NCBI RefSeq assembly: GCF_045037415.1
Contig: NZ_CP173438.1
Length of the DNA stretch: 64,000 nucleotides
Reading direction: 5' to 3' (one strand)
From: Escherichia coli
Lineage (GTDB): Bacteria > Pseudomonadota > Gammaproteobacteria > Enterobacterales > Enterobacteriaceae
Program-made: the position numbers and the translations under genes
The notes under the pieces: model-generated
What the model was told of the DNA's origin: nothing
Seen by the model: only the letters and a program-made list of their open reading frames with translations
Databases searched by the model: none
Part shown: positions 1 through 64,000 of the stretch, in pieces
Layout: the number at the start of each line of letters is the position of its first letter
Position numbering within the stretch: the stretch's first letter is position 1

Positions 1-217
1 TAAAGAACTCCAGGTGACGGCGAATAGCTTGTTTACGAGCTTCGTTGTTCTCAGGGTAGAGGCGACGAATTGCCGGTACCATAGAGAAGCAGAAACCCAG
101 TGCCTGCATACGTTCGAAGTTCCATGAACCCTGAAAGAGGTTAGAACGCAGGAAGACGCCACGAATATCACTTTGAGTGAGTTTTTTCTCGGTGGTAGTT
201 TGAGTTGTATCAACCAT
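1..217 (-). CDS. manZ: PTS mannose transporter subunit IID, N-terminal 72 codons only (remainder lies beyond window start)
   Basis: Reverse complement of 1-217 translates MVDTTQTTTEKKLTQSDIRGVFLRSNLFQGSWNFERMQALGFCFSMVPAIRRLYPENNEARKQAIRRHLEFF; starts 12 bp after manY stop. Confidence 0.9.
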   Translation of the reverse strand, partial: MVDTTQTTTEKKLTQSDIRGVFLRSNLFQGSWNFERMQALGFCFSMVPAIRRLYPENNEARKQAIRRHLEFF

Positions 218-229
218 TTCGCTCACCTG

Positions 230-1030
230 TTAGTCCAGTTCGTTATCGAGATCGTTGTTACCAGCAGCCTGAGCAGGCGCACCGGCTACGCGGTTGTATT
301 TCGGGCTAAGTTGGATGTAGAGCACTGCCATAACAGTACCAATCACACCCAGAGCAACCAGGTTAAAGTTGGTGAATGCTGCGGTTACGAAGCCGAGGTA
401 GAAGAACGGCATCAGGTAGCCAGCACGCATCATGTTGATAACCATCGCATAACCAACCACCACGATCATGCCACCGGCGATATTCAGACCATTGGTCACC
501 ACTTCCGGAATCGCATTCAGCATGTTCTGGACTTCGCTGGTACCAACAGACAGCGCAACGATGACGGCCGGAATAGCCACACGCATTGCTTGCAGGAACA
601 GAGAAGAAACGTGGATCCAGGAAATCGCTGTCAGGTTGCCGTTATCAGCAGCCTTATCCGCAGCGTGCTGGAAAGCAACGGTGATAGTACGAACGATGAT
701 GGTCAGTACCTGGCCCGCAGCGGCCAGAGGGATTGCCAGTGCGATACCTGCACCAATGCTCTGATGACCTGCGATAACCAGAATAGTAGAAATGATGGAA
801 GCCAGAGCGGCGTCAGGCGCAACGGCAGCACCGATGTTCATCCAGCCCAGCGCGATCATTTCCAGCGTACCACCGATAATAATACCGGTTTTCATATCGC
901 CAAGAACGATACCCACCAGGGTACACGCGATTAGCGGACGGTGAAACTGAAATTCATCGAGGATTGATCCCATACCTGCGATACAGGCTACGATAAATAC
1001 CAGCACAATTTGAAGAGTGGTAATCTCCAT
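230..1030 (-). CDS. manY: PTS mannose transporter subunit IIC
   Basis: 266-aa ORF MEITTLQIVLVFIVACIAGMGSILDEF... recognised as ManY; multi-pass hydrophobic protein; between manX and manZ. Confidence 0.95.
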   Translation of the reverse strand: MEITTLQIVLVFIVACIAGMGSILDEFQFHRPLIACTLVGIVLGDMKTGIIIGGTLEMIALGWMNIGAAVAPDAALASIISTILVIAGHQSIGAGIALAIPLAAAGQVLTIIVRTITVAFQHAADKAADNGNLTAISWIHVSSLFLQAMRVAIPAVIVALSVGTSEVQNMLNAIPEVVTNGLNIAGGMIVVVGYAMVINMMRAGYLMPFFYLGFVTAAFTNFNLVALGVIGTVMAVLYIQLSPKYNRVAGAPAQAAGNNDLDNELD

Positions 1031-1092
1031 TGTACTTCTCCTGTTTACGTAAGACTTAAGTGTGAAAACTGAGTGATAATCAACACAATACG

Positions 1093-2064
1093 TTACTTAT
1101 CGATTTTGCTGATCAGATCCATCATTTTCAGTTTCGGATCGGTGGAAACCTTACGGACTTCCAGCTCAATACCGCGCGCATTCAGTTTCTTGAACGCCTC
1201 GATATCTTTTTCATCAACCGAAACCGCGTTATTCACCTGGGTTTTACCCTGACGGAATGCCATACCACCGACGTTAACAGAGGTGATTTTCACGCCGCCT
1301 TCAACGAGACGCTCTACATCTGTTGGGTTGGTAAATAACAGCATTACGCGTTCGCCAGCATATTTCGGGTTGTTGTAGACGCGAATCATTTTGGCAACAT
1401 CAACTACGTGTGCTGTTACGCCCGGAGGTGCAACCTGGGTGAGCAGTGTCTTACGAACGGTATCCGCAGCCACTTCATCACTAACAACAATAATACGGGA
1501 GACATTGGTTTCTTTGGTCCAGCGGGTGGCGACCTGACCGTGAATCAGACGGTCGTCGATACGCGCAAGGCCAATAACCATGTAGTCGTTCGGTCCCATT
1601 GGTTTTGCCGGAGTTGGAGCCACTTTGGGTGCTGCGGCAGCGGGTGCTGGCGCGGCTTTTTCAATCGGTTTGGCTTTCAGTGCTTTCACGCCTTCACGGC
1701 CTGTTTCTACTGCCAGTGCCACCAGTTCATCAAAGCTAGGGTCATCATCTCGGGCCATTAACGTTTCCACGAGCATTGGAATGTTAACGCCTGCAATGAC
1801 TTCATAATGCTCTTTGTCGACGACAATGCGGCTGGCAGCATTGAATGGGCTGCCTCCCCATGTATCAACGAGAAACAGCACGCCTTTAGTGGTGTCGAGT
1901 TTTGCCAACTGAGCGTTGTACTTTTCAATCAGCGTTTCGGCATTTTCACCTGGAACGAAATCGATCCAGCCGACGTTTTCCTGCTCGCCTAACAGCATTT
2001 CTGCCGTTTTAAGCAACTGCTCTGCAGCCCAACCATGTGTGCCTATAACAATAGCAATGGTCAC
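1093..2064 (-). CDS. manX: PTS mannose transporter subunit IIAB
   Basis: 323-aa ORF MTIAIVIGTHGWAAEQLLKTAEMLLGEQENVGWIDF... recognised as ManX; Ala/Pro-rich linker AAPAPAAAAPKVAPTPAKP between IIA and IIB; GTG start preceded by AAGGAGG. Confidence 0.95.
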   Translation of the reverse strand: MTIAIVIGTHGWAAEQLLKTAEMLLGEQENVGWIDFVPGENAETLIEKYNAQLAKLDTTKGVLFLVDTWGGSPFNAASRIVVDKEHYEVIAGVNIPMLVETLMARDDDPSFDELVALAVETGREGVKALKAKPIEKAAPAPAAAAPKVAPTPAKPMGPNDYMVIGLARIDDRLIHGQVATRWTKETNVSRIIVVSDEVAADTVRKTLLTQVAPPGVTAHVVDVAKMIRVYNNPKYAGERVMLLFTNPTDVERLVEGGVKITSVNVGGMAFRQGKTQVNNAVSVDEKDIEAFKKLNARGIELEVRKVSTDPKLKMMDLISKIDK

Positions 2065-2149
2065 TTGCTACCTCCTTTATTATCGTTAACACCTCAACGT
2101 GCCAGATGTATTTTTGAATCGTCGTCCACAATCGAATCGATTCAGATAA

Positions 2150-2240
2150 GGGCTACAACCAAAAACCCCCTGCGTTTCGCGATTTATTTTAGATATCGAA
2201 AAAATTATTTTATGTGATGAAGATCCGTAATTTAACTTTC
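2150..2240 (-). promoter_or_regulatory. manX promoter/operator region: AT-rich near-palindrome TTTATTTTAGATATCGAAAAAATTATTT (about 2183-2210) resembling an Mlc/NagC operator, adjacent TGTGA motif (about 2213) as a weak CRP half-site
   Basis: Palindromic AT-rich element about 120-150 bp upstream of manX start; manX is known to be controlled by Mlc and CRP; site assignment is pattern-based only. Confidence 0.3.
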
Positions 2241-2527
2241 GATTAGCAGAAATTTCGAAAGGTAAAATATCCTTGTCACATTCGTTTGCAAAGGAAGGTA
2301 AATCTTTGCCAAATCAGAGGCGTCTCTGATATGTTTAACTCCTGTTTAACAACCATGGAGTATAGGGCAGTAGCCCGCAGTATGGATCGTCACCGACGTC
2401 ATTTCAGCATCAGGCCTTTTAACGCCTGTCTTTCTGGCACTTTATGCCGCACCTTTCGTTTGCATTTTGTCGTTACGCCTGCATTATTTCTGGCGTCGAA
2501 TAGCTATTCCTTAAGCAGGAGCTTGTC

Positions 2528-4084
2528 ATGGAATTCTTAATGGACCCCTCGATTTGGGCGGGGCTACTCACGCTTGTTGTTCTCGAAATTGTGCTGGGTA
2601 TCGATAACCTGGTCTTCATCGCCATTCTTGCTGACAAACTGCCGCCAAAACAACGCGATAAAGCGCGTTTGCTGGGATTATCACTGGCGCTGATTATGCG
2701 TCTGGGGCTGCTGTCGCTGATTTCATGGATGGTCACGCTGACCAAACCGCTATTTACCGTCATGGATTTCTCCTTCTCCGGACGCGACCTGATTATGTTG
2801 TTCGGGGGCATATTCTTGCTGTTCAAAGCAACAACCGAACTGCATGAACGGCTGGAAAACCGCGATCATGATTCCGGCCACGGTAAAGGCTACGCCAGTT
2901 TCTGGGTGGTCGTCACACAGATTGTCATCCTTGACGCCGTCTTTTCGTTGGATGCGGTAATTACTGCAGTAGGGATGGTTAACCATTTGCCGGTGATGAT
3001 GGCGGCGGTAGTGATTGCGATGGCGGTTATGCTGCTGGCATCGAAACCGCTGACGCGATTTGTTAACCAGCACCCCACGGTGGTGGTGCTCTGTCTGAGC
3101 TTCCTGTTAATGATTGGTCTGAGTCTGGTGGCAGAAGGTTTCGGTTTCCACATTCCGAAAGGTTACCTGTATGCCGCGATTGGCTTCTCGATCATCATCG
3201 AAGTGTTTAACCAGATTGCGCGTCGCAACTTTATTCGTCACCAGTCGACTTTGCCGCTGCGAGCGCGTACTGCCGATGCCATCCTGCGTTTGATGGGCGG
3301 GAAACGTCAGGCCAATGTTCAGCACGATGCCGATAACCCGATGCCGATGCCGATCCCGGAAGGTGCGTTTGCCGAAGAAGAACGTTACATGATTAACGGC
3401 GTACTGACGCTGGCGTCGCGTTCTCTGCGCGGGATCATGACGCCGCGCGGTGAAATAAGCTGGGTTGATGCTAATCTCGGGGTCGATGAAATCCGCGAGC
3501 AACTGCTCTCCTCACCGCACAGTTTGTTCCCGGTATGTCGCGGTGAACTGGATGAAATTATCGGCATCGTACGTGCTAAAGAACTGCTGGTGGCGCTGGA
3601 AGAGGGAGTTGATGTGGCGGCGATAGCTTCGGCGTCTCCGGCGATTATCGTCCCGGAAACCCTCGATCCGATCAACCTGCTGGGCGTGCTGCGTCGTGCT
3701 CGCGGGAGCTTTGTTATCGTGACCAACGAGTTTGGTGTGGTACAAGGTCTGGTCACGCCGCTGGATGTGCTGGAAGCCATTGCGGGTGAATTCCCGGACG
3801 CTGACGAAACGCCGGAAATCATTACCGACGGTGACGGCTGGCTGGTAAAAGGCGGTACAGATTTGCATGCCTTGCAGCAGGCGCTTGATGTTGAGCACCT
3901 TGCCGATGACGATGATATCGCGACGGTCGCGGGCCTCGTGATCTCGGCAAATGGTCACATTCCCCGTGTGGGCGATGTGATTGATGTAGGTCCACTGCAT
4001 ATCACCATCATTGAAGCCAATGATTATCGTGTTGATCTGGTTCGCATTGTTAAAGAGCAACCGGCGCACGATGAAGATGAGTAA
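2528..4084 (+). CDS. yoaE: TerC-family membrane protein with C-terminal CBS/CorC-type domains
   Basis: 518-aa [53 protein letters not shown]... recognised as YoaE; AGGAG 7 nt upstream of ATG. Confidence 0.95.
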
Positions 4085-4087
4085 GCG

Positions 4088-5686
4088 TTAACGTAACGGC
4101 ATAACGGGCGTGATATGTCCATTATGCCGGGCGGGCGGCGGTTGGCTGCCCGCCAGCCATTTGGGAAAATCACGTAGCGGCATCGGCTGTGCGTACAAAT
4201 ACCCTTGCAAAATATGCACGCCATGACTGCGCAAATACTTCGCCTGTTCTTGCGTTTCTACGCCCTCCGCCACCAGTTCAATATTCAGTCTTTGCCCCAG
4301 TGCGATGATGATATCGGTCACCGTCGAGTTAACCGCGTCAGAACCTATAGCTGCGGTAAATGACTTATCAATTTTCAGCACGTCAGGACGTAATGTTTCA
4401 AGCCAGGAAAATGAACTGTTGCCGGTGCCGAAGTCATCAATCGCCAGTTTGACGTTTTTACGATGCAGCTCGCGGGCAATCCGGTAATCAACATCCAGTA
4501 AGGCATCGCGTTCGGTGATTTCGAGGATCAGTTGCTGAATCGGGTGAGCGCTAAACCAGTACTGATTGAGATCTTTTATCAGCACACCACGGCGAAAATG
4601 GCTGGGTGCGACGTTAATGCCAACATGAAACTGACTACTCATTGGGAAAACATGGCGCTGACGAATGGTTTCTGCCATCACATAGCGGGTCAGTGGCACA
4701 ATTAAATGATGTTCTTCCGCGATAGGAATAAACACATCCGGTGAAATCCAGCCCTGACGCGGATTGTTCCAGCGCAGCAAAATCTCTACACCAATACATT
4801 GCTGGCTGCGCGCATTAAGCAAAGGCTGACAGAACAATTCGAACTCATGTTGCGCCAGGCCCAGATTGATCTCGCGGGAAAAGCTCATTCGGTAAGCGGT
4901 CGCCAGCCAGGCGATGTAGCCCACCAGTAAACTTAGCAGCACCGCCAGCGGTAATTGTGTTGGAAGATAGTGCCATGCCAGCGCCGTAGCCCCCGGGCCA
5001 TTAACGTTAATGGTAAAAGGAAAGCGTTGCGAAGAAACCTGATAGTTTTCATTGTTTTCAGGTTGCGGAAGGGAATCTACCAGCCCATTACCATAGAGCA
5101 AATGCCGACTGTCCACCGTCAGGCTGGCGCTACTGATTTGCGGCAGTTGTGGTTCAAGGAGCATTGCCGTCAGTAAGTCGATGTTAATCATCTCCATGAC
5201 CCCAGCATTGCTACTGCCCGCTGCAGGCGTCCATTGAATCAAAACCGGACTGCCTTTTATCAGGGCACGGTCGGTCGTCAGTCGTAAAAGTGGTTGCGGT
5301 GCAGGAAGTTCAGCCAGAATGTCCACGACGGGCACATTGCGATAACCAAAAATGCTGGAGCAATAAAGTGTGCCGTCTTGCACCAGGCCAATGGATCGCA
5401 CAGTTTGGAGTTTTGCCGCCTGTTTACGTAATGGCAAATGGGCGACAGAGCAGGGCAGACCAATCAGCGGAAGCAAGACTTCGCTACCTGCCTGTAGGGG
5501 AAGCAGTACTTTATCTAATTCCTCTACAGCGTGATTGGCGAATTGTACTACCCGTTGTTGATTTAAGTTACGCTGTGAAATAAATCGCACGCTCAGGGTC
5601 GAAGCGAGCGTAACGAGTGCGCAAATCGTACAAACAATCATTCGATTACGGCGATAGGTTTTAATGATCCGTTGTGCTTTTTGCAT
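4088..5686 (-). CDS. pdeD: c-di-GMP phosphodiesterase (EAL domain, CSS-type membrane sensor)
   Basis: ORF 4088-5716; K-12-length product (532 aa) begins at MQKAQRIIKTYRRNRMIVCTICALV...; C-terminal EAL domain; convergent with yoaE (3 bp apart). Confidence 0.9.
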   Translation of the reverse strand: MQKAQRIIKTYRRNRMIVCTICALVTLASTLSVRFISQRNLNQQRVVQFANHAVEELDKVLLPLQAGSEVLLPLIGLPCSVAHLPLRKQAAKLQTVRSIGLVQDGTLYCSSIFGYRNVPVVDILAELPAPQPLLRLTTDRALIKGSPVLIQWTPAAGSSNAGVMEMINIDLLTAMLLEPQLPQISSASLTVDSRHLLYGNGLVDSLPQPENNENYQVSSQRFPFTINVNGPGATALAWHYLPTQLPLAVLLSLLVGYIAWLATAYRMSFSREINLGLAQHEFELFCQPLLNARSQQCIGVEILLRWNNPRQGWISPDVFIPIAEEHHLIVPLTRYVMAETIRQRHVFPMSSQFHVGINVAPSHFRRGVLIKDLNQYWFSAHPIQQLILEITERDALLDVDYRIARELHRKNVKLAIDDFGTGNSSFSWLETLRPDVLKIDKSFTAAIGSDAVNSTVTDIIIALGQRLNIELVAEGVETQEQAKYLRSHGVHILQGYLYAQPMPLRDFPKWLAGSQPPPARHNGHITPVMPLR

Positions 5687-5816
5687 GCGGGCCACCCTGT
5701 AAGCGTATGGCGACAAACGCCTGACGCAACAGTGGAAGTGTAGTGGGGAAAATTACAGCAGACGAGAAAGCGGGAATAAATTCGCCCATCCGTTGCAGAT
5801 GGGCGAATAAGAAGTA

Positions 5817-7181
5817 TTAGTCACACTGGACTTTGATTGCCAGACCACCGCGTGAGGTTTCGCGGTATTTAGCGTTCATGTCCTTACCGGTTTCGTACAT
5901 CGTTTCGATGACCTTATCCAGCGAGACGCGCGGTGCACTGGTGCGGCGCAGAGCCATCCGTGCGGCGTTAATCGCCTTCACAGAGGCAATGGCATTACGT
6001 TCAATGCACGGCACCTGAACTTGCCCTGCAACGGGGTCGCAGGTCAGACCGAGGTTGTGTTCCATGCCAATTTCCGCTGCCACACAAACCTGTTCCGGGC
6101 TACCGCCCAACAGCTCGGCAAGGCCCGCAGCAGCCATTGAACAGGCAACACCTACTTCGCCCTGGCAACCGACTTCCGCACCGGAAATAGACGCGTTCAT
6201 TTTATACAGTGCACCAATCGCGCCCGCTGCCATAAAGTAACGGGTATAGATGTCTGGGCTAACTGATTCAATAAAGTGGTCATAGTAAGCCAGCACTGCC
6301 GGAACGATACCGCAGGCACCGTTAGTTGGCGCAGTTACCACACGGCCACCGGCGGCGTTTTCTTCGTTAACTGCCAGCGCAAACATGTTTACCCAGTCAA
6401 TGACATTCATCGGATCGTTAGACAGTTTATCGCTGGAAACCAGCATCCGGCGCAGGGCCGACGCACGACGTGGCACGCGCAACGGGCCTGGCAGTACGCC
6501 TTCGGTATTCATCCCGCGATCGATACATGCCTGCATGGTTTGCCAGACATGCGCGAAATACTCGTCGATCTCTTTCTTGCTGTGCAGCGCCAGTTCGTTT
6601 TGCATAGCGAGACCAGACAGCGAAAAGCCGGTTTCATTACAGTACGCGAGCAGTTCGGTGGCAGATTTGAACGGATACGGCACGCTCACTTCGTTGGCAG
6701 CATCCTGACCAAAGTGTTCTTCATCGACGATAAAACCGCCGCCGATGGAATAATAAGTTTTGCTGTAGACGACTTCATCGCCGTTATAGGCGTGGATTTG
6801 CATACCGTTTTCATGCAGCGGCAGGTTACCGTTATGAAAACGCATCCCGTTGTCGCGCGGGAAATCCACTTCATGCCGTCCCTGTGCCAGCAGCAGACGT
6901 TCGCGCTCTTCTACGTCGCGAATAAAACCGGGAATACTGTCGATATCCACGGTGGCAGGTTCGTTACCTGCAAGACCCATAATAATGGCGATATCGGTGT
7001 GGTGGCCTTTACCCGTCAGCGACAGTGAACCATAAACGTCCACGGCAACGCGAGTAACGCTATCCAGTAAGCCTTTTTCGACCAGATCATCGACGAACTG
7101 TTTACCCGCCTTCATAGGCCCTACGGTATGGGAAGATGAGGGACCAATCCCCACCTTAAACATGTCGAATAGACTAATCAC
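5817..7181 (-). CDS. sdaA: L-serine dehydratase 1
   Basis: 454-aa ORF MISLFDMFKVGIGPSSSHTVGPMKAGKQFVDDLVEKGLLD... recognised as SdaA. Confidence 0.96.
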   Translation of the reverse strand: MISLFDMFKVGIGPSSSHTVGPMKAGKQFVDDLVEKGLLDSVTRVAVDVYGSLSLTGKGHHTDIAIIMGLAGNEPATVDIDSIPGFIRDVEERERLLLAQGRHEVDFPRDNGMRFHNGNLPLHENGMQIHAYNGDEVVYSKTYYSIGGGFIVDEEHFGQDAANEVSVPYPFKSATELLAYCNETGFSLSGLAMQNELALHSKKEIDEYFAHVWQTMQACIDRGMNTEGVLPGPLRVPRRASALRRMLVSSDKLSNDPMNVIDWVNMFALAVNEENAAGGRVVTAPTNGACGIVPAVLAYYDHFIESVSPDIYTRYFMAAGAIGALYKMNASISGAEVGCQGEVGVACSMAAAGLAELLGGSPEQVCVAAEIGMEHNLGLTCDPVAGQVQVPCIERNAIASVKAINAARMALRRTSAPRVSLDKVIETMYETGKDMNAKYRETSRGGLAIKVQCD

Positions 7182-7364
7182 GATAATACTCCTGACAAGG
7201 TGACTGGACTTCCAGTAACGAACTAATAACAGCGCATAGTGTAAGAGGGAACGCGGCGACTGGCTTAACTATTCACATGAATTAAACTAATCAAAAACCG
7301 CGATTTAACTAATATTGCGATGATTGTCTCAAGTAGTGTTTTGTAGATGTAAAGATAAGTATAG

Positions 7365-7943
7365 TCAGGGTTTCACACCAATTTGCAGCGCCAGCTCACG
7401 AATTATGCCTGCGGTCATTCCCCATACAAAATACTGTTCGTACCAGGACAGCCATACCCGATGTGAATCGCCACGGCGGTAGATATCTAAAGGATGATAA
7501 CGACCCAGATGTAATGCCTGGGCGAGCGGCATTTCAAAGACGGCGGAGACTTCACCTTCACTGGCGCGATACGGCAGATCGGGCGGGATAATGCCGACCA
7601 CTGGGGTTACCTGGTAGCCAGTGACGCTATCGACGGGCGGCAGCACGCCGATAACCTCAACGGCGGAAGGCGGTATAGCGACCTCTTCTTCAGCTTCGCG
7701 CAGCGCAGCGGCGATAACTGATGCGTCCGTGTCATCGACTGCGCCTCCAGGGAATGCCACTTGTCCAGCGTGTTTACGCAGATGAATCGAACGCTGAGTC
7801 AGCAACAACCCCGGTTGCGGTCGGCGGACGATGGGGATTAACACGGCAGCCTGACGATGATTTAAGGTTTCCCGGTTAATTTGCGGGCGCAAAAGTTGAA
7901 AGCGCGATAAAAAATCATCAAGCGTCAGGCTACGGTATTCCAC
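7365..7943 (-). CDS. nudL: Nudix CoA pyrophosphatase
   Basis: 192-aa [30 protein letters not shown]... recognised as NudL (YeaB); 3 bp downstream of pabB. Confidence 0.93.
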
Positions 7944-7946
7944 GTC

Positions 7947-9308
7947 TTACTTCTCCAGTTGGCGTAATATCTTATTAACTTTATCAAAAGTTTCCTGATA
8001 TTCCGCTTCTTCCTGGCTATCGGCAACAATTCCACCGCCCGCAGAGCAGTAAATTTGTCCGTTAATGGTAGTCAGCGTGCGGATAGTAATGCTGGTGTCC
8101 ATGTTGCCGCAAAAGCTCAAATAGCCAATGCTGCCGCACCAGGCATTGCGTCGCTGCGGTTCCAGTTCGTCGATAATTTCCATAGCCCGTACTTTCGGAG
8201 CCCCGGTTATTGAGCCACCAGGAAAAGCCGCGCGCAGCAGATCGCTGGCGTGTAACTGTTCTGGTAGTTGCGCCGTTATGGTGCTGACCAGATGATGCAC
8301 GGCAGGGAAGGGTTCCACCACGAACAGCTCTGGTACTTTTACCGAACCTGCTACGGCAACACGACCGATATCATTACGCATTAAATCGACAATCATCAGA
8401 TTTTCGGCACGATCTTTCGTTGAGTTCGCCAGTTTTTCTGCTTGTTTGCTATCTTCCAGAAGATCGGGCAGGCGTGGTAGCGTGCCTTTAATCGGGCGGG
8501 TCTGGATTTCACCATTATCACAAAGAATAAACCGCTCTGGTGAAAGGCTTAAAATAGCAGCCTGTTCAAGACGTAAAAAAGCGCTAAACGGCGCGCGGTT
8601 GGCCTGATTAAGCTGAAGGAATGCCTGCCATTCATCGCCAGAATAGGTCGCATGAAAACGCTGGGCGAGATTCACCTGATAGCAATCACCGCTGTGCAGA
8701 TATTCCTGTACCTGGCGAAATTTTTCGCCGTACTGTTCGCGGGTCATATTGGATTGCCAGTCGGAAGTGAGTGTGAAATCTTCCTGCGGGGAGAATTGCT
8801 GGCTTTCCAGCCAGGCCCGACGGGCATTGACATCATTATGACTCAGCAAAGAAACTGTTTGACGCTGGTGGTCGACAACCAGCGCCCAGTCGTAGATACC
8901 CACTGCCATATCCGGCAGAACGATATCTTGTTCCGCAATTTCTGGCAGTGACTCAAAACGGCGGCCCAGATCGTAGCCAAACAACCCCAGCGCGCCGCCC
9001 TGAAATGGCAAATCTTCGTTATGCGCTGGGCGAATGTCTGCACGATCCAGCACCTGCTGGAGCACCTGTAGCGGGTCATCAGTGGTCGTTGTGCGTTTTT
9101 CGCTTTCACTAACAACGGTTTCTTTACCGAAAGTGGTTAAAGTGCAAATTGGCTCGGCGACCACAATATCAAAGCGGCTATACGGATGATCGGCATAGCC
9201 GGAGTGTAAAAGCATCGCCCACGGCAGGTGGCTTAAGTGGGAGAAATAAAATTCAGCGGCGTCCTGACGCCAGGGTAAAGTAATCACAGCGGGAGATAAC
9301 GTCTTCAT
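7947..9308 (-). CDS. pabB: aminodeoxychorismate synthase component 1
   Basis: 453-aa ORF MKTLSPAVITLPWRQDAAEFYFSHLSHLPWAMLLHSGYADHPYSRFDIVV... recognised as PabB. Confidence 0.96.
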   Translation of the reverse strand: MKTLSPAVITLPWRQDAAEFYFSHLSHLPWAMLLHSGYADHPYSRFDIVVAEPICTLTTFGKETVVSESEKRTTTTDDPLQVLQQVLDRADIRPAHNEDLPFQGGALGLFGYDLGRRFESLPEIAEQDIVLPDMAVGIYDWALVVDHQRQTVSLLSHNDVNARRAWLESQQFSPQEDFTLTSDWQSNMTREQYGEKFRQVQEYLHSGDCYQVNLAQRFHATYSGDEWQAFLQLNQANRAPFSAFLRLEQAAILSLSPERFILCDNGEIQTRPIKGTLPRLPDLLEDSKQAEKLANSTKDRAENLMIVDLMRNDIGRVAVAGSVKVPELFVVEPFPAVHHLVSTITAQLPEQLHASDLLRAAFPGGSITGAPKVRAMEIIDELEPQRRNAWCGSIGYLSFCGNMDTSITIRTLTTINGQIYCSAGGGIVADSQEEAEYQETFDKVNKILRQLEK

Positions 9309-9381
9309 CAGTCCTGACTCTACTGGCTATGTGCCGGGTAGCATGAAATAATTAGCGCCAACAATTTAGCAGGAGTTAACA

Positions 9382-9561
9382 ATGTTTGCAGGTTTACCTT
9401 CACTCACCCATGAACAGCAGCAAAAAGCCGTCGAGCGGATCCAGGAACTGATGGCACAAGGGATGAGCAGCGGCCAGGCAATCGCGCTGGTGGCAGAAGA
9501 GCTGCGTGCCAACCATTCCGGCGAGCGAATCGTGGCGCGTTTTGAGGATGAAGACGAGTAA
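9382..9561 (+). CDS. yoaH: small protein YoaH (UPF0181), 59 aa
   Basis: Not in ORF track (under 60 aa). ATG at 9382 preceded by AGGAG (9371-9375); translates [59 protein letters not shown], stop 9559-9561. Confidence 0.85.
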
Positions 9562-9619
9562 CACACTAATCCGTATCGCTTTCGTTATAGAAGCCGATGA
9601 TTATTTGATTGTGAGAAAA

Positions 9620-9652
9620 AGGACGCTTTTTATATGTGATTAAAAGCGTCCT
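9620..9652. terminator. inverted repeat between convergent yoaH and yoaC (AGGACGCTTTT / AAAAGCGTCCT, 11-nt loop); possible bidirectional terminator
   Basis: Perfect 11-bp inverted repeat in the 120-bp convergent gap; no clean U-tract, so functional assignment is tentative. Confidence 0.3.
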
Positions 9653-9680
9653 GACCCATTTATGCTGATGTGAATTTAAC

Positions 9681-9980
9681 TCAAACCAGTGCTTTTAGTT
9701 CTTCCTGCATATATGTTGAAAAGTATTCAGGATTTTTAATCACAGAGCGTTCACCAGACTCCATTTTTTTTGCCCATCCAACCATTTTTTCCGTGAAACC
9801 AGGGTTCCAGCCTTCCTGGTCAGCTCGCGCCGTAATATCAGCGGCACTCGCGGGTACTCCCAGTTCTTTTAAATATTTAAAGATTCCCTTCGCCGTACTT
9901 TCATTCATCGAACTTGGTGTTGGCGCTGATACATCCATGGCACCAATGAAATCCAGGGCTTTATCTATTACAGCAGGCAT
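9681..9980 (-). CDS. yoaC: DUF1889 family protein
   Basis: ORF 9681-10004; K-12-length product (99 aa) begins MPAVIDKALDFIGAMDVSAPTPSSMNESTAKGIFKYLKELG... Confidence 0.9.
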   Translation of the reverse strand: MPAVIDKALDFIGAMDVSAPTPSSMNESTAKGIFKYLKELGVPASAADITARADQEGWNPGFTEKMVGWAKKMESGERSVIKNPEYFSTYMQEELKALV

Positions 9981-10401
9981 ATTCTTATCCTTAAAATTAA
10001 CCATGTTATCGATAAGGCTATATATGACCTTAATTTGTATCTAATATCAAAGGGATTATAACGATATGGCACGAGTTAACCTATTGACATTCAGGTGTTT
10101 TAAAGGTAGCAGCTCATGGTGTGTTATCCAGTAAGATGGAGAAAATTAATGGTCAGTCCTCACGCTATAACCAGATTGTTCAGGTAAGAAAGAAAACCAG
10201 AGATGCTAATCGAAGGGCGAACATAACGGCATGATTATGTTTATTTATATAGTTAGTTTTATAGATAAAATTGAAATTATAAAAATAAATAATGAATTAG
10301 CAGGAGCATCAACTGTAATATCTTAATCTCTGGTCGATTTTTGCAAAACCGACCAGTATTGTCGATAAATTATCGTCTGACTTATTTTGCTTCGATAAAG
10401 C

Positions 10402-10746
10402 TTACACCGCAGCCACAATCTTAATTTCAACTTTATACTTCGGGTTCATCAAACCTGCTTGTACCGTGCAGCGCACCGGCGCATGACCCGCGACAACCCA
10501 GGCATCCCACGCTTTATTCATCGCCGCGAAGTCGTTTTTATCGGCCAGGAAAATGGTGGCATCCAGAATGCTCGATTTATTGCTGCCCTGTTTTTCCAGC
10601 ACGGCGTCAATCTGCGCCAGCGTGTTGGCGGTTTGCTCAAAGGCATCGGCGTCGAGGTTTTCCGGTACACCAGTGTAGTAGAGCGTGTTGTTGTGGATTA
10701 CCACATCAGACCAGCGGGCTTCGGCATCGATACGAACGATAGTCAT
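10402..10746 (-). CDS. yoaB: RidA/YjgF-family protein
   Basis: ORF 10402-10794; K-12-length product (114 aa) begins MTIVRIDAEARWSDVVIHNNTLYYTGVPENLDADAFEQ...; GAGGA upstream. Confidence 0.9.
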   Translation of the reverse strand: MTIVRIDAEARWSDVVIHNNTLYYTGVPENLDADAFEQTANTLAQIDAVLEKQGSNKSSILDATIFLADKNDFAAMNKAWDAWVVAGHAPVRCTVQAGLMNPKYKVEIKIVAAV

Positions 10747-10877
10747 CATTTTGTCCTCATTATACTTCCATTTTCGTGCTGCAAAGACTGCCACAATGTG
10801 AGGTCGCCGTCACCACTTCAACTGGCGAAAGCGCCCTCATCCTGACATAATCCCTGTTCAAATCAACAGGGGGTAGT

Positions 10878-12788
10878 GTGACGGACGATTTTGCACAAGA
10901 CGGTCAGCTGGCGAAAGCGATACCAGGCTTTAAGCCGCGAGAACCACAGCGACAGATGGCGGTAGCCGTCACCCAGGCGATAGAAAAAGGCCAGCCGCTG
11001 GTGGTGGAAGCCGGAACCGGTACGGGCAAAACCTACGCTTACCTGGCCCCTGCGCTGCGGGCGAAAAAGAAAGTCATAATCTCGACCGGCTCAAAAGCGT
11101 TGCAGGATCAGCTCTACAGCCGCGATTTGCCAACGGTCTCAAAGGCATTGAAATACACGGGCAATGTGGCGCTGCTGAAAGGGCGCTCAAACTACCTCTG
11201 CCTCGAACGTCTCGAACAGCAGGCTTTGGCGGGGGGCGATCTGCCGGTACAAATCTTAAGCGATGTGATCCTGCTGCGCTCCTGGTCTAATCAAACAATC
11301 GATGGTGATATCAGCACCTGCGTCAGCGTGGCGGAAGATTCACAGGCGTGGCCGCTGGTCACCAGCACCAACGATAACTGCCTCGGCAGCGACTGCCCGA
11401 TGTATAAAGATTGCTTTGTGGTCAAAGCACGCAAAAAAGCGATGGACGCCGATGTGGTGGTGGTAAACCATCATCTCTTTCTGGCGGATATGGTGGTGAA
11501 AGAGAGCGGTTTTGGCGAACTGATCCCGGAGGCGGACGTCATGATCTTCGACGAAGCCCACCAGCTGCCCGACATTGCCAGCCAGTATTTTGGTCAGTCA
11601 CTCTCCAGTCGACAACTGCTCGACCTGGCAAAAGACATCACCATCGCCTACCGCACCGAATTAAAAGACACCCAGCAGTTACAAAAGTGCGCGGATCGTC
11701 TTGCCCAGAGTGCGCAGGATTTTCGCCTGCAACTCGGTGAGCCTGGTTATCGCGGTAACCTGCGTGAGCTGTTAGCTAATCCGCAAATTCAGCGGGCATT
11801 TTTACTGCTCGATGACACTCTGGAACTTTGTTATGACGTGGCGAAACTGTCGCTGGGGCGTTCCGCCTTGCTGGATGCGGCATTTGAGCGCGCCACGTTA
11901 TATCGCACACGGCTGAAACGGCTAAAAGAGATCAATCAGCCGGGCTACAGCTACTGGTACGAATGCACTTCGCGCCATTTTACTCTGGCTCTCACGCCGC
12001 TCAGCGTGGCGGATAAATTCAAAGAGTTAATGGCGCAAAAAACCGGTAGCTGGATCTTTACCTCAGCAACGCTGTCGGTGAACGACGATCTGCATCATTT
12101 CACCTCGCGGCTTGGCATTGAACAGGCAGAGTCATTGCTGTTACCCAGCCCCTTTGATTACAGCCGCCAGGCGTTACTCTGTGTGCCGCGCAACCTGCCG
12201 CAAACCAATCAACCGGGTTCCGCACGGCAACTGGCGGCAATGCTGCGACCGATCATCGAAGCTAACAACGGTCGTTGTTTTATGCTTTGTACCTCGCACG
12301 CCATGATGCGCGATCTGGCCGAGCAGTTCCGCGCTACCATGACGCTTCCCGTTTTGTTGCAGGGGGAAACCAGCAAAGGGCAACTGTTGCAGCAATTTGT
12401 CAGCGCCGGTAACGCGCTTCTTGTGGCAACCAGCAGTTTCTGGGAAGGGGTGGACGTGCGTGGCGATACATTGTCATTGGTGATTATCGACAAATTGCCG
12501 TTTACCTCGCCGGATGATCCACTATTAAAAGCACGCATGGAAGATTGCCGTTTGCGCGGTGGTGATCCGTTCGATGAAGTACAACTGCCGGATGCGGTCA
12601 TTACTCTCAAGCAGGGGGTAGGGCGATTGATTCGCGACGCCGACGATCGCGGCGTGCTGGTGATTTGCGACAATCGGCTGGTGATGCGCCCTTACGGCGC
12701 GACGTTTCTCGCCAGTCTGCCGCCAGCGCCGCGCACCCGTGACATTGCCCGTGCGGTTCGTTTCCTTGCGATACCATCCTCCAGGTAA
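10878..12788 (+). CDS. yoaA: DinG-family ATP-dependent DNA helicase
   Basis: 636-aa ORF, GTG start; Walker A GTGTGKT, DEAH box IFDEAHQL, Fe-S cysteine cluster CLGSDCPMYKDCF visible. Confidence 0.95.
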   Translation: MTDDFAQDGQLAKAIPGFKPREPQRQMAVAVTQAIEKGQPLVVEAGTGTGKTYAYLAPALRAKKKVIISTGSKALQDQLYSRDLPTVSKALKYTGNVALLKGRSNYLCLERLEQQALAGGDLPVQILSDVILLRSWSNQTIDGDISTCVSVAEDSQAWPLVTSTNDNCLGSDCPMYKDCFVVKARKKAMDADVVVVNHHLFLADMVVKESGFGELIPEADVMIFDEAHQLPDIASQYFGQSLSSRQLLDLAKDITIAYRTELKDTQQLQKCADRLAQSAQDFRLQLGEPGYRGNLRELLANPQIQRAFLLLDDTLELCYDVAKLSLGRSALLDAAFERATLYRTRLKRLKEINQPGYSYWYECTSRHFTLALTPLSVADKFKELMAQKTGSWIFTSATLSVNDDLHHFTSRLGIEQAESLLLPSPFDYSRQALLCVPRNLPQTNQPGSARQLAAMLRPIIEANNGRCFMLCTSHAMMRDLAEQFRATMTLPVLLQGETSKGQLLQQFVSAGNALLVATSSFWEGVDVRGDTLSLVIIDKLPFTSPDDPLLKARMEDCRLRGGDPFDEVQLPDAVITLKQGVGRLIRDADDRGVLVICDNRLVMRPYGATFLASLPPAPRTRDIARAVRFLAIPSSR

Positions 12789-12845
12789 TTTGTTACGGAG
12801 TATGGTATGATGCGCGCCTTTTTATTGATCTAAGCACGAAGACCC

Positions 12846-13541
12846 ATGCGAATTCTGGCTATCGATACCGCGACAGAGGCCTGCTCTGTCGCCCTGTGGA
12901 ACGACGGTACTGTCAACGCTCATTTTGAGCTTTGCCCTCGTGAACATACTCAACGAATCTTACCGATGGTGCAGGATATCCTGACCACCAGCGGAACTTC
13001 CCTGACTGACATAAACGCTCTGGCTTACGGGCGCGGCCCCGGTAGCTTTACCGGCGTGCGCATTGGTATTGGTATTGCGCAAGGGCTGGCACTTGGCGCA
13101 GAGCTGCCGATGATTGGCGTCTCCACGCTAATGACGATGGCGCAAGGGGCGTGGCGCAAAAACGGCGCAACCCGCGTGCTGGCAGCTATTGACGCGCGAA
13201 TGGGCGAAGTTTACTGGGCCGAATATCAGCGTGATGAAAACGGTATCTGGCACGGTGAAGAAACCGAAGCCGTACTCAAACCCGAACTGGTTCATGAACG
13301 AATGCAACAGCTTTCCGGCGAATGGGTGACGGTAGGGACGGGCTGGCAAGCCTGGCCGGATCTCGGTAAAGAGAGCGGGCTGGTTTTGCACGATGGCGAA
13401 GTGTTACTGCCCGCTGCAGAAGATATGCTGCCGATTGCGTGCCAGATGTTTGCCGAGGGTAAAACGGTGGCGGTGGAACATGCCGAACCAGTTTATTTAC
13501 GTAACAATGTCGCATGGAAGAAACTTCCGGGCAAAGAATGA
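12846..13541 (+). CDS. tsaB: tRNA threonylcarbamoyladenosine biosynthesis protein TsaB
   Basis: 231-aa [49 protein letters not shown]... recognised as TsaB (YeaZ). Confidence 0.95.
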
Positions 13542-13580
13542 ATCTTAAGAGTATGCCCTGAGAAAAAAAGGAGTCGCATC

Positions 13581-14162
13581 ATGGCGGTTCAAAAGAATGT
13601 TATCAAAGGCATACTGGCAGGTACGTTTGCGCTAATGCTGAGCGGTTGTGTTACTGTGCCGGACGCCATTAAAGGCAGTAGTCCCACGCCGCAACAAGAT
13701 TTAGTTCGGGTGATGAGTGCGCCGCAGCTGTACGTTGGTCAGGAGGCTCGCTTTGGCGGCAAAGTGGTTGCTGTACAAAACCAGCAAGGGAAAACCCGCC
13801 TGGAAATTGCCACCGTACCACTGGACAGCGGAGCCAGACCGACGCTGGGAGAACCTTCTCGCGGTCGCATTTATGCCGATGTGAACGGTTTTCTGGACCC
13901 GGTGGATTTCCGCGGACAACTGGTGACGGTAGTCGGGCCAATCACCGGTGCGGTTGACGGCAAAATCGGTAATACGCCCTATAAATTTATGGTGATGCAA
14001 GTAACGGGTTACAAACGTTGGCATTTAACCCAGCAGGTGATTATGCCGCCTCAGCCGATTGAACCATGGTTTTATGGCGGTCGTGGCTGGCCCTATGGCT
14101 ACGGCGGATGGGGCTGGTATAATCCCGGCCCCGCGAGAGTACAAACAGTTGTAACTGAATAA
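13581..14162 (+). CDS. yeaY: Slp-family outer-membrane lipoprotein
   Basis: 193-aa ORF with lipoprotein signal [23 protein letters not shown] (lipobox LSGC); recognised as YeaY. Confidence 0.92.
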
Positions 14163-14183
14163 TTGCTTGTTTTTAAAGAAAAA

Positions 14184-14295
14184 GAAACAGCGGCCGGTCC
14201 GCTGTTTCTGCATTCTTACGGTAAAGATAAAAATAAATAGTGACGCGCTTCGCAACCTTTTCCTTGGGTAATTATCAAGCTGGTAAGATGAGTTA
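14184..14295 (+). promoter_or_regulatory. fadD promoter region with two FadR-operator-like sites (GGCCGGTCCGCTGTTTC at 14192-14208; AGCTGGTAAGATGAGTT at 14278-14294)
   Basis: Both match the FadR operator pattern (CTGGT..GA....TT) and lie within 200 bp upstream of fadD; the upstream site is part of an inverted repeat GAAACAGCGG-CCGGT-CCGCTGTTTC (14184-14208) that could also terminate yeaY. Confidence 0.45.
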
Positions 14296-14366
14296 ATATT
14301 ATGTTAATAGCATGTTTATCACTTGGGGTTGCGATGACGACGAACACGCATTTTAGAGGTGAAGAA

Positions 14367-16052
14367 TTGAAGAAGGTTTGGCTTAACCGTTATCCCGCGG
14401 ACGTTCCGACGGAGATCAACCCTGACCGTTATCAATCTCTGGTAGATATGTTTGAGCAGTCGGTCGCACGCTATGCCGATCAACCCGCGTTTGTGAATAT
14501 GGGGGAGGTGATGACCTTCCGCAAACTGGAAGAACGCAGTCGCGCGTTTGCCGCTTATTTGCAACAAGGGTTGGGGCTGAAGAAAGGCGATCGCGTTGCG
14601 TTGATGATGCCTAACTTATTGCAATATCCGGTGGCGCTGTTTGGCATTTTGCGTGCCGGGATGATCGTCGTAAACGTTAACCCGTTGTATACCCCGCGTG
14701 AGCTTGAGCATCAGCTTAACGATAGCGGCGCATCGGCGATTGTTATCGTGTCTAACTTTGCCCACACTCTGGAAAAAGTGGTTGATAAAACCGCCGTTCA
14801 GCACGTTATTCTGACCCGTATGGGCGATCAGCTATCTACGGCAAAAGGCACGGTAGTCAATTTCGTTGTTAAATACATCAAGCGTCTGGTGCCGAAATAC
14901 CATCTGCCAGATGCCATTTCATTTCGTAGCGCCCTGCACAACGGCTACCGGATGCAGTACGTCAAACCAGAATTGGTGCCGGAAGATTTAGCTTTCCTGC
15001 AATACACCGGCGGCACCACTGGTGTGGCGAAAGGCGCGATGCTGACTCACCGCAATATGCTGGCGAACCTGGAACAGGTTAACGCGACCTATGGTCCGCT
15101 GTTGCATCCGGGCAAAGAGCTGGTGGTGACGGCGCTGCCGCTGTATCACATTTTTGCACTGACCATTAACTGCCTGCTGTTTATCGAACTGGGAGGGCAG
15201 AACCTGCTTATCACTAACCCGCGCGATATTCCAGGGCTGGTAAAAGAGTTAGCGAAATATCCGTTTACCGCTATCACTGGCGTTAACACCTTGTTCAATG
15301 CGTTGCTGAACAATAAAGAGTTCCAGCAGCTGGATTTCTCCAGTCTGCATCTTTCCGCAGGCGGTGGGATGCCTGTTCAGCAAGTGGTTGCAGAACGTTG
15401 GGTTAAACTGACTGGACAGTATCTGCTGGAAGGTTATGGCCTGACCGAGTGCGCGCCGCTGGTCAGCGTTAACCCGTATGATATTGATTATCATAGTGGT
15501 AGCATCGGTTTGCCGGTGCCGTCGACGGAAGCCAAACTGGTGGATGATGATGATAATGAAGTACCACCTGGTCAACCAGGTGAGCTTTGTGTCAAAGGAC
15601 CGCAGGTGATGCTGGGTTACTGGCAGCGTCCGGATGCTACCGATGAAATCATCAAAAATGGCTGGTTACACACCGGCGACATCGCGGTGATGGATGAAGA
15701 AGGATTCCTGCGCATTGTCGATCGTAAAAAAGATATGATTCTGGTTTCCGGTTTTAACGTCTATCCCAACGAGATTGAAGATGTCGTCATGCAGCATCCT
15801 GGCGTACAGGAAGTCGCGGCTGTTGGCGTACCTTCCGGCTCCAGTGGTGAAGCGGTGAAAATCTTCGTAGTGAAAAAAGATCCATCGCTTACCGAAGAGT
15901 CACTGGTGACCTTTTGCCGCCGTCAGCTCACGGGCTACAAAGTACCGAAGCTGGTGGAGTTTCGTGATGAGTTACCGAAATCTAACGTCGGAAAAATTTT
16001 GCGACGAGAATTACGTGACGAAGCGCGCGGCAAAGTGGACAATAAAGCCTGA
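14367..16052 (+). CDS. fadD: long-chain-fatty-acid--CoA ligase
   Basis: ORF 14301-16052; K-12-length product (561 aa) starts at TTG 14367 ([24 protein letters not shown]...) after AGAGGTGAAG; AMP-binding signature [14 protein letters not shown]. Confidence 0.95.
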
Positions 16053-16071
16053 GCGTTAAGTCAGTCGTCAG

Positions 16072-16097
16072 ACGCCGGTTAATCCGGCGTTTTTTTT
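16072..16097 (+). terminator. rho-independent terminator of fadD
   Basis: ACGCCGG-TTAAT-CCGGCGT stem-loop followed by TTTTTTTT, 20 bp after the fadD stop. Confidence 0.7.
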
Positions 16098-16121
16098 GAC
16101 GCCCACTAAAGAGAATACAAT

Positions 16122-17249
16122 TTGAATTACCAAATGATTACCACGGACGATGCGCTGGCTTCTTTGTGTGAAGCCGTCCGTGCCTTTCCGGCGATAGCCC
16201 TGGATACTGAATTTGTTCGTACGCGCACTTATTACCCGCAGCTGGGTTTAATTCAACTTTTTGATGGTGAGCATCTGGCGCTAATCGATCCACTCGGGAT
16301 CACCGACTGGTCACCGCTGAAAGCGATCCTGCGCGATCCGTCCATCACAAAATTTCTCCATGCAGGCAGTGAAGATCTGGAAGTGTTCCTCAATGTCTTT
16401 GGCGAATTACCACAACCCTTGATTGACACGCAAATCCTTGCTGCCTTCTGCGGACGCCCGATGTCATGGGGTTTCGCTTCCATGGTGGAAGAGTATTCCG
16501 GCGTTACGCTGGACAAGAGTGAATCGCGCACCGACTGGCTGGCCAGACCGCTGACCGAACGTCAGTGTGAATACGCAGCGGCGGATGTCTGGTATCTGTT
16601 ACCGATCACCGCAAAGCTTATGGTAGAAACGGAGGCCTCCGGCTGGCTACCTGCGGCGCTGGATGAATGCCGCCTGATGCAAATGCGTCGTCAGGAAGTC
16701 GTTGCGCCGGAAGACGCCTGGCGTGATATCACCAATGCCTGGCAGTTACGCACACGCCAACTGGCCTGTCTGCAACTGTTAGCCGACTGGCGATTGCGCA
16801 AGGCGCGAGAGCGCGATCTGGCGGTGAACTTTGTCGTGCGTGAAGAGCATTTGTGGTCGGTAGCGCGTTATATGCCGGGAAGTCTGGGCGAACTGGACAG
16901 CCTGGGCTTATCCGGTAGCGAAATCCGCTTCCACGGTAAAACGTTGCTGGCGCTGGTGGAAAAAGCGCAGGCATTGCCGGAAGAGGCCTTACCGCAGCCG
17001 ATGCTTAACCTGATGGACATGCCGGGTTATCGTAAAGCGTTTAAAGCGATTAAGTCGCTGATTACTGACGTCAGCGAAACGCACAAGATCAGCGCCGAAT
17101 TGCTGGCATCGCGTCGGCAAATCAACCAACTGCTGAACTGGCACTGGAAACTGAAACCGCAGAACAATTTGCCGGAGCTGATTTCCGGCTGGCGTGGTGA
17201 GCTGATGGCGGAAGCATTACACAATTTATTGCAGGAATATCCACAGTAA
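16122..17249 (+). CDS. rnd: ribonuclease D
   Basis: 375-aa ORF beginning at TTG (rnd is known to use a UUG start); MNYQMITTDDALASLCEAVRAFPAIALDTEFVRTRTYYPQLGLIQLF... Confidence 0.95.
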   Translation: MNYQMITTDDALASLCEAVRAFPAIALDTEFVRTRTYYPQLGLIQLFDGEHLALIDPLGITDWSPLKAILRDPSITKFLHAGSEDLEVFLNVFGELPQPLIDTQILAAFCGRPMSWGFASMVEEYSGVTLDKSESRTDWLARPLTERQCEYAAADVWYLLPITAKLMVETEASGWLPAALDECRLMQMRRQEVVAPEDAWRDITNAWQLRTRQLACLQLLADWRLRKARERDLAVNFVVREEHLWSVARYMPGSLGELDSLGLSGSEIRFHGKTLLALVEKAQALPEEALPQPMLNLMDMPGYRKAFKAIKSLITDVSETHKISAELLASRRQINQLLNWHWKLKPQNNLPELISGWRGELMAEALHNLLQEYPQ

Positions 17250-17255
17250 AATCTT

Positions 17256-17291
17256 CCGAAGCCGGACTGGGCGCGCTCAGTCCGGCTTCGG
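17256..17291. terminator. strong 14-bp perfect hairpin immediately after rnd stop (CCGAAGCCGGACTG / CAGTCCGGCTTCGG)
   Basis: Perfect GC-rich inverted repeat with 8-nt loop 7 bp after rnd stop; no clean U-tract. Confidence 0.5.
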
Positions 17292-17332
17292 CAAACTACA
17301 AATCCAACAGCAGGCGGTTCAAATGAACTTAT

Positions 17333-17665
17333 TTGAGCTTAACGCCAAATGCGCTCGACACCACGACGAGTAAATACCGATTCCTGAATGACGACTTCAT
17401 TCTCTGTTCCTTCATTCACTCTACCGCCTGGCGAGGAATATTCGCCTTCGGTGTTTTTCCGGACCACGTAAAAATCGATGTCGCCAGGCTGTTTCCCGCC
17501 AGTGGTCATTTAGTACAAGTGCTACCGGAATATTACCAGCCAGCGAATGTCTGGGCCGTTTATGTTTCAAAGCTGTCGACGTCAGCGAAAGTGCGGATAA
17601 CGGTAGAATTTTTACGCCAGTATTTTGCCGAGCACTACCCGAATTTTTCACTGGAGCATGCCTGA
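17333..17665 (+). pseudogene. 3'-terminal fragment of a LysR-family regulator gene (dmlR/yeaT-like remnant)
   Basis: 110-codon ORF whose C-terminal two-thirds ([60 protein letters not shown]) has the layout of a LysR effector-domain C-terminus; frame closed by TGA at 17324-17326; no N-terminal HTH domain; sits where K-12 has dmlR upstream of leuE. Confidence 0.4.
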
Positions 17666-17722
17666 TTAATGATTCAATTATCGGGTTGATATCGAGTTAA
17701 AACCTGATTTTCTCCTTTCTAA

Positions 17723-18430
<708 letters not shown>

Positions 18431-18437
18431 TGCTTTC

Positions 18438-18457
18438 AGCCCGCGTTGCCGCGGGCT
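18438..18457 (+). terminator. short hairpin after leuE stop (AGCCCGCG-TTGC-CGCGGGCT)
   Basis: 8-bp GC stem 8 bp after leuE stop; no U-tract, weak assignment. Confidence 0.3.
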
Positions 18458-18513
18458 TCCCACCTGTAATCCTCCCTGATTCTTCTCTGATACGGTGCTA
18501 AAAAGTAACCAAT

Positions 18514-18536
18514 AAATGGTATTTAAAATGCAAATT
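18514..18536 (+). promoter_or_regulatory. NsrR-like operator in the yeaR promoter (AAATGGTATTTAAAATGCAAATT)
   Basis: 11-1-11 AT-rich dyad resembling the NsrR consensus (AAGATGCATTT A AAATACATCTT), about 70 bp upstream of yeaR; the yeaR-yoaG operon is known to be NsrR- and nitrate-regulated. Confidence 0.4.
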
Positions 18537-18602
18537 ATCAGGCGTACCCTGAAACGGCTGGAATAAACCGTTTCCAGCGCATTCACCGAAGGAGGGAAAA
18601 GG

Positions 18603-18962
18603 ATGCTGCAAATCCCACAGAATTATATTCATACGCGCTCAACGCCTTTCTGGAATAAACAAACTGCGCCTGCCGGAATATTCGAACGTCATCTTGATAA
18701 AGGAACGCGCCCGGGGGTTTACCCACGCCTTTCCGTTATGCATGGGGCGGTCAAATATCTCGGCTACGCTGATGAACACAGTGCAGAGCCTGATCAGGTG
18801 ATCCTTATCGAAGCGGGGCAGTTTGCGGTGTTCCCTCCAGAAAAGTGGCACAACATTGAAGCCATGACTGACGATACTTATTTCAACATTGACTTCTTCG
18901 TTGCTCCTGAAGTCCTGATGGAAGGCGCGCAACAACGGAAAGTCATTCATAACGGGAAATGA
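18603..18962 (+). CDS. yeaR: DUF1971 family protein (NO/nitrate-inducible)
   Basis: 119-aa ORF MLQIPQNYIHTRSTPFWNKQTAPAGIFERHLDKGTRPGVYPRLSVMHGAVKY... recognised as YeaR. Confidence 0.93.
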   Translation: MLQIPQNYIHTRSTPFWNKQTAPAGIFERHLDKGTRPGVYPRLSVMHGAVKYLGYADEHSAEPDQVILIEAGQFAVFPPEKWHNIEAMTDDTYFNIDFFVAPEVLMEGAQQRKVIHNGK

Positions 18963-18965
18963 ATC

Positions 18966-19148
18966 ATGGGCAAAGCAACGTATACCGTGACCGTCACCAA
19001 TAACAGCAATGGCGTTTCTGTCGATTATGAAACAGAGACGCCGATGACTTTGCTGGTGCCAGAAGTGGCGGCTGAAGTGATAAAAGATCTGGTGAATACC
19101 GTGCGTTCTTATGACACGGAAAACGAACATGATGTTTGTGGTTGGTAA
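18966..19148 (+). CDS. yoaG: DUF1869 family protein
   Basis: 60-aa ORF MGKATYTVTVTNNSNGVSVDYETETPMTLLVPEVAAEVIKDLVNTVRSYDTENEHDVCGW, 3 bp after yeaR stop. Confidence 0.9.
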   Translation: MGKATYTVTVTNNSNGVSVDYETETPMTLLVPEVAAEVIKDLVNTVRSYDTENEHDVCGW

Positions 19149-19295
19149 TTATCACTGATCGTTGATGGCGCAATTTCTGCGCCATCGCAAAAAATTCCTC
19201 CGTGATGCTCGTCACAAATCTTCCCCTCCCGATGTTGTGCTATGCTTTTTATCAGCGACTAACCCGCTAATGCAAAACAGATAAGTGAGGAAACA

Positions 19296-19544
19296 ATGGG
19301 CATTCTGTCATGGATTATTTTTGGGCTTATTGCCGGTATTCTGGCGAAGTGGATCATGCCAGGTAAAGATGGTGGTGGATTCTTTATGACTATCCTGCTG
19401 GGGATAGTCGGTGCCGTAGTCGGCGGATGGATCAGCACGCTGTTTGGCTTTGGTAAAGTCGATGGCTTCAATTTTGGCAGCTTCGTGGTTGCCGTTATTG
19501 GTGCGATTGTTGTGCTATTTATCTACAGGAAGATTAAAAGTTAA
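19296..19544 (+). CDS. yeaQ: GlsB/YeaQ/YmgE-family small membrane protein
   Basis: 82-aa ORF MGILSWIIFGLIAGILAKWIMPGKDGGGFFMTILLGIVGAVVGGWISTLFG...; AGGAAA upstream. Confidence 0.93.
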   Translation: MGILSWIIFGLIAGILAKWIMPGKDGGGFFMTILLGIVGAVVGGWISTLFGFGKVDGFNFGSFVVAVIGAIVVLFIYRKIKS

Positions 19545-19557
19545 CGCGTAAATTGCA

Positions 19558-19592
19558 CAAAGGCTGCACACAGGCAGCCTTTGCTATTTTTT
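19558..19592 (+). terminator. rho-independent terminator of yeaQ
   Basis: AAAGGCTGC-ACACAG-GCAGCCTTT followed by GCTATTTTTT, 14 bp after yeaQ stop; lies between convergent yeaQ and yoaJ. Confidence 0.6.
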
Positions 19593-19602
19593 AGATGTGA
19601 CG

Positions 19603-19677
19603 TTACCACCATCCCAGCTCAGTGCCGAGTACGACAATAATCGCCACACCCATCATAATAATCGTTGTTTTTTTCAT
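19603..19677 (-). CDS. yoaJ: small membrane protein YoaJ, 24 aa
   Basis: Not in ORF track. Minus strand reads ATGAAAAAAACAACGATTATTATGATGGGTGTGGCGATTATTGTCGTACTCGGCACTGAGCTGGGATGGTGGTAA = MKKTTIIMMGVAIIVVLGTELGWW. Confidence 0.8.
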   Translation of the reverse strand: MKKTTIIMMGVAIIVVLGTELGWW

Positions 19678-19679
19678 CT

Positions 19680-19778
19680 TTATGCTCCCGGGGCAGCATA
19701 GCCGCCAATAAAAAACCATGCTAAAAATACGACCGCTGTAATAAAGATTACAACCGGAAAAATAATACCGATTCGCAT
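19680..19778 (-). CDS. yoaK: small membrane protein YoaK, 32 aa
   Basis: Not in ORF track. Minus strand translates MRIGIIFPVVIFITAVVFLAWFFIGGYAAPGA; its stop lies 2 bp upstream of the yoaJ start codon. Confidence 0.8.
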   Translation of the reverse strand: MRIGIIFPVVIFITAVVFLAWFFIGGYAAPGA

Positions 19779-19810
19779 GTTATCACCAATCAAAAGGATG
19801 TGAATACGCC

Positions 19811-20836
19811 TCAGGAATGTAGCGCTGAATGCGTGACAAAAGGTGTTTTCTGTTTATGTTTTTTCTCCTGATACATCGCGATATCGGCAGCATGCAGGGC
19901 ACTGTCTGCATCGGTCGTTTCAGGATCGACTTCTACTATGCCAAGACTGGCACCAGGATAATACAAATCAACATCACCTAAGTGATATTCTCCGCGTATT
20001 TGTTGTTGAATACGTTCTCGCAGCGACGAAATATCCGCATTCTCGTTGTTCAGTGAAACAACCAAAAACTCATCACCGCCGAGACGACCAATAACTTCGC
20101 CATTTTGCTGGAGCGTATTAAGGCGCTCGCCAACCTGAATGAGAAACAGATCGCCACTATTATGACCAAAACGATCATTGATTAATTTGAAGTTATCCAG
20201 ATCGATAAACGCGATCATTATCTTATGGTTAAGATGCCGGGCGAGAGAAAACAGCGTCGTCAGATTTTCAAAAATCGCCCGCCGATTCGGTAGCCCGGTT
20301 AACGAGTCGGTATACGATTGCGCAATCAGCGCAGCATTAGCTTCGCGCAGCTGTTCAACCAGTGCCTCTTTTTGAATATATTGTGCAATCAGTCCGGCGA
20401 ATAACTGTAAGACCTGTTCCGCGCGTTCACTCCACTGGCGCTTCTCACTGCTGGCGGCGCAAAGCGTGCCATAGAATGATCCATCCGGTAAGTGAATTGG
20501 CGTGCTCAGAAATGTGGTGATGCCAAGATTGCGTGCCGCAATACAGTCGCCCCAACGGTCGGGGACTTCATCGCTGAAAAAACAGTTTTCATCAATGGCG
20601 CGTTTGCATAACGAGTAATCCCACGAGACGGTAAAATTCTCCGGGATGTGCATTTTCTGGCTATTACGGGCAAACATTATATGCTGCAGGCGCGCTTCGA
20701 CATCCACTTTGGTCAGGTAGGTTGACTCCATATCAGTGACCATTTCCAGCATCTCCAGAAGCTGTCGAACCAGACTTTCCAGTGACTGTTCTTTGGCAAG
20801 GGATTGCGAGACGCGGGCGATAATCTGATCTGACAC
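19811..20836 (-). CDS. dgcP: diguanylate cyclase with N-terminal GAF domain
   Basis: ORF 19811-20965; K-12-length product (341 aa) starts at GTG 20836 (SDQIIARVSQSLAKEQSLESL...); intact RLGGDEFLVVS GGDEF motif. Confidence 0.9.
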   Translation of the reverse strand: MSDQIIARVSQSLAKEQSLESLVRQLLEMLEMVTDMESTYLTKVDVEARLQHIMFARNSQKMHIPENFTVSWDYSLCKRAIDENCFFSDEVPDRWGDCIAARNLGITTFLSTPIHLPDGSFYGTLCAASSEKRQWSERAEQVLQLFAGLIAQYIQKEALVEQLREANAALIAQSYTDSLTGLPNRRAIFENLTTLFSLARHLNHKIMIAFIDLDNFKLINDRFGHNSGDLFLIQVGERLNTLQQNGEVIGRLGGDEFLVVSLNNENADISSLRERIQQQIRGEYHLGDVDLYYPGASLGIVEVDPETTDADSALHAADIAMYQEKKHKQKTPFVTHSALHS

Positions 20837-21018
20837 GAAACAACTCCAGGATACGGCGGGTAAATGCTGATTATTTAATCTTTGCAGGCATGATAAAACA
20901 TCATCAACAAAGATGAAACAAGGCGTAATATGTTTTGAGTGAATGTAATAAAAATAGTGCTGCAAAACAAAACGATACCGCGATACTCTAAGCCTGGATA
21001 AATATGTGAGATCAATAA

Positions 21019-21273
21019 ATGAAAATTATCAGTTTTGTTCTGCCTTGCTTGCTGGTCCTGGCTGGTTGTTCAACCCCTTCTCAGCCAGAAGCACCTAAAC
21101 CGCCGCAGATTGGTATGGCAAATCCGGCGTCGGTCTATTGCCAGCAGAAGGGCGGGACGCTCATTCCTGTGCAGACAGCGCAAGGGGTCAGCAACAATTG
21201 CAAATTACCGGGCGGTGAAACGATTGATGAATGGGCATTGTGGCGACGGGACCATCCGGCTGGTGAAAAATAA
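21019..21273 (+). CDS. yoaF: DUF333 lipoprotein
   Basis: 84-aa ORF MKIISFVLPCLLVLAGCSTPSQPEAPKPPQIGMANPASVYCQQKGG...; lipobox LAGC. Confidence 0.92.
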   Translation: MKIISFVLPCLLVLAGCSTPSQPEAPKPPQIGMANPASVYCQQKGGTLIPVQTAQGVSNNCKLPGGETIDEWALWRRDHPAGEK

Positions 21274-21294
21274 CCGCCGGATGCTGTACTAAAA

Positions 21295-21642
21295 TCACAA
21301 GCTACGTAGCCAGTCTGCCAGCACCAGCGCATGGTTCTGCGTGGTGTTTTTTGCTGAGTAGAGCAGGGTCAGCGGCTGTTTTTTGGCGATGTCTGCCAGC
21401 CGCTTTCCTTCTTGCTCGTGTTGCGCCAGTTCTGCAAGATATTGCTCGCGAAAGGTTGCAAAATCGACGACTTCGCCGTGAAAGGCTTTGCGCAGCTCCG
21501 TTGACGGCGTGATTTCTTTATTCCACTCATCAAGGGCTAAATCGGTTTTTTTGATACCGCGTGGCCAGAGGCGGTCGACCAGTACGCGATAACCATCGCT
21601 CTGTTCAGCCGGATCATAAACGCGTTTGCACTGAATATTCAT
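21295..21642 (-). CDS. yeaO: DUF488 family protein
   Basis: ORF 21295-21663; K-12-length product (115 aa) begins MNIQCKRVYDPAEQSDGYRVLVDRLWPRGIKK... Confidence 0.9.
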   Translation of the reverse strand: MNIQCKRVYDPAEQSDGYRVLVDRLWPRGIKKTDLALDEWNKEITPSTELRKAFHGEVVDFATFREQYLAELAQHEQEGKRLADIAKKQPLTLLYSAKNTTQNHALVLADWLRSL

Positions 21643-21696
21643 CGTATTTGTTCTCCCTTTCACGCATGATTTGTCACGTCACTATAGCACCGGATA

Positions 21697-22878
21697 TTAG
21701 CGAATTTCTTTGTCTCTCCCGGCGCAAAGTCCGAAAATCGCCATCAGTAGTGAAAGTATTGCAACACCCATCAGTGGTACGGACCAGTCACCGTTAGCAT
21801 CGTGTATTTTACCCATCAGCGGCGGCCCACAGGCTGCCAGCAAATACCCGACGGATTGTGCCATCCCCGAGAGTGCCGCCGCCTGATGCGCAGAACTTGC
21901 CCGAAGACCAATGAACGTCAACCCCAGTATCATTGTTGCGCCGGAACCAAAACCGAAAAGCAGAGTCCAGGTGATCGCGTGTGCTGGCATAAAGCAGAGC
22001 CCAACCGCGCCCACTGCGCACATCAAGGCAACGAACGCTGCAATACCACGCTGATCTTTCACATGATGTAAGAAAAGTGGGATCAGCAAACCGGGAGCTG
22101 CTGTGGCTAGTTGCAGCAAACCATGCAGTGAACCCGCCTGTGCTTCGCTATAGCCTTGACTGATGAGGATCGCCGGAAGCCAGCCAATAATCACGTAATA
22201 GACCAGTGAGTTGATCCCAAGAAACAATGTTACCTGCCAGGCAAGCGGCGAACGCCAGATACCCCGAGTATGTAAGGCGCGTGAGGTACTCAAATTTGCA
22301 TGTTGTTGACTTCGCCACTGTGGCAGCCATAAAAAAAGAGCCAGCAGAGGAAAACACATCAGCATGAGCAACGCGCCTTGCCAGCCAAAACCGTTCAAAG
22401 CCAGCGGCACTACCATCGCCGATCCCAGTGCCGCCGCAGCTCCCATTGTCAGGGAATATGCGCCGGTAAGTCTGGCGACGGAATGAGGGAAATCGCGTTT
22501 AATTAATCCTGGCAGTAAGACATTGCCTAATGCAATCCCACCGCCAATGACCGCTGTACCGCCAAATAATAAGTAAGGCGAAGGGAGAGAGCGAATTGCG
22601 ATACCTGCACAGATCAAAAGTAACGCGGCAAACAGGCTACGTTCCATACCAAAACGTCGCGCCACCGGGGCGGCCAGCGGTGAGATCAGCGCAAAGGCTA
22701 ATAATGGCAGGGTGGTCAATAAGCCGGTTTGCGCCGTCGTTAGCGAGTAAGCGGAACGAATCGTATCCAGTAACGGTGCTGCGCCGGTAAAGGTGACGCG
22801 TAATGTTGTGGCAATCATCAGAATGCCAGCGATAAGGAAAATCCTGTTTTTACCGCTTAATGAAGTTGAACAGGTCAT
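21697..22878 (-). CDS. yeaN: MFS transporter (2-nitroimidazole exporter NimT)
   Basis: 393-aa ORF MTCSTSLSGKNRIFLIAGILMIATTLRVTFTGAAPLLDTIRSAYSL...; 12-TM MFS architecture. Confidence 0.93.
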   Translation of the reverse strand: MTCSTSLSGKNRIFLIAGILMIATTLRVTFTGAAPLLDTIRSAYSLTTAQTGLLTTLPLLAFALISPLAAPVARRFGMERSLFAALLLICAGIAIRSLPSPYLLFGGTAVIGGGIALGNVLLPGLIKRDFPHSVARLTGAYSLTMGAAAALGSAMVVPLALNGFGWQGALLMLMCFPLLALFLWLPQWRSQQHANLSTSRALHTRGIWRSPLAWQVTLFLGINSLVYYVIIGWLPAILISQGYSEAQAGSLHGLLQLATAAPGLLIPLFLHHVKDQRGIAAFVALMCAVGAVGLCFMPAHAITWTLLFGFGSGATMILGLTFIGLRASSAHQAAALSGMAQSVGYLLAACGPPLMGKIHDANGDWSVPLMGVAILSLLMAIFGLCAGRDKEIR

Positions 22879-22974
22879 ATGCTTCTCATTGTTACAAACG
22901 AGGCTGTACCTTACCGTTTTTATTGTTATGTTGAATCAAGCTAAAATGACAAAATATCGCTAAATTCGGACAAA

Positions 22975-23796
22975 ATGATGCACAGGTTGAATCTCAATGG
23001 CTATGAACCCGACCGACACCATGAAGCCGCGGTCGCATTTTGTATTCACGCCGGAACGGATGAGTTAACCAGTCCTGTACATCAGCACCGCAAAGGGCAG
23101 TTGATACTGGCACTACATGGTGCAATTACCTGTACGGTAGAAAATGCTTTGTGGATGGTGCCGCCACAATATGCGGTTTGGATACCGGGCGGGGTGAAAC
23201 ATAGTAATCAAGTGACAGCTAACGCCGAACTCTGTTTTCTGTTTATCGAGCCCAGCGCAGTGACAATGCCGACAACATGTTGCACATTGAAAATATCGCC
23301 CTTATGCCGGGAATTAATTTTAACCCTGGCAAACAGGACGACGACTCAGCGTGCTGAGCCGATGACCCGCAGATTAATTCAGGTCCTGTTTGATGAACTC
23401 CCTCAGCAACCACAACAACAGCTGCACTTGCCCGGTTCTTCTCATCCTAAAATCCGCACGATGGTGGAGATGATGGCGAAAGAGCCCGTCGAGTGGGGCT
23501 CATTGAGGCAATGGGCTGGCTTTTTTGCGATGAGTGAACGCAATCTTGCCCGGCTGATAGTGAAAGAGACGGGGTTGAGTTTTCGCCAGTGGCGTCAGCA
23601 GTTACAGCTGATTATGGCGCTTCAGGGATTAGTGAAAGGCGATACTGTACAGAAAGTTGCTCATACACTGGGGTATGATTCAACAACGGCCTTTATTACT
23701 ATGTTTAAGAAAGGCCTGGGGCAAACGCCAGGCCGATATATTGCGGGATTAACTACTGTTTCCCCACAATCAGCGAAACCAGACCCGCGGCAATAA
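22975..23796 (+). CDS. yeaM: AraC-family transcriptional regulator (NimR)
   Basis: 273-aa [52 protein letters not shown]...; C-terminal AraC HTH; divergent from yeaN. Confidence 0.93.
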
Positions 23797-24199
23797 GCGG
23801 GCCAACCGGTACGCCGCGAAACAGCGCCACGCCTAAAACAGTGCCCACCAGCAGCCCGGCGACCAGTTGCGGCTGGCTGCCCATTAACGTCACGCCGCGC
23901 CCCCCCAGCCAGGAGACAATAACGCCGACTGCAATTGCCACCAGCGATTTCCAGTTCAGAAACGAGTGAATCAGGGTTGAGGGCGGTAGCGTCCCGCTGG
24001 CGATGGGGGCCATAACGCCAATCGTCAGAATGATTATCCCGATACTTAGCCCCTGTTTTTCAATCCACGGGAAAAAGGTGCTTAACGGTGTGACGCGGAC
24101 AATAATCAACACCAGAATTGAAACGGCGACAGTGGTGTTATGACTGATAAAGCCCAGCGCAGCTAACCCGAGCAGGATCAGCAAAGTGACATCAAACAT
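23753..24199 (-). CDS. yeaL: UPF0756 inner-membrane protein
   Basis: 148-aa [54 protein letters not shown]...; 3' end overlaps yeaM 3' end by 44 bp. Confidence 0.92.
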
Positions 24200-24300
24200 C
24201 GTGGTTTCCTTGCCAAAAAATAATAAGCCTGCTTACTTTACGCTTGCTGCAGGCAGGAAGTAGAAAATCTTTACGTTTTTTGCATAAAAAATCAGACGAA

Positions 24301-24318
24301 CTGTCATCAAACTGCCAT
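24301..24318 (+). promoter_or_regulatory. Pho box (PhoB binding site) upstream of yoaI: CTGTCAT-CAAA-CTGCCAT
   Basis: Two direct 7-bp repeats spaced 4 bp, matching the Pho-box consensus CTGTCAT-N4-CTGTCAT at 13/14 positions, about 50 bp upstream of the yoaI ATG. Confidence 0.5.
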
Positions 24319-24368
24319 TTGTGTACGTTAACAATAACGTGAAAACAGCTATCTCCCGGGGGCATACT

Positions 24369-24473
24369 ATGAACGATCAAATGTTCGTCGAGACACTGAT
24401 TATCACGTCATCGTTTTTTGCCATTGCTGCTGTGCTGGTTTTGTCCGTTCTGCTTATTGAACGGACAGGCTAG
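24369..24473 (+). CDS. yoaI: small membrane protein YoaI, 34 aa
   Basis: Not in ORF track. ATG 24369 to TAG 24471-24473 translates [34 protein letters not shown]; single predicted TM helix. Confidence 0.8.
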
Positions 24474-24977
24474 TTACGCAGTGCGGCGGAAATTGACCAG
24501 TTCTGGTTGCGCAATACGCAAATAATCCGCGGTTTTCAAAATAACGGATTTATCCAGCATGCCTGCATTGAAGGCGATTTCATCAAATCGTTCGAAGAGT
24601 AGGGGGTCGGCAACCAGTTTGAGTTTTGGATGGAAGCTGAAAGGGGGGATCGCGCCGAAGACACAGCCTGTGAGTTCATCGACTTCCGCCGGGCTGGCCA
24701 ACGAAGCGCGTAATCCGCCTATATGGCTGGCGAGTTGGCTCAGATCGGCCTGTTGATCGGCAGCGAGGATCGCCAGAACATGTTGATTTACGCCATTGCC
24801 TTTGACTTTACATACCAGTGCCTTAGCCCCCTGGCCTAAAGCGGTGCCACGAATTTCTGACACTGCTTCACATTTACCTACCGCTTCATGGGTAACGACG
24901 CGGAAGTTAGCACCTTCTTGTGATAATAAAGCGATTAACCGCTGATGCGTCACGCTTCCTTTAGCCATTTCAGTCAT
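24474..24977 (-). CDS. yeaK: YbaK-family mischarged aminoacyl-tRNA deacylase
   Basis: 167-aa ORF MTEMAKGSVTHQRLIALLSQEGANFRVVTHEAVGKCEAVSEIRGTALGQG...; its stop codon abuts the yoaI stop. Confidence 0.93.
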   Translation of the reverse strand: MTEMAKGSVTHQRLIALLSQEGANFRVVTHEAVGKCEAVSEIRGTALGQGAKALVCKVKGNGVNQHVLAILAADQQADLSQLASHIGGLRASLASPAEVDELTGCVFGAIPPFSFHPKLKLVADPLLFERFDEIAFNAGMLDKSVILKTADYLRIAQPELVNFRRTA

Positions 24978-25019
24978 TTCATGCTCCTGAGATTACAAGC
25001 AAACAACCACAGAAGGTTA

Positions 25020-26510
25020 TCATGAACGGCTGTTTTTGTTCTGCTTATTGACATATAAACGCTCATCGGAAGCTTTATACGCATCATGTAACGTATCGTT
25101 TTCTTTCATCGCGTAAATACCGGAAGAGAAGCCGATCTCTTTCTGCGGCGCGATATGTTGCAGACGTTTTTCGATACGTTCAGGCAGTTGTGCTGCAATT
25201 TGCGGCGTCGAATCGACAAGAATGATGCAGAATTCATCGCCACCGAGTCGGATGGCATAATCACTTTTACGAATCGACTGTTTAATCGCCTGAGCTAATA
25301 ACGTAATCGCTAAATCCCCCTCCTGATGACCGAGGGTGTCATTTATTTGCTTTAACTTGTCCATGTCAATAGCAATAAACATCACCGAAGAACCGGATTG
25401 CACCAGTTTCTGCAACCGCTGCTCCAGTTCAGGGGTTAAAATTTTGCGATTATAGAGTCCAGTCATCGCATCACTAATATTTTCTCGCGACACATTTTGG
25501 TATAAGCGGAAGTGCATCCGCACCATATTCAGCAAAATTAACGCCGTCAAAATCCAGAACAGAACGCTTTTCCACGAAGACGTGATAAAGTAAAGAATAT
25601 CAATGGATAACGAGACACGAATGCCGCCCGGTAAGTCATGGACGTAACTGACATACTGGAACAGATTATCTTCGCTCTGGTTGATGATAATGTCGCGCCC
25701 CGAATCTGTATCGGTTAGCGTGACATTGAGAAAACGCCAGAGGAGAGGGCGGTCATGAGTGTAAAAGATATTCCGCAGATTGTTTTTGTTAATATCCAGC
25801 AGCACAATCCCTTTTAGCTGCCCTGCGACATATACCGGCGTCAGCAAACTCATCACGTTCTGTTTAGTACGCTGATCCTGGTAAATGCTCGATAATACGG
25901 TACGCCCGGTAAATACTTTTTCAATATCTTTGCGATCGATACCAATACTTCCTGATTGCAGGAAGGACCAGTTATTCATCGCAAAGTATTCAACATTAAC
26001 CGGCTCATAAAAATAGACATAGCGGTCATTGAGATCGAGATAATAGTGAAATTTCTCTTCGGCCATCCCAAGACCTGAACCGTAATCATCCTGGTGGCGG
26101 TTGCCTTCCACTGCCTGATCAAAAGCGGGTAATAGTGCTGCAGCTTCCACAATTGTGTCGCAGTCAGTGGATGCGGTTTGTAGTGTGCCGCGTAAGCCCT
26201 GGTATTTATGAGCAGTCAGGTTTAAGCCATGGGTATTATTGGCAGACTCAAAAGCCTCGCAGATAGCGCGCCGTTGTTCTGGCGGTACTTCCGACTGCTC
26301 AGCAGCGAGAGCGCGCATCACATGCGCGGCAATACTCTGATTCTGATACTTATCATAAAGAAAGGAAGAGTCTGCTCTCTGCACGATATAGCGCAGATAG
26401 GCACTCATTGCTCTGTCGCTGGCGACAAGTTCAAAAATAAGGAAGGAAGATGTCAGCACAATGACACTTGCGGCGATAAAATGCCGGAGCATTCTATGGT
26501 GCAATTTCAT
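25020..26510 (-). CDS. dgcJ: membrane-bound diguanylate cyclase
   Basis: ORF 25020-26690; K-12-length product (496 aa) begins MKLHHRMLRHFIAASVIVLTSSFLIFELVAS...; intact AIRLGGDEFCIILVD GGDEF motif. Confidence 0.9.
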   Translation of the reverse strand: MKLHHRMLRHFIAASVIVLTSSFLIFELVASDRAMSAYLRYIVQRADSSFLYDKYQNQSIAAHVMRALAAEQSEVPPEQRRAICEAFESANNTHGLNLTAHKYQGLRGTLQTASTDCDTIVEAAALLPAFDQAVEGNRHQDDYGSGLGMAEEKFHYYLDLNDRYVYFYEPVNVEYFAMNNWSFLQSGSIGIDRKDIEKVFTGRTVLSSIYQDQRTKQNVMSLLTPVYVAGQLKGIVLLDINKNNLRNIFYTHDRPLLWRFLNVTLTDTDSGRDIIINQSEDNLFQYVSYVHDLPGGIRVSLSIDILYFITSSWKSVLFWILTALILLNMVRMHFRLYQNVSRENISDAMTGLYNRKILTPELEQRLQKLVQSGSSVMFIAIDMDKLKQINDTLGHQEGDLAITLLAQAIKQSIRKSDYAIRLGGDEFCIILVDSTPQIAAQLPERIEKRLQHIAPQKEIGFSSGIYAMKENDTLHDAYKASDERLYVNKQNKNSRS

Positions 26511-26690
26511 GATAAATGGCACTCCTTCGGTTAGTGAAACGAGAAAACCAGATAAAGTTCGATTGCGGCCTGGCACAGGGGCGCTAATTATACTCATCTC
26601 TGCGCCGCTGGGGAGGGGAAATTTAGGGGTAATAGTAATAAATTGTATGCAAAAGCCACGCAAAAAGCATGGCTGTGAATATTTTTGCAC

Positions 26691-28166
26691 TTAAATATGA
26701 TGAATAATCACTTTGTTGCCCCCCTCGCTTTTCGCTTCGCGTAAGGCTTTATCTGCTTCCGTCATGACAAGCGAGATATTATGCGTGTCACCCGTTGAAA
26801 AAACCGTGCCAATACTGATGGTCATTTGTTCAGGAACATCATATCTGTTACTAAAGCCGGTCAGGAGTTCGACATTTTTACGCATACGTTCCGCAATGAT
26901 TTTTGCCTGGGCACTATTGAGTTCGGTAAATAGCAAGCCAAACACCTCACCCTCCAGTCGCGCTAAAATATCATCGGGGCGGATGCTTTGCTGGATAATA
27001 TCGACAATTGATACCAGCACTTTATCACCCACACGATGTCCCCATTGGGCATTGATGCGTTTGAACTGATTAATATCAACCAGCATGACACAAAAGTCCT
27101 TAACAACAGGTCGCGACAATAATGACTCTACGCTGTTGAAAAAGTAGCGCCGATTATAAATATTGGTCAGCACATCATGAACTGCCAGTTTGCTGGAGAG
27201 TTGCAGTTCCTGAAAAATGTTATAAATCAGAAAAGACACAACAAACAGTTTACTGGAAACTTCAATCCCGCGACTGATATACCAGATGGTGTAATTATAC
27301 TCATCCAGAGTCAGTAGAAGTAAGTTGCAGCATAGCGATGCCAGACATAATAATGCTATTAACGGCCATAGTTCGCTGGCTAATCGTGTACGCATGATAA
27401 TAAAGAACAGTAAAAATGCCCACAAACAAACCAATATTTTTGTATAGTTGATTCCCCAGGTCGCAGTATGGTTGTCCGGGCAGTAATCGACGACATACAA
27501 AGAATAGTCAGCGTTATAACTGCTCAGATTGTGTGCCAGAAGGGGAAAAACTAAAAAAGGAATCAGCGCCAGCAACAGAATGCCAGTTTTTTTCTTATTG
27601 TTGTCAAGGATGTTGTCTTTCCCATAACAAAAGAGCGCCAGCGAGGTTAAACAAATGAAACTGAGTTGGCGGAAAATATAGAAAATAGAAACATCATTCG
27701 ACTTTGTCTGGATCAGTGTACTGCCGTTGATTGGTTTATGGATAATTACAATGGTTTCAACTAAATAGATAAGGCCACTTAAAAATGCAAGGCTTAAAAT
27801 GAGTGTTGGTAAAATTTGTTTGTTAGTGAAATACTTCATTAACATGAAAAGAAAAATGACGGCGTTAAGGAAAAACAAAGCCACAACAACCATCAGGTAA
27901 TTCATCTGTGGGATGAGTTTTACATTCGTGTTTTCGTTATATAAGGTAGTAATGCAAAATAAAATTAACGTCAGCAATAAGCTGAAAATAAAAAAGCCTT
28001 GAGCTTTTAATTTTTGTGTACCCATAGAAGCCATAAAAAGGAGAGCAATGTGAGTGCTGGATTTTATTGATGGCAGAGATATATAGTTTTGACCAAGATC
28101 AATTTTCGTTAACGATAAAAAATAATTAAAGAATAACCCCAGGGAAATACGTGTTGACCGAATCAT
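26691..28166 (-). CDS. dgcI: membrane GGDEF-domain protein with degenerate active-site motif (EGEVF)
   Basis: 491-aa ORF recognised as YeaI; N-terminal multi-TM region, C-terminal GGDEF fold with ...ILARLEGEVFGLLF...; coding sequence is conspicuously AT-rich. Confidence 0.9.
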   Translation of the reverse strand: MIRSTRISLGLFFNYFLSLTKIDLGQNYISLPSIKSSTHIALLFMASMGTQKLKAQGFFIFSLLLTLILFCITTLYNENTNVKLIPQMNYLMVVVALFFLNAVIFLFMLMKYFTNKQILPTLILSLAFLSGLIYLVETIVIIHKPINGSTLIQTKSNDVSIFYIFRQLSFICLTSLALFCYGKDNILDNNKKKTGILLLALIPFLVFPLLAHNLSSYNADYSLYVVDYCPDNHTATWGINYTKILVCLWAFLLFFIIMRTRLASELWPLIALLCLASLCCNLLLLTLDEYNYTIWYISRGIEVSSKLFVVSFLIYNIFQELQLSSKLAVHDVLTNIYNRRYFFNSVESLLSRPVVKDFCVMLVDINQFKRINAQWGHRVGDKVLVSIVDIIQQSIRPDDILARLEGEVFGLLFTELNSAQAKIIAERMRKNVELLTGFSNRYDVPEQMTISIGTVFSTGDTHNISLVMTEADKALREAKSEGGNKVIIHHI

Positions 28167-28312
28167 TTTTCCGAATGATTGTTTTCTGGAACTAAATTGT
28201 GTAAAGGTTATGCTGTCATATTTAAAGCGATTGTAAGCTAATGTATGTAATAAAAGAGATAATTTACAGTGAGCTAAAAATCAGCCAGGCGATAATGACC
28301 CGGCTGACAGTT

Positions 28313-29608
<1,296 letters not shown>

Positions 29609-29676
29609 CTACATTTGCCAACGGTATGCTACGCTTGTGTTGCCGCTTCTCTGGCCCACGGTTCGCTGTCGTTGTA

Positions 29677-29701
29677 GGCCCGGTAGCATGTGTACCGGGC
29701 C
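29677..29701 (-). other. intercistronic stem-loop between yeaG and yeaH (GGCCCGGTA-GCATGTG-TACCGGGCC)
   Basis: Perfect 9-bp GC-rich inverted repeat in the 112-bp yeaG-yeaH spacer; possible RNA processing/stability element or attenuator. Confidence 0.3.
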
Positions 29702-29708
29702 AGGGTTG

Positions 29709-31643
29709 TTAAGACGATTTACGTACGCGCAAATACCATTCGCACAGTAAACGCACCTGTTTACGGGTGTAGCCTTTTTCCATCATACGGTCGACAAAGT
29801 CGTCGTGTTTCTTCTGCTCGTCGGTTGACGTTTTGGCGTTAAACGAAATAACCGGCAACAGCTCTTCGGTATTGGAGAACATTTTCTTCTCGATAACCGT
29901 GCGCAGTTTTTCATAGCTGGTCCAGTTCGGATTGCGTCCGCTGTTATTCGCTCTGGCTCGCAGTACGAAGTTAACAATCTCGTTGCGGAAATCTTTTGGA
30001 TTACTGATCCCCGCCGGTTTCTCGATTTTCTCCAGCTCGGCGTTAAGAGACTCGCGGTCAAACAGCTGCCCGGTATCCGGATCGCGATACTCCTGATCCT
30101 GAATCCAGAAATCCGCGTAGGTAACATAACGGTCGAAAATGTTTTGCCCATATTCTGAATAGGATTCAAGGTAGGCCGTCTGGATCTCTTTGCCGATAAA
30201 CTCGGCATATTTCGGGATCAGATAACCTTTCAGGAACTCCAGATAGCGTTCAGCCTGCTCTTGCGGGAACTGCTCGCGCTCGATCTGCTGTTCCAGGACG
30301 TAGAACAGATGGACCGGGTTTGCCGCCACTTCTACATGATCGAAGTTGAACACGCGGGAGAGGATCTTAAACGCAAAACGCGTCGACAGACCGTTCATCC
30401 CTTCATCGACACCGGCGTAGTCACGATATTCCTGATACGACTTGGCTTTGGGATCAGTGTCTTTCAGACTTTCACCATCATAAACGCGCATCTTTGAATA
30501 AATGCTGGAGTTTTCTGGCTCTTTCAGACGCGAAAGAATAGAAAAACGTGACAGCGTTTCCAGCGTGCCAGGGGCGCAGGGGGCGTGAGTCAATTCACTG
30601 TGATTAAGCAATTTCTCGTAGATTTTGATCTCTTCGGAAATGCGCAAGCAATACGGCACCTTCACGATGTAAACACGGTCGAGGAAGGCTTCGTTGTTTT
30701 TGTTATTACGGAAAGTGACCCATTCGGATTCGTTCGAGTGGGCGAGAATAATCCCGTTGAACGGCAGGGCGGAGATACCTTCCGTCCCGTTGTAGTTACC
30801 TTCCTGGGTGGCGGTTAACAAGGGATGCAGCACTTTTATCGGTGCTTTAAACATCTCGACAAATTCCATGATCCCCTGATTGGCGCGGCACAGCGCACCG
30901 GAATAGCCGTAGGCGTCCGGGTCATTCTGCGCGTAGTGTTCGAGTTTACGAATATCGACTTTCCCTACCAGGGCGGAGATGTCCTGGTTGTTCTCATCTC
31001 CGGGTTCCGTTTTGGCGATGGCAATTTGTTGCAGAATTGACGGCCAGACCTTCACTACCCGGAACTTAGTGATATCGCCACCAAATTCATGCAGGCGCTT
31101 TGCCGCCCACGGCGACATGATGGTGCCGAGATAACGGCGAGGAATGCCGTACTCTTTTTCCAGAATCTGCGCATCTTCCTGCGGATTGAAAAGACAGAAC
31201 GGATGATCGTTGACCGGGCTACGCTCACCGTTGGCGCTCAATACATAAATCGGTACGAGCTGCATTAATGATTTCAGTCGCTCAGCAAGTGATGATTTAC
31301 CCCCACCCACAGGCCCCAGCAGATACAGAATTTGTTTCTTCTCTTCCAGCCCCTGAGCCGCGTGTTTCAGATAAGAAACAATCTGTTCAATCGCGTCTTC
31401 CATGCCGTAAAACTCTTCAAACGCCGGATAACGTGCAATGACCCGGTTAGAAAAGAGTCGAGAAAGTCTGGGTTCCTGGGCTGTATCGACCATGACAGGC
31501 TCACCAATAGCCATCAATAGCCGCTCAGCCGCGTTGGCATAAGCACTGCGATCTTGCCGACAAGTGGTAAGAAACTCCTGCAGTGTGAACTCTTCGTCCT
31601 TGGCAGCTTCATATCGCTGGCGATAGTGATCGAATATATTCAT
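29709..31643 (-). CDS. yeaG: PrkA-family serine protein kinase
   Basis: 644-aa ORF MNIFDHYRQRYEAAKDEEFTLQEFLTTCRQDRSAYANAAERLLMAIGEP...; Walker A-like LLGPVGGGKSSLAERL. Confidence 0.95.
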   Translation of the reverse strand: MNIFDHYRQRYEAAKDEEFTLQEFLTTCRQDRSAYANAAERLLMAIGEPVMVDTAQEPRLSRLFSNRVIARYPAFEEFYGMEDAIEQIVSYLKHAAQGLEEKKQILYLLGPVGGGKSSLAERLKSLMQLVPIYVLSANGERSPVNDHPFCLFNPQEDAQILEKEYGIPRRYLGTIMSPWAAKRLHEFGGDITKFRVVKVWPSILQQIAIAKTEPGDENNQDISALVGKVDIRKLEHYAQNDPDAYGYSGALCRANQGIMEFVEMFKAPIKVLHPLLTATQEGNYNGTEGISALPFNGIILAHSNESEWVTFRNNKNNEAFLDRVYIVKVPYCLRISEEIKIYEKLLNHSELTHAPCAPGTLETLSRFSILSRLKEPENSSIYSKMRVYDGESLKDTDPKAKSYQEYRDYAGVDEGMNGLSTRFAFKILSRVFNFDHVEVAANPVHLFYVLEQQIEREQFPQEQAERYLEFLKGYLIPKYAEFIGKEIQTAYLESYSEYGQNIFDRYVTYADFWIQDQEYRDPDTGQLFDRESLNAELEKIEKPAGISNPKDFRNEIVNFVLRARANNSGRNPNWTSYEKLRTVIEKKMFSNTEELLPVISFNAKTSTDEQKKHDDFVDRMMEKGYTRKQVRLLCEWYLRVRKSS

Positions 31644-32078
31644 GGTATGCCGTCCTTTCGTTTTTTAGCACAGGTTAAGAGCCGTTCATATGAATAGTAG
31701 AGGCTCCCGGAAGAGGTAAACTGAACGACGTCTCTTGCTAAAACACAGCAACTCTCATGCCATTTTATTGACGATGAGAACAACGTGCCCGGTGATACAC
31801 CTTCAAAATTAAGCGTAGATGGCAAATGGAAAACTTGCCTGCACGGCTTTCTTAATTTCAATGGCATATCAACAACTCATCCATAAATTTTGCATAATTA
31901 ATGTAAATAATAGGGTCGCCGGTAACGCTAAATTCATTTGGCTGTAAGCGTGGTGTCATCTGCGTCAGGAAAATTAAACAGTTACTATAAAAAATGAAAA
32001 CGTAAAAAGGTTGGGTTTCGATGTATTGACGGGTAAACTTTGTCGCCCGCTAAACATTTGTTTAAGGAATGATTAATT

Positions 32079-32825
32079 GTGACCAAACTCAAACTTCTGG
32101 CACTTGGAGTGCTTATCGCAACGTCTGCAGGCGTAGCGCACGCTGAAGGTAAATTTTCCCTGGGCGCAGGCGTAGGTGTCGTTGAACACCCATATAAAGA
32201 TTACGATACCGATGTTTACCCAGTACCGGTAATCAACTATGAAGGCGATAACTTCTGGTTCCGTGGCTTAGGTGGTGGTTACTACCTGTGGAATGACGCG
32301 ACGGACAAACTTTCAATTACCGCTTACTGGTCGCCGCTTTACTTCAAAGCTAAAGACAGTGGCGATCACCAAATGCGTCACCTCGATGACCGTAAGAGCA
32401 CCATGATGGCTGGTCTGTCTTATGCTCACTTTACCCAGTACGGTTACCTGCGTACCACCCTGGCTGGCGATACCCTGGATAACAGCAACGGCATCGTCTG
32501 GGATATGGCCTGGTTGTATCGTTACACCAACGGTGGCCTGACCGTGACTCCGGGTATTGGTGTGCAGTGGAACAGCGAAAACCAGAACGAATACTATTAT
32601 GGCGTATCGCGCAAAGAGTCCGCTCGCAGCGGTCTGCGTGGCTATAACCCGAACGACAGCTGGAGCCCTTACCTGGAGCTGAGCGCCAGCTACAACTTCC
32701 TCGGCGACTGGAGTGTTTACGGTACCGCGCGCTACACCCGTCTGTCTGATGAAGTTACTGACAGCCCAATGGTGGATAAATCCTGGACTGGCCTGATTTC
32801 TACCGGGATCACCTACAAATTCTGA
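32079..32825 (+). CDS. mipA: MltA-interacting outer-membrane protein
   Basis: 248-aa ORF with signal peptide MTKLKLLALGVLIATSAGVAHAEGKFSLGAGVGVVEHPYKDYDTDVYP...; C-terminal YKF. Confidence 0.94.
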   Translation: MTKLKLLALGVLIATSAGVAHAEGKFSLGAGVGVVEHPYKDYDTDVYPVPVINYEGDNFWFRGLGGGYYLWNDATDKLSITAYWSPLYFKAKDSGDHQMRHLDDRKSTMMAGLSYAHFTQYGYLRTTLAGDTLDNSNGIVWDMAWLYRYTNGGLTVTPGIGVQWNSENQNEYYYGVSRKESARSGLRGYNPNDSWSPYLELSASYNFLGDWSVYGTARYTRLSDEVTDSPMVDKSWTGLISTGITYKF

Positions 32826-32855
32826 TAATGCATCTTTCCAGGGCATTTTGTGCAT

Positions 32856-32883
32856 AAAAACAGGGCGTAATGCCCTGTTTTGC
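32856..32883 (+). terminator. rho-independent terminator of mipA
   Basis: AACAGGGC-GTAAT-GCCCTGTT followed by TTGCATT, about 30 bp after mipA stop. Confidence 0.6.
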
Positions 32884-32914
32884 ATTACGGTGGTGCAATA
32901 CCTGGGAGGAAACA

Positions 32915-33769
32915 ATGCAACAAAAAATGATTCAATTTAGTGGCGATGTCTCACTGCCAGCCATAGGGCAGGGAACATGGTATATGGGCGAAGATGCCAG
33001 TCAGCGTAAAACAGAAGTTGCTGCACTACGCGCGGGCATTGAACTCGGTTTAACCCTCATTGATACCGCCGAAATGTATGCCGATGGCGGTGCCGAAAAA
33101 GTGGTTGGGGAAGCATTAATCGGTCTGCGTGAGAACGTCTTTCTCGTCTCTAAAGTCTATCCGTGGAATGCTGGCGGGCAAAAAGCGATAAATGCATGCG
33201 AAGCCAGTTTACGCCGTCTCAATACTGATTATCTCGATCTCTACTTATTACACTGGTCTGGCAGTTTCGCTCTCGAAGAGACTGTCGCAGCGATGGAAAA
33301 ATTGATCGCCCAGGGAAAAATCCGCCGCTGGGGCGTTTCTAACCTTGATTATGCCGATATGCAGGAACTCTGGCAGCTGCCGGGGGGAAATCAGTGTGCC
33401 ACTAATCAGGTGCTTTACCATCTCGGTTCACGAGGGATTGAGTACGATCTACTTCCCTGGTGCCAGAAACAGCAGATGCCGGTGATGGCTTACAGTCCAT
33501 TAGCCCAGGCCGGGCGGTTGCGCAATGGACTGTTAAAAAATGCGGTAGTCAACGAAATTGCACATGCTCACAATATCAGTGCGGCACAAGTATTGTTGGC
33601 GTGGGTAATCAGCCATCAGGGTGTGATGGCGATTCCAAAAGCGGCAACTGTCGCACATGTCCAACAAAATGCGGCTGTGCTTGAGGTTGAACTTTCGTCA
33701 GCGGAATTAGTTATGCTGGATAAAGCGTATCCGGCACCAAAAGGAAAAACTGCGCTGGATATGGTGTGA
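32915..33769 (+). CDS. yeaE: aldo-keto reductase
   Basis: ORF 32870-33769; K-12-length product (284 aa) begins MQQKMIQFSGDVSLPAIGQGTWYMGED...; GGAGG upstream. Confidence 0.92.
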   Translation: MQQKMIQFSGDVSLPAIGQGTWYMGEDASQRKTEVAALRAGIELGLTLIDTAEMYADGGAEKVVGEALIGLRENVFLVSKVYPWNAGGQKAINACEASLRRLNTDYLDLYLLHWSGSFALEETVAAMEKLIAQGKIRRWGVSNLDYADMQELWQLPGGNQCATNQVLYHLGSRGIEYDLLPWCQKQQMPVMAYSPLAQAGRLRNGLLKNAVVNEIAHAHNISAAQVLLAWVISHQGVMAIPKAATVAHVQQNAAVLEVELSSAELVMLDKAYPAPKGKTALDMV

Positions 33770-33777
33770 TGTTGATT

Positions 33778-33804
33778 CGTGCCGGATGCATCGCACCCGG
33801 CACA
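33778..33804. terminator. REP-like inverted repeat between convergent yeaE and yeaD (GTGCCGG ... CCGGCAC)
   Basis: 7-bp GC inverted repeat with GCCGGATGC core in the 50-bp convergent gap. Confidence 0.3.
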
Positions 33805-33819
33805 CAATATTAACGCAAA

Positions 33820-34704
33820 TTAACGTTTAGCAACGCGAATGGATTGCGCCAGATGTGCAGGTTTCTCTTTGGTGACTTTTTGCGTTTCTGAAGCGTAAGC
33901 CGTTTCTACACAAACAAAGGTCTTGTAGCCATCATCCGGCATATCGCCCATGCTAACTGAAAGCGCCGGTCCTGGGTTCCAGCCTACAACGTTCAGATGA
34001 TGCTGGTGGCCTACGGCGATAATACGATTCAGCGCTTCGTCATTAATTACGCTGCAATCTTGCGGATTCAGATACACGCGATCGGTACGGTCAGGGAAGG
34101 TCTGAATACCGTCGGTCAGTACATCTTCTTTCGCGTCATTTACTTTATCAATGAAGCGATCGCCTAGTCCACTGACGCTTACCTTAGCGATATCACCCAC
34201 GTTAAAGTAGGTATGCAGAGCAGAGGTAGTTTCAAATTCGCCGTGTGCTTCAAGATCGATTTCACAGGTTTTACCCACGTGGAAATGCGCTAACAGCGTA
34301 AAGTCGTGCGGCCAGAATTTTTTCGTCTCTTCGCTTTGTGTCAATTCAAAAGTCAGCGCTACACCATCAGCATCTTCACGATGTGATTTCAGCGTCCACG
34401 GCAGGTTGCGGGCAAAACCGTGCGCAGGCAGACCTTGTTGTGCAGCCGGACCAAACCACGGCCAGCAAACCGGTATGCCACCGCGAATGGCGACGCCATT
34501 TTTGAACGGTGTGTTGTTACTCAACCACAGAACTTCTTCTTCACCCGCAGGTTTCCACGAGAGAAGGTGTGCGCCCTGTAATGCAAAAGAGGCTTTTACC
34601 TGGGGATGATCGACCACAATGAGGTCCAGTTCATCCAGTTTACGACGGGAGAGGACAGGGGAGATTTGTTCGATGACCGGAAGGGCAAAAATTTTCTTAA
34701 TCAT
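33820..34704 (-). CDS. yeaD: glucose-6-phosphate 1-epimerase (aldose-1-epimerase family)
   Basis: ORF 33820-34725; K-12-length product (294 aa) begins MIKKIFALPVIEQISPVLSRRKLDELDLIVVDHPQ... Confidence 0.92.
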   Translation of the reverse strand: MIKKIFALPVIEQISPVLSRRKLDELDLIVVDHPQVKASFALQGAHLLSWKPAGEEEVLWLSNNTPFKNGVAIRGGIPVCWPWFGPAAQQGLPAHGFARNLPWTLKSHREDADGVALTFELTQSEETKKFWPHDFTLLAHFHVGKTCEIDLEAHGEFETTSALHTYFNVGDIAKVSVSGLGDRFIDKVNDAKEDVLTDGIQTFPDRTDRVYLNPQDCSVINDEALNRIIAVGHQHHLNVVGWNPGPALSVSMGDMPDDGYKTFVCVETAYASETQKVTKEKPAHLAQSIRVAKR

Positions 34705-34732
34705 GACGCAGTCCTTTAACTTCATTTTATCA

Positions 34733-34766
34733 GGTAAAAAAAAGAGCGACCGAAGTCGCTCTTTTT
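34733..34766 (-). terminator. rho-independent terminator of gapA
   Basis: On the minus strand AAAGAGCGAC-TTCG-GTCGCTCTTT followed by a U-run, about 20 bp after the gapA stop. Confidence 0.6.
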
Positions 34767-34787
34767 AGATCACAGTGTCATCTCAAC

Positions 34788-35795
<1,008 letters not shown>

Positions 35796-36124
35796 CTATT
35801 TGTTAGTGAATAAAAGGTTGCCTGTAAAATTACAAAAACCTTACGCAGCGTCAAGCGGAATCGTGTCAATCATTGCGACAAATCAATCCTGTGCCTAAGC
35901 ATTACGCGACTGACTCGCCTCACTCTTCCTTTGGGCTTGAGACCACATGGGGTCGGCGCCCCGAATTTTAAAGGGCAATTACGATAAAAATGTGATTTTC
36001 ATCACGATTTAGGTGCAGCCATTTCGTCGAGATCAAGTTTAGGACAAAATTTTGCCAGTTGGTGTTAATGTTTTGTTAGAATCAGTCACGTAATGTGAGC
36101 ACGATTAAAGTGAGATGTGAGCAA

Positions 36125-36538
36125 ATGGCTAATAAACCTTCGGCAGAAGAACTGAAAAAAAATTTGTCCGAGATGCAGTTCTACGTGACGCAGAATCATG
36201 GGACAGAACCGCCATTTACGGGTCGTTTACTGCATAACAAGCGTGACGGCGTATATCACTGTTTGATCTGCGATGCCCCGCTGTTTCATTCCCAAACCAA
36301 GTATGATTCCGGCTGTGGCTGGCCCAGTTTCTACGAACCGGTGAGTGAAGAATCTATTCGTTATATCAAAGACTTGTCACATGGAATGCAGCGCATAGAA
36401 ATTCGTTGCGGTAACTGCGATGCCCATCTGGGCCATGTCTTTCCTGACGGGCCGCAGCCAACGGGCGAACGTTATTGTGTTAACTCTGCTTCTTTACGCT
36501 TCACTGATGGCGAAAACGGCGAAGAAATCAACGGTTGA
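36125..36538 (+). CDS. msrB: peptide methionine sulfoxide reductase B
   Basis: ORF 36095-36538; K-12-length product (137 aa) begins [33 protein letters not shown]...; zinc CxxC pairs ([16 protein letters not shown]). Confidence 0.94.
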
Positions 36539-36579
36539 AAAAACGATTCAGCAACTTATTCCACAGGAGCGGAAAAATT

Positions 36580-36852
36580 ATGAATCTTGATGACATTATC
36601 AACAGCATGACGCCTGAGGTATACCAGCGTTTGTCGACCGCCGTTGAACTGGGGAAATGGCCTGATGGCGTTACGTTGACCGAGGAACAAAAAGAGAACT
36701 GCCTGCAACTGGTGATGCTGTGGCAAGCCCGCCATAATACCGAAGCACAGCATATGACAATTGACACAAATGGTCAGATGGTCATGAAGAGCAAACAGCA
36801 GTTAAAAGAAGATTTTGGTATCTCAGCAAAGCCTATTGCCATGTTTAAGTAA
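36580..36852 (+). CDS. yeaC: DUF1315 family protein
   Basis: ORF 36535-36852; K-12-length product (90 aa) begins MNLDDIINSMTPEVYQRLSTAVELGKWPDG...; AGGAGCGG upstream. Confidence 0.9.
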   Translation: MNLDDIINSMTPEVYQRLSTAVELGKWPDGVTLTEEQKENCLQLVMLWQARHNTEAQHMTIDTNGQMVMKSKQQLKEDFGISAKPIAMFK

Positions 36853-36859
36853 GTGGTTT

Positions 36860-36891
36860 ATCCCCTTTTTGCCGCGGTTATAAAGGGGATA
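36860..36891 (+). terminator. hairpin after yeaC stop (ATCCCCTTTT / AAAAGGGGAT, 12-nt loop)
   Basis: 10-bp inverted repeat 8 bp after yeaC stop; no clear U-tract. Confidence 0.3.
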
Positions 36892-37221
36892 GCCAACAAT
36901 GACCCCACGACTCATCTCAATTATCTCGCCCCGACCTGGCTAAGTCCCAGTCCGATCTCTTGCAGTCGCGTTCACACCTGAATGACTTCTCCTGAACTTA
37001 AGTCTCAGGCCTATTTGGCCGGGAATCCCTCTCGAATTTGCTCTTTTTGCGTCCCGCCTTCCATCAACCTGTAACAACCCCAGCCATTTTCTGCGTAATT
37101 GTGATCTAAGTTGTAAAACGCAGATCATTATCTGTGTTTTACAGATTTAATGTTGACCTCAAAAATCATGTGGGTAAGTATGATGACCATCTAAGCAAAA
37201 CAAAACACAGAGGATGACGCA

Positions 37222-38298
37222 ATGAAAGCACTGGCTCGGTTTGGCAAGGCTTTTGGTGGCTACAAGATGATTGATGTCCCACAACCCATTTGTGGCCCGG
37301 AAGATGTCGTGATTGAAATTAAAGCCGCGGCAATCTGCGGCGCAGACATGAAGCACTACAATGTCGATAGCGGTTCGGATGAGTTTAACTCTATCCGCGG
37401 CCATGAGTTCGCAGGTTGTATTGCGCAGGTTGGTGAAAAAGTCAAAGACTGGAAAGTGGGGCAACGCGTCGTGTCGGATAACAGCGGTCACGTTTGCGGC
37501 GTTTGCCCGGCCTGTGAACAAGGTGATTTTCTGTGTTGTACAGAAAAAGTAAACCTTGGTCTGGATAACAATACCTGGGGCGGTGGTTTTTCCAAATATT
37601 GTCTTGTTCCTGGTGAAATTCTCAAAATTCATCGTCATGCGTTGTGGGAAATCCCTGATGGTGTTGATTATGAGGACGCAGCCGTACTTGACCCTATCTG
37701 TAATGCCTATAAATCCATCGCGCAGCAATCGAAATTCCTTCCAGGTCAGGATGTGGTCGTCATCGGCACTGGCCCACTCGGGCTGTTCTCCGTACAAATG
37801 GCGCGGATTATGGGGGCGGTAAATATCGTCGTCGTTGGTCTGCAAGAAGATGTAACGGTCCGCTTCCCGGTTGCAAAAGAACTGGGTGCGACGGCAGTAG
37901 TAAATGGTTCTACCGAAGATGTGGTGGCACGCTGCCAGCAAATTTGTGGCAAAGACAATCTGGGGCTGGTGATTGAATGCTCCGGTGCCAATATCGCATT
38001 GAAACAAGCCATCGAAATGCTCCGCCCGAATGGGGAAGTAGTACGCGTTGGAATGGGCTTCAAACCTCTTGATTTCTCGATTAATGACATTACCGCCTGG
38101 AACAAAAGCATCATTGGGCATATGGCCTATGACTCCACTTCATGGCGTAACGCTATCAGGCTATTAGCCAGCGGCGCTATCAAAGTCAAACCGATGATCA
38201 CGCATCGTATCGGCCTGTCGCAATGGCGCGAAGGGTTTGATGCGATGGTCGATAAAACTGCAATCAAAGTGATCATGACTTACGACTTTGATGAATAA
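37222..38298 (+). CDS. ydjL: zinc-dependent medium-chain alcohol/sugar dehydrogenase
   Basis: 358-aa ORF MKALARFGKAFGGYKMIDVPQPICGPEDVVIEIKAAAICGADMKHYN...; GHEFAG zinc motif and GTGPLG Rossmann motif. Confidence 0.94.
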   Translation: MKALARFGKAFGGYKMIDVPQPICGPEDVVIEIKAAAICGADMKHYNVDSGSDEFNSIRGHEFAGCIAQVGEKVKDWKVGQRVVSDNSGHVCGVCPACEQGDFLCCTEKVNLGLDNNTWGGGFSKYCLVPGEILKIHRHALWEIPDGVDYEDAAVLDPICNAYKSIAQQSKFLPGQDVVVIGTGPLGLFSVQMARIMGAVNIVVVGLQEDVTVRFPVAKELGATAVVNGSTEDVVARCQQICGKDNLGLVIECSGANIALKQAIEMLRPNGEVVRVGMGFKPLDFSINDITAWNKSIIGHMAYDSTSWRNAIRLLASGAIKVKPMITHRIGLSQWREGFDAMVDKTAIKVIMTYDFDE

Positions 38299-38324
38299 CT
38301 ACTCTCCTGAAGGAACGTTATCGC

Positions 38325-39704
38325 ATGGAACAGATAACAAAACCGCATTGTGGTGCACGGCTGGATCGCTTACCGGATTGCCGCTGGCATTCGTCGATGT
38401 TTGCCATCGTCGCGTTTGGCCTGCTTGTCTGCTGGAGTAATGCCGTTGGTGGCTTGATCCTCGCGCAGCTGAAAGCGTTGGGCTGGACAGATAATTCCAC
38501 CACTGCCACATTCTCAGCAATCACGACCGCCGGAATGTTTCTCGGTGCGCTGGTGGGCGGCATCATCGGTGACAAAACCGGTCGCAGAAATGCGTTTATC
38601 CTCTATGAGGCCATTCATATTGCCTCGATGGTTGTCGGTGCTTTCTCACCGAATATGGATTTCCTTATTGCCTGCCGTTTTGTGATGGGCGTTGGGCTGG
38701 GAGCTTTACTGGTTACACTGTTTGCTGGTTTCACCGAATATATGCCCGGAAGAAATCGCGGAACGTGGTCCAGTCGGGTTTCCTTTATTGGTAACTGGTC
38801 ATATCCGCTCTGTTCATTGATTGCGATGGGACTCACGCCGCTGATTAGTGCAGAGTGGAACTGGCGGGTACAACTGCTTATCCCTGCAATATTGTCACTT
38901 ATCGCTACGGCGCTGGCCTGGCGCTACTTTCCTGAATCCCCGCGCTGGCTGGAATCGCGCGGACGTTATCAGGAAGCCGAGAAAGTCATGCGGAGTATAG
39001 AAGAAGGCGTCATACGCCAGACGGGTAAACCTTTGCCGCCTGTGGTTATTGCTGATGACGGTAAAGCACCACAAGCGGTGCCGTATTCAGCCTTACTGAC
39101 AGGAGTATTACTGAAACGCGTGATATTAGGCTCTTGTGTGCTGATTGCCATGAACGTTGTGCAGTACACACTAATTAACTGGTTGCCAACGATATTCATG
39201 ACCCAGGGAATTAATTTAAAAGACTCGATTGTTTTAAATACCATGAGTATGTTTGGCGCGCCATTTGGTATTTTTATTGCCATGCTGGTGATGGATAAAA
39301 TTCCGCGTAAAACAATGGGTGTGGGGCTATTAATCCTGATTGCGGTGCTCGGATATATCTATTCACTGCAAACCAGTATGTTGCTCATAACGCTGATTGG
39401 TTTCTTCCTGATTACTTTCGTCTATATGTACGTTTGCTATGCCTCGGCAGTGTATGTCCCTGAGATCTGGCCGACAGAGGCCAAACTCCGTGGCTCCGGT
39501 CTGGCGAATGCGGTAGGGCGAATCAGTGGTATTGCCGCACCTTATGCCGTTGCAGTGCTGCTCAGTAGTTATGGCGTAACGGGAGTCTTTATTCTTCTGG
39601 GGGCTGTTTCAATTATTGTCGCAATTGCTATCGCCACCATTGGAATTGAAACCAAAGGTGTCTCCGTTGAAAGTTTAAGTATTGATGCAGTAGCCAATAA
39701 ATAA
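38325..39704 (+). CDS. ydjK: MFS sugar-family transporter
   Basis: 459-aa ORF MEQITKPHCGARLDRLPDCRWHSSMFAIVAFGLLVCWSNAVGG...; 12-TM profile. Confidence 0.93.
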   Translation: MEQITKPHCGARLDRLPDCRWHSSMFAIVAFGLLVCWSNAVGGLILAQLKALGWTDNSTTATFSAITTAGMFLGALVGGIIGDKTGRRNAFILYEAIHIASMVVGAFSPNMDFLIACRFVMGVGLGALLVTLFAGFTEYMPGRNRGTWSSRVSFIGNWSYPLCSLIAMGLTPLISAEWNWRVQLLIPAILSLIATALAWRYFPESPRWLESRGRYQEAEKVMRSIEEGVIRQTGKPLPPVVIADDGKAPQAVPYSALLTGVLLKRVILGSCVLIAMNVVQYTLINWLPTIFMTQGINLKDSIVLNTMSMFGAPFGIFIAMLVMDKIPRKTMGVGLLILIAVLGYIYSLQTSMLLITLIGFFLITFVYMYVCYASAVYVPEIWPTEAKLRGSGLANAVGRISGIAAPYAVAVLLSSYGVTGVFILLGAVSIIVAIAIATIGIETKGVSVESLSIDAVANK

Positions 39705-39720
39705 TACTGGTGGATTCAAA

Positions 39721-40764
39721 ATGAAAAATTCAAAAGCAATGTTGCAGGTGCCGGGCACAATGAAAATTATTTCAGCAGAAATACCTGTACCTAAAGAAGA
39801 TGAAGTTTTGATTAAAGTGGAATATGTCGGTATTTGTGGTTCAGATGTACATGGTTTTGAATCAGGCCCGTTTATTCCTCCTAAAGACCCAAATCAAGAA
39901 ATTGGCCTGGGTCATGAATGCGCCGGGACGGTTGTGGCTGTGGGAAGCCGCGTGCGCAAATTTAAACCGGGGGATCGGGTAAATATCGAACCTGGCGTTC
40001 CTTGCGGTCACTGTCGTTACTGTCTGGAAGGCAAATATAACATCTGCCCGGACGTTGATTTTATGGCGACACAACCCAACTACCGCGGCGCATTAACGCA
40101 CTATCTGTGTCATCCGGAGAGCTTTACTTACAAACTGCCAGACAATATGGACACGATGGAAGGGGCGCTGGTGGAGCCTGCCGCAGTCGGGATGCATGCC
40201 GCGATGCTGGCAGATGTTAAACCGGGTAAGAAGATAATTATTCTGGGAGCGGGTTGTATTGGTTTGATGACGTTGCAAGCGTGCAAATGCCTGGGAGCAA
40301 CGGAAATTGCCGTCGTTGATGTGCTGGAAAAACGTCTGACAATGGCGGAACAGCTCGGCGCGACAGTGGTTATTAACGGCGCAAAAGAAGACACTATTGC
40401 ACGCTGTCAGCAATTTACCGAAGACATGGGCGCAGATATTGTTTTTGAAACAGCGGGTTCTGCGGTCACCGTTAAACAGGCACCTTATCTGGTCATGCGC
40501 GGCGGTAAAATTATGATTGTTGGTACTGTACCCGGCGATTCGGCAATCAATTTCCTCAAAATCAATCGCGAAGTCACTATCCAGACGGTATTCCGCTATG
40601 CCAATCGTTATCCGGTCACGATTGAAGCTATTTCTTCAGGGCGATTCGATGTGAAATCGATGGTGACGCATATTTACGATTATCGGGATGTACAACAGGC
40701 ATTTGAAGAGTCAGTTAACAACAAACGCGACATTATTAAAGGCGTTATTAAAATTAGCGATTAA
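39721..40764 (+). CDS. ydjJ: zinc-dependent alcohol/sugar dehydrogenase
   Basis: 347-aa ORF MKNSKAMLQVPGTMKIISAEIPVPKEDEVLIKVEYVGICGSDVHGFESG...; GHECAG and GAGCIG motifs. Confidence 0.94.
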   Translation: MKNSKAMLQVPGTMKIISAEIPVPKEDEVLIKVEYVGICGSDVHGFESGPFIPPKDPNQEIGLGHECAGTVVAVGSRVRKFKPGDRVNIEPGVPCGHCRYCLEGKYNICPDVDFMATQPNYRGALTHYLCHPESFTYKLPDNMDTMEGALVEPAAVGMHAAMLADVKPGKKIIILGAGCIGLMTLQACKCLGATEIAVVDVLEKRLTMAEQLGATVVINGAKEDTIARCQQFTEDMGADIVFETAGSAVTVKQAPYLVMRGGKIMIVGTVPGDSAINFLKINREVTIQTVFRYANRYPVTIEAISSGRFDVKSMVTHIYDYRDVQQAFEESVNNKRDIIKGVIKISD

Positions 40765-40784
40765 TTAATACGGGAGAACAGAAC

Positions 40785-41621
40785 ATGCTCGCAGATATCA
40801 GATATTGGGAAAACGATGCCACAAATAAACATTATGCAATTGCCCATTTTAACGTATGGAATGCAGAAATGTTGATGGGCGTTATCGACGCAGCCGAAGA
40901 AGCGAAATCACCGGTTATTATTTCTTTTGGCACAGGTTTTGTCGGCAACACCTCATTTGAAGATTTCTCTCACATGATGGTATCAATGGCACAAAAAGCA
41001 ACGGTGCCGGTAATAACTCATTGGGATCATGGTCGGAGTATGGAGATTATTCATAACGCCTGGACTCATGGTATGAATTCATTAATGCGTGATGCTTCTG
41101 CATTTGATTTCGAAGAAAATATTCGTTTAACCAAAGAGGCTGTTGATTTCTTCCATCCGCTGGGTATTCCGGTAGAGGCGGAATTAGGGCATGTCGGTAA
41201 TGAAACCGTTTATGAGGAAGCGCTGGCAGGCTATCACTATACCGATCCTGACCAGGCGGCTGAATTTGTTGAACGTACGGGCTGTGACTCATTGGCTGTC
41301 GCCATCGGCAACCAGCATGGGGTTTATACGTCAGAGCCACAATTGAACTTTGAGGTCGTCAAACGCGTACGCGATGCTGTTTCTGTTCCGCTGGTTTTGC
41401 ATGGCGCATCAGGGATCAGTGATGCCGACATTAAAACTGCAATTTCGTTGGGTATTGCGAAAATCAACATTCATACGGAGCTCTGTCAGGCCGCAATGGT
41501 AGCAGTGAAAGAAAACCAGGATCAGCCTTTCCTGCATTTAGAACGTGAAGTGCGTAAAGCTATAAAAGAACGGGCATTGGATAAAATTAAACTGTTCGGT
41601 TCTGATGGCAAAGCGGAATAA
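40785..41621 (+). CDS. ydjI: class II (metal-dependent) ketose-bisphosphate aldolase family protein
   Basis: 278-aa ORF MLADIRYWENDATNKHYAIAHFNVWNAEMLMGVIDAAEEAKSPVIISF... Confidence 0.93.
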   Translation: MLADIRYWENDATNKHYAIAHFNVWNAEMLMGVIDAAEEAKSPVIISFGTGFVGNTSFEDFSHMMVSMAQKATVPVITHWDHGRSMEIIHNAWTHGMNSLMRDASAFDFEENIRLTKEAVDFFHPLGIPVEAELGHVGNETVYEEALAGYHYTDPDQAAEFVERTGCDSLAVAIGNQHGVYTSEPQLNFEVVKRVRDAVSVPLVLHGASGISDADIKTAISLGIAKINIHTELCQAAMVAVKENQDQPFLHLEREVRKAIKERALDKIKLFGSDGKAE

Positions 41622-41625
41622 TAAT

Positions 41626-42573
41626 ATGGATAATCTCGACGTTATTTGTATAGGTGCCGCTATTGTTGATATTCCATTGCAACCGGTCAGTAAAAATATC
41701 TTTGATGTGGATTCTTATCCTCTTGAAAGAATCGCAATGACCACCGGGGGTGATGCAATAAATGAAGCAACAATTATTTCTCGTCTGGGCCATCGCACAG
41801 CATTAATGAGTCGTATTGGTAAAGATGCCGCAGGGCAATTTATTCTCGACCATTGCCGCAAAGAGAATATTGATATTCAAAGCCTGAAGCAGGACGTCAG
41901 CATAGATACCTCTATTAACGTTGGACTGGTGACGGAGGATGGCGAGCGGACCTTTGTCACAAACCGTAACGGCAGTCTGTGGAAATTGAATATTGACGAT
42001 GTTGATTTTGCGCGGTTTTCTCAGGCGAAATTATTATCACTGGCCAGTATTTTCAACAGTCCTCTATTGGATGGTCGAGCGCTAACAGAAATTTTTACGC
42101 AAGCTAAAACCCGGCAGATGATTATCTGTGCCGATATGATCAAACCGCGGTTGAATGAAACGCTGAATGATATTTGCGAAGCATTGAGTTATGTCGATTA
42201 TCTGTTTCCTAATTTTGCCGAGGCAAAATTACTCACCGGGAAAGAGACACTGGATGAAATTGCTGACTGCTTTCTTGCGTGCGGCGTAAAAACGGTGGTG
42301 ATTAAAACGGGTAAAGACGGCTGCTTTATCAAGCGTGGTGACATGACGATGAAGGTGCCGGCGGTCGCAGGAATAACCGCTATCGACACCATTGGTGCGG
42401 GCGATAACTTTGCTTCAGGTTTTATTGCAGCACTGTTAGAAGGCAAAAATCTGCGAGAATGCGCACGCTTTGCCAATGCAACGGCGGCTATCTCGGTTCT
42501 AAGCATCGGCGCCACCACCGGTGTAAAAAACAGAAAGCTGGTCGAACAATTGCTGGAAGAATACGAAGGATAA
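41626..42573 (+). CDS. ydjH: PfkB-family sugar kinase
   Basis: ORF 41605-42573; K-12-length product (315 aa) begins MDNLDVICIGAAIVDIPLQP...; C-terminal GAGDNF motif. Confidence 0.92.
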   Translation: MDNLDVICIGAAIVDIPLQPVSKNIFDVDSYPLERIAMTTGGDAINEATIISRLGHRTALMSRIGKDAAGQFILDHCRKENIDIQSLKQDVSIDTSINVGLVTEDGERTFVTNRNGSLWKLNIDDVDFARFSQAKLLSLASIFNSPLLDGRALTEIFTQAKTRQMIICADMIKPRLNETLNDICEALSYVDYLFPNFAEAKLLTGKETLDEIADCFLACGVKTVVIKTGKDGCFIKRGDMTMKVPAVAGITAIDTIGAGDNFASGFIAALLEGKNLRECARFANATAAISVLSIGATTGVKNRKLVEQLLEEYEG

Positions 42574-42582
42574 TGAAGGCAA

Positions 42583-43563
42583 ATGAAAAAGATACCTTTA
42601 GGCACAGCGGATATAACGCTTTCGCGAATGGGGTTGGGTACATGGGCTATTGGCGGCGGTCCTGCATGGAATGGCGATCTCGATCGACAAATATGCATTG
42701 ATACGATTCTTGAAGCCCATCGTTGCGGCATTAACCTGATTGATACTGCGCCAGGATATAACTTTGGCAATAGTGAAGTTATCGTTGGTCAGGCGTTAAA
42801 AAAACTGCCCCGTGAACAGGTTGTAGTAGAAACCAAATGCGGCATTGTCTGGGAACGAAAAGGAAGTTTATTCAACAAAGTTGGCGATCGGCAGTTGTAT
42901 AAAAACCTTTCTCCGGAATCTATCCGCGAAGAGGTAGAAGCCAGCTTGCAACGTCTGGGTATTGATTACATCGATATCTACATGACGCACTGGCAGTCGG
43001 TGCCGCCATTTTTTACGCCGATAGCTGAAACTGTTGCAGTGCTTAATGCGTTAAAGGCCGAAGGGAAAATTCGCGCTATAGGCGCTGCTAACGTCGATGC
43101 TGACCATATCCGCGAGTATCTGCAACATGGTGAACTGGATATTATTCAGGCGAAATACAGTATTCTCGACCGGGCGATGGAAAACGAACTGCTGCCGCTA
43201 TGTCGTGATAATGGCATTGTGGTTCAGGTTTATTCCCCGCTAGAGCAGGGATTGTTGACCGGCACCATCACGCGTGATTACGTTCCGGGCGGCGCTCGGG
43301 CAAATAAAGTCTGGTTCCAGCGTGAAAACATGCTGAAAGTGATTGATATGCTTGAACAGTGGCAGCCACTCTGTGCTCGTTATCAGTGCACAATTCCCAC
43401 TCTGGCACTGGCGTGGATATTAAAACAGAGTGATTTAATCTCCATTCTTAGTGGGGCTACTGCGCCGGAACAGGTACGTGAAAATGTCGCGGCACTGAAT
43501 ATCAACTTATCGGATGCAGACGCAACATTGATGAGGGAAATGGCAGAGGCCCTGGAGCGTTAA
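42583..43563 (+). CDS. ydjG: aldo-keto reductase (NADH-dependent)
   Basis: 326-aa ORF MKKIPLGTADITLSRMGLGTWAIGGGPAWNGDLDRQICIDTILEAHR... Confidence 0.93.
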   Translation: MKKIPLGTADITLSRMGLGTWAIGGGPAWNGDLDRQICIDTILEAHRCGINLIDTAPGYNFGNSEVIVGQALKKLPREQVVVETKCGIVWERKGSLFNKVGDRQLYKNLSPESIREEVEASLQRLGIDYIDIYMTHWQSVPPFFTPIAETVAVLNALKAEGKIRAIGAANVDADHIREYLQHGELDIIQAKYSILDRAMENELLPLCRDNGIVVQVYSPLEQGLLTGTITRDYVPGGARANKVWFQRENMLKVIDMLEQWQPLCARYQCTIPTLALAWILKQSDLISILSGATAPEQVRENVAALNINLSDADATLMREMAEALER

Positions 43564-43699
43564 ATACTCAACACGATTCACCTCTGTTTCTGTGAAAACT
43601 GTGATGAAAATCTGTGATTCAAACAGGTTATTTTGAAAGTAAACATCGGTTATGCGATAATTGCGCTAATGTGATGTAAAAAGATACAGGGGTGTAATC

Positions 43700-44458
43700 G
43701 TGGCGGCAAAAGACAGGATTCAGGCAATTAAGCAAATGGTTGCCAACGATAAAAAGGTGACAGTCTCAAATTTGAGTGGGATTTTTCAGGTAACCGAAGA
43801 AACCATTCGCCGCGATCTTGAGAAGTTGGAAGATGAAGGCTTTTTGACCAGAACCTATGGTGGTGCTGTTTTAAATACAGCGATGTTGACGGAGAATATC
43901 CATTTTTATAAGCGCGCTTCATCGTTTTATGAAGAGAAGCAGCTTATTGCACGCAAGGCACTACCCTTTGTCGACAATAAAACCACCATGGCAGCCGATT
44001 CCAGTAGTACCGTAATGGAATTGCTCAAATTGTTACAGGACCGTAGTGACCTGACGTTGCTAACCAACTCGGCGGAAGCGATTCATGTTCTGGCTCAGTC
44101 AGAAATTAAAGTCGTTTCAACGGGTGGGGAACTAAACAAAAATACACTTTCACTGCAAGGAAGAATTACTAAAGAGATCATCAGCCGCTACCATGTCGAT
44201 ATCATGGTAATGAGTTGTAAAGGTCTTGATATTAACAGCGGCGCGCTGGACTCTAATGAAGCGGAAGCTGAAATCAAAAAGACAATGATCCGTCAGGCGA
44301 CAGAAGTTGCGTTATTGGTTGATCACTCTAAGTTTGATCGCAAAGCTTTTGTCCAGTTAGCTGACTTTAGTCATATTAATTACATAATAACTGATAAATC
44401 ACCGGGTGCAGAGTGGATAGCATTTTGCAAAGACAATAATATCCAGCTGGTGTGGTAA
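43700..44458 (+). CDS. ydjF: DeoR-family transcriptional regulator
   Basis: 252-aa ORF, GTG start; MAAKDRIQAIKQMVANDKKVTVSNLSGIFQVTEETIRRDLEKLEDEGFLTRTYGGAV...; N-terminal HTH, C-terminal sugar-binding domain. Confidence 0.93.
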   Translation: MAAKDRIQAIKQMVANDKKVTVSNLSGIFQVTEETIRRDLEKLEDEGFLTRTYGGAVLNTAMLTENIHFYKRASSFYEEKQLIARKALPFVDNKTTMAADSSSTVMELLKLLQDRSDLTLLTNSAEAIHVLAQSEIKVVSTGGELNKNTLSLQGRITKEIISRYHVDIMVMSCKGLDINSGALDSNEAEAEIKKTMIRQATEVALLVDHSKFDRKAFVQLADFSHINYIITDKSPGAEWIAFCKDNNIQLVW

Positions 44459-44575
44459 TTTAAGCACACATTGTCAATATTATTTGTTCCTGCGCCTGGA
44501 AATAAAATGATGATAAAGATGCGGCAAGTGAATTTGCCGCAATTGCTACCTTTTTTAGCAAATCCGAGGCACCCA

Positions 44576-45934
44576 ATGGAACAATATGATCAAATTGGCG
44601 CAAGACTGGACCGCTTGCCTTTGGCCCGGTTTCATTATCGTATATTTGGTATAATAAGCTTTAGTCTGTTATTAACGGGGTTTTTGAGTTACTCCGGTAA
44701 TGTCGTCTTAGCAAAGCTGGTAAGCAATGGATGGTCAAATAATTTCCTCAATGCCGCCTTTACCTCGGCATTAATGTTTGGTTATTTCATCGGCTCTCTT
44801 ACCGGTGGGTTTATTGGTGACTACTTTGGGCGGCGCAGGGCGTTTCGCATAAATCTTCTCATCGTCGGTATTGCGGCAACAGGGGCCGCTTTTGTCCCTG
44901 ATATGTACTGGCTCATCTTCTTTCGCTTCCTGATGGGAACAGGAATGGGGGCGCTGATTATGGTTGGCTATGCCTCATTTACGGAGTTTATCCCCGCGAC
45001 GGTGCGTGGAAAATGGTCCGCGCGGCTCTCATTTGTTGGAAACTGGTCGCCCATGCTGTCTGCGGCGATAGGCGTGGTGGTTATCGCTTTTTTTAGTTGG
45101 CGGATAATGTTTCTGCTGGGCGGTATTGGCATACTGTTAGCCTGGTTTCTCTCAGGTAAATACTTTATTGAGTCGCCACGATGGTTGGCAGGGAAAGGGC
45201 GAATCGCAGGTGCAGAAAGCCAACTTCGTGAAGTAGAGCAGCAAATTGAAAGAGAGAAGAGTATTCGTTTACCCCCGCTTACTTTGAACCAGAGCAACAG
45301 CAAGGTTAAGGTAATCAAGGGTACCTTCTGGCTCCTGTTTAAAGGGGAAATGTTACGACGTACATTAGTCGCGATTACTGTTTTAATTGCAATGAACATT
45401 TCGCTTTATACCATCACCGTATGGATGCCGACCATATTTGTTAACTCCGGCATTGATGTCGATAAATCAATATTAATGACCGCTGTTATTATGATTGGCG
45501 CTCCGGTAGGGATATTTATTGCGGCATTAATTATTGATCATTTCCCTCGTCGATTATTTGGTTCCGCCTTACTTATTATTATTGCCGTGTTAGGCTATAT
45601 CTATTCAATTCAGACAACAGAGTGGGCGATTTTAATCTATGGCCTGGTGATGATCTTCTTTTTATACATGTATGTTTGCTTCGCGTCGGCGGTTTATATC
45701 CCGGAACTTTGGCCAACGCATTTACGCCTGCGTGGTTCGGGTTTCGTTAATGCCGTAGGACGGATCGTCGCAGTCTTCACGCCCTATGGCGTTGCGGCAT
45801 TATTAACACATTATGGGTCGATCACGGTGTTTATGGTGCTTGGTGTCATGTTAGTGCTCTGTGCGCTGGTTCTCTCCATTTTTGGCATCGAAACGCGGAA
45901 GGTGTCGCTGGAAGAGATTTCTGAGGTGAATTAA
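44576..45934 (+). CDS. ydjE: MFS transporter
   Basis: ORF 44471-45934; K-12-length product (452 aa) begins MEQYDQIGARLDRLPLARFHYRIFGIISF...; paralogous to ydjK (same N-terminal motif). Confidence 0.9.
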   Translation: MEQYDQIGARLDRLPLARFHYRIFGIISFSLLLTGFLSYSGNVVLAKLVSNGWSNNFLNAAFTSALMFGYFIGSLTGGFIGDYFGRRRAFRINLLIVGIAATGAAFVPDMYWLIFFRFLMGTGMGALIMVGYASFTEFIPATVRGKWSARLSFVGNWSPMLSAAIGVVVIAFFSWRIMFLLGGIGILLAWFLSGKYFIESPRWLAGKGRIAGAESQLREVEQQIEREKSIRLPPLTLNQSNSKVKVIKGTFWLLFKGEMLRRTLVAITVLIAMNISLYTITVWMPTIFVNSGIDVDKSILMTAVIMIGAPVGIFIAALIIDHFPRRLFGSALLIIIAVLGYIYSIQTTEWAILIYGLVMIFFLYMYVCFASAVYIPELWPTHLRLRGSGFVNAVGRIVAVFTPYGVAALLTHYGSITVFMVLGVMLVLCALVLSIFGIETRKVSLEEISEVN

Positions 45935-45984
45935 ATCTTTCGTTGATGGCGTCAATTACCAGATGTATCACTGATGTGTTTTAT

Positions 45985-46019
45985 CTGGCCTACAATGCCA
46001 GTACAGAATTGTAGGCCAG
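45985..46019. terminator. 12-bp perfect inverted repeat between convergent ydjE and pncA (CTGGCCTACAAT / ATTGTAGGCCAG)
   Basis: Stable hairpin in the 92-bp convergent gap; flanked by T-rich (upstream) and A-rich (downstream) stretches on the plus strand. Confidence 0.4.
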
Positions 46020-46026
46020 CGTAAAA

Positions 46027-46668
46027 TTACTCCTGCGTTTCTTCCCAGTCTGCCAGCGTATATAGCGTTGCCCCAGCTGCTGACATTTCCATAAACGCGT
46101 GCGCACTGTCCTGTGGCTGGATATTTACGCCACGACAACCATCGGTAATCACGTTCACCTTATAGCCTAACTGTAAAGCGTCCAGCACGGTAAACTTAAC
46201 GCAATAGTCAGTAGCCAGACCCATAACGATCAATTCATTGATTACATGAGCGCGCAACCAGTCATCGAGCGCAGTTTTCTGCCGACGACCGTTATCAAAA
46301 AAGGCACTGTAACTGTCAACTAAAGGATTTTCGCCTTTATGGAACACCGCTGCGATCGCTTTTTGCTTCAGTAACGGATGTAATTGTGCGCCTTCACTGT
46401 TCTGCACACAGTGATCGGGCCAGAAGGTTTGTGGCAAACCGTCGAGTTGGCCTGGCGTATAAGGCTCTACACCGTGCTGACTGGCAAAACTGCCGTGATT
46501 CGCCGGATGCCAGTCCTGACTGGCGATAACTGCTTCACCGCGCGACTGGCACCAGTCAATCAGGCGGTTAGCGACATCCACCGTACTGTCACCTTCCGGC
46601 ACGGCGAGCGCGCCACCAGCACAGAAATCATTTTGTAAATCGACCAGTAACAGGGCGCGAGGGGGCAT
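46027..46668 (-). CDS. pncA: nicotinamidase/pyrazinamidase
   Basis: ORF 46027-46686; K-12-length product (213 aa) begins MPPRALLLVDLQNDFCAGGALAV...; catalytic-Cys region ATDYCVKFT; AGGAG upstream. Confidence 0.94.
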   Translation of the reverse strand: MPPRALLLVDLQNDFCAGGALAVPEGDSTVDVANRLIDWCQSRGEAVIASQDWHPANHGSFASQHGVEPYTPGQLDGLPQTFWPDHCVQNSEGAQLHPLLKQKAIAAVFHKGENPLVDSYSAFFDNGRRQKTALDDWLRAHVINELIVMGLATDYCVKFTVLDALQLGYKVNVITDGCRGVNIQPQDSAHAFMEMSAAGATLYTLADWEETQE

Positions 46669-46678
46669 TGCAGTCTCC

Positions 46679-47695
46679 TTAATCATCCGGCGTCAGTTCG
46701 CCACGCAGGTTTTGGCTCATGGCCTTGCGAATGGTTTCAGTATCAAGTTTCTGGCTAAGCAGGTAATGCAGTTTGGTTAGCGTGGCTTCTACAGTCATAT
46801 CTGCACCGCCAATAACGCCGGCATGGGCGAGGGCGTTACCGGTGGCATAACCACCCATGTTCACTTTACCGGACATACATTGTGTCAGGTTGACCACCAC
46901 AATACCGCGATCGCTGGCTTCTTGTAATTCCTGCAGGAAGGCTTTGTTTTGTGGCGCATTACCCACGCCATATGAGCGCAGAATCAATGCTTTCACAGGT
47001 TGGCGCAGAAAATTGCGCACGACGTCAGCAGAAATCCCCGGATAAATCGTCACTACGCCAATTGGTTGCGGCGTGATTGGATGAACGATCAATTCCCCTT
47101 CGCCGTGCGGGGCGGGTGGCGTATTCAAACGACGAATATGGATACCTGCTTCCAGTAACGGAGGAAGGTTTGGAGAGGCAAACGCATCAAAACCATCGGC
47201 ATGGGCTTTGGTGGTTCGGTTGCCACGATACAGTCGATTATTAAAAAAGAGAGTTACTTCGTTGATAGGATAATTCGCCGCAACGTACAACGCATTCAGC
47301 AGATTAATTTGTCCGTCAGAGCGTAACTCAGCCAGCGGGATTTGTGACCCTGTCACAATGACCGGTTTACTGAGATTCTCGAGCATGAACGACAGTGCAG
47401 AGGCGGTATACGCCATCGTGTCTGTGCCGTGCAGAATGACAAAACCATCATAGTCGTCATAGTGCGCTTTAATATCTTCAGCAATATGCTGCCAGTCTTC
47501 TGGCGTCATATCAGAAGAATCCATCAATGGCGTATATTCATGAATGGTGAAATCTGGCATCTCCGGGCGATGGAATTCCGGCATCAGCGCCAGTTGGCGC
47601 TGTAGATGACCTGACACCGGAATATAACCCTGCTCGGAACGCTGCATCCCGATGGTCCCGCCCGTGTAGGCGACGTAAATTGATTTCTTTTGCAT
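46679..47695 (-). CDS. ansA: cytoplasmic L-asparaginase 1
   Basis: 338-aa ORF MQKKSIYVAYTGGTIGMQRSEQGYIPVSGHLQRQLALMPEFHRPEMP...; 10 bp upstream of pncA. Confidence 0.96.
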   Translation of the reverse strand: MQKKSIYVAYTGGTIGMQRSEQGYIPVSGHLQRQLALMPEFHRPEMPDFTIHEYTPLMDSSDMTPEDWQHIAEDIKAHYDDYDGFVILHGTDTMAYTASALSFMLENLSKPVIVTGSQIPLAELRSDGQINLLNALYVAANYPINEVTLFFNNRLYRGNRTTKAHADGFDAFASPNLPPLLEAGIHIRRLNTPPAPHGEGELIVHPITPQPIGVVTIYPGISADVVRNFLRQPVKALILRSYGVGNAPQNKAFLQELQEASDRGIVVVNLTQCMSGKVNMGGYATGNALAHAGVIGGADMTVEATLTKLHYLLSQKLDTETIRKAMSQNLRGELTPDD

Positions 47696-47826
47696 GATAT
47701 TGATATGAATGATATCGAAAGAGCAAAAGTATATACGTGAGGGGCAGCGAGCGCACCTGGATACTCTGTGGATATGAGAAAAGTCCGGCAGAACGGAGGG
47801 ATTAGTGTCCCGCCGGAGAAAAGTGG

Positions 47827-48549
47827 TTAATCCTGCAACGCATAGGTTACGGTGGTGACTACGCGTACCGTTTTATTAATCGCCGTAGGATCATCTTCAT
47901 CACTGCCACTGGCGAAGATCTGGAACACGCCTTGTGAGGCATCGCTAATTGACCCCACCTGGCTACCTGAGTCCGTTGCAAATTGTAATGCTGCGTTGCG
48001 TGCATCTTTGGTGGCGGCGGCAATCATCTCAGCGCGCAGTGCGCCAATACCATTAAAGCGATAGGCGACTTTGCTCTCAGCGATAGCGCCCTCCGTAGCG
48101 ACTTGCAGTTCGTTTAATTTCGCGACGACTTTTTCGACAGCAGCAACATTATGGGTTTTTATCGTCACTGACCCGTCTGCGTTATAGCGTGGCATTGTGG
48201 GATCATCTTTCAGATAAAAGGAATCTGTTCGCTTGCTTGTCCATTGGCCCAGGGTTATCTCTTTCTCGTTAATCCCCTGAGCATTGAGTTCGGCAACAAT
48301 TTTTTTCTGCGCGTCTTCCAGTTTCGGGAACAGTTCGCCGGGAATATTACCCTTAAAGTTAATCGCAATTGTTAATTCTGCCGTATCTGCGCGAACTTCT
48401 TTTTCAGAAAGCCCACGCACATTTACATAACGGTTATTGGTTTTTAAATGTTTAACACCATCGCCAACAAAATAACCACAGGCGCTAATCCCCAGTCCGA
48501 GGACGATAGCGGCAATTAAAGAGGGGGCCTTATTCACTGATGACTCCAT
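47827..48549 (-). CDS. predicted lipoprotein with SIMPL/DUF541-like periplasmic domain (not at this position in K-12 as I recall it)
   Basis: Open frame 47827-48639 (270 codons); most plausible start ATG 48549 gives 240 aa MESSVNKAPSLIAAIVLGLGISACGYFV... with a signal peptide and lipobox (ISA|C); C-terminal ALRAEMIAAATKDARNAALQFATDSGSQVGSISDAS resembles the SIMPL (YggE-like) fold; no strong Shine-Dalgarno seen. Confidence 0.65.
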   Translation of the reverse strand: MESSVNKAPSLIAAIVLGLGISACGYFVGDGVKHLKTNNRYVNVRGLSEKEVRADTAELTIAINFKGNIPGELFPKLEDAQKKIVAELNAQGINEKEITLGQWTSKRTDSFYLKDDPTMPRYNADGSVTIKTHNVAAVEKVVAKLNELQVATEGAIAESKVAYRFNGIGALRAEMIAAATKDARNAALQFATDSGSQVGSISDASQGVFQIFASGSDEDDPTAINKTVRVVTTVTYALQD

Positions 48550-48615
48550 ATCAGATGCTAAATGAGCAAGGGAATGTAGTGGAGAGAGGGAGTGAAAGAC
48601 AGTCCGATTCAGGAG

Positions 48616-48645
48616 TGTGGCCGACAGCATATCGGCCACATTTTT
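48616..48645 (+). terminator. canonical intrinsic-terminator-like hairpin + T5, oriented for the plus strand (TGTGGCCGA-CAGCATA-TCGGCCACA-TTTTT)
   Basis: 9-bp GC-rich stem, 7-nt loop, five T on the plus strand, 8 bp from the sppA stop; no annotated plus-strand gene upstream; in the minus direction it has an A-tract before, not a U-tract after. Confidence 0.4.
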
Positions 48646-48652
48646 GCAGGAC

Positions 48653-50509
48653 TTAACGCACGTTGGCGCAGGTCAGGCAAAACGCATAACGGTTTTGTGG
48701 GTCGTTAAACGCGGCCAGCTTGTCGCTTTCACTTTTAACGGTAGAGGCTACCGAGGCCAGCGGTGCAGGTAACATGGCCTGGAACGCATCTGGCAACATT
48801 GCCCGGACAGAACCAGACATGTTGTCCATCACTTTGTCGAAGAAGGTCGGTTCATCAACGTAGTATTCCAGATGCCACTGTTTCACTTTTGCCAGCTCTG
48901 CTGCTTTGGCGACCGCATCATCGAAATCCCCGAGACTATCGACCAGCCCGTTAGCTTTTGCATCCTGACCGGTCCAGACGTGGCCCTGGGCGATTTTATC
49001 AATCTGCTCCGGCGTTGAATGACGCGCATCAGCAACCAGCGTGATAAAGCGTTTATAGCCATTCTCAATGCTTAACTGCATCATCTGCTGCACTTCCGGC
49101 GGCAGTGCCCTGGTGATAGAAACATCCGCCAGCGGTGAAGTTGAGACACCATCAGTATGAACACCAATCGAATCCAGACTATTTTCTACGGTGGTGATCA
49201 CGCCGAAGATACCGATAGAACCGGTCAGGGTGCTGGGGTTAGCCACAATGTAATTAGCTGGTGTGGAAATCCAGTAACCACCAGATGCCGCCATGCCACC
49301 CATCGATACAACCACAGGCTTACCCGCTGCCCGGGCTGCTGCCAGTTCAGCGCGAATCACTTCAGACGCGGTAACGCTGCCGCCGGGACTATTAACACGC
49401 AGAACAATCGCTTTCACTTTCGGGTCAAGGCGAGCGTCGCGGATTTGTGCCGCAGTGGTATCACCGCCAACATTCCCCTGAGTTTCCTCGCCATCCATAA
49501 TTGCGCCATTAGCGAAGACGACACCGATACTGTCACCGGTATCTGCCGGCGTTTTCAATGCGTAATCGTAATAACTGATGGCGCGATAATTTTTATCAGT
49601 TTTACTCCAGCCGAACTCTTTGGTCAGAGTTTTTTCGATTTCGGCACTCGATGCCAGTGCATCGACCAGCTTGTTTTCCAGCGCATATTTCGCGGTATCG
49701 CCACCGGTTTTGGTTAAACCCTCAAGCAACCCTTGCGCGCCAGGGAATACCTGCTGAGCAGGGATCTGGCGGTTAGCGGCAACAGTATTCAGATAGTTTT
49801 GCCACAGCTCACCAATCCAGCGGCTGTCAGCTTCGCGGGCTGCCGGCGACATATCATCACGAATAAACGGTTCAACGGCAGATTTATACGTACCCACGCG
49901 GAACACATGGGTGGAAACTTTCAGCTTATCCAGTAACGATTTGTAGTACAGACCGTTGGTGGCAAAGCCGTGCAGATCAACCACGCCTTGCGGAGACAGC
50001 CAAATTTTATTGGCGAAACTGGCGAGATAATATTGCCCCTGGCTGTAGTTCTCGCCAACGGCATAAACCGGTTTCCCGCTGTCACGAAACTCTTTCAGAG
50101 CTTTGCCGATGTACTGCATAGACGGCTGGTCGCCGCCTGCGAAGTTTTTCAGATCCATCACAATACCGGTGATATTGCGGTCGTCCTTCGCCTGGCGAAT
50201 GGTGTTGACGATATCAAACAGTGAGTTTTCCTGAAGACGATCGGAACTGGCACCAAGCAGCTGGCGGCTTAATTTACTAAACCGCTGAGAACTGTCGGGT
50301 TTATCGACGATCACACCAGAAATGTCCAGCAGCAGTGCGCCACGACTGGCCGTTTCTTTCGAATCACCACCACTGACCTGCATCCAGATCCCCACACCAA
50401 CCAGCACGAGAAAAATAAAGAACAGGTTAAGTACCATTTCACGGACGAAATTCAGCAGACGCCACGTCCATTTAAAAAATCCGGCAATAAATCGCCAAAG
50501 GGTTCGCAT
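48653..50509 (-). CDS. sppA: signal peptide peptidase A (protease IV)
   Basis: ORF 48653-50521; K-12-length product (618 aa) begins [45 protein letters not shown]... Confidence 0.95.
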
Positions 50510-50669
50510 GTATTCTCCCAACTTAAGGTCACACCTGTTTCAGGCGCAATAGATGTGGTTATCGTAATGACCCAACCGGCACTTGTCAGCAGGAATTGCG
50601 GACTGGGCTGTAACAAAATCCACTCTCGTGTTAATTTTGTGAATAAATATCATGACAGGAGTTAATCAA

Positions 50670-51221
50670 ATGGATGCACTCGAACTATTGATCAATCGCC
50701 GTAGCGCCTCCCGCCTGGCTGAACCCGCGCCAACGGGTGAACAACTGCAAAACATCCTGCGTGCGGGTATGCGTGCGCCGGACCATAAGTCCATGCAACC
50801 GTGGCATTTCTTTGTGATTGAAGGGGAAGGGCGCGAGCGTTTCAGCGCCGTACTGGAGCAGGGGGCGATTGCTGCCGGTAGTGATAACAAAGCAATCGAC
50901 AAAGCGCGTAATGCGCCGTTCCGCGCACCGCTCATCATAACGGTGGTGGCGAAATGTGAAGAAAATCATAAAGTCCCGCGCTGGGAACAGGAAATGTCTG
51001 CGGGATGCGCGGTCATGGCGATGCAAATGGCAGCAGTTGCCCAGGGGTTTGGCGGCATCTGGCGCAGTGGTGCATTAACTGAAAGTCCGGTAGTGCGTGA
51101 AGCATTCGGTTGCCGTGAGCAGGATAAAATTGTCGGTTTTCTCTACCTCGGTACGCCGCAGTTGAAAGCATCTACGTCGATAAACGTCCCGGACCCGACG
51201 CCGTTTGTGACTTATTTCTGA
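50670..51221 (+). CDS. ydjA: nitroreductase-family protein
   Basis: ORF 50652-51221; K-12-length product (183 aa) begins [39 protein letters not shown]... Confidence 0.93.
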
Positions 51222-51337
51222 TAATTGTCGCGAAACTGTCTGGATTGTGAGCAAAGGCGCAGGAATTCAGACACTCTCACTTATCACTTCATGGAATGAG
51301 GGTTACCATACCCGGATTGCATTGACAGGAGATGTCC

Positions 51338-52381
51338 ATGAGCGAGAACTCGATTCGTTTGACCCAATACAGCCACGGCGCTGGTTGCGGCTGTAAAATT
51401 TCCCCAAAAGTGTTGGAAACCATCCTGCACAGTGAGCAGGCGAAGTTTGTTGATCCGAATTTGCTTGTGGGTAATGAAACCCGCGACGATGCGGCGGTGT
51501 ACGATCTGGGCAATGGCACCAGCGTTATCAGTACCACCGACTTCTTTATGCCGATCGTTGATAATCCTTTCGATTTTGGCCGCATTGCGGCGACTAACGC
51601 CATCAGCGATATCTTTGCTATGGGCGGCAAACCGATTATGGCGATTGCGATCCTCGGCTGGCCGATTAACAAACTTTCCCCGGAAATTGCCCGCGAAGTG
51701 ACCGAAGGTGGACGCTATGCATGCCGTCAGGCGGGTATTGCGCTGGCTGGCGGTCACTCCATCGATGCGCCGGAGCCGATTTTTGGTCTGGCGGTAACGG
51801 GGATCGTACCGACCGAGCGGGTGAAGAAAAACAGTACCGCACAAGCCGGATGCAAACTGTTCCTGACGAAACCGCTGGGGATTGGCGTTCTTACCACGGC
51901 TGAGAAAAAATCACTGCTGAAACCAGAACATCAGGGACTGGCGACGGAAGTGATGTGCCGGATGAACATCGCAGGCGTGTCCTTTGCCAACATCGAAGGC
52001 GTAAAAGCGATGACCGACGTTACGGGTTTTGGTTTACTGGGGCATTTAAGCGAAATGTGTCAGGGCGCAGGTGTGCAGGCGCGCGTCGACTATGACGCGA
52101 TCCCGAAATTGCCGGGGGTTGAAGAGTACATTAAGTTGGGCGCAGTGCCTGGCGGCACCGAACGTAACTTTGCCAGCTACGGTCATCTGATGGGTGAAAT
52201 GCCGCGTGAAGTGCGCGATCTGCTGTGCGATCCGCAAACTTCTGGCGGTTTGCTGCTGGCGGTCATGCCGGAAGCAGAAAATGAGGTCAAAGCTACAGCC
52301 GCCGAGTTTGGCATTGAACTGACGGCGATTGGCGAACTGGTGCCAGCGCGCGGCGGTCGTGCCATGGTTGAGATCCGTTAA
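51338..52381 (+). CDS. selD: selenide, water dikinase (selenophosphate synthetase)
   Basis: ORF 51332-52381; product begins [30 protein letters not shown]... (Cys in GAGCGCK active-site loop). Confidence 0.95.
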
Positions 52382-52385
52382 TTCA

Positions 52386-54341
52386 ATGCGGTTGTTTATT
52401 GCCGAAAAACCGAGTCTGGCGCGCGCCATTGCTGATGTCCTGCCTAAACCGCACCGGAAAGGCGATGGCTTTATCGAGTGCGGTAATGGTCAGGTGGTGA
52501 CCTGGTGTATCGGTCACCTGCTTGAGCAGGCGCAGCCAGACGCCTACGACAGCCGCTATGCGCGCTGGAATCTTGCGGATTTGCCAATTGTCCCGGAAAA
52601 GTGGCAATTACAGCCCCGACCCTCCGTGACTAAACAACTTAATGTCATCAAACGCTTCCTGCATGAAGCCAGCGAAATCGTTCACGCCGGAGACCCGGAT
52701 CGCGAAGGGCAACTGCTGGTGGATGAAGTGCTGGACTACCTGCAACTGGCACCGGAAAAGCGCCAGCAGGTACAGCGTTGTTTGATAAACGACTTGAACC
52801 CGCAGGCGGTTGAGCGGGCGATCGATCGTCTTCGCTCCAATAGCGAGTTTGTACCGCTGTGCGTTTCTGCACTGGCGCGGGCGCGGGCTGACTGGCTGTA
52901 CGGCATTAATATGACCCGTGCGTATACCATTCTCGGCCGCAATGCCGGTTATCAGGGTGTGCTTTCCGTGGGACGCGTGCAGACGCCCGTACTCGGACTG
53001 GTGGTGCGCCGCGACGAAGAGATTGAAAACTTCGTGGCGAAAGACTTCTTTGAAGTCAAAGCACATATCGTGACACCTGCCGATGAGCGGTTTACCGCTA
53101 TCTGGCAACCGAGCGAAGCGTGTGAACCGTACCAGGATGAAGAAGGGCGCTTGTTACATCGTCCACTGGCGGAGCATGTGGTTAACCGTATTAGTGGTCA
53201 ACCAGCTATTGTCACCAGCTATAACGATAAACGGGAATCAGAATCCGCGCCGCTGCCTTTTTCGCTTTCGGCGTTGCAGATTGAAGCGGCTAAACGTTTT
53301 GGTCTGAGCGCGCAGAACGTGCTTGATATCTGCCAGAAGCTGTACGAAACGTACAAGCTAATCACTTATCCGCGTTCCGATTGCCGCTATTTGCCAGAAG
53401 AACATTTTGCCGGACGCCACGCGGTGATGAATGCTATCAGCGTTCATGCACCGGATCTGTTGCCGCAGCCAGTGGTAGATCCAGATATACGCAACCGCTG
53501 TTGGGATGACAAAAAGGTCGATGCGCACCACGCCATCATTCCGACCGCACGGAGTTCTGCGATCAACCTGACGGAGAACGAAGCGAAGGTCTATAACCTG
53601 ATTGCCCGTCAGTACTTGATGCAGTTCTGCCCGGATGCGGTGTTCCGCAAGTGTGTTATCGAACTGGACATTGCCAAAGGCAAATTTGTCGCTAAAGCCC
53701 GTTTTCTTGCTGAAGCAGGCTGGCGCACGCTGTTAGGCAGCAAAGAGCGCGATGAAGAAAACGACGGCACGCCGCTGCCTGTGGTGGCGAAAGGCGATGA
53801 ATTGTTGTGCGAAAAAGGCGAAGTGGTAGAGCGGCAAACCCAGCCGCCGCGCCATTTTACCGATGCAACACTGCTTTCGGCGATGACCGGGATCGCGCGC
53901 TTTGTGCAGGACAAAGATCTGAAAAAGATCCTTCGTGCGACCGATGGTCTGGGGACAGAAGCAACGCGTGCCGGGATTATTGAACTGTTGTTCAAGCGGG
54001 GTTTCCTGACCAAAAAAGGGCGCTATATCCACTCCACCGACGCCGGAAAAGCGCTATTCCATTCGCTGCCAGAAATGGCGACGCGACCGGACATGACCGC
54101 GCACTGGGAATCGGTGCTGACGCAAATCAGCGAAAAGCAGTGTCGCTATCAGGACTTTATGCAGCCGCTGGTGGGGACATTGTACCAGTTGATTGATCAG
54201 GCAAAGCGCACGTCGGTAAGGCAGTTTCGGGGAATAATGGCTCCCGGCGGTGGAGAAGGGAAGAAAAAGGATTCGCCACGCAAGAGAGCGCCGAAAAAAA
54301 GCCCGCCATCAGAAGAGGCGGGCAATGGAGTGATAATATAA
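52386..54341 (+). CDS. topB: DNA topoisomerase III
   Basis: ORF 52329-54341; first ATG after selD stop at 52386 ([49 protein letters not shown]...), 651 codons; Lys-rich C-terminus. Confidence 0.94.
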
Positions 54342-54377
54342 AGGTTCTTTCAACCATCTGATACTGAAGATTTTTAT

Positions 54378-54410
54378 GGCCGGATAAGGCGTTTGCGCTG
54401 TATCCGGCAC
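54378..54410 (-). repeat. REP (repetitive extragenic palindrome) element
   Basis: Minus strand reads GCCGGATACAGCGCAAACGCCTTATCCGGCC, matching the E. coli REP family (GCCGGATGCGGCGTAAACGCCTTATCCGGCC); lies in the 76-bp gap between convergent topB and gdhA. Confidence 0.55.
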
Positions 54411-54417
54411 AATTGTC

Positions 54418-55761
54418 TTAAATCACGCCCTGGCTTAACATCGCATCCGCAACCTTCACAAAACCGGCAATGTTCGCGCCCTGCACGTAGTTGGTTTGCT
54501 CACCTTCACCACCATGCTCAACACAGGCATGGTGGATATCCAGCATGATGTGATGCAAACGTGCGTCAACTTTCTCGGCTTTCCAGCCCAGGCGCGCAGC
54601 GTTTTGCGCCATTTCCAGGCCCGATGTTGCTACACCGCCAGCATTAGCCGCTTTACCCGGTGCAAACAGTACGCCTGCCTGCTGGAACAGTTCAGTCGCT
54701 TCGATGGTGGTCGGCATATTTGCCCCTTCGGCGACGGCTTTAACGCCATTGGCGATAAGCTGATGCGCGGCGTCAACATCCAGTTCGTTCTGGGTGGCGC
54801 AAGGCAGGGCGATATCAACCGGTACAGACCACGGTTGTTGGCCTTCGAGATAGACCAGACCAAATTCTTTGGCGTAATCTGCCACTCGACCATCGCGGCT
54901 GGCTTTGATTTCGATAAGGCGCGCCAGTTTCTCTTTCGTGAATCCGCTTTCATCAACTACAGTGCCGCTGGAGTCTGACGCAGTGATCACTCGAGCACCA
55001 AATTCCATCGCTTTTTCGATAGCGTACTGGGCGACGTTGCCGGAGCCAGAAACGGAAACGCGCATCCCTTCAAAACCCATACCGTGGCGTTTTAGCATTG
55101 CTTCTGTGAAATAAACCAGACCGTAGCCGGTAGCTTCCGGGCGAATAAGACTGCCGCCAAATGAAAGGCCCTTACCGGTGAAGACGCAGGCGGTATTGTT
55201 GGAGAGCTTTTTCATCATCCCCGCCATAAAGCCGACTTCACGACCACCAACGCCGATATCACCTGCCGGAACGTCAGTATCCGCGCCCAGGTGGCGATAC
55301 AGTTCAGTCATCAGCGCCTGGCAGAAACGCATAACTTCGCCTTCGCTTTTCCCTTTCGGATCAAAGTCGCTGCCGCCTTTACCACCACCCATCGGCAGAG
55401 TAGTCAGGGCATTTTTAAAGGTTTGCTCGAAGCCGAGGAATTTGAGAATGGAAAGGTTTACTGAAGGGTGGAAGCGCATACCGCCTTTGTACGGACCGAT
55501 GGCGGAGCTGAATTGCACACGCCATGCACGGTTGACCTGCACCTGGTTGCGATCATCAACCCATACTACGCGAAATTGGATCACGCGCTCCGGTTCAACC
55601 AGACGCTCCAGTAATGACATCTGACGATATTTGGGATTTTGTTCAAGAAAAGGCCAGAGTGTGGTCATTACTTCACGAACGGCTTGCGCGAACTCGGTTT
55701 GATTCGGGTCGCGCTTTTGGACATGGTTGAGGAATGACTCCAGAGAATATGTCTGATCCAT
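54418..55761 (-). CDS. gdhA: NADP-specific glutamate dehydrogenase
   Basis: 447-aa ORF MDQTYSLESFLNHVQKRDPNQTEFAQAVREVMTTLWPFLEQNPKYRQ...; KGGMRFHP motif. Confidence 0.97.
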   Translation of the reverse strand: MDQTYSLESFLNHVQKRDPNQTEFAQAVREVMTTLWPFLEQNPKYRQMSLLERLVEPERVIQFRVVWVDDRNQVQVNRAWRVQFSSAIGPYKGGMRFHPSVNLSILKFLGFEQTFKNALTTLPMGGGKGGSDFDPKGKSEGEVMRFCQALMTELYRHLGADTDVPAGDIGVGGREVGFMAGMMKKLSNNTACVFTGKGLSFGGSLIRPEATGYGLVYFTEAMLKRHGMGFEGMRVSVSGSGNVAQYAIEKAMEFGARVITASDSSGTVVDESGFTKEKLARLIEIKASRDGRVADYAKEFGLVYLEGQQPWSVPVDIALPCATQNELDVDAAHQLIANGVKAVAEGANMPTTIEATELFQQAGVLFAPGKAANAGGVATSGLEMAQNAARLGWKAEKVDARLHHIMLDIHHACVEHGGEGEQTNYVQGANIAGFVKVADAMLSQGVI

Positions 55762-55996
55762 AGATATAAAACCCTTATATATTAATACGATTATGCTTAT
55801 GTTGTTTATGTCATGTGCTTTTGCAGTTTTCGACTATACCATCAAGAATGTGACGGTAAGCAAGAAAAAAATGACCCAGGAAAGCAAATTAATAACGAGA
55901 GTAATCTCATAACCAAATGCGATAACTCAGACGCTAAAGTTTTGCCGCCCGGCTACCGTTATCTGTAGAAGAGACAATAACGTTAAGGAGTTCCCT

Positions 55997-56269
55997 GTGA
56001 GTCGAGCATTGATCGCCGTAGTATTAGCATTTCCATTAATTACACTGGCTAACCCGCATTATCATCCGGACGTGGAGGTAAACGTACCGCCAGAAGTGTT
56101 CAGTTCAGGCGGGCAGTCAGCGCAGCCCTGTACTCAGTGCTGCGTTTATCAGGATCAAAATTATTCTGAAGGGGCAGTAATTAAAGCCGAAGGAATACTG
56201 CTGCAATGCCAACGGGATGACAAAACCCTAAGCACTAATCCGCTGGTCTGGCGGCGCGTGAAGCCATAA
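55997..56269 (+). CDS. ynjH: DUF1496 family secreted protein
   Basis: 90-aa ORF, GTG start after AAGGAG; MSRALIAVVLAFPLITLANPHYHPDVEVNVPPEVFSSGG...; signal peptide. Confidence 0.88.
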   Translation: MSRALIAVVLAFPLITLANPHYHPDVEVNVPPEVFSSGGQSAQPCTQCCVYQDQNYSEGAVIKAEGILLQCQRDDKTLSTNPLVWRRVKP

Positions 56270-56642
56270 ACGCCTCTAATAATGGAATGTCAGCAGGGGC
56301 CAGCGGATATCGCAGCGCCTCTTCAGGTGAGCACCAGACCAGCGCCTGATGTTCATGTGCCTGTAACGTCCCGTGGAAGTCGGGTACGTGCCAGGCATGA
56401 AGATGGATAATCCGCCCCGAAACTTCTCGCTGATGGCTGGCAACATAGTCACCAACAGTTGCTTCGATGCCCAGTTCTTCGTTTAACTCACGCACCAGCG
56501 CCTGCCGCTGGCTTTCATCCGGCTCGATTTTACCACCGGCAAACTCCCATAATCCCGCCTGATCGCTCTGGGCAGGGCGTTGCGCGAGTAAAATTTTGCC
56601 ATCACGTTCGATGATGGCGGCAACAACTTCAATCATTTTCAT
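56235..56642 (-). CDS. nudG: Nudix CTP pyrophosphohydrolase
   Basis: 135-aa ORF MKMIEVVAAIIERDGKILLAQRPAQSDQAGLWEFAGGKIEPDESQRQALVRELNEELGIEA (Nudix box visible); 3' end overlaps ynjH by 35 bp. Confidence 0.94.
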   Translation of the reverse strand: MKMIEVVAAIIERDGKILLAQRPAQSDQAGLWEFAGGKIEPDESQRQALVRELNEELGIEATVGDYVASHQREVSGRIIHLHAWHVPDFHGTLQAHEHQALVWCSPEEALRYPLAPADIPLLEAFMASRAARPAD

Positions 56643-56722
56643 AAATTACACACGGGCAGATAAGCGAAAAATGCCATAATATCCGCACTGTTGCTCAATC
56701 AGAAAGGCTTTATATTTAAGGA

Positions 56723-57349
56723 GTGCCTGTGCTAGACCGCCATCTTCATCCCCGGATTAAACCGTTGTTGCATCAGTGCGTGCGGGTTCTTGATAAACCG
56801 GGCATTACGCCAGATGGTTTAACATTAGTGGGATTTGCCATCGGCGTGCTGGCACTGCCTTTTCTGGCGCTGGGCTGGTATCTGGCGGCACTAGTCGCCA
56901 TTTTGTTGAACAGGCTGCTTGATGGTCTGGACGGTGCGCTGGCGCGGCGCAGAGGGCTTACCGACGCGGGCGGCTTTCTCGATATTTCTCTCGATTTTCT
57001 TTTTTACGCGCTGGTGCCTTTTGGGTTTATCCTCGCCGCACCGGAGCAAAACGCCCTGGCAGGCGGCTGGCTGCTGTTTGCGTTTATCGGCACGGGCAGC
57101 AGTTTTCTCGCTTTTGCTGCGCTGGCGGCGAAACATCAGATTGATAATCCTGGTTATGCGCATAAATCGTTTTATTATCTGGGCGGCTTAACCGAAGGCA
57201 GCGAGACGATTTTGCTGTTTGTTCTGAGTTGCCTCTTTCCGGCCTGTTTTCCGTGGTTTGCGTGGGTATTTGGTGCGTTGTGCTGGATGACGACCTTTAC
57301 GCGGGTGTGGAGTGGGTATCTGACGCTGAAGTCGCTCCAGCGTCAGTAA
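56723..57349 (+). CDS. ynjF: CDP-alcohol phosphatidyltransferase-family membrane protein
   Basis: ORF from GTG 56723 (alternative GTG 56729 gives 206 aa); ...LDRHLHPRIKPLLHQCVRVLDKPGITPDGLTLVGFAIGVLALPF...; DG..AR motif (DGLDGALARRRG). Confidence 0.88.
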   Translation: MPVLDRHLHPRIKPLLHQCVRVLDKPGITPDGLTLVGFAIGVLALPFLALGWYLAALVAILLNRLLDGLDGALARRRGLTDAGGFLDISLDFLFYALVPFGFILAAPEQNALAGGWLLFAFIGTGSSFLAFAALAAKHQIDNPGYAHKSFYYLGGLTEGSETILLFVLSCLFPACFPWFAWVFGALCWMTTFTRVWSGYLTLKSLQRQ

Positions 57350-57357
57350 TTGCAATG

Positions 57358-58665
57358 TTATTTACTGCTGTCCGGGCCGCGTTCACCGGTTGCTACCGGA
57401 TTTTTTGGATCGCTGCTCCATTCGTACCAGCCACCGTCGTAAACGGAGACGTTATTCCAGCCCATTGCGCGTGCGTACATAAAGGTTTCTGACGCGCGCC
57501 AGCCAGTGCCGCAGTAGAATGAAACTTGCTGATCTGGTTTGATATTCCATGCTTTCCACATAGCGGTTATATCATCGGCGCTGCGCATGGTGCCATCCGG
57601 GTTATGGAAATCTTCCATATGCGTCGAGTCGCTACCTGCGTGTCCCCAACGTGCTCCGGCTATTTCACCTTTTGGTTTAATATAGCTGTAACCGCTGGTC
57701 GTACCGATAAATTCTGGCCACGAACGAATGCTCACCAGCGATGCATCCTGGCGATGCAGCAGTCCACGCGCTTGTTCCATATCAAGCATCAGTTGCGGTT
57801 GTGCCGGGATCTTCACGCCGAAATCCGGTTCCGCTTTCACTTTCGGTGGCGTACCGCGCTCAACGGGCAGACCCGCGTCGGACCAGGTTTGCCAGCCTCC
57901 GTCCAGCAGGCGCACATCTTTCACGCCGGCATAAAGCATAATTTGCGCCACACGCGCTGCAGCGTATACGTCACGCCCGTACAGAATGACCGTGGTGTCA
58001 TGGCGAATGCCGTGTTTTGCCAGCATCGCTTTCAGTTGTTCATCAGAAACTTTGTTCCACAGCGGTTCGCTTTCCACTTCGTTGGTGTCGATGTAGTCAG
58101 CGCCGGGAATATGGCTGATAAGGTAAAATTTTGGAGCGCCCCAGGCCGCTTCAATGACTTTCCAGTCACCGGCAGGTTTCGCCGTAACCTCTTTACCTTG
58201 TTGCAGGTCATGCAGCCACTGCGGATATACCAGCTGTTCAAAGTGCGGCAGTTTTTGCAGACGGGAAGGTTCGCTTAGCGCGTCACTCAGGATGGAGATA
58301 TGCGTAAAACCTGCTTTTTGCAGTCGCGTTTTGACGGCGTCGACATCTTTGTCATTACCGTACAGTGCCACCGGGGCATCGGCTTTCAGGTTATGTTGCT
58401 TGATCCACTCGTTGAGCTGTTCGGTGCTCATTTTGTCGAGCCAGCTAGCAGAGAGGTTTAAGGCGGCAGGTTCATGACCGGAAGGGCCATTTAAGGTTTG
58501 TGGCCAGCCGTTATAAAACGCGCTGGGGCGAGTATCTATCGCTTTGCCATTTTGTTGTTGAAGCTGGTCAAGTGTAAGAGGCTTCGCCAGTTCAGCGGCC
58601 CACGAAGAAGCGCAAGCCAGCCCTAAAGCCATTGCCAGCGCGGTCATTTGAGAAACACGTTTCAT
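57358..58665 (-). CDS. ynjE: periplasmic thiosulfate sulfurtransferase (multi-rhodanese)
   Basis: ORF 57358-58680; K-12-length product (435 aa) begins MKRVSQMTALAMALGLACASSWAAELAKPL...; CGTGWR rhodanese active-site loop. Confidence 0.92.
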   Translation of the reverse strand: MKRVSQMTALAMALGLACASSWAAELAKPLTLDQLQQQNGKAIDTRPSAFYNGWPQTLNGPSGHEPAALNLSASWLDKMSTEQLNEWIKQHNLKADAPVALYGNDKDVDAVKTRLQKAGFTHISILSDALSEPSRLQKLPHFEQLVYPQWLHDLQQGKEVTAKPAGDWKVIEAAWGAPKFYLISHIPGADYIDTNEVESEPLWNKVSDEQLKAMLAKHGIRHDTTVILYGRDVYAAARVAQIMLYAGVKDVRLLDGGWQTWSDAGLPVERGTPPKVKAEPDFGVKIPAQPQLMLDMEQARGLLHRQDASLVSIRSWPEFIGTTSGYSYIKPKGEIAGARWGHAGSDSTHMEDFHNPDGTMRSADDITAMWKAWNIKPDQQVSFYCGTGWRASETFMYARAMGWNNVSVYDGGWYEWSSDPKNPVATGERGPDSSK

Positions 58666-58731
58666 CGAAAATCCCGACATTGTAGTTTTGAGAGCGCCAT
58701 TCTGAACTGACGCATCGGGAAAAACTTTGCG

Positions 58732-59385
58732 TTATCGCAGTTTGTTGTAATTTTCTGACCACTGCGCCATATCCAGAACGGGGCTATCAGGAGGAACATC
58801 CTGAAGATCGTGCGTCACCTGCACAACAGGGATCGCCATGGCGCGAATTTCGCTGAACACCCAATGGCGAAAATTATCGCGCAGGGCCACATCAAGACGG
58901 CTGAATGGCTCATCCAGTAGCAACGCTTTTGGCTGAGCGAGAAGGGCGCGAAGCAGAGCAACGCGCGCTCGCTGACCGCCAGACAAAGTGGCAGGATCCT
59001 GATGGAACGCTCCGTCAAGGCCTGAACGCTCAAGTGCATCATTCACGGCATTACGTCGGGCATTCCCCTTAAGTGTCGCCGGTAGCGCCAGCAGTAAATT
59101 TTGCCCGACGCTGAACTGGTCAAATAACAGTGCATCCTGGAAAAGAATGCCAATCTGACGCTGTGCGGTGGGTAGCATGTCAATCCGTTGCTCATTAAGC
59201 CATAGCTCCCCTGTACAAGAAAACTGTCCGGCCAGCGCACCAATCATCCACGAAAACAGAGTGGATTTCCCGCAGCCGGATGGTCCCATTAACGTGACAA
59301 TGTCACCTTTATCTACTGTAAAGTTAACGTTTGTCAGCAAGCGGCTTTCTGGTAAACGTAGCGAAACATTTTTCACGCAGAGCAT
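58732..59385 (-). CDS. ynjD: ABC transporter ATP-binding protein
   Basis: ORF 58732-59472; K-12-length product (217 aa) begins MLCVKNVSLRLPESRLLTNVNFTVDKGDIVTLMGPSGCGKSTL...; Walker A GPSGCGKST, signature LSGGQRARV. Confidence 0.92.
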   Translation of the reverse strand: MLCVKNVSLRLPESRLLTNVNFTVDKGDIVTLMGPSGCGKSTLFSWMIGALAGQFSCTGELWLNEQRIDMLPTAQRQIGILFQDALLFDQFSVGQNLLLALPATLKGNARRNAVNDALERSGLDGAFHQDPATLSGGQRARVALLRALLAQPKALLLDEPFSRLDVALRDNFRHWVFSEIRAMAIPVVQVTHDLQDVPPDSPVLDMAQWSENYNKLR

Positions 59386-60920
59386 TAGCGGAGTCCTTGT
59401 CTGACATAACCTACCCATTTTACGACTAACGCGGTCAGGGCAAAAATAATAAGCGGTAACAGCAGTTGCCATAAAGCCTGGGCGGCGAGAATACCGTTGC
59501 TGCCGCCGCTGCTTAATGCCACCGCTTCAGTGGTGAGCGTCGGAAAACGCCCCGCGCCCAGCCACAGCGTCGGCATATACTGCGCAATACTGACTGAAAA
59601 TCCCACCGCGAAGGCAATCAGCGCAGGGCGCAACATGAGTGGGCATTTTACGTAAAAGAAGATTTTGGCCCGCGACCAGCCCAGTGTTTGCGCAATCAAA
59701 ATTAACCGTGAATCAATGCGCTGCCAGGCGGGTTGCAGGATAAACAGCATCCACGGCATTACCCACAGCAGATGCCCCCAGACCACCGCCGTCCAGCTTC
59801 CATCCAGGTTCAGCCATAGCGCCAGCGTGTACTGGCCCGCCACCAGCGGCAGAGCGGGTAATAAAATGGGCAACCATAGCCACAACTGGCGACGCTGTGG
59901 CCCCCATTCCAGCCACAGCAGTAACAAGAGCAAAGCGATGAATGCCGCCACCAGCCCCATTGTCAGGCTGTTGATGAGCGCTTGACTATTGATCGTCGAC
60001 TGATCCGCGAGGATCGCCAGCAGAACCACACACAGCACACCGGTTAAGGGTAAAAAACTCGCCAGCGTATTGCTTGGCAATAAAGGCGTGGCAGGCTTAC
60101 GAACGCCATCTACGCGGGGAATAGTACGCCGCCAGCCACGCCATAGCAGATAGCCCAGCAAAACGTAGGCGGCGAGTAACAGCATCAGCAGCAGGCTGGC
60201 GAGTGCGCCTTTCGTTTGTTGATCGGCGTCGCCCTGAGTTAACCACTGCCAGCTAATTACCGCCAGCGTCGGGGGATTACCTGGCCCAAGAATAATCGCC
60301 ACATCCACGACCGACAGCGACCAGGCGACAATCGCCAGCATCGCCATTGCTAACGCAGACGCGACGGAGGGCAACAGCAGCCAGTTCAGGCATTGCCAGC
60401 GGCTGTAGCCCAGCGAATCCAGCACAATGAGTTGCTGCAACAGCCGTTTTTCGCTCAATACTGCCGCTAAGATCCACAGCAGAAATGCGCTTTCTTTCAC
60501 CGCCAGGGTGAGGCCCAGCCCAATACCCAATTTGTCCATTGGCGGAGTGAAATACGGGAAATAGTCATAAAGCAGCCCTCCGTCAGCAAAGAGCAGAAGG
60601 GCGCTGGTGGCAAAAGCCACATGGGGAATGGCGAGCAGCCACGGCAGACGGGCGCACATACGCTGCCATTTCGGCCCTGGCCACAACGCCACAATCACCA
60701 GCAGGGCAATCAACAACGCCCCGACCGCCGCAATGGTTGTCGACACCAGCGTCGCCAGTAATGCCTGCGGTAACTGTGGATCGGCAAATAACGCCTGCCA
60801 GTGCGTCAACGACAAAGCAGGCGATATCAGCGTGAGAGCTGCCGGGATCAGCGGTGCATAAATCACCGCTATCATCGCCCACAGCAAAAAGATTAATGCG
60901 TACCGTAACGGTGTAGCCAT
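59385..60920 (-). CDS. ynjC: ABC transporter permease (fused double permease)
   Basis: ORF 59385-60944; K-12-length product (511 aa) begins MATPLRYALIFLLWAMIAVIYAPLIPAAL...; stop overlaps ynjD start (ATGA). Confidence 0.92.
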   Translation of the reverse strand: MATPLRYALIFLLWAMIAVIYAPLIPAALTLISPALSLTHWQALFADPQLPQALLATLVSTTIAAVGALLIALLVIVALWPGPKWQRMCARLPWLLAIPHVAFATSALLLFADGGLLYDYFPYFTPPMDKLGIGLGLTLAVKESAFLLWILAAVLSEKRLLQQLIVLDSLGYSRWQCLNWLLLPSVASALAMAMLAIVAWSLSVVDVAIILGPGNPPTLAVISWQWLTQGDADQQTKGALASLLLMLLLAAYVLLGYLLWRGWRRTIPRVDGVRKPATPLLPSNTLASFLPLTGVLCVVLLAILADQSTINSQALINSLTMGLVAAFIALLLLLLWLEWGPQRRQLWLWLPILLPALPLVAGQYTLALWLNLDGSWTAVVWGHLLWVMPWMLFILQPAWQRIDSRLILIAQTLGWSRAKIFFYVKCPLMLRPALIAFAVGFSVSIAQYMPTLWLGAGRFPTLTTEAVALSSGGSNGILAAQALWQLLLPLIIFALTALVVKWVGYVRQGLR

Positions 60921-62059
60921 TCTTGTTCCAGCGCATTTACCCAACCTGCGTGCGGTTCAGCCAGTACCGGCGGCAGATCCTGCGGCATTCTCGATTGCAA
61001 TGTTTCGCGCTGCCCGTCAGGCAGTTTTTGCGGGTCGAGAACAGAAGGATCGCCCCAGACAGCAGGATCTGCTTTACGCAGTTGCGCATCGGGTGAGAGC
61101 AGGAAATTGGCAACTACCTTCGCCGCAGCACTGGCATTCGCGTTGGCAGGAATGGTGACGAAATGGACGTTGCCAATCATCCCCTCGCGAAAACCAAAAC
61201 TGTAACTGCTTGCAGGCAAATCGCCGCTGGCGATTTTTTGCTGCGCATGCGCGGGGTTAAAGGTCAGCGACAGGCGCAATGTGTTAGCTTTCAGCAGAGC
61301 ATCCATCCGCGCGGGCGAAGGCGGGAAATCCTTTCCTTCGCGCCACAAATACGGATGCAGTGCATCAAGATATTGCCACAAGGGCGCAGTGACGCGGGCG
61401 AAAGTGGCATCGTCCGGCGCTTCTTTTAATGCTGTGGGATCTGGCGTTAGCATAATCAGCAACTGTTCAAGAAACGCCGTGCCGGTAAAGTCCGGTGGGC
61501 GCGGATAGGTAACCGTGCCGGGATTGGCTTTAGCAAACTCCAGTAAGGCTTGCGGCGTTTGTGGTGGCTGTAGCGTAACATCGCGGCGGGCGATAAACGT
61601 CAGTTGTGCGCCGCCCCAGGGCGATTCAGCCCCTTCTGTAGGCACTGAAAAATCTTCCCGCACCGGAAGCTGTGTGTCGACATAGCGCCAGTTGGGCAGA
61701 GTCTCCGCCCAGCCGGTTTGTAATAAATTGGCCTCTTTTAAGGTGCGGAAGTTTTCGCCGTTCACCCAGAGCAGATCCACCGAACCGCCCGTTTTACGTC
61801 CGGCAGCAACTTCGGTCTGAATGCGTTTCACCGCGTCTGCGGCATCCGCGAGACGAACAATCTTCAGGTTTATAGCGTAATGGGTTTTCATCTCGCCGCT
61901 AACCCAGTCGAGATAGCGGTTAATTGCGGTATCGCCGCCCCAGGCGTTAAACCAGACGGTTTGTCCTTTGGCCTCATTTTTTATTTCCTGCCAGTCACTG
62001 GCATGTGTTGCCAAAGAAAACAGCGATAACAATCCCAGCAACCACCCACAATGGCGCAT
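60893..62059 (-). CDS. ynjB: ABC transporter periplasmic substrate-binding protein
   Basis: 388-aa ORF MRHCGWLLGLLSLFSLATHASDWQEIKNEAKGQTVWFNAWGGDTAINR...; signal peptide; 3' end overlaps ynjC start by 28 bp. Confidence 0.93.
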   Translation of the reverse strand: MRHCGWLLGLLSLFSLATHASDWQEIKNEAKGQTVWFNAWGGDTAINRYLDWVSGEMKTHYAINLKIVRLADAADAVKRIQTEVAAGRKTGGSVDLLWVNGENFRTLKEANLLQTGWAETLPNWRYVDTQLPVREDFSVPTEGAESPWGGAQLTFIARRDVTLQPPQTPQALLEFAKANPGTVTYPRPPDFTGTAFLEQLLIMLTPDPTALKEAPDDATFARVTAPLWQYLDALHPYLWREGKDFPPSPARMDALLKANTLRLSLTFNPAHAQQKIASGDLPASSYSFGFREGMIGNVHFVTIPANANASAAAKVVANFLLSPDAQLRKADPAVWGDPSVLDPQKLPDGQRETLQSRMPQDLPPVLAEPHAGWVNALEQEWLHRYGTH

Positions 62060-62068
62060 CTTCTCTCC

Positions 62069-62617
62069 TTAAGAACGTTTTTCAGGAATACGGCACAGCC
62101 CCTGAGCGGGAATGTCCATGGCAGAATTAAAACGGGCTGACAGATTTTGCAGGCCTATCAATGCCGTCAGTTCGGTGAGCGCCTGAGCGTCAAAATGCGT
62201 AGCCAGTCGGGCGCGCAGAGCATCATCGACCGTTGGCGGCGTTACGCTTGCGGCTTCGGCGTACTCCAGCGCCAGCCGTTCTTCATCGCTAAAGAGCGGG
62301 CTTTGCCGCCAGTCAGCCACTGCCAGCAGTTTATCGGTGCTGCCGGTACGCTCGGCGACTTTCATACTGGTGATATCCACGCAAAACTCACACAGGCACA
62401 TTTGCGCAATGCGCGCGCTGACAAGCGATCGTACTACCGGATCGAGCGGTGAGCGTTTGCGCTCCAGCCAGCCGACAAACATCGACACCAGATAAAAGAT
62501 AAACGGGATCCGCCCCCACCAGCGAATCGGGCTTAGCACCTCGCCGTAATGGCGACGATGCAGCCACGCCTGCGGACGTAAAATGAAAGGAATTTTGCTA
62601 AGCGGCGGTAAACCCAT
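62069..62617 (-). CDS. ynjA: carboxymuconolactone decarboxylase (AhpD-like) family protein
   Basis: 182-aa ORF MGLPPLSKIPFILRPQAWLHRRHYGEVLSPIRWWGRIPFIFYLVSMF...; CxxC-type motif (CLCEFC). Confidence 0.92.
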   Translation of the reverse strand: MGLPPLSKIPFILRPQAWLHRRHYGEVLSPIRWWGRIPFIFYLVSMFVGWLERKRSPLDPVVRSLVSARIAQMCLCEFCVDITSMKVAERTGSTDKLLAVADWRQSPLFSDEERLALEYAEAASVTPPTVDDALRARLATHFDAQALTELTALIGLQNLSARFNSAMDIPAQGLCRIPEKRS

Positions 62618-63324
62618 CAGGCATTCCTCTTCTGGCGCTCAAGCCATATTTTCTTCGCCATAAAAATCACCACGGTCAGGGCAAACAGAATAAACAGTCC
62701 GGTGACAAACCAGAAAGTACCGCCTGTTAACATGCTGCCCGCCCAGGAATAAACAATAGTCGCCGGTAATTGACCAAGCCCGGTGGCGATAAAAAACGAG
62801 CGAAAACGTATTGAAGTCAAACCGGCAGCATAGCTGATTGGATCGAAAGGGACAAAAGGCAATAACCGACATACCAGGATGGTGTGTTTGCCGTAGCGAG
62901 TGAAAAAGCCGTCCATACTGTCAAGTACGGTTTTGCCGGTTAATTTTTCCACCACTTCGCGGCCCATCACTCTGGCGATAAAAAAGCACAGCGCCGCGCC
63001 GGCCATCGAACTGGTCCACGACAGTAAGCCGCCCCAGAACGCGCCAAACAGCGACGCATTGGCAAAGGTGATCAAAAACGCAGGTAGCGGTGCAGCAATG
63101 GCCTGTAAAATCATCAACAAGAACGAGACAACTGCCGCTAGTGCGCCGTAAGACTGAATAAAGCGTTCTATACCCTGTTGGTCCACGGCGGCAAACGCCG
63201 CAACGCTGCGATTGATAAACTCATGGACGCCGGGAAGCAGCGCCCATGCCAGCAGCACAGCGAACAACAGGATGATGAGGGTTATACGGTAGTACCAGAT
63301 TTTACGCGATTGCATCTTCATCAT
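62617..63324 (-). CDS. ydjZ: DedA/TVP38-family inner-membrane protein
   Basis: 235-aa ORF MMKMQSRKIWYYRITLIILLFAVLLAWALLPGVHEFINRSVAAFAAV...; stop overlaps ynjA start. Confidence 0.92.
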   Translation of the reverse strand: MMKMQSRKIWYYRITLIILLFAVLLAWALLPGVHEFINRSVAAFAAVDQQGIERFIQSYGALAAVVSFLLMILQAIAAPLPAFLITFANASLFGAFWGGLLSWTSSMAGAALCFFIARVMGREVVEKLTGKTVLDSMDGFFTRYGKHTILVCRLLPFVPFDPISYAAGLTSIRFRSFFIATGLGQLPATIVYSWAGSMLTGGTFWFVTGLFILFALTVVIFMAKKIWLERQKRNA

Positions 63325-63337
63325 CCTTTATCCTGCT

Positions 63338-63997
63338 TTATTCGGTGATTTTAAAGGTAACCGTTGCCAGCGTGTTATCCGCCGGGAGAACTGAGGCATT
63401 GCCTTTGAATTTCACTTCGCCGCGTTTTTCCACCGCACCATAAGTGTATGTTGCATTGCTGACGATGCCGACCGGGCAGCTATCCAGACACACCAGGCAA
63501 CCCGTTTTCTTCTCTTCTGCTGCCGTTAAATTACCGCCAAAGCGCATGTCCAGTTTCTTGCCATTACTGTCAACAATCACTTCATCGAAGGAATACGCTT
63601 TTGCCGCCCCTTGCCAGTTGACCGAAATATCCAGTTTGCTGCCTGTGACATGAGTCGTTTCTTTATTATCCATTGTCATGTTTTCGCCCGGCGTACCACC
63701 TGCCTCTTTCAGGGCTTCATAAAATGCTTTCGGGGTCGCATAACCCATAAACAGCGATTTATGTCCGTTGGAGCCATCTTTAAACACAATACCGTGACGA
63801 GTGTCGTCGGTGAGGAAACGACCATTAATTTGCACCAGCATGGTTACCGTATGGTTATTGGCATCGACACGCAGCGGTTGGCTGTTCGAAAGTCCGTCGT
63901 ATTCCACTTTTGCAGCCGCATTCTCTTTTTGATCGCAGCCGCTAAGCCCAGCAACAGCCAGTAAGCAGAGTGCAGCCAGTCCTTTTTTCCATGACAC
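63338..63997 (-). CDS. ydjY: putative lipoprotein YdjY (start may lie at or just beyond the window end)
   Basis: ORF MSWKKGLAALCLLAVAGLSGCDQKENAAAKVEYDGLSNSQ... with lipobox LSGC; first in-frame Met is 3 nt from the window edge, so N-terminal truncation cannot be excluded. Confidence 0.85.
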   Translation of the reverse strand: MSWKKGLAALCLLAVAGLSGCDQKENAAAKVEYDGLSNSQPLRVDANNHTVTMLVQINGRFLTDDTRHGIVFKDGSNGHKSLFMGYATPKAFYEALKEAGGTPGENMTMDNKETTHVTGSKLDISVNWQGAAKAYSFDEVIVDSNGKKLDMRFGGNLTAAEEKKTGCLVCLDSCPVGIVSNATYTYGAVEKRGEVKFKGNASVLPADNTLATVTFKITE

Positions 63998-64000
63998 TGA

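Follow-up and report, generated by a model that had tools for sequence, protein, structure and literature searches.

Two convergent gene pairs with shared 3' ends

The window analysed here, a 64,000-nucleotide stretch of Escherichia coli DNA (contig NZ_CP173438.1 of assembly GCF_045037415.1), contains two pairs of convergent genes whose coding sequences run into one another at their 3' ends. The first is formed by nimR (also called yeaM; 22975-23796, plus strand), encoding the 273-residue AraC-family repressor of nimT, and yeaL (23753-24199, minus strand), encoding a DUF441 inner-membrane protein of 148 residues; the two share 44 nt (23753-23796). The second comprises ynjH (55997-56269, plus strand), which encodes a DUF1496 protein of 90 residues, and nudG (56235-56642, minus strand), which encodes a Nudix CTP pyrophosphohydrolase of 135 residues, with 35 nt in common (56235-56269). 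In either pair both stop codons lie inside the overlap. A sequence-only reading of the window had reported 3' overlaps of 44 and 35 bp at these positions, and both values agree exactly with the ORF listing, the raw sequence and the RefSeq annotation. The RefSeq ends fall at the same coordinates in strain SK1144, to which the window is 100% identical over the stretches tested, and at equivalent positions in K-12 MG1655 (b1790/b1789 and b1760/b1759), to which it is ~97% identical. At its other end, E. coli nimR begins with Met-Met (22975-22980); its orthologues in Citrobacter and Salmonella carry a non-start codon at the first of these positions and start at the second Met, so that translation in E. 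coli may actually begin at the second ATG (22978).

The two overlaps are built alike, in that each reads the conserved C-terminus of one protein against the post-domain tail of its partner. In the first pair, NimR residues 260-273, a tail outside any domain (the helix-turn-helix match in Pfam ends at about residue 255 of 273), lie opposite YeaL residues 135-148, which form the final, conserved membrane segment of a protein whose DUF441 match extends to residue 145 of 148. In the second, the tail is contributed by NudG, whose Nudix domain ends at about residue 125 of 135, and the conserved C-terminus (NPLVWRRVKP) by YnjH, whose DUF1496 match extends to residue 89 of 90; the DUF441 and DUF1496 matches both run to the final position of the profile. 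The codon register is also shared, position 1 facing position 1 and position 2 facing position 3. In both pairs the overlap length modulo 3 is 2 which, provided that our mapping onto the published definitions holds, corresponds to phase 1 in the usual nomenclature, the phase reported as the commonest among convergent overlaps longer than 4 nt.

Could either overlap be an artefact of annotation or sequencing, produced by a spurious ORF, a frameshift or a wrongly assigned frame end? Many of the long convergent overlaps in databases are indeed artificial 3' extensions (Pallejà et al. 2008, PMC2478687), but both overlaps described here are shorter than 60 nt, the length beyond which such artefacts dominate. 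The stop codons are unambiguous, and the overlaps are therefore not annotation choices. All four proteins match Pfam profiles well above the curated cut-offs (HTH_18 and AraC_binding in NimR, DUF441 in YeaL, DUF1496 in YnjH and NUDIX in NudG), from which it follows that the four ORFs are real genes. Moreover, of 5,426 complete E. coli genomes, 5,170 match the 41-mer spanning the nimR/yeaL overlap exactly (226 have 1-2 mismatches), and the orthologous pairs overlap in other genera, as detailed below. An artefact, to which we would assign almost no probability, is thus effectively refuted.

Movement of the nimR stop codon across species

Species-representative genomes scanned with YeaL yielded 80 loci, 60 of which have nimR convergent on yeaL, and overlap lengths were established by walking codon by codon to the first in-frame stop. 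The yeaL stop proved to be fixed in all 60, and in 47 of them the two coding sequences share 6 nt or more. An overlap of 17 nt is found at 27 loci (Klebsiella, Enterobacter, Raoultella, Kluyvera, Leclercia, Lelliottia and others, including the lineage 'E. coli E69'), one of 44-45 nt at 14 loci (E. coli, the Citrobacter freundii group and Yokenella), one of 20-21 nt at four and one of 6 nt at two. The remainder consists of nine loci at 0 to -5 nt (S. enterica arizonae, C. werkmanii, Buttiauxella, Cedecea and one truncated remnant) and four at which a gap of 122-216 nt separates the genes. Apparent overlaps of 119-281 nt in Enterobacter, Kluyvera, Leclercia and others were rejected, as tblastn had aligned through in-frame stops and the true value there is 17 nt. 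The idea that an earlier stop might remove the overlap in relatives is thus borne out for nimR: such a stop is present, shortening the overlap to 17 nt in most genera, and the overlap is gone altogether in S. enterica arizonae, C. werkmanii, Buttiauxella and Cedecea. Within E. coli the situation is different, for the earlier-stop allele of nimR (C23767T) gave no match among the 5,426 genomes, and the 44-nt state is fixed in the species.

The difference between the two main states comes down to one position. Codon 265 of nimR (23767-23769, plus strand) is CAA (Gln) in the window and a stop, nearly always TAA, at the 27 loci with 17 nt, and base 23767 is position 1 both of this codon and of yeaL codon 145. 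When YeaL residue 145 is Ile (ATN), the antisense reading gives a nimR stop and an overlap of 17 nt; when it is Val (GTG, as in E. coli), the antisense reading gives Gln instead, and nimR runs nine codons further to the TAA at 23794-23796. The rule is followed without exception, YeaL ending in LIVGKQ in every 44-nt species and having Ile at residue 145 in every 17-nt species.

What does the longer overlap cost either protein? The NimR tail of the 44-nt species differs at most positions, following the pattern S[TMA][RTK]P[DGV][LRP][PR][QL], whereas YeaL is invariant. Third-position entropy in yeaL codons 135-143 (0.79 bits) is at the level of the rest of the gene (0.82 bits), i.e. those codons reveal no additional synonymous constraint imposed by the NimR tail. 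Together, the variable tail and the gene-level entropy imply that the tail exerts no detectable constraint. In the last five codons of yeaL, third-position entropy is 0.38-0.69 with overlap versus 1.32 without it, a comparison that covers five codons only and is confounded by amino-acid differences; this low entropy could mean that some joint constraint operates at the very end of the gene.

At 20 of the 80 loci (E. albertii, E. whittamii, Kosakonia, Phytobacter and others) yeaL is unchanged with no nimR adjoining it. A 48-residue nimR remnant lies next to yeaL in Escherichia sp. MOD1 (locus L005, 2473-2616), and nimR is truncated in C. koseri (locus L036). The distribution points to repeated gain or loss of the nimR(-nimT) drug-efflux module beside a stable yeaL.

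Conservation of the ynjH/nudG overlap

NudG orthologues were traced to contigs of eight other genera, and in all nine genera sampled (9/9) both the gene order nudG-ynjH-gdhA and the nudG/ynjH overlap are kept. Its length is 41 nt in E. fergusonii, E. albertii, Salmonella, C. portucalensis and Superficieibacter, 35 nt in E. coli, C. freundii and Yokenella, and 26 nt in Phytobacter. Here it is the nudG stop that moves, the YnjH end (NPLVWRRVKP) and the ynjH stop being conserved. The middle base (56236) of the nudG stop TAG (56235-56237, minus strand) is the third position of ynjH Thr80 (ACT), so that a synonymous change to ACG, as seen in E. fergusonii, E. albertii, Salmonella and others, converts the nudG TAG to TCG, lengthens nudG by two codons and gives an overlap of 41 instead of 35 nt. 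The longer nudG allele (T56236G) had no match in the 5,426 E. coli genomes. The ynjH/nudG overlap is older and more stable than that of nimR/yeaL but obeys the same rule.

Convergent junctions in the window and chance expectation

According to the strain annotation, the window has 11 convergent junctions between intact genes and one that involves a pseudogene. The gaps at the intact junctions are 3, 119, 58, 21, -44, 0, 50, 92, 76, -35 and 8 nt, i.e. two of the 11 overlap and a further four have gaps of 0-21 nt. These four are yoaE/pdeD (4084/4088, 3 nt), yoaF/yeaO (21273/21295, 21 nt), yoaI/yeaK (24473/24474, 0 nt) and ynjF/ynjE (57349/57358, 8 nt), none of which leaves room between the stops for a terminator. 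With four more junctions this tight in the same window, nimR/yeaL and ynjH/nudG are not special there; genome-wide, K-12 has 75 convergent overlapping pairs (Huvet & Stumpf 2014, PMC4161906). As for length, a converging reader was let into the 3' ends of the window's own genes in the observed phase and run to its first stop. The median run was 56 nt, with at least 35 nt in 66% of cases and at least 44 nt in 58%. The overlaps are therefore not in excess of chance, and their lengths are those to be expected by chance once a stop codon is lost. Two further features of the window may be mentioned alongside: adjacent pseudogene fragments at 17342-17665, between rnd and leuE, which derive from a tartrate dehydrogenase (minus strand) and a LysR-family regulator (plus strand), and the longest ORF of dgcJ, which spans 25020-26690 (GTG start, 556 residues) versus 25020-26510 (496 residues) in the annotation, the 60 additional codons representing an ordinary choice of start site.

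A probable passive origin for the overlaps

The explanation that we favour, and hold to be likely, is that these are ordinary tail-to-tail overlaps of the commonest phase, arising from passive placement of stop codons in tightly abutted convergent genes. The two genes of each pair abut without a spacer, and the stop of the domain-complete partner (nimR, nudG) would simply be the first in-frame stop antisense to the conserved C-terminal codons of its neighbour (yeaL, ynjH). Its position would follow passively from substitutions, conservative or synonymous, in that neighbour, Ile or Val at YeaL residue 145 in one case and ACT or ACG at ynjH Thr80 in the other, and the extra tail residues show no detectable selection. 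The mRNAs of each pair are then necessarily complementary at their 3' ends, as a consequence of the arrangement. Loss of a stop codon followed by 3' extension is the standard origin of convergent overlaps (Pallejà et al. 2008, PMC2478687; Huvet & Stumpf 2014, PMC4161906). The variability of the coding overlap argues against selection for the overlap as such; by way of counterpoint, an overlap between nudG and ynjH in all nine genera that keep the order is also what a selected arrangement would be expected to produce.

Convergent (tail-to-tail) overlapping gene pairs in prokaryotes were reportedly the subject of a study by Rogozin and co-workers in 2002. Both pairs are coding genes on opposite strands that share 3' nucleotides, and both are conserved in more than one species. 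Like the known pairs of this class, they consist of real genes, share less than 60 nt, have one stop that moves between species, and place codon position 2 opposite the degenerate position 3. Nothing essential sets them apart from that class; what is added here is the identity of the toggles, YeaL I145V and ynjH Thr80 ACT/ACG.

A candidate yeaL terminator inside nimR

Beyond the overlap proper, on the minus strand and 19 nt downstream of the yeaL stop, lies a hairpin, GGCCUGG-N8-CCAGGCC (23713-23734), that probably forms the stem-loop of an intrinsic terminator for yeaL. Read in the yeaL sense from 23734 down to 23703, the element runs GGCCUGG-CGUUUGCC-CCAGGCC and continues directly into a U-rich tail, UUUCUUAAAC (23703-23712), which is the complement of Phe-Lys-Lys codons of nimR. 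The stem comprises 7 bp, six of them G-C, the loop 8 nt, and the folding energy is -14.1 kcal/mol. The hairpin occupies nimR codons 247-253 (G-L-G-Q-T-P-G), within the conserved helix-turn-helix motif of the AraC family. It is the only clean stem-loop past any of the four stops, and a search just past the stops of nimR, nudG and ynjH returned no convincing intrinsic terminator. Thus, a G+C-rich stem-loop followed at once by a U-run shortly past a stop codon, as befits an intrinsic terminator, is found at 23713-23734. By energy alone the hairpin surpasses shuffled sequences only moderately (z = -1.7, 10 of 200 shuffles being as good), and the region does not contain more terminator-like sites than its shuffles do. 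A scan of 22800-24600 also returned a JUMPstart match from Rfam at 23964-23993 (plus strand, antisense within yeaL), which was dismissed as noise (21.5 bits against a gathering threshold of 35, E = 0.096).

The argument for the hairpin comes from its synonymous sites. Among 22 sequences of Escherichia, Citrobacter and Salmonella, the four synonymous sites at which pairing of the stem demands a given base (Gly247, Leu248, Pro252 and Gly253) have an entropy of 0.20 bits, versus 1.54 bits in the loop and 1.32 bits gene-wide. These stem codons are four of only six that are near-invariant among the 93 four- and six-fold degenerate codons with an invariant residue (permutation p = 2e-5; Mann-Whitney p = 6e-4, the entropy test taking no account of phylogeny). 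At the 37 other-genus loci used for comparison the same sites vary freely (1.51 bits). Codon preference does not account for this constraint, because elsewhere in nimR the Gly and Leu codons are free to vary, and CCA is not the codon favoured for Pro. Compensatory changes were not found in the stem, i.e. the conservation comes without covariation, as the stem is nearly invariant. In this clade, conservation of the hairpin exceeds what protein coding needs, and the element with its U-run is probably the intrinsic terminator of yeaL, which the E. coli-Citrobacter-Salmonella clade would have either gained or kept. Published Term-seq supplements that were searched contain no mapped yeaL 3' end and do not mention the gene.

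Is there another way to account for a conserved hairpin at this place? Its arms are perfectly self-complementary, which means that it forms in both transcripts, and the constraint is specific to a clade that holds all the species with a 44-nt overlap. The element might accordingly act in nimR mRNA, on stability or by pausing translation near the 3' end, or as a DNA palindrome bound by a protein. These alternatives appear improbable to us, given that the U-run directly past the stem is present on the yeaL-sense strand only (UUUCUU in E. coli, UUUUUU in Citrobacter and Salmonella), that a distance of 19 nt from the yeaL stop is the usual position for a terminator, and that in nimR mRNA the hairpin sits in a translated region where ribosomes would unwind the stem.

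As a putative yeaL terminator, the element resembles other intrinsic terminators located within a neighbouring coding sequence in its G+C-rich 7-bp stem, 8-nt loop and U-rich tail, in its place 19 nt past the stop, and in the purifying selection on the synonymous sites of the stem. It differs from them in that its U-run is interrupted (UUUCUU) and that it is unidirectional, with no counterpart for nimR. The element is encoded wholly by conserved residues of the AraC-family helix-turn-helix, so that constraint on the protein supplies part of it at no extra cost. A terminator inside the nimR coding sequence would also mean that 3' complementarity extends over roughly the last 90-95 nt of nimR mRNA. 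In E. albertii (locus L010, ~2160-2185), which lacks nimR, yeaL has its stop in the loop of a different hairpin, GGAAACAG-UAGA-CUGUUUUC, followed by a T-run, so that yeaL seems to use an alternative terminator in that lineage.

Overlapping transcripts and the question of coupling

The excludon concept comes from Listeria. Classic excludons combine long antisense UTRs with functionally opposed genes, and they are defined by mutually exclusive expression or RNase III processing; the likeness of the present pairs to them lies in published transcript overlap, and no such functional link is known for either pair. That the mRNAs of each pair are mutually antisense at their 3' ends, as the sequence-only reading had it, follows from geometry and agrees with published RNA-seq; the further suggestion of that reading, that the overlap may couple expression of the pairs, is conjectural. 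ExcludonFinder, applied to 58 RNA-seq data sets of MG1655, identified 165 convergent excludons, defined by transcript overlap in at least 50% of the 58 samples, and yeaL-nimR and nudG-ynjH both appear among the convergent excludons of Table 1 (Sanmartin et al. 2025, PMC12288877). The pairs ynjE-ynjF, yeaK-yoaI, yeaO-yoaF and pdeD-yoaE are listed as well (PMC12288877), and the excludons listed for the window are, on comparison, exactly its six tight or overlapping junctions. Since four junctions with gaps of 0-21 nt are listed as excludons too, overlap between transcripts is not defined by an overlap of coding sequences. The nudG/ynjH pair also serves GWIPS-viz as an example of strand-specific Ribo-seq on overlapping genes.

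Does this make the overlaps selected regulatory devices, in which the members of a pair are reciprocally controlled, yeaL against nimR (and so nimT) and nudG against ynjH, each lowering its partner through collision of RNA polymerases or through cutting of the 3' duplex by RNase III? Several observations are in keeping with such a role. Like convergent excludons in general, the pairs are adjacent opposite-strand genes with overlapping transcripts, and both belong to the MG1655 excludome. A terminator embedded in the transcription unit of the neighbour is considered the strongest evidence for an excludon (PMC12288877), and the candidate yeaL terminator inside nimR would render transcript overlap obligatory whenever both genes are on. 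Adjacency and overlap of nudG and ynjH are conserved in nine genera, and excludon pairs as a class have been published to show higher synteny. We nevertheless consider selection for reciprocal control unlikely. The coding overlap is labile in length, the tail of NimR shows no constraint, and yeaL is unchanged in the 20 of 80 species that have no nimR there. NimR is a single-target regulator (nimR/nimT), and no functional link between the partners of either pair is known. Coding overlap adds nothing specific either, because the four neighbouring junctions without it are listed too, and p19 capture of double-stranded RNA, by which excludons could be validated, could not do so for convergent ones (PMC12288877). 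We argue instead that the coding overlap itself is incidental, because its length varies by genus, the tail of NimR is free, and yeaL does without nimR at a quarter of the loci.

A more specific version would combine the two lines of evidence, with the hairpin as a working yeaL terminator of Escherichia-Citrobacter-Salmonella origin and transcription of yeaL lowering NimR and thereby de-repressing nimT. We regard this combination as very unlikely. On this view the same 35 nt would encode an AraC helix-turn-helix motif, an RNA stem and a U-run together. The yeaL transcript would extend over the last ~95 nt of nimR mRNA, NimR would go down, and the 2-nitroimidazole exporter nimT would be de-repressed, which would amount to a genuine regulatory excludon tying a DUF441 membrane protein to drug efflux.

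Significance

Both overlaps are already known, having been part of the K-12 annotation for decades and of the E. coli catalogue of 2025 (PMC12288877). Their value lies in illustrating clearly how such overlaps form and change in length, the stop codon of one gene being toggled by a conservative or synonymous substitution in the other. The coding overlap would accordingly be a by-product of zero spacing and not a sign of coupling. The embedded terminator that we infer for yeaL makes a small addition, in that it would represent a constraint on synonymous sites put on a gene by the transcription signal of its neighbour.

Follow-up and report, generated by a model that had tools for sequence, protein, structure and literature searches.

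The Pho box is defined as at least two tandem 7-bp repeats of the CTGTCAT type with an A/T-rich linker of 4 bp (PMC3511308). In the promoters of pstS, phoA, phoB, phoH and ugpB, two such repeats, 4 bp of A/T-rich sequence apart, overlap the -35 element or take its place. The pstS and ugpB promoters carry two or three Pho boxes. A different kind of described system is represented by SafA, PmrD, MzrA and MgrB, for which one two-component system controls transcription and the protein made targets the sensor kinase belonging to a different one (PMC11429745, PMC12648545).

The gene considered here, yoaI, has published links to both. Earlier evidence from O157:H7 is credited to Yoshida et al. 2012 and Chekabab et al. 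2014 (PMC10294691), and Z2828/YoaI appears with 5.68- and 4.86-fold values in the O157:H7 table of the effects of phosphate starvation and phoB inactivation (Chekabab et al. 2014, PMC3978041). In K-12, yoaI RNA was 12,266 in the wild type versus 28 in the phoB deletion (log2 8.8, q 7e-210), occupancy of RNA polymerase and sigma-70 at yoaI was lower in the deletion, and the PhoB site was reported to be conserved in related species (PMC10294691). A PyoaI-YFP reporter was induced in low phosphate only with phoB present (Vellappan et al. 2025, PMC11429745). The same work detected SPA-tagged YoaI, expressed from the chromosome, on a western blot, and from published work the protein is located in the membrane with its C-terminal tail in the cytoplasm (PMC11429745). 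In low magnesium the YoaI protein increased posttranscriptionally and independently of PhoQ; moreover, YoaI of the K-12 allele bound EnvZ in a two-hybrid assay and stimulated the OmpR-dependent omrB promoter, and the substitutions E31A and E31Q abolished both the EnvZ interaction and omrB activation (PMC11429745). The link with EnvZ comes from the two-hybrid and reporter data of one laboratory, in which deletion of yoaI shifted omrB just 1.4- to 2-fold (PMC11429745). In what follows, we rely on this literature for the binding of PhoB, induction that depends on PhoB, the recruitment of RNA polymerase, the interaction with EnvZ and the low-magnesium up-regulation.

We analyzed a 64-kb stretch of the E. 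coli chromosome, hereafter the window, which differs from E. coli strain SK1144 by 2 mismatches. Our own contribution is the reading of its sequence: from it come the open reading frame (ORF) and the family to which it belongs, the hydrophobic segment, the box with its promoter geometry, and the conservation across genera. The region is almost certainly E. coli yoaI together with its PhoB-activated promoter, and we found no evidence contradicting this explanation. Both the gene and the PhoB site are already known, having been published between 2012 and 2025, and neither is overlooked or unrecognized. The features of the locus are, in window coordinates:

23753..24199, minus strand: yeaL, DUF441 inner-membrane protein (Pfam DUF441, 151 bits), divergent from yoaI across a 169-bp intergenic region
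24280..24285, plus strand: weak half-site-like TTGCAT, located 5' of the first half-site of the Pho box by exactly 22 bp, or two helical turns
24301..24318, plus strand: Pho box CTGTCAT-CAAA-CTGCCAT (CTGTCAT 24301-24307, CAAA 24308-24311, CTGCCAT 24312-24318), PhoB dimer site by matrix score and match to a published ChIP-seq site
24330..24335, plus strand: -10-like AACAAT, called from sequence only, with the alternative register TAACAA at 24329-24334
24341..24343, plus strand: predicted transcription start, placed by geometry about 7 nt past the -10, which would make the 5' UTR about 27 nt long
24358..24362, plus strand: Shine-Dalgarno-like GGGGG, read directly, 6 nt ahead of the ATG
24369..24473, plus strand: yoaI coding sequence, 34 aa plus TAG (ATG at 24369, stop at 24471-24473), single-pass small membrane protein (RefSeq WP_000999628.1, NF041475)
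24442..24467, no strand assigned: perfect 9-bp inverted repeat TGTCCGTTC/GAACGGACA with an 8-nt loop, in the last yoaI codons
24474..24977, minus strand: yeaK, mischarged aminoacyl-tRNA deacylase (Pfam tRNA_edit, 95.5 bits), convergent with yoaI

Compared with K-12 yoaI (b1788), the locus has the same neighbors in the same gene order (yeaL / yoaI / yeaK-dgcJ), the same Pho box and -10 region, the same length of 34 aa and the same stop-to-stop junction with yeaK, and it differs by 11 substitutions in 311 bp, with V21A as the sole amino-acid change. Position 21 is a variable transmembrane position, and the homologues from Citrobacter and Enterobacter likewise have Ala there. Of 5426 complete E. 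coli genomes, 5411 carry the locus, and a 371-bp piece around yoaI is 100% identical to many of them; K-12 and 3-4 other sampled E. coli lineages share exactly the same Pho box and -10. Like the classical Pho regulon promoters, that of yoaI has two 7-bp repeats with a 4-bp spacer in the place of a -35 element, and published data report strong PhoB-dependent activation. Unlike them, it has a single box with CTGCCAT as second repeat and a low ChIP enrichment, and its product is a signaling peptide rather than a protein of phosphate acquisition. With SafA, PmrD, MzrA and MgrB the likeness is one of functional role, with no claim of sequence similarity; YoaI departs from them in being much shorter (34 aa), in connecting PhoR-PhoB to EnvZ-OmpR, and in being raised posttranscriptionally in low magnesium as well.

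The original prediction had proposed a 34-codon gene, yoaI, missing from the ORF track of the window. The ORF at 24369-24473 encodes exactly the peptide that had been put forward, and RefSeq annotates yoaI at this position; the track omits it solely on account of its 60-aa display threshold. The identity of the gene is also borne out by the NCBIfam equivalog model NF041475, "small membrane protein YoaI", which matches residues 1-34 over model positions 1-34 of 34 with 79.8 bits (E 1.1e-22; curated cutoff 45 bits). Kyte-Doolittle hydropathy, averaged over 19 residues, peaks at 2.59 in one segment covering residues 10-30, and the C-terminal tail is short and charged, ending in ERTG. A Pfam-A scan of the 34-aa peptide returned no family, and YoaI homologues have a precomputed match to PF23689, a Pfam family named YldA. 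YldA, a 29-aa small membrane protein, has its own NCBIfam model, NF041476, which YoaI matches weakly (20.3 bits, E 4e-4); as this score is below the YldA cutoff of 45, YoaI is related to YldA at the level of a paralogue, without being its equivalog.

Homologues were sought by a search with the 50-aa GTG-extended frame as query, by phmmer on cluster representatives, and by look-ups of contigs by exact sequence, of which the one for P0028 gave no result. The phmmer search was exhaustive, covering 1.84 billion cluster representatives, and returned 20 clusters of YoaI homologues; those with names come from Escherichia/Shigella, Citrobacter, Enterobacter and Pseudescherichia. Among 12 homologues, M1, D3, E8, T9, L10, I12, F16, S26, V27 and E31 are invariant. 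Ser26, Val27 and Glu31 were reported as invariant in 57 YoaI orthologues (PMC11429745), and the YoaI of the window carries all three.

The original prediction also described a direct repeat, CTGTCAT-CAAA-CTGCCAT, about 50 bp upstream of the gene, and read it as a PhoB box. The repeat is indeed there, with 50 nt (24319-24368) between its end and the ATG, and it has the tandem repeats and the 4-bp linker of the Pho-box definition. Sixteen of its 18 positions agree with the 18-bp consensus CTGTCATAWAWCTGTCAY, and the 7-bp repeats contain a single mismatch, a C for T in the second. In a search with CTGTCATNNNNCTGTCAT allowing up to 2 mismatches, the window gave 2 matches against 0.31 expected, and the yoaI repeat was the only one with 1 mismatch. 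We then used a matrix made from 58 published PhoB ChIP-seq sites (PMC10294691), with the yoaI site left out. Scoring of this type had been suggested together with the original prediction, and it gave 16.3 bits for the yoaI box. No other match on either strand of the 64 kb scored as high, and among the 59 bound sites the box ranks 19th, ahead of ugpB, amn, phnC and phoE. In Markov simulations of 64-kb sequences, about 15% contained a site reaching 16.3 bits; for the correct strand of the 169-bp yeaL-yoaI intergenic region, the chance expectation is about 2e-4. In K-12, a PhoB ChIP-seq peak at coordinate 1874218 has the site TGTCATCAAACTGCCATT, identical to 24302-24319 of the window (Fitzgerald et al. 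2023, PMC10294691). The enrichment score of yoaI is in the lowest class, 1 versus 38 for pstS, in an experiment in which the tagged PhoB was only partly functional (PMC10294691).

The second-best match to the matrix, TTTAATATAGCTGTAACC, is located at 57676-57693 (plus strand, 15.5 bits) inside ynjE. The K-12 table has no PhoB ChIP-seq peak at ynjE (PMC10294691), so this site probably only resembles a PhoB site and is either unbound or inert. The same table contains a PhoB-bound region inside yeaC, with a score of 5 and no motif identified (PMC10294691); in the window, the best matrix match near yeaC (36580-36852) reaches 12.3 bits at 36364-36381, inside msrB.

Downstream of the Pho box, AACAAT starts 11 nt past its end, or TAACAA 10 nt past it. 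The arrangement found, in which the box would replace the -35 and a -10 follows at promoter distance, is that of a PhoB-activated promoter. The exact -10 and a start near 24342 are predictions from this spacing. A promoter scan of 24100-24700 found no consensus pair of sigma-70 -35 and -10 elements, which fits an activator-dependent promoter and is not evidence against one. The fold computed for the predicted yoaI mRNA (24342-24520) has a z of -1.9, with 8 of 200 shuffles as stable. The inverted repeat at 24442-24467 is followed by no T-run on either strand, is absent from Enterobacter-type homologues and is unconserved beyond E. coli; it is probably incidental. As the fold is unexceptional and the repeat is not conserved, we do not claim any mRNA structure in yoaI.

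We also looked at contigs encoding divergent YoaI proteins, scanning the 200 nt 5' of each start in nine distinct lineages, which cover 62-100% protein identity and include the named Enterobacter and Pseudescherichia proteins. In each of the nine, the best plus-strand PhoB match was placed 40-51 nt ahead of the ATG. Box scores are 15.0-18.4 bits in eight of them and 9.6 bits in Pseudescherichia, because there the second half-site is shifted. Best matrix scores on the minus strand upstream of yoaI are 4-11 bits across lineages. A -10-like hexamer follows the box after 9-11 nt; the block aligns with CATAAT, ATCAAT or TAAAAA in other lineages, with one invariant A. A purine-rich GG/GGGG block stands ahead of the ATG in every lineage (9/9). 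Over the whole promoter alignment the mean identity is 54%, and the nine invariant columns are GTCAT and CA in the half-sites, the A of the -10 block just mentioned, and a G within the ribosome-binding region. The neighbors of yoaI differ by lineage, being yeaL/yeaK, an MFS transporter with yeaH-yeaG, or an MFS transporter with a TonB-dependent receptor, and the box stays with yoaI in each type of neighborhood.

One promoter variant was observed within the species. In E. coli SL124, an IS5-like ISKpn26 element is located directly before CTAACAAT (equivalent to about 24326; locus L020, 330-447), and, as read at this junction, the insertion removes the Pho box from the SL124 yoaI promoter. In another E. 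coli, a hybrid ORF of 71 aa (P0002) holds the same IS-derived sequence.

Other explanations of the locus have to be considered. The repeat could be an inert or chance PhoB-like site, with yoaI expressed independently; most of the 65 PhoB-bound regions of K-12 show no detectable regulatory effect (PMC10294691), a site as good or better occurs somewhere in about 15% of the simulated sequences, and the 15.5-bit match inside ynjE is not among the published bound regions. The yoaI repeat, however, is correctly oriented, is suitably spaced from a -10 where no -35 is present, and is kept at the same position across genera though the flanks diverge. Moreover, yoaI RNA is about 440-fold lower without phoB, together with a lower RNA polymerase occupancy (PMC10294691), and the published PyoaI-YFP reporter is PhoB dependent (PMC11429745), which is the behavior under phosphate limitation that the original prediction had proposed to look for in a yoaI fusion. 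We consider an inert site highly improbable, and the published RNAseq of the phoB deletion and the reporter data refute it in practice. It is just as hard to believe that the box serves the divergent yeaL instead of yoaI, or the two genes together. The box does lie in the intergenic region that the two genes share, and the ChIP-seq table names the site yoaI/yeaL (PMC10294691), but the direct repeat points towards yoaI, the -10-like element comes next on the plus strand, and the best minus-strand matrix score in the intergenic region is only 5.8 bits. Furthermore, yeaL RNA showed no PhoB dependence (36 vs 67, q 0.28; PMC10294691), and in Enterobacter-type loci the box remains with yoaI where yeaL is no longer its neighbor.

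Even less credible, to the point that we give it almost no weight, is that the true product is a longer protein or that the frame is untranslated. With a minimum of 20 aa, the ORF listing does contain a frame at 24321..24473 (plus strand) with a GTG start and 50 aa, of which the final 34 residues are YoaI, and gene callers gave yoaI versions of 50-94 aa in several genomes. This GTG would nevertheless lie 5' of any transcript from the yoaI promoter, being placed between the Pho box and the -10, and the N-terminal extensions vary in length and sequence in every lineage while the 34-aa core, from M-N-D onward, is conserved. The ATG at 24369 has its own ribosome-binding site, GGGGG, and the 34-aa YoaI matches the 34-position NCBIfam model end to end. 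We therefore rejected the 50-aa product, its GTG being inside the promoter and its extensions unrelated among lineages. Detection of tagged YoaI by western blot (PMC11429745) argues against an untranslated frame. Each of these readings is contradicted by orientation, conservation and published RNA data. The agreement of matrix score, promoter geometry, conservation in nine lineages and published K-12 experiments upholds the original reading of the repeat as a PhoB box, acting on yoaI.

On its 3' side, yoaI meets yeaK. The two stops abut with zero intergenic bases, exactly as had been stated from the sequence. The genes dgcJ, yeaK and yeaL are all on the minus strand, and yoaI is embedded among them on the opposite strand. 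Terminator scans found no terminator-like site on either strand near the abutting stops. With no intergenic bases and no terminator, the yoaI and yeaK transcripts are expected to overlap, and transcription of yoaI should run antisense into yeaK. The pair yeaK-yoaI is among the 165 convergent excludons found by RNAseq of MG1655 (PMC12288877). PhoB-driven (~440-fold) transcription of yoaI may thus serve to switch YeaK to a lower level on phosphate starvation, through convergent interference. In the published data, yeaK RNA was 389/413 in the wild type versus 709/655 in the phoB deletion (log2 -0.8, q 0.0115, below the significance threshold; PMC10294691); this 1.7-fold lower level in the wild type would fit convergent interference but is not significant and is suggestive only. 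On the other side of the locus, nimR (plus strand) and yeaL (minus strand) overlap convergently by 44 nt (23753-23796), with a terminator-like hairpin for the minus strand at 23734-23713, inside nimR; yeaL-nimR is also catalogued as a convergent excludon (PMC12288877).

Upstream of the box, the best half-site within 40 nt is at offset -22 in 7 of 9 lineages, as (A/T)TTCA(T/C) with 5.1-7.2 bits. The hexamer is seen in the window and in loci L006, L009, L010, L013, L014 and L015, and that of the E. coli window is degenerate (1.6 bits). A full second Pho box at this place was rejected, considering that 18-mers at -22 score at most 4.7 bits and that the hexamer has no partner half-site. The conserved hexamer without a partner suggests an unusual arrangement of three PhoB half-sites, decayed in E. 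coli, as far as the alignment allows to read it. Taken jointly, an antisense phosphate-starvation switch of yoaI on yeaK and a three-half-site PhoB arrangement form a tentative proposal that we regard as rather unlikely.

Several other features of the window were recorded. At 17342-17665, between rnd and leuE, remnants of dmlA (tartrate dehydrogenase) and dmlR (LysR regulator) are present as pseudogenes; the same contiguous arrangement is found in 1048 of 5426 E. coli genomes, the others carrying yeaX...dmlA-dmlR, and the loss of dmlA/dmlR is a lineage-specific deletion. A gene for a SIMPL-domain protein (47827-48537, minus strand), located between ansA and sppA, occurs in only 943 of the 5426 complete E. 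coli genomes; the K-12 derivative TOP10 lacks it. The sRNA sroD (16011-16096, plus strand), at the 3' end of fadD, is the only Rfam match of the window at gathering score (115 bits), and no tRNA genes were found in the 64 kb. Annotated genes below 60 aa also include yoaL (2382-2540), yoaH (9382-9561), yoaJ (24 aa, 19603-19677) and yoaK (32 aa, 19680-19778). The 60-aa threshold of the ORF track thus conceals several annotated small proteins of the window: yoaI, yoaJ, yoaK, yoaL and yoaH. The yoaI gene can also be taken as a positive control, as a reading of raw sequence can recover a true small gene together with its regulator.

In conclusion, the published data and the sequence of the locus support the following mechanism. 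Upon phosphate limitation, PhoR would phosphorylate PhoB, and phosphorylated PhoB would bind as a head-to-tail dimer to the repeat at 24301-24318, in place of a -35 element, and recruit sigma-70 RNA polymerase, with transcription starting near 24342. The resulting mRNA would have a short leader with the GGGGG ribosome-binding site, and the ATG at 24369 would open the 34-codon frame. The 34-aa peptide would insert in the inner membrane by a single pass, and its tail, with the invariant Glu31, would contact EnvZ and increase the EnvZ-OmpR output. The envelope and osmotic response would thereby become coupled to phosphate starvation. This biology is not new here, and it is of current interest, with a peptide of 34 aa that may join PhoR-PhoB with EnvZ-OmpR.

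Follow-up and report, generated by a model that had tools for sequence, protein, structure and literature searches.

The window, a 64,000-nucleotide stretch of Escherichia coli DNA, contains cdgI (yeaI), a core chromosomal gene whose degenerate GGDEF protein most likely makes no c-di-GMP. We consider the following account, taken as a whole, very probable: CdgI would be an inactive protein that binds c-di-GMP at its I-site, and its AT-rich, H-NS-bound gene would have arrived long ago and lost its A-site on the Escherichia branch. The gene, its degenerate motif, its binding of c-di-GMP and its AT-rich, H-NS-bound 5' region have all been published already, and the discovery value of the analysis is therefore small. 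We lean toward two further readings, a shortened ORF and a lineage-specific conversion of a cyclase into a sensor, both of which may be absent from the literature.

Four genes with GGDEF or EAL domains are found in the window:

26691 to 28166, minus strand: annotated cdgI (yeaI) ORF, 491 amino acids (ORF list, and RefSeq annotation of a 100%-identical strain)
25020 to 26510, minus strand: dgcJ, GAPES1 and GGDEF domains, motif RLGGDEF, downstream neighbor of cdgI (annotation and domains)
19811 to 20836, minus strand: dgcP, GAF and GGDEF domains, motif RLGGDEF (annotation and domains)
4088 to 5686, minus strand: pdeD, CSS-motif and EAL domains (domains)

A reading made earlier from the sequence alone had named these same four genes, and all are confirmed with the domains and motifs it gave. 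It had also described yeaI, at 26691-28166, as a degenerate GGDEF gene, which is borne out by the ORF, the motif and the Pfam domains. Only 0.40 such genes are expected in 64 kb (29 per K-12 genome). The Poisson probability of four is 7.8e-4 per window, or about 0.06 after multiplication by 72 non-overlapping windows, and the clustering is suggestive. Because the GGDEF domains of CdgI, DgcJ and DgcP are just 27-31% identical in pairwise comparison, recent tandem duplication of the three genes is rejected.

The window sequence at cdgI is 100% identical to E. coli chromosomes, and 5424 of 5426 complete E. coli genomes carry the gene. The gene order is yeaG-yeaH-cdgI-dgcJ-yeaK. K-12 CdgI (YeaI, b1785) likewise lies between yeaH and dgcJ, carries the EGEVF motif and the RPDD I-site, and matches the window protein at 484 of 491 residues. 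This near-identity and the position between yeaH and dgcJ assign the locus to the cdgI orthologue group.

The A-site and I-site of CdgI

The protein consists of a membrane sensor domain followed by a GGDEF domain:

27210 to 27905, minus strand: MASE4 integral-membrane sensor domain, residues 88-319 (Pfam PF17158, E = 1.2e-48)
26712 to 27185, minus strand: degenerate GGDEF domain, residues 328-485 (Pfam PF00990, E = 9e-45)
26970 to 26981, minus strand: I-site RPDD (R396xxD399), five residues upstream of the A-site (sequence and alignment)
26940 to 26954, minus strand: degenerate A-site EGEVF in place of GG[D/E]EF, residues 405-409 (sequence)

Membership in both families is clear. The MASE4 match scores 166 bits against a cut-off of 28.4 and includes several hydrophobic 19-residue segments. 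The GGDEF match scores 152.8 bits against a curated cut-off of 23.8, TIGR00254 is matched at 122.7 against 37.4, and the domain can be aligned to solved diguanylate cyclases.

The intact GG[D/E]EF of active cyclases is not present. In the minus-strand 491-amino-acid ORF the motif stands in the context ...ILARLEGEVFGLLF..., with the first Gly replaced by Glu and the fourth residue, Glu, by Val. When CdgI residues are mapped onto PleD by alignment (offset 37), E405 takes the place of G368, V408 of E371, G483 of R446 and A373 of D336. Thus, K479 is kept from the K442/R446 pair of PleD, and both R446 and D336 are replaced. The published yeaI signature, KNAHDREGEVF, agrees with these substitutions. 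Other cyclase residues (D364, K369, N372, D381, E407 and K479) are all kept, including E407, which corresponds to metal-binding E370 of PleD, as well as N372 and D381, which contact guanine. By contrast with the A-site, the I-site has the expected RxxD five residues before the A-site, and R427 is kept too. R396 and D399 are invariant across a 15-sequence alignment; the sole exception seen is HPDD (R396H) in lineage L002.

With its A-site broken (EGEVF, and loss of the phosphate-binding Arg of GRN) and its I-site RxxD kept, CdgI most likely makes no c-di-GMP. The retained E407, N372 and D381 would be compatible with some remaining activity or with binding of GTP. Sarenko et al. 2017 (PMC5635695) also described CdgI as having a degenerate A-site and an intact I-site, and found that the purified GGDEF domain binds c-di-GMP (their Fig. 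S4B). In the same study CdgI made heteromeric GGDEF contacts in two-hybrid assays and was toxic when overexpressed. These data support two earlier suggestions from the sequence, namely that YeaI is probably catalytically impaired (EGEVF) and that it may be a c-di-GMP receptor. CdgI would therefore bind c-di-GMP at its I-site, as published, without synthesizing it. Its physiologic role might be that of a c-di-GMP-responsive adaptor or inhibitor that contacts other GGDEF domains.

It is nevertheless conceivable, if very unlikely, that CdgI has remained a functional diguanylate cyclase despite EGEVF, and that published phenotypes reflect c-di-GMP synthesis. Sanchez-Torres 2011, as cited in PMC3484386 and PMC6824119, is credited with "verified" activity, that is, with YeaI raising cellular c-di-GMP as an active cyclase in vivo. 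In strain CFT073, the biofilm defect of a yeaI mutant was complemented by the WspR cyclase in LB without salt, and the cyclase residues listed above are retained. However, WspR failed to complement in glycerol medium, and both Sarenko 2017 (PMC5635695) and Cimdins-Ahne 2023 regard the protein as catalytically inactive. The three substitutions G368E, E371V and R446G (PleD numbering) affect residues that catalysis or phosphate binding requires. Moreover, the motif reads EGEVF, EGEEF, EGNVF, EGKRF, DGEVF or EGDVF over Escherichia lineages, so that positions 1 (E/D), 3 (E/N/K/D) and 4 (V/E/R) vary freely. An active site is unlikely because these positions drift while the rest of the domain stays under purifying selection.

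Degenerate GGDEF domains that serve as c-di-GMP receptors through an RxxD I-site are known from PelD of P. aeruginosa and PopA of Caulobacter. As in CdgI, an inactive A-site is combined with a retained I-site that is used to sense c-di-GMP. PelD and PopA differ from CdgI in their N-terminal domains and outputs, and the output proposed for CdgI is binding to other GGDEF domains.

Orthologues and the history of the active site

A scan of the genome collection with CdgI peptides reached Escherichia only, and wider relatives were obtained from a protein search. Citrobacter-type genomes carry positional orthologues (P0020, P0024 and P0025) in the same slot and with the same flanks (yeaG-yeaH-[MASE4-GGDEF]-dgcJ-yeaK), at 57-61% identity to CdgI. 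Unlike CdgI, these proteins have intact GGEEF and ALYEAKxxGRN motifs and are presumably active cyclases. Their genes have a GC content of 37-38%, versus 51-60% in neighboring genes. Because orthologues with intact GGEEF occupy the same slot and are equally AT-rich, the gene is old at this position, and any acquisition predates the divergence of Escherichia and Citrobacter.

E. albertii, E. whittamii and the cryptic clades also have the gene in this slot, as do Escherichia-like lineages farther away. Within Escherichia it is a core gene, whereas across genera its distribution is patchy and the slot is variable. A recent, E. coli-specific horizontal acquisition might be read from the low GC content and from compositional methods that flag the gene as foreign. 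We give this possibility almost no credence and reject it, as it is contradicted by synteny: the 5424 genomes, the occupied slot in other Escherichia and Escherichia-like lineages, and the Citrobacter-type genomes with the same flanks all speak against it, as do silent sites that are largely ameliorated.

The broken motif, the frequent IS insertions and truncated alleles, and expression too low to detect (PMC5635695) could also be taken to mean that cdgI is a functionless, decaying pseudogene. Such disrupted alleles are common, which indicates that some backgrounds tolerate loss of the gene. However, dN/dS between Escherichia clades is 0.04-0.11 in both domains (dS up to 0.7), an intact ORF was seen in each of the eight Escherichia-type lineages examined, the I-site is conserved, and deletion phenotypes of yeaI have been published. 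The pseudogene interpretation is rejected on dN/dS and is very unlikely.

Comparison of these sequences indicates instead that the active site has decayed on the Escherichia branch while the gene was under purifying selection. The ancestor would have had the intact GGEEF still present in Citrobacter-type orthologues. Loss of the first Gly would have come first, on the Escherichia branch, and drift at motif positions 3 and 4 would have followed, with purifying selection holding the I-site and the remainder of the protein. CdgI may thus represent a lineage-specific conversion of an intact MASE4 cyclase into a non-catalytic c-di-GMP sensor. If so, the Citrobacter GGEEF orthologue and the degenerate Escherichia protein form a natural experiment in the passage from cyclase to receptor.

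The active E. coli cyclases DgcT (YcdT) and DgcX have the same MASE4 and GGDEF arrangement as CdgI, are about 40% identical to it and are likewise encoded by AT-rich genes. Both retain GGEEF and the arginine of GRN, whereas CdgI is degenerate and chromosomally fixed. A DgcX-like copy is prophage-associated and, at 29% GC, far more AT-rich than cdgI.

AT-richness and H-NS

The GC content of cdgI is 38.8%, compared with 49.8% for the 64-kb window (z = -3.0). Only 1% of 1476-nt windows are equally low, and the gene ranks last in GC among the 47 genes of the window (z = -3.2 versus the other 46). The 5' part, 27200-28166, is at 36.2% (z = -3.4). At segment sizes of 300 and 500 nt, GC is lowest over the 64 kb in the segments that begin at 27976 and 27751, in cdgI or across its 5' edge. 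By region, GC is 32.6% in codons 1-87, 37.4% in the MASE4 part and 44.2% in residues 320-491. The visual impression that yeaI, and especially its 5' membrane half, is far more AT-rich than its neighbors is therefore correct, and the gene lies well beyond one standard deviation of the window mean. The most AT-rich 141 nt of the annotated coding sequence (28026-28166), however, are probably non-coding.

Much of this AT-richness lies in the protein. CdgI is rich in Phe, Tyr, Met, Ile, Asn and Lys and poor in Gly, Ala, Arg and Pro. From its amino acid sequence a GC content of 42.5% would be expected, whereas 38.8% is observed and 50% is typical, so that amino acid composition accounts for about two-thirds of the deficit. 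By codon position, z is -2.95 for GC1, -2.3 for GC2 and -1.4 for GC3. GC at fourfold sites is 0.51 in the membrane part and 0.64 in the GGDEF part, compared with 0.56-0.79 in neighboring genes and 0.25 in the DgcX-like paralogue. A dip in GC3 at codons 51-125, past Met48, is seen in Escherichia lineages but not in Citrobacter, and might mark selection at the DNA level.

It is possible, although we think it improbable, that the AT-richness is a mere by-product of membrane-protein composition, unrelated to foreign origin or H-NS. The two-thirds share of the deficit, a GC3 just 1.4 SD low and native fourfold GC in the GGDEF half fit such an explanation. However, GC is normal for other polytopic membrane proteins encoded in the window (nimT 52.9%, yeaL 55.9%, manY 51.9% and ydjK 49.2%), and the membrane half has an additional synonymous deficit (GC3 of 0.42 versus 0.54 expected). 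The patchy distribution at a variable slot, the mobile paralogue at 29% GC and published ChIP data that place H-NS over this stretch also argue against it. We therefore favor a mainly protein-level AT-richness with a smaller synonymous shift in the membrane half. Such a pattern would fit an AT-rich MASE4-GGDEF gene that arrived long ago, before the Escherichia/Citrobacter split, and whose silent sites have since been largely ameliorated. We infer a horizontal origin from composition and patchy distribution.

The H-NS-bound segment is as follows:

27738 to 28041, no strand assigned: H-NS-bound "promoter island" of yeaI, 304 bp (approximate mapping from K-12 U00096.2 coordinate 1868534)

As a check of the coordinate offset, the SrsR gSELEX peak at 1,868,366 lands on the box at 28203-28213. 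Panyukov and Ozoline 2013 (PMC3661553) include yeaI, which is AT-rich, H-NS-occupied and poorly transcribed, among 78 listed islands. Their Table 1 gives the 304-bp island as H-NS-bound in all ChIP studies considered, and yeaI as foreign according to GIST, Nakamura 2004 and Lawrence & Ochman 1998. The island overlaps the GC minimum of the window. Typical islands lie in recent genomic islands, whereas the yeaI island belongs to a core gene found species-wide and resident since before Escherichia and Citrobacter diverged. The suggestion of old acquisition or H-NS silencing thus gains from the published binding and foreign calls, but fourfold sites are near native.

CdgI protein is undetectable under standard conditions, and repression of cdgI by CsrA has been reported (PMC5635695). 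SrsR, RstA and AppY activate or bind cdgI (PMC9181523, PMC6824119 and PMC10057817). According to this literature, the gene would normally be silent through H-NS on the AT-rich 5' region and through CsrA, with SrsR, RstA and AppY as activating or binding factors.

Start codon and upstream region

The annotated start is probably 44-47 codons too far upstream, and the following features are proposed:

26691 to 28025, minus strand: probable real coding sequence from Met48, 444 amino acids (alternative start Met45 at 28034)
28026 to 28166, minus strand: annotated "N-terminal extension," codons 1-47, likely conserved non-coding leader or regulatory DNA

Met48 is the probable start because the 44-47 codons at the annotated 5' end behave like DNA that is not translated. 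In the alignment every orthologue begins at the Met45 or Met48 position, and only Met48 is in frame throughout all six Escherichia lineages. A coding-type codon-position pattern and dN/dS are found only downstream of Met48. The extension has indels in lineages L005 and L006, an ATG that L004 and L006 have replaced by TTG or lost, and in-frame stops in L020 and L021. Its variable sites are spread 9/9/11 over the codon positions, with 16 amino-acid-changing versus 5 silent codons. Its dN/dS is 1.0-1.1 at a divergence of only about 0.13, compared with a dS of 0.65-0.73 in the gene body. Five of the seven amino acid differences between K-12 and the window fall within it, in the first 46 codons. 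E. coli variants of 466-469 amino acids carry internal in-frame deletions and do not represent alternative starts. The segment 28026-28166 may be a conserved non-coding leader or a landing pad for H-NS and regulators. A corrected start at Met48 is useful for expressing, tagging or modeling CdgI.

The 146-nt leader shows no conserved RNA structure: its fold has z = +0.86, a six-sequence consensus has 0 compensatory pairs, and an Rfam scan of 24000-32500 returned nothing at E <= 1. A riboswitch or other structured leader RNA is rejected on these three results. The leader contains a single GGA, at 28172, and multiple CsrA sites are not supported by the sequence; the published CsrA repression may be indirect.

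Three elements precede the annotated ORF:

28178 to 28205, minus strand: promoter-like TTTACA-16 nt-AACAAT upstream of cdgI (consensus scan 9/12, putative function)
28203 to 28213, minus strand: SrsR (YgfI) box, GCATAACCTTT, the reverse complement of AAAGGTTATGC (exact match in the window)
28280 to 28308, minus strand: intrinsic terminator-like hairpin and T-run past yeaH (11-pair stem, then TTTTT)

The box sequence, like the gSELEX peak, is from PMC9181523. Promoter-like sites of this kind are not more numerous in the region than expected by chance. All six Escherichia lineages have the same -35-like TTTACA, and five of them keep the element in full, the sixth, L006, having a different -10-like part. 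The terminator-like hairpin is conserved over Escherichia clades and sets yeaGH apart from cdgI.

AT-richness of the cdgI gene

The cdgI gene (yeaI) belongs to a minus-strand series annotated yeaG-yeaH-cdgI-dgcJ-yeaK-yeaL. The window derives from the E. coli chromosome: the segment 26000-29000 has matches in thousands of complete genomes, several of which are 100% identical to it, and the cdgI locus was found in 5424 of 5426 E. coli genomes, nearly always chromosomal.

26691-28166, minus strand: cdgI open reading frame, 491 aa, containing ...RPDDILARLEGEVFGLLF...

Pfam assigns MASE4 to residues 88-319 and GGDEF to residues 328-485; among NCBIfam models, only the generic GGDEF domain model scores above its cut-off.

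The sequence-only reading described this gene as unusually AT-rich, and windowed GC calculations agree: cdgI has 38.8% GC, whereas the window averages 49.8% (z = -3.0 for same-length windows; z = -3.2 relative to the remaining 46 genes). Across the 64 kb, GC is lowest in the 300-nt window beginning at 27976 and in the 500-nt window beginning at 27751, and both lie inside cdgI or span its 5' edge.

Composition of cdgI and its product
GC1: 0.42 (z = -2.95)
GC2: 0.31 (z = -2.3)
GC3: 0.44 (z = -1.4)
FYMINK residues: 35%, rank 2 from the top among 47 genes
GARP residues: 14.5%, lowest of the ten most FYMINK-rich genes listed
Fourfold-site GC, membrane half: 0.51 (neighbours 0.56-0.79)
Fourfold-site GC, GGDEF half: 0.64 (neighbours 0.56-0.79)

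Because the amino-acid sequence combined with window codon usage predicts 42.5% GC, compared with 38.8% observed and 50% typical, about two-thirds of the deficit reflects amino-acid composition and one-third synonymous choice, the latter mostly in the membrane half. Other membrane proteins of the window (nimT, yeaL, manY and ydjK) are encoded at 49-56% GC; thus, membrane-protein status is insufficient to explain the AT-richness.

Within yeaI, Panyukov and Ozoline (2013; PMC3661553) described a 304-bp promoter island that is H-NS-bound in every ChIP data set used; foreign origin of the gene was predicted by GIST, by Nakamura 2004, and by Lawrence and Ochman 1998. With the coordinate offset verified against the SrsR peak, the island falls at ~27738-28041, on the GC minimum. 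These data, together with syntenic Citrobacter-type orthologues, support the suggestion that yeaI may be an old acquisition or an H-NS-silenced gene.

After cdgI, GC in the window is lowest at 9600-10500 (34-39%), a stretch comprising yoaC (9681-9980) and the spacer between yoaC and yoaB; of the 47 genes, yoaC shows the greatest synonymous GC deficit (GC3 0.36 versus 0.52 expected). The ydj sugar-catabolism run ydjI, ydjH, ydjG and ydjF (40785-44458) is also below average, at 42-48% GC and GC3 0.41-0.47.

Active site and I-site of CdgI and its orthologues

CdgI was aligned to solved cyclases, with PleD chain 284-449 matching query residues 4-167 at a constant offset of 37; the functional roles of the PleD residues are textbook knowledge.

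CdgI residues, with PleD counterparts in parentheses
Kept: D364 (D327), K369 (K332), N372 (N335), H377, D381 (D344), R403 (R366), G406, E407 (E370), F409, K479 (K442)
Kept at the I-site: R396xxD399 (R359xxD362), R427 (R390)
Lost: E405 (G368), V408 (E371), G483 (R446), A373 (D336)

The degenerate EGEVF motif noted from sequence is real, with E405 and V408 at PleD G368 and E371, and the published signature KNAHDREGEVF agrees with this mapping (PMC3484386). Sarenko et al. 2017 (PMC5635695) likewise found the A-site degenerate and the I-site intact, and showed that the purified GGDEF domain binds c-di-GMP. Loss of A-site residues, retention of the I-site and this binding support a catalytically impaired protein that is a possible c-di-GMP receptor. 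In the same study, CdgI showed strong heteromeric interactions with other GGDEF domains, was toxic when overexpressed, was undetectable as protein and was repressed by CsrA; it was proposed to inhibit other GGDEF proteins, an inhibition that c-di-GMP would modulate. Cimdins-Ahne et al. 2023 (PMC10459773) group catalytically inactive YeaI with DgcX and YcdT as MASE4-GGDEF proteins. However, Sanchez-Torres 2011 is cited by others (PMC3484386, PMC6824119) as evidence that YeaI behaves in a cyclase-like manner, which conflicts with the inactive view.

R396 and D399 are invariant in a 15-sequence alignment. A single further genome, Escherichia sp. MOD1-EC7003 (locus L002), carries R396H, which changes RPDD to HPDD in a protein otherwise 97% identical; this may be a natural c-di-GMP-blind allele.

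Protein searches yielded a series of orthologues in which the degenerate motif drifts.

A-site motifs of the Escherichia-type proteins (P, related proteins; L, compared loci)
EGEVF: E. coli, P0012, L003, L004
EGEEF: P0007
EGNVF: E. albertii (P0010)
EGKRF: P0018 (64% identity)
DGEVF: L005
EGDVF: L006

Proteins at 57-61% identity (NCBI name Citrobacter sp.) retain GGEEF as well as ALYEAKxxGRN, which is replaced by ALREAKxxGGN in the degenerate branch. The GGEEF proteins are positional orthologues of CdgI, encoded on contigs with the order gapA-yeaD-(yeaE)-mipA-yeaG-yeaH-[MASE4-GGDEF]-dgcJ-yeaK-yeaL-nimR-nimT...dgcP. Their genes are as AT-rich as cdgI (37-38% GC versus 51-60% in neighbours; GC3 0.42-0.45 versus 0.56-0.68). 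When E. coli is compared with the Citrobacter type, CdgI (57-61% identity) is the fastest-evolving protein of the neighbourhood, followed by the fast-evolving DgcJ (63%), YeaH (94%) and YeaG (98%). Despite this, CdgI is under purifying selection, with dN/dS of 0.04-0.11 in both domains (dgcJ, 0.035; yeaH, 0.01; dS up to 0.7).

A DgcX-like MASE4-GGDEF paralogue in E. coli (locus L015, 5001-6332) has an intact GGEEF, adjoins prophage tail-fibre and Lom genes, and has 29% GC. Its fourfold-site GC is 0.25, compared with 0.51 and 0.64 in the two halves of cdgI. Taken together, these data describe an enteric MASE4-GGDEF family that is AT-rich and partly mobile. In this family, cdgI is probably a long-resident copy: its silent sites have by now largely ameliorated, and its AT-richness persists chiefly via protein sequence. 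Its A-site probably decayed after Escherichia split from the Citrobacter-type lineage.

The slot 3' of yeaH (L011, L012, L013 and L014) is variable across Enterobacteriaceae, with content differing by genus. In C. freundii a methyltransferase gene precedes dgcJ, in Intestinirhabdus yeaH leads directly to yeaK, and two further enteric contigs carry unrelated genes.

Truncated CdgI forms P0013 (345 aa), P0019 (295 aa) and P0023 (281 aa) represent clusters of 249-934 sequences, compared with 10,877 for the full-length cluster, and in E. coli R12 (L017, 1449-2146) cdgI is interrupted by IS1A close to the junction of MASE4 and GGDEF. Loss-of-function alleles appear common among natural E. coli.

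Both the sequence-only observation, which is confirmed, and its interpretation, which is supported, were already known. The points added here are incremental: the protein/silent-site split of AT-richness, syntenic orthologues that retain GGEEF, drift of the dead motif and a start that is probably mis-annotated.

The start codon and upstream region

Every orthologue outside E. coli proper has its annotated start at the position of Met45 or Met48, and the latter residue is nearly invariant. When DNA from six Escherichia lineages is aligned, codons 1-44 contain a 1-nt insertion in L005, and codon 1 is TTG in L004; L006 lacks ATG at codon 1 and has several indels, one of which falls between the two methionines. 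The more distant, syntenic L020 and L021 carry three in-frame stops in the codon 1-47 stretch.

In the four indel-free lineages, variable sites by codon position number 9/9/11 in this stretch (16 amino-acid-changing versus 5 silent codons), compared with 38/13/105 in codons 48-319 (40 versus 91). For codons 1-44, dN/dS is 1.0-1.1, and total divergence (~0.13) is much lower than synonymous divergence in the gene body (0.65-0.73), which points to constraint on DNA rather than on protein. Five of the seven differences between K-12 and window CdgI fall within the first 46 codons.

28308-28280, minus strand: putative yeaH terminator
28205-28178, minus strand: promoter-like element upstream of cdgI, with a -35-like hexamer identical in 6/6 lineages
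28026-28166, minus strand: first 44-47 annotated codons, which by these comparisons evolve like constrained non-coding DNA

The terminator and promoter-like element would place the transcription start beside the annotated ATG, which would argue against use of that ATG. The annotated start is probably wrong and the real start Met48 at 28025, making 26691-28025 (444 aa) the likely coding sequence. A search for a conserved RNA fold in the cdgI leader found none, and an Rfam search of the leader gave no match.

SrsR activates cdgI via a box (PMC9181523) located at 28203-28213 in the window, RstA binds the cdgI promoter in EHEC (PMC6824119), and cdgI is among listed AppY targets (PMC10057817). In E. 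coli FXCREC073 (L018, 2647-3627), IS5 has inserted between yeaH and cdgI, immediately upstream of the cdgI promoter region. Some H-NS-silenced genes become activated by IS5 insertions.

Other c-di-GMP genes and features of the window

The sequence-only reading named three further c-di-GMP genes besides yeaI, and all were found as described.

4088-5686, minus strand: pdeD, CSS-motif and EAL
19811-20836, minus strand: dgcP, GAF and GGDEF, motif RLGGDEF
25020-26510, minus strand: dgcJ, GAPES1 and GGDEF, motif RLGGDEF

Four such genes per 64 kb compare with 0.40 expected (nominal P = 7.8e-4, ~0.06 genome-wide). Aligned GGDEF domains within the cluster are 27-31% identical, which rules out recent duplication as its origin.

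The dgcJ gene also has low GC (45.5%). Its protein identity is uneven between lineages (83.6% to L021, 67.3% to L020), a hint of recombination or of sensor divergence in particular lineages. The longest dgcJ frame begins at GTG 26690, abutting the cdgI stop codon. The start at 26510 is annotated and profile-supported, the NCBIfam DgcJ model beginning at residue 64 of the long frame, and the 60 additional codons (26511-26690, minus strand) are probably spurious.

Between rnd and leuE, two annotated pseudogene fragments (17342-17665; tartrate dehydrogenase and a LysR regulator) indicate a deletion relative to strains with intact genes. The convergent nimR (plus strand) and yeaL (minus strand) overlap by 44 nt at their 3' ends (23753-23796).

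Follow-up and report, generated by a model that had tools for sequence, protein, structure and literature searches.

The window (the whole stretch of 64,000 nucleotides that was analysed) contains ydjL-K-J-I-H-G-F-E, eight intact genes that run in one direction from 37222 to 45934 on the plus strand. They are flanked by yeaC and msrB upstream and by pncA and ansA downstream, as in K-12. The genes were placed with an open reading frame (ORF) listing and with the RefSeq annotation of a 100%-identical genome and of MG1655. The locus is the already known ydj cluster of E. coli (K-12 b1769-b1776): genes, order and neighbours are alike, all eight proteins are 98–100% identical to those of K-12, and the sole difference is the strain background, the DNA from 36500 to 46500 being 97.9% identical to MG1655 and 100% identical to other strains. 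The initial annotation had described an eight-gene co-directional cluster. This observation is real and rightly interpreted, but already known; its start and end coordinates agreed exactly with the ORF listing and the RefSeq annotation, and the protein families that it named were recovered for all eight genes with Pfam and NCBIfam.

37222-38298, plus strand: ydjL, zinc MDR dehydrogenase, 358 aa (ORF, RefSeq, Pfam/NCBIfam)
38325-39704, plus strand: ydjK, MFS transporter, 459 aa (ORF, RefSeq, Pfam/NCBIfam)
39721-40764, plus strand: ydjJ, zinc MDR dehydrogenase, 347 aa (ORF, RefSeq, Pfam/NCBIfam)
40785-41621, plus strand: ydjI, class II (metal-dependent) DHAP aldolase, 278 aa (PF01116, 297 bits)
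41626-42573, plus strand: ydjH, PfkB-family sugar kinase, 315 aa (Pfam; PDB 3H49/3IN1 match)
42583-43563, plus strand: ydjG, NADH-dependent aldo-keto reductase, 326 aa (NCBIfam equivalog NF049922)
43700-44458, plus strand: ydjF, DeoR/GlpR-family regulator, 252 aa, GTG start (HTH_DeoR and DeoRC)
44576-45934, plus strand: ydjE, second MFS transporter, 452 aa, ydjK paralogue (RefSeq, Pfam)

Short spacing (4–26 bp) is confined to ydjLKJIHG, in which the successive spacers measure 26, 16, 20, 4 and 9 bp. The 9–27 bp originally given for the whole cluster does not hold for two of the seven junctions; ydjG and ydjF are separated by 136 bp, and ydjF and ydjE by 117 bp, counted to the annotated, conserved ydjE start.

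YdjL and YdjJ share 28% identity. The nearest solved structure to YdjL is L-threonine 3-dehydrogenase, and the protein falls under the cut-off of every NCBIfam equivalog model. YdjK and YdjE are 44% identical. YdjI matches PDB 6OFU ('YdjI aldolase', E=2e-187), and its K-12 counterpart is named L-glycero-L-galacto-octuluronate-1-phosphate aldolase in RefSeq, where K-12 YdjH is L-glycero-L-galacto-octuluronate kinase. The annotated ydjH start is preferred over a longer ORF from 41605 because the PDB match spans residues 1-315. YdjG scores 622.6 bits on NF049922 against a cut-off of 550. YdjF has been entered as an uncharacterised DeoR-family factor (PMC4797297), and its recognition helix, VTEETIRRDL, is the same in E. 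coli and most of the Firmicute homologues compared. ydjE is restricted to Enterobacterales among the loci compared. Its annotated ATG is supported by a conserved Shine-Dalgarno sequence, GAGGCA; an upstream in-frame ATG and TTG were rejected as starts, the frame not being kept between genera. Metabolomics of ydjE knockout and overexpression indicated export of acetophenone and 3-phenyllactate, not sugar uptake.

Distribution in E. coli and other bacteria

At least 80% of the query was present in 4262 of 5426 complete E. coli genomes, and about 21% of the complete genomes lack exactly 36852 to about 45962 by a clean deletion. The right edge of this presence/absence unit carries a hairpin.

45985-46019, no strand: 12-bp-stem hairpin, CTGGCCTACAAT...ATTGTAGGCCAG, between convergent ydjE and pncA

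Insertion sequences break the cluster in several strains, O157:H7 among them. The cluster is dispensable in E. coli, because about one fifth of genomes have lost it and others carry these insertions. The earlier description as all conserved K-12 content is correct in that the genes are known from K-12, but universal presence does not follow, since the locus is a presence/absence island in the species. Together with a GC content of 42–48%, slightly low against about 50% in the flanks, the deletions and insertions could suggest a decaying remnant with no current function. This is very improbable: the eight ORFs are intact and nearly identical to those of K-12, the regulatory boxes are conserved between genera, the promoter is induced in the gut (PMC6561318), and the same yeaC-pncA slot holds the cluster in Citrobacter, the Klebsiella oxytoca group, Raoultella and Yokenella. 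Citrobacter and Klebsiella carry insertions of a GH18 gene and an HNH gene in the yeaC-ydjL gap.

The order L-(K)-J-I-H-G-F is kept in 80 loci in total, which come from Enterobacterales, Lachnospiraceae, Clostridium, Veillonella, Megamonas, Anaerococcus, Erysipelotrichaceae, Atopobiaceae, Synergistaceae and, rearranged, Gilliamella. Therefore, the six enzymes and the regulator behave as a functional unit. YdjI and YdjL of gut Firmicutes, Atopobiaceae and Synergistaceae are 70–87% identical to the E. coli proteins, and YdjK is about 50–58% identical in most Firmicute loci and 64–75% in a few. An SDF-family gene (sodium:dicarboxylate symporter, PF00375) is linked to the cluster in 30 non-enteric loci and sits in the ydjK slot at two of them (L062 and L064), while branched-chain-amino-acid-type ABC systems are linked in 12 other loci. 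The replacement of YdjK by carboxylate-type transporters in some genomes would fit an acidic substrate. An RPE-family epimerase is found in 30 non-enteric clusters and is missing from that of E. coli, so the E. coli and non-enteric pathways may differ.

Promoters and the predicted YdjF operator

Candidate palindromes occur in both intergenic regions that the initial annotation had singled out for an operator search, 36853-37221 and 43564-43699.

36853-37221, plus strand: yeaC-ydjL intergenic region (alignment of 22 enteric upstream regions)
37100-37107, plus strand: conserved TGTGATCT block, nearly invariant in enterics
37110-37124, no strand: O1, weak predicted operator GTTGTAAAACGCAGA (11/15 to consensus)
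37131-37145, no strand: O2, best predicted operator TCTGTGTTTTACAGA (1 mismatch to TCTGTGAAACACAGA)
37153-37181, plus strand: predicted ydjL promoter, -35 TTGACC (37153-37158), 17 nt, -10 AAGTAT (37176-37181)
37530-37544, no strand: candidate internal operator in ydjL, TCTGTGTTGTACAGA, codons F-L-C-C-T-E (2 mismatches)
43589-43597, no strand: ydjF half-site TCTGTGAAA (enteric alignment)
43611-43625, no strand: ydjF degenerate full site TCTGTGATTCAAACA (12/15 to consensus)
43633-43661, plus strand: ydjF promoter, TTGAAA, 17 nt, GATAAT (10/12 with TG; top promoter-like site of the region)
44520-44541, no strand: conserved hairpin TGCGGCAA-N6-TTGCCGCA in the ydjF-ydjE gap

Conservation between enteric genera is limited to the proximal ~125 bp of the yeaC-ydjL gap (about 37097-37221), which hold the ydjL regulatory region; the distal part is lineage-specific. 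The TTGAC of the predicted ydjL -35 is invariant in 22 enteric sequences, and Firmicute loci have TTGACA at the same position relative to the operator. The pair TTTACA/AAAAAT, called by a consensus scan, was rejected as the ydjL promoter on account of its non-conserved hexamers. The ydjL promoter was off in culture and on during mouse gut transit (PMC6561318). CRP activation of ydjLKJIHG has been predicted (PMC8085971), and the TGTGATCT block is a possible CRP half-site within the 22-mer 37097-37118, which has 7/10 core matches to the CRP consensus, a level reached 3.3 times per kb in the window. The ydjF promoter is conserved in enterics, and a genomic SELEX study lists a constitutive sigma-70 promoter with the same hexamers (PMC3946193). 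The ydjF-ydjE hairpin shows compensatory changes in other genera, such as CGGTAAA/TTTACCG and CGACAG/CTGTCG, and possibly marks the ydjF 3' end.

The 15-bp palindrome TCTGTG-N3-CACAGA is probably the YdjF operator, as judged from its distribution. Over the 80 loci, it is 25–50 times enriched upstream of ydjL and ydjF: with at most two mismatches, the degenerate motif occurs 3.9 times per kb upstream of ydjL and 1.9 times per kb upstream of ydjF, against 0.078 per kb in the remaining 1.53 Mb. When the comparison is with intergenic DNA only, the values are 5.2 and 0.57 per kb, and most of the residual intergenic matches precede ydjF, the SDF gene or further genes linked to the cluster. In the window, there are three matches with at most three mismatches, every one inside the cluster. 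O2 ends 7 nt upstream of the ydjL -35, and 17 of 20 enteric loci with a ydjL upstream region have a counterpart at -89 to -92 relative to the ATG; the full site at ydjF, likewise ending 7 nt upstream of its -35, has the same geometry. The block CCTCTGTTTCTGTGTAAAA...AAATCTGTGATTCAGACA upstream of ydjF is conserved in 23 enteric sequences. Half-sites vary in step (TCTGTG/CACAGA versus TCTTTG/CAAAGA), and such symmetric change is expected of a DNA site bound by a dimer. O1 and the ydjF site are degenerate, which counts against the operator model. No predicted YdjF site was found at ydjE. The candidate site inside ydjL lies at about +350 from the predicted transcription start. Across 19 enteric species, 4 of its 6 eligible codons are nucleotide-invariant, against a background of 8.2%, and the changes seen (CTG>CTT, ACA>AAA) remain inside the motif's allowed variants; the site is absent in Firmicute loci.

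O1 and O2, 21 bp apart from centre to centre, make up a 34-nt inverted repeat (37111-37144), which might instead act as RNA, in the form of a 5'-leader hairpin or attenuator that would pair with the ribosome-binding region 37202-37217 as well. A terminator scan gives a stem of 15 pairs with ATTTAATGTT after it, the arm 37125-37140 shows 88% complementarity to 37202-37217, and a ydjL 5'UTR+ORF fusion was reported to be subject to Rho-dependent termination (bioRxiv 2020.07.18.207399). An RNA role nevertheless seems hardly credible. The repeat should stay untranscribed, because it lies upstream of the only conserved -35, and the complementarity arises from a CACAGA half-site in the ribosome-binding region. 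Pairing between the outer arms is poorer in other enterics (10/14), while both protein-type boxes are kept, and in Firmicutes the 15-mer lies upstream of TTGACA and recurs at the ydjF and SDF promoters. Rfam gave no match in the cluster.

With the palindrome read as a protein-binding site, the sign of control has to be considered. DeoR-family members are mostly repressors, relieved by sugar phosphates, and DeoR and GlpR use distant or internal operators. YdjF shares the HTH_DeoR and DeoRC architecture of the regulators of deo, glp, aga, gat and ula, and its predicted sites are arranged in a DeoR/GlpR-like manner, in tandem with ~21 bp phasing and with another site ~400 bp away inside the first gene. 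Unlike in those regulons, the predicted operator appears specific to ydj loci. Activation by YdjF, as by FucR, is a doubtful alternative: in E. coli, the centres of O1 and O2 lie near -71 and -50, upstream of the -35, the ydjL -10 (AAGTAT) is weak, and YdjF reaches 137 bits with the model for the activator FucR, which is below the cut-off of that model. However, Firmicute promoters have near-consensus hexamers and also a half-site between the -35 and -10 elements, such as TTGACTGAAACACAGA, an arrangement that fits occlusion, and the tandem phasing with a distal internal site resembles the repression loops of DeoR and GlpR.

Substrate and proposed pathway

The initial annotation held that the physiological substrate was unsettled and that in-vitro work pointed to higher-carbon sugar acids; the K-12 RefSeq names and citing papers agree with this, and full-text searches of a literature collection found no genetically supported physiological substrate. 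Kinetic work of 2019 by Huddleston and colleagues is said to show an in-vitro preference for acids of seven to nine carbons. Activity on L-glycero-L-galacto-octuluronate in vitro has been published for YdjI and YdjH, both with solved structures (PDB 6OFU; 3H49/3IN1). As quoted in papers citing Huddleston and Raushel (2019), the best in-vitro substrate 'has no natural abundance' (PMC9602453) and the operon functions are 'only partially determined' (PMC11194214). Biochemistry within the cluster is restricted to YdjH, YdjI and YdjG.

The closest logic is that of IolC (PfkB kinase) and IolJ (class II aldolase) in the lower myo-inositol pathway, in which, as proposed for YdjH and YdjI, a keto-sugar acid is phosphorylated beside the keto group and then cleaved by the aldolase to DHAP and an aldehyde-acid. 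The NCBIfam model that YdjH matches best is that of IolC, at 141 bits against a cut-off of 300, so YdjH is not an IolC equivalog. Unlike in that pathway, no IolB, IolD, IolE or IolG homologues are linked to ydj, and the ydj in-vitro substrates are longer acids. YdjI also belongs to the Pfam class II aldolase family of GatY/KbaY, which act with PfkB-type kinases in tagatose/galactitol systems. It scores 240–245 bits on the tagatose-bisphosphate aldolase models, below cut-offs of 383–384, and AgaY (1GVF) is a structural relative. In contrast to these systems, ydj has no PTS components and no GatZ/KbaZ partner, and YdjI acts on a ketose 1-phosphate that carries a distal acid, whereas the substrate of GatY/KbaY is a bisphosphate.

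IolC/IolJ-type enzymes act on a six-carbon keto-acid. The natural ydj substrate could likewise be a six-carbon acid, not an eight-carbon sugar, with an aldonate oxidized to a 5-keto-aldonate (hexuluronate), YdjH and YdjI yielding DHAP and tartronate semialdehyde, and YdjG reducing the latter to glycerate. In favour of this, YdjJ and YdjL are similar to L-idonate 5-dehydrogenase and to sorbitol-type MDRs (below cut-offs), IolC is the best model for YdjH, and the YdjI fold is that of IolJ-type enzymes. Immediately upstream of ydjL, one Blautia locus (L046) carries genes for a glycerate kinase and a xylose-isomerase-like TIM-barrel protein, and a D-2-hydroxyacid dehydrogenase occurs in seven loci. 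The published in-vitro preference for longer acids and the linkage of glycerate kinase in 1 of 80 loci make this unlikely, though not negligible. A locus mainly for detoxification of aldehydes (methylglyoxal) or for stress, rather than a carbon-source pathway, is far-fetched. YdjG is an NADH-dependent methylglyoxal reductase (annotation; PMC6561318), and lactic-acid-resistant isolates from meat plants are enriched in ydj genes (PMC9602453), but the acid-resistance link is confounded by phylogroup, prevalence being 29.9% in B1 versus ~97–100% in most others (PMC9602453). Moreover, the combination of a kinase and a DHAP aldolase with two polyol-type dehydrogenases, a transporter and a DeoR regulator, in an order fixed across phyla, is characteristic of operons for carbohydrate catabolism.

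The ydj locus is thus likely to be an inducible module for the catabolism of a polyhydroxy compound that bears a carboxylate and is available in the gut. In this module, YdjK would import the substrate, with YdjE as an enteric-specific second carrier, and YdjL and/or YdjJ would oxidize a secondary alcohol, so that a 2-ketose bearing a distal acid group is formed. YdjH would phosphorylate the C1 hydroxyl and YdjI would cleave C3-C4 to DHAP and an aldehyde-acid, steps that others have observed in vitro, the latter with eight-carbon octuluronate-1-P. YdjG with NADH may then reduce the aldehyde-acid, its demonstrated activity being that of a methylglyoxal reductase. The gene identities, the order and the DeoR regulator of the transporter-kinase-aldolase-oxidoreductase pathway stand as first described, whereas its completeness is what we infer. 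From the sequence, ydjLKJIHG would form one transcription unit from 37153-37181, and YdjF would be expressed from its own sigma-70 promoter, 43633-43661. YdjF may bind TCTGTG-N3-CACAGA at its own promoter and at O1/O2, which immediately precede the ydjL -35, and probably also the site inside ydjL. It would silence the operon, most probably through cooperative binding to several sites or through looping, as with DeoR/GlpR, until a phosphorylated pathway intermediate builds up. To the known ydj cluster, the present analysis adds its accessory status in E. coli, its conservation across phyla, a predicted YdjF operator and the swapping of its transporters.

Gene content and families of the ydj cluster

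The eight ydj genes lie in one direction between yeaC and pncA, which is the arrangement of b1769-b1776 in E. coli K-12. They were placed with an ORF listing and the RefSeq annotation of MG1655 and of SK1144, an identical genome.

Genes of the ydj cluster in the window (ORF listing; RefSeq annotation of SK1144 and MG1655)
37222-38298, + strand, ydjL, zinc dehydrogenase
38325-39704, + strand, ydjK, MFS transporter
39721-40764, + strand, ydjJ, zinc dehydrogenase
40785-41621, + strand, ydjI, class II aldolase
41626-42573, + strand, ydjH, PfkB kinase
42583-43563, + strand, ydjG, aldo-keto reductase
43700-44458, + strand, ydjF, DeoR-type regulator
44576-45934, + strand, ydjE, MFS transporter

The neighbours are msrB-yeaC (+) upstream and pncA-ansA (-) downstream. 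All eight products are 98-100% identical to the K-12 proteins (tblastn against MG1655). The genes, families and cluster boundaries named in the initial annotation agree with the ORF listing, RefSeq, Pfam and NCBIfam. Its description of close packing throughout fails at two places. Spacers inside ydjLKJIHG measure 26, 16, 20, 4 and 9 bp, and ydjF and ydjE are preceded by 136 and 117 bp, respectively. A longer ydjH ORF from 41605 was dropped because crystallised YdjH fits the 315-aa product. Longer ydjE ORFs from TTG 44471 or ATG 44507 were also dropped, since spacer lengths elsewhere are not frame-preserving and the Shine-Dalgarno before 44576 is conserved. An Rfam scan at gathering thresholds found no match within the cluster. 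The sole gathering-level match in the 64 kb is the full-length sroD sRNA (RF00370, 16011-16096, +, 115 bits).

YdjI carries a full-length class II aldolase domain (F_bP_aldolase, PF01116, 297 bits), scores 325 bits on TIGR00167 against a cut-off of 215.6, and corresponds to the crystallised protein 6OFU_A (E=2e-187, residues 1-278). YdjH has a PfkB domain (PF00294, 245.6 bits) and matches the solved YdjH structures 3H49/3IN1 at E=1.5e-204; it falls below the NCBIfam equivalog cut-offs for IolC (141 vs 300 bits), ribokinase (132 vs 300) and KdgK (86 vs 400). YdjG passes the equivalog model of NADH-dependent methylglyoxal reductase, an aldo-keto reductase (NF049922, 622.6 bits against a cut-off of 550). 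By their Pfam domains (ADH_N and ADH_zinc_N), YdjL and YdjJ, which share 28% identity, are generic zinc members of the MDR dehydrogenase superfamily. Their best equivalog scores are sub-threshold for L-threonine 3-dehydrogenase (TDH, 217 vs 380), L-idonate 5-dehydrogenase (IdnD, 176 vs 469) and IolM (197 vs 450). YdjK and YdjE contain MFS_1/Sugar_tr domains and are 44% identical. Neither reaches an NCBIfam subfamily cut-off; the top model is an aromatic acid:H+ symporter (147 and 158 bits, respectively, vs 418). YdjF combines an N-terminal HTH_DeoR domain (62.6 bits) with a C-terminal DeoRC sensor domain (167.3 bits, both Pfam), and no solved structural relative was found for it at E<=1e-20.

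Distribution in E. coli and across phyla

Huddleston and Raushel reportedly put the share of E. coli genomes with the ydj cluster at about 80%. The window is E. coli chromosome. Its positions 36500-46500 have a match in 5425 of the 5426 complete E. coli genomes searched; several of these matches are 100% identical, that in MG1655 is 97.9% identical, and 4262 of the 5426 genomes (78.5%) carry the cluster. About one fifth (~21%) match just 8% of the query and have yeaC followed directly by pncA. In one such genome that was aligned, homology ends at the yeaC stop codon (~36851) and returns at ~45963, next to a 12-bp-stem hairpin (45985-46019), with ~90 bp of unrelated filler between. Therefore, the 369-bp upstream spacer and the eight genes, ydjE included, form a single presence/absence unit of ~9.1 kb, whose GC content (42-48%) is slightly under that of its flanks. 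The missing segment is 36852 to ~45962, with its counterpart at L083 1853-2013. In phylogroup B1, a prevalence of 29.9% has been reported (PMC9602453). Insertion sequences of the ISVsa5/IS4-like, IS3 and IS1A types disrupt the cluster in several strains (matches H1-H6, H36-H39 and H42). The IS3-family insertion is in O157:H7, and strain H42 has a partial deletion flanked by IS1.

A YdjI scan with one genome per species gave 80 loci, in which synteny was mapped by tblastn. Among Enterobacterales, Escherichia, Citrobacter, the Klebsiella oxytoca group, Raoultella, Yokenella and Intestinirhabdus have the complete L-K-J-I-H-G-F-E set in the yeaC-pncA slot. Budvicia, Enterobacillus and Symbiopectobacterium have it too, with neither yeaC nor pncA found beside it. 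An L-(K)-J-I-H-G-F core occurs in many Lachnospiraceae, in Clostridium, Veillonella, Megamonas and Anaerococcus, in Erysipelotrichaceae, Oscillospiraceae and Atopobiaceae, and in one Synergistaceae genome; the core of Gilliamella is rearranged. ydjE is restricted to Enterobacterales, and distant MFS relatives adjoin ydjL in Veillonella and C. puniceum. Identity to E. coli across phyla is 73-86% for YdjI and 69-87% for YdjL; YdjK and YdjF of Lachnospiraceae are just ~52-55% identical. The high identity of YdjI and YdjL between phyla suggests that the genes have spread horizontally in gut bacteria and that both enzymes are under strong constraint. A decaying locus is an unlikely alternative reading.

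Several local variations were observed. A yeaC-ydjL spacer of ~2 kb in Citrobacter, the Klebsiella oxytoca group and Raoultella holds GH18 chitinase-like and HNH-endonuclease genes on the opposite strand (for example L010 4446-6164; also L008-L014, L016, L018 and L019; none in Escherichia). Klebsiella michiganensis (L071 ~7500-8900) has a ydjK-sized gap between ydjL and ydjJ with no ydjK match at >=60% coverage, and ydjK may be disrupted there. Directly upstream of the main cluster, one Lachnospiraceae locus has a further partial set that is divergent (L024 107-4790) and encodes a YdjH-like protein (41%), an AKR (32%), a YdjJ-like protein (50%) and another MDR, with operator motif matches at 4799 and 4877.

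Accessory genes were found by clustering neighbour ORFs and by Pfam scans around the 80 loci. A ribulose-phosphate 3-epimerase (RPE) family gene is present in 30 non-enteric clusters, mostly between ydjL and ydjK (L024-L047 and others; for example L024 6304-6999), and in no enteric cluster examined. A sodium:dicarboxylate symporter family (SDF) gene occurs in 30 loci and takes the ydjK slot in L062 and L064. Branched-chain-amino-acid-type ABC genes occur in 12 loci. Three unrelated transporter types, each typical of carboxylates or amino acids, are consistent with an acidic substrate. Genes for PxpABC-like (5-oxoprolinase-type) proteins, class I/II aminotransferase, RraA-like protein and D-2-hydroxyacid dehydrogenase recur in a subset of mostly ydjK-less loci. 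These loci are from Firmicutes (L046, L049, L050, L051, L055, L061, L064, L068, L074, L078 and L079), and all four kinds of gene recur at most 10 kb away, in varying arrangements. Because PxpABC, aminotransferase, RraA-like and amino-acid-type ABC genes are linked to the cluster in this subset, there are hints that the compound may be no plain sugar acid, perhaps an amino-acid-conjugated or lactam-bearing polyol. In L046, genes for a glycerate kinase and a xylose-isomerase-like TIM-barrel protein immediately precede ydjL; the kinase linkage was dropped as a substrate clue since it occurs at one locus only among the 80.

A predicted YdjF operator

The initial annotation had proposed a search for DeoR-type repeats in 36853-37221 and 43564-43699, and candidate operator palindromes were found at both. 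In an alignment of 22 enteric sequences, conservation upstream of ydjL is limited to the final ~125 bp.

Regulatory features called from enteric conservation
37100-37107, TGTGATCT block
37110-37124, O1, weak copy of the predicted operator
37131-37145, O2, best copy of the predicted operator
37153, invariant TTGAC of the predicted ydjL promoter, with AAGTAT 17 nt on
43589-43597 and 43611-43625, half-site and box in the ydjG-ydjF spacer

The palindrome TCTGTG-N3-CACAGA is the predicted and very probable YdjF operator. The ydjF box ends 7 nt short of the -35 at 43633, and O2 has the same offset at ydjL. Firmicutes and Atopobiaceae carry TCTGTGAAACACAGA or TCTTTGAAACAAAGA directly upstream of the ydjL TTGACA, often in 2-3 copies ~21 bp apart, and have an extra half-site between -35 and -10. 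The YdjF recognition helix VTEETIRRDL is the same in E. coli and most Firmicute homologues compared. The literature searched held no description of this predicted operator. Enrichment was scanned with a degenerate motif (<=2 mismatches) over 1.53 Mb from the 80 loci.

Density of operator motif matches
250 bp upstream of ydjL, 80 loci, 3.9 per kb
250 bp upstream of ydjF, 80 loci, 1.9 per kb
rest of the 1.53 Mb, 0.078 per kb
non-coding DNA upstream of ydjL, non-enteric loci, 5.2 per kb
other intergenic DNA, non-enteric loci, 0.57 per kb

Most of the residual intergenic matches precede ydjF, the SDF gene, the ABC genes or a second set of ydj-like genes. With the strict consensus (<=3 mismatches), the 64-kb window has three matches, all within the ydj cluster. 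At the third of these, a candidate site inside ydjL (37530-37544), 4 of 6 eligible codons are nucleotide-invariant in 19 enteric species vs a background of 8.2%, and the substitutions remain inside the motif's G/T and A/C variants. The predicted YdjF regulon would comprise ydjLKJIHG and ydjF and, in Lachnospiraceae, also the SDF transporter.

An RNA element was considered as an alternative reading of the 34-nt inverted repeat upstream of ydjL and of its complementarity to the ribosome-binding region. It was rejected because the conserved -35 comes after the repeat, which is conserved in the manner of two protein boxes. The complementarity of the 37200-37212 region to 37125-37140 arises because this region, just before the ydjL Shine-Dalgarno, has the sequence AAACACAGA, an exact right half plus spacer of the predicted operator. 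Other enterics keep AACACAAAGGA. These positions may form one more half-site or be no more than the ribosome-binding region. In the ydjF-ydjE spacer, a hairpin at 44520-44541 keeps its pairing by compensatory changes in other genera and is preceded by a conserved AATGATGAT block. Candidate roles are the ydjF 3' end, ydjE control and an antisense terminator.

A scan called the ydjL promoter as TTTACA(37138)-17-AAAAAT; because this sequence is not conserved, TTGACC at 37153, which is invariant, was preferred. The ydjF promoter, TTGAAA-17-GATAAT, counts as 'constitutive' by SELEX (PMC3946193). The ydjL promoter is silent in culture and is switched on in mouse gut transit (PMC6561318), and a ydjL leader+ORF fusion is Rho-sensitive (bioRxiv 2020.07.18.207399). 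YdjF is listed as uncharacterised (PMC4797297). CRP activation of ydjLKJIHG has been predicted (PMC8085971), and SELEX data list a peak for CRP at ydjF. The sequence at 37097-37118 has 7 of 10 core matches to TGTGA-N6-TCACA, with the left half conserved in enterics. It was demoted to a weak candidate CRP site, since 214 such matches occur in the window (3.3 per kb).

Proposed pathway and its significance

In K-12 RefSeq, YdjH is named L-glycero-L-galacto-octuluronate kinase, and YdjI is annotated as the aldolase of the corresponding 1-phosphate. Others have shown in vitro that YdjH adds phosphate to C1 of 2-ketoses bearing a distal carboxylate and that YdjI splits the YdjH product into DHAP and an aldehyde-acid. 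YdjG reduces methylglyoxal using NADH in in-vitro work by others. Detoxification is an unlikely alternative role for the cluster. According to passages in articles citing Huddleston and Raushel 2019, YdjH and YdjI favour long-chain monosaccharides with a carboxylate end, the best substrate has no natural abundance, and characterisation of the operon is partial (PMC9602453; PMC11194214). Published retro-aldol evidence for YdjI is in vitro, with synthetic octuluronate-1-P. A six-carbon substrate is a less likely alternative. Literature searches found no physiological substrate for the cluster. Published metabolomics showed that ydjE knockout or overexpression alters export of acetophenone and 3-phenyllactate. 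Two sources were set aside: a Paenibacillus 'ydjJ' sorbitol dehydrogenase (PMC7229006), which is a namesake from another context and uninformative for E. coli, and a silver-nanoparticle paper, which offers just one synonymous ydjF polymorphism. The initial annotation's reading of a transporter-kinase-aldolase-oxidoreductase pathway is supported because K-12 names, solved structures and the literature agree.

In the proposed mechanism, YdjK would import an acidic polyol or ketose, a role that SDF or ABC carriers would take elsewhere. YdjL and/or YdjJ would generate the 2-keto group, and YdjG would reduce the aldehyde-acid product. YdjF at phased operators, possibly looped to the internal ydjL site, would repress until a phosphorylated intermediate arises; a sugar-phosphate effector is expected from the DeoR/GlpR family only. 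Less probably, YdjF would be an activator. CRP might assist expression, for which the sequence evidence is weak. As a speculative proposal, with the odds against it, ydj would be a horizontally shared cross-phylum gut pathway for a carboxylate-bearing polyhydroxy compound available in the gut, controlled everywhere by YdjF through TCTGTG-N3-CACAGA.

The cluster is correctly recognised known content and no discovery; EcoCyc and RefSeq already list it, its structures are available and its biochemistry is known in part. The present analysis adds a predicted operator with its regulon, the spread of the cluster across phyla with its swapped transporters, and precise limits of the indel; each is a testable lead for de-orphaning the pathway. 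Among pathways of the E. coli 'y-ome' that are orphan for natural substrate, inducer and regulon, ydj is one of the better defined, having structures and in-vitro chemistry. Three features are useful for de-orphaning. Many gut Firmicutes and Actinobacteria share a seven-gene core whose identity is unusually high, the transporter gives way to carboxylate- and amino-acid-type carriers, and a single palindromic predicted operator marks ydj promoters across phyla. Together, the conserved core, the transporter swaps and the shared predicted operator provide a concrete YdjF site to test, a regulon definition that gains the SDF symporter and RPE-type epimerase in Firmicutes, and a rationale for PydjL, a promoter known to be active in the mouse gut, as an inducer-fishing reporter. 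If the proposal is true, the operator and promoter pair would be a ready biosensor for the inducer in gut contents.

Follow-up and report, generated by a model that had tools for sequence, protein, structure and literature searches.

The archetypal bacterial protein of the DUF541/SIMPL family is BP26/Omp28 of Brucella (4HVZ), a soluble periplasmic/envelope protein with a cleavable signal peptide. BP26 is described as strongly immunogenic and as binding extracellular-matrix proteins in vitro (PMC7697752). E. coli has a SIMPL-domain envelope protein of its own, the oxidative stress defence protein YggE (NF008299), which shows the alanine-rich helix pattern also seen in the product described here; its gene belongs to the core genome and lies at another chromosomal site than sppA-ansA. 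A further member, the SIMPL-like protein of Campylobacter jejuni (7C50/7C51, released in 2020, and 10AM), is known from solved structures; the chain 10am_A is entered as a “Periplasmic protein” of 231 aa and was deposited as nine chains. Our literature search returned background on BP26 only, and nothing on the function of the C. jejuni structures or on the E. coli gene described here.

We analyzed a window of 64,000 nucleotides of E. coli DNA (assembly GCF_045037415.1, contig NZ_CP173438.1; the window is this whole stretch), in which another SIMPL gene lies between sppA and ansA. The gene is already annotated and is of a known family, and its presence is ordinary accessory-genome variation, not a new insertion. 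We consider it highly probable that it is a functional accessory gene, inherited vertically and deleted in most E. coli, whose product is a Sec-exported, membrane-tethered periplasmic SIMPL-domain protein.

The SIMPL gene and its expression signals

The sppA-ansA spacer is 957 bp long in the window and 166 bp long in MG1655 (b1766/b1767) and C43(DE3), so that 791 bp are extra in the window. A frame of 270 codons is open on the minus strand at 47827..48639, bounded by the sppA stop at 48653 and the ansA ATG at 47695. An earlier, sequence-only reading had pointed to this open frame and had taken about 0.8 kb of DNA here, with its gene, to be extra relative to K-12; both points were borne out, and the MG1655 spacer does not hold the ORF. 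The same reading had started the product at ATG 48549, giving 240 aa, and had seen no convincing Shine-Dalgarno sequence. Both of these details had to be revised, and the gene and the signals around it are as follows.

47827..48537, minus strand: SIMPL/DUF541 coding sequence, GTG 48537 to TAA 47827, 711 bp, 236 aa plus stop, equal to WP_001030438.1
48544..48547, minus strand: Shine-Dalgarno sequence GGAG (48547-48544), 6 nt 5’ of GTG 48537, overlapping the non-conserved ATG 48549
48616..48640, minus strand: GC-rich hairpin just after the sppA stop, -17.8 kcal/mol, z -4.5, common to the K-12 allele and here with no U-tract
48592..48615, minus strand: conserved 24-nt spacer motif CTCCTGAATCGGACTGTCTTTCAC upstream of the SIMPL gene, present in E. 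albertii and E. fergusonii and partly in a Citrobacter-like contig
47775..47817, minus strand: terminator-like hairpin CCGGCGGGAC...GUUCUGCCGG (47817-47784) plus ACUUUUCUC, directly after the SIMPL stop

The identical sequence is annotated in RefSeq/PGAP as the 711-bp coding sequence of WP_001030438.1, “SIMPL domain-containing protein”, with GTG 48537 as its start. Either this GTG or, in its stead, an ATG is kept in O55:H7, strain A30, LCP22, Escherichia sp. MOD1-EC7003, E. albertii and E. fergusonii, and also in two further enterobacterial contigs, giving start conservation across seven taxa. A purine-rich Shine-Dalgarno sequence stands 6-8 nt 5’ of the start in every taxon compared (AGGA in E. 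albertii, AGGAG in E. fergusonii, AAGGAA in the Citrobacter-like contig L088 and AGGAGG in the enterobacterial contig L091). In both E. albertii and E. fergusonii, ATA stands in place of the upstream ATG 48549, whose G residues fall within the Shine-Dalgarno sequence. Because ATG 48549 is not conserved, while GTG 48537 and its Shine-Dalgarno sequence are, we take the product to be 236 aa and not 240 aa in length.

The assignment of the product to the SIMPL/DUF541 family, proposed in the sequence-only reading, was upheld by a full-length match to Pfam PF04402 with E 3.2e-18 and 67.2 bits, in which residues 42-236 of the 240-aa form cover all 205 positions of the model. The AF2 model of the protein has a mean pLDDT of 85.7 and places residues 4-29 in a helix, at low confidence, followed by a well-predicted alpha/beta domain. 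Frames of 236-237 codons are uninterrupted in 9 of 9 taxa and alleles examined, and dN/dS of the gene is 0.06-0.13 in every comparison, out to saturated dS. The SIMPL gene is under purifying selection. The exact protein is found on at least 1000 public contigs and is named in both NCBI and UniProt (A0A061YFW5), where the cluster members include E. marmotae and one Shigella flexneri record.

The spacer contains two hairpins that might bear on transcription of the gene. The hairpin after the SIMPL stop folds as RNA at -18.3 kcal/mol (z -5.1, 83% of the ensemble) and, owing to its 12-nt loop, escaped a consensus terminator scan. The hairpin after the sppA stop is followed by a T-run in K-12 and E. 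fergusonii. A sigma-70 consensus scan returned no promoters, and Rfam, scanned over 44-52 kb at E<=1, placed no RNA family in the spacer. We set aside GCCGATAT, which resembles a sigma-28 -10 box, as a part of the terminator stem. The conserved motif CTCCTGAATCGGACTGTCTTTCAC might be a promoter or an operator, a suggestion made by inference only. The hairpins would allow transcription to continue from sppA into the SIMPL gene and to stop after it; a promoter of its own at the motif is equally possible, because E. fergusonii has a proper terminator upstream of the motif. Transcription would probably read through the U-less sppA hairpin or start at the spacer motif, and would end at the hairpin and U-tract at 47817-47775.

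The ORF is carried by 943 of the 5,426 complete RefSeq E. coli genomes (17%, a figure from a clinically biased genome collection that is not a population frequency), each time as a single copy and always on the chromosome. The carriers fall into two identity groups: 585 of the 943 are >=99% identical to the window and include a record named O25b:H4-ST131, and the other 358 are 97.5-98% identical and include O157:H7, O55:H7 CB9615, O145 and strains A30 and LCP22S3_I2. Carriage is concentrated in two pandemic lineages of pathogens, ST131 and O157:H7/O55:H7. The gene is missing from about 83% of complete E. coli genomes, K-12 among them, which have a spacer allele that is 791 bp shorter, with an identical gap size in 24 of 24 sampled gene-lacking genomes. 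The gene was not found in MG1655, CFT073, UTI89, Nissle 1917, S88, APEC O1, ATCC 25922 or the type strain.

In a spread sample of carriers, 58 of 60 have uninterrupted 711-bp matches that are annotated as the SIMPL protein, and the other two have an IS1B insertion and a span of 712 bp, respectively; the sequence-only reading had allowed that the frame might prove to be interrupted in most genomes, which is not what the sample shows. The ORF might alternatively be a decaying remnant, or a mis-called frame without function, as could be argued from its absence in 83% of complete genomes, the IS1 insertion in one carrier, the 1-bp length change in another and the lack of a promoter in the consensus scan. 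This reading is already contradicted by the low dN/dS out to saturated dS, by the intact frames in all nine taxa and alleles together with the conserved start and Shine-Dalgarno sequence, by the uninterrupted copies in the sampled carriers and by the confident fold prediction, and we regard it as scarcely credible.

Ancestry of the gene and the two spacer haplotypes

The gene order sppA-SIMPL-ansA-pncA also occurs outside E. coli, in at least the taxa given below with their amino-acid identities to the window proteins.

E. albertii: SIMPL 86%, SppA 97%, AnsA 98%
E. fergusonii: SIMPL 70%, SppA 87%, AnsA 95%
Escherichia sp. MOD1-EC7003 (cryptic Escherichia): SIMPL 96%
Logan contig L088 (Citrobacter-like): SIMPL 67%
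Contigs L091/L092 (enterobacterial): SIMPL 66%, SppA 76-80%

The SppA encoded on contig L088 is 97-98% identical to those of Citrobacter youngae, C. freundii and C. portucalensis. We compared synonymous divergence in the SIMPL gene with that in sppA and obtained dS values of 0.075 and 0.077, respectively, for ST131, the lineage of the window, against O55:H7 (B2 against E), and of 0.29 and 0.28 for ST131 against the cryptic Escherichia. A search for repeats around the extra DNA revealed no flanking direct or inverted repeats, target-site duplications, integrase or mobility genes. The plasmid collection contained only distant homologues (best 36% identity), and PHROGs gave no meaningful match, the only hit being to a function-unknown family at E 0.033.

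The sequence-only reading had described the lipoprotein gene as inserted, with about 0.8 kb being extra, which would amount to an insertion of foreign DNA in the lineage of this strain. The absence of the gene from K-12, from most E. coli and from other B2 strains, which match the window at 99-100% in the flanks, would fit an insertion, as would the base composition of the ORF (GC 47.8%, GC3 46%), which lies slightly below the 50-52% of the flanks (sppA 51.9%, ansA 50.2%). The foreign origin was not borne out. The locus is occupied by the same gene, in the same position and orientation, in E. albertii, E. fergusonii, the cryptic Escherichia, the Citrobacter-like contig and another enterobacterial contig. 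The gene and the flanking core gene have equal dS in both the B2-E and the E. coli-cryptic clade comparisons, and the marks of a mobile element (target-site duplications, inverted repeats, an integrase, close plasmid copies, a phage family) are missing. An insertion is thus largely refuted and very improbable, and “inserted” probably gives the wrong direction of the event. From the synteny in other taxa, the purifying selection, the dS that tracks sppA, a GC only slightly below that of the flanks and the lack of a mobile-element signature, we infer that the gene is the ancestral state at the locus and that the K-12 arrangement arose by one old deletion. The correction concerns the direction of the event: K-12 has a deletion, and the strain analyzed here has no insertion.

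In 80 distant loci that encode homologues, sppA, ansA and pncA are missing throughout, and even the commonest flanking families recur in six loci at most. This gives no lead to a role from the neighbourhood, and the adjacency to sppA is therefore a matter of inherited synteny and not of functional pairing.

We further analyzed the locus in an alignment of 18.6 kb of the window with CFT073 (B2, without the gene), O55:H7 (E, with the gene) and K-12 (A, without the gene), which delimited the following block.

47743..48649, no strand: haplotype block, from the four-genome alignment, sliding identity and site patterns

All informative sites from 48649 to 47743 pair ST131 with O55:H7 and CFT073 with K-12, and those outside the block sort by phylogroup. 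Across sppA and ansA and past them, the window and CFT073 are 99-100% identical, and their identity falls to 88-97% only where the sliding windows touch the spacer; in those same sliding windows, ST131 and O55:H7 are still 98-99% identical. The recombination breakpoints lie at the gene borders, one at the stop codon of sppA and the other ~50 bp 5’ of the ansA ATG. In the downstream part of the spacer that both alleles retain, the gene-bearing and the K-12-type alleles are 76% identical (~24% diverged), and each of them is 74% identical to E. albertii. B2 and non-B2 copies within each allele class differ by 1-3%. The gene-bearing and gene-lacking haplotypes of the spacer are deeply diverged from one another, each with ordinary between-phylogroup divergence.

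The K-12 allele has a U-tract after the shared hairpin (GGCCACATTATTTTTT) that resembles the corresponding sequence of E. fergusonii (GGCCACATTTTTTTGT), and this U-tract is missing in the present gene-bearing alleles of E. coli and E. albertii. The deletion appears to be old, and the gene-bearing haplotype on which it took place is possibly absent from present samples. We considered, and downgraded, a clean excision between two CCAC tetramers, given that the retained spacer is ~24% diverged and that the K-12 T-run is found in E. fergusonii and not in present gene-bearing E. coli. A CCAC/CCAC microhomology at the deletion is possible, and the exact deletion breakpoints cannot be assigned, because the retained spacer is only ~76% identical and the K-12 allele keeps its T-run. 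The deletion allele may have spread among phylogroups, or segregated across them, by homologous recombination, and short tracts of recombination, ending at the gene borders, would have brought both alleles across phylogroups. The locus is a tidy example, on a small scale, of two old alleles, one with and one without a gene, that such tracts would have moved between phylogroups.

Lipid or helix anchoring of the product

The N-terminus of the protein was analyzed for the means by which the SIMPL domain might be held at the membrane.

48478..48537, minus strand: codons 1-20, signal peptide or membrane anchor MNKAPSLIAAIVLGLGISA, then Cys20 (TGT 48480-48478) in the lipobox I-S-A-C

We used our own implementation of a PROSITE PS51257-type lipobox rule, which asks for [LVI][ASTVI][GAS]C with the Cys at positions 15-35, a K or R in the first seven residues and an uncharged h-region. 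The E. coli N-terminus, MNKAPSLIAAIVLGLG-ISA-C20-G (MNKAPSLIAAIVLGLGISA|C), passes the rule. All of its terms (a K in the n-region, a 13-residue h-region, I-S/T-A-C and Cys at 20) are found in E. coli, E. albertii and the Citrobacter-like sequence. Only 6 of 110 full-length homologues pass, and five of these six are from Escherichia or close enterobacterial relatives. E. fergusonii has ITVC, which is non-canonical with Val at -1, and the next enterobacterial relatives have ITAG and ITAA at the position of the lipobox. The sequence-only reading had called the product a clear lipoprotein; the lipobox is real in the E. coli allele, but “clear” overstated the case in view of the few homologues that pass and of the ITVC in E. 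fergusonii. A match of residues 1-22 to the LptM model NF047847 (13 bits, cut-off 27.7) falls short of assignment and reflects the resemblance of signal peptides.

In a 28-sequence alignment (33-86% identity), the uncharged N-terminal segment of the family ends in G-[YF]-F-x-G-D-G. Since so few homologues (6 of 110) have a lipobox, the ground state of the family is, as predicted from these alignments, a helix-anchored periplasmic protein, and the lipobox of Escherichia would be a lineage-specific novelty. In the other family members, the stretch in which Cys20 would fall is a transmembrane helix, which makes lipidation less certain, as does the ITVC of E. fergusonii.

The protein would be exported by Sec, with its SIMPL domain (residues ~36-236) facing the periplasm. 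In the family at large, an uncleaved N-terminal helix would hold the protein in the inner membrane. In E. coli and E. albertii, a Cys may have created the lipobox ISA|C with Gly at +2, so that the protein would probably be lipid-modified and sorted by Lol to the outer membrane. Under the Lol sorting rule, Gly at +2 directs a lipoprotein to the outer membrane. On the evidence of the lipobox, we lean towards a lipid anchor for the E. coli protein.

With the same gene and the same history, the SIMPL domain might instead be tethered to the inner membrane by an uncleaved signal-anchor helix, Cys20 being incidental. We hold this to be quite possible, though somewhat less likely than not: 104 of the 110 homologues lack a lipobox and have a 20-24-residue uncharged segment with the G-[YF]-F-x-G-D-G ending, AF2 predicts residues 4-29 as one helix, the chain in PDB 10am includes the N-terminal segment, and E. 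fergusonii has the disallowed Val at -1. It is opposed by the full agreement of E. coli, E. albertii and the Citrobacter-like sequence with the PS51257-type rule and by the retention of the Cys across them.

We also considered, in view of the breakpoints at the gene borders, the ordinary between-phylogroup divergence of each haplotype and the concentration of carriage in two pathogen lineages, that the presence/absence is a polymorphism which dates back to the origin of E. coli or beyond and has been kept by selection, together with a switch of anchor in Escherichia from an inner-membrane helix to an outer-membrane lipid; we judge this combination to be decidedly unlikely. If it were true, the outer-membrane lipid anchor would make the protein a potentially exposed antigen or a host- or phage-interaction factor, like BP26.

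Comparison with known SIMPL proteins

PF04402 is present in all of the 120 homologues listed except one fragment. The 28-sequence alignment contains an invariant helix, (L-R-A-E)-M-I-A-A-A-T-K-D-A-R-N-A-A-L-Q-F-A-x-D-S-G, and the residues G16, G21, G25, R36, M171, A175, T176, A179, R180, A182, A183, F186, A187, D189 and S190 are invariant throughout. With its length in the range of ~230-240 aa, the N-terminal G-[YF]-F-x-G-D/N-G segment and this helix, the E. coli protein belongs to a membrane-anchored SIMPL subfamily whose type is the C. jejuni SLP (7C50/10AM). The subfamily is widespread and, among the matches listed, includes Alphaproteobacteria, Gammaproteobacteria, Bacteroidales, Desulfovibrionales, Synergistetes and spirochaetes. 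None of the PADLOC anti-phage defence models gave a match.

The gene could be taken for a second copy of the K-12 oxidative-stress defence protein YggE, a paralogue in the same role, given their common Pfam family and a weak match to the YggE equivalog model NF008299 (E 5e-4). That match reaches 19.5 bits, far below the curated cut-off of 249 bits, the architecture is different, with a membrane-anchor/lipobox N-terminus and its GYFxGDG motif, and the nearest solved relative is the C. jejuni protein and not one of the BP26/YggE type. As judged from the model score, the SIMPL protein is not an orthologue of YggE, and a paralogue in the same role is improbable.

By analogy with BP26 and with the nine-chain deposition of the C. 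jejuni relative, the protein might be a self-assembling, non-enzymatic envelope scaffold that adds robustness to stress, an idea that we put forward with low confidence. Such a scaffold would be periplasmic and dispensable, and neither an enzyme nor a defence system. The locus itself is of little discovery value, as the sequence is already in RefSeq and UniProt under its family name. ST131 and O157 are tractable backgrounds, and a dispensable E. coli member in them would be a convenient handle on a SIMPL subfamily with solved structures.

The SIMPL two-lobed alpha/beta fold of the protein is supported by AF2 and by the top Foldseek matches, 7C50 and BP26 4HVZ, both at probability 1.0. The Brucella protein shares the Pfam family and the fold (Foldseek E 8e-11, profile E 1.9e-6), at ~16% identity and an rmsd of 7.4 Å over 223 columns. 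The C. jejuni “Simpl-like protein” 7C50 matches at E 2e-16 with a TM score of up to 0.76, and phmmer against the PDB gave 10am_A (E 1e-27) and 7c50_A (E 4e-26) as the nearest solved chains by sequence. The C. jejuni protein is of the same subfamily as that of E. coli, to which it is ~31% identical over residues 9-236, and the two are alike in length, in the N-terminal hydrophobic segment and in the helix L-R/K-x-x-M-I-x-x-A-T-x-x-A-R-x-A-A-x-x-F-A-x-D-S. They differ in that the C. jejuni protein is without a Cys or a lipobox, whereas the E. coli allele has ISA|C.

Elements of the spacers flanking the SIMPL gene

Three short elements were located in the spacers on either side of the SIMPL/DUF541 gene, which lies between sppA and ansA:

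48616-48640, hairpin 3' of the sppA stop
48592-48615, motif CTCCTGAATCGGACTGTCTTTCAC in the sppA-SIMPL spacer
47691-47718, tandem-like short direct repeat TGCATGATATTGA / TGAATGATATCGA, 15 nt apart

We compared the hairpin with its counterparts in L003 (2707-2740) and L007 (E. fergusonii). A U-tract follows it in E. fergusonii, as it does in the K-12 deletion allele, which lacks the SIMPL gene; the U-tract is missing from the gene-bearing alleles of E. coli and E. albertii. Because of this distribution, sequence comparison suggests that the deletion may have originated on a gene-bearing haplotype, so far unsampled, in which the sppA terminator was still present. E. albertii and E. fergusonii both keep the adjacent CTCCTGAATCGGACTGTCTTTCAC motif, and a Citrobacter-like contig keeps part of it. 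No sigma-70 consensus was found at the motif, which we regard as a candidate regulatory site. The direct repeat overlaps the start of ansA together with the 5' leader of that gene, within a stretch of the spacer that shows no differences between any of the E. coli, cryptic-Escherichia and E. albertii alleles.

Variant copies and the Citrobacter-like contig

The SIMPL gene of one genome carries an IS1B insertion (NZ_OX030701.1 448924-450411; match H1/H31), and another copy is 712 bp long compared to the usual 711 bp (NZ_CP040316.1 3160690-3161401; match H89), possibly reflecting a frameshift or a sequencing error. The sppA-SIMPL-ansA order was also recovered on L088, a 2393-bp Logan contig (SRR14739086) that is Citrobacter freundii-complex-like, its SppA being 97-98% identical to those of C. 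youngae, C. freundii and C. portucalensis. Since records of the L088 SIMPL protein (P0007) come from Logan assemblies only, the gene appears to be uncommon and polymorphic in Citrobacter as well.

The ydjK and topB-gdhA loci

The aligned region of the window is continuous with K-12 and CFT073, where ydjK is intact; in E. coli O55:H7 CB9615 (L099, 20819-21331) the gene is annotated as a truncated pseudogene. The topB-gdhA spacer of the window (54203-54417) spans only ~215 bp, including a REP-like palindrome, while ynjI occupies this site in K-12 and O55:H7; the window thus lacks one K-12 gene. CFT073 has a three-gene block in place of ynjI, encoding a J-domain protein, an Hsp70-family protein and a hypothetical protein. 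Given these differing contents, the topB-gdhA site is a second multi-allelic hotspot.
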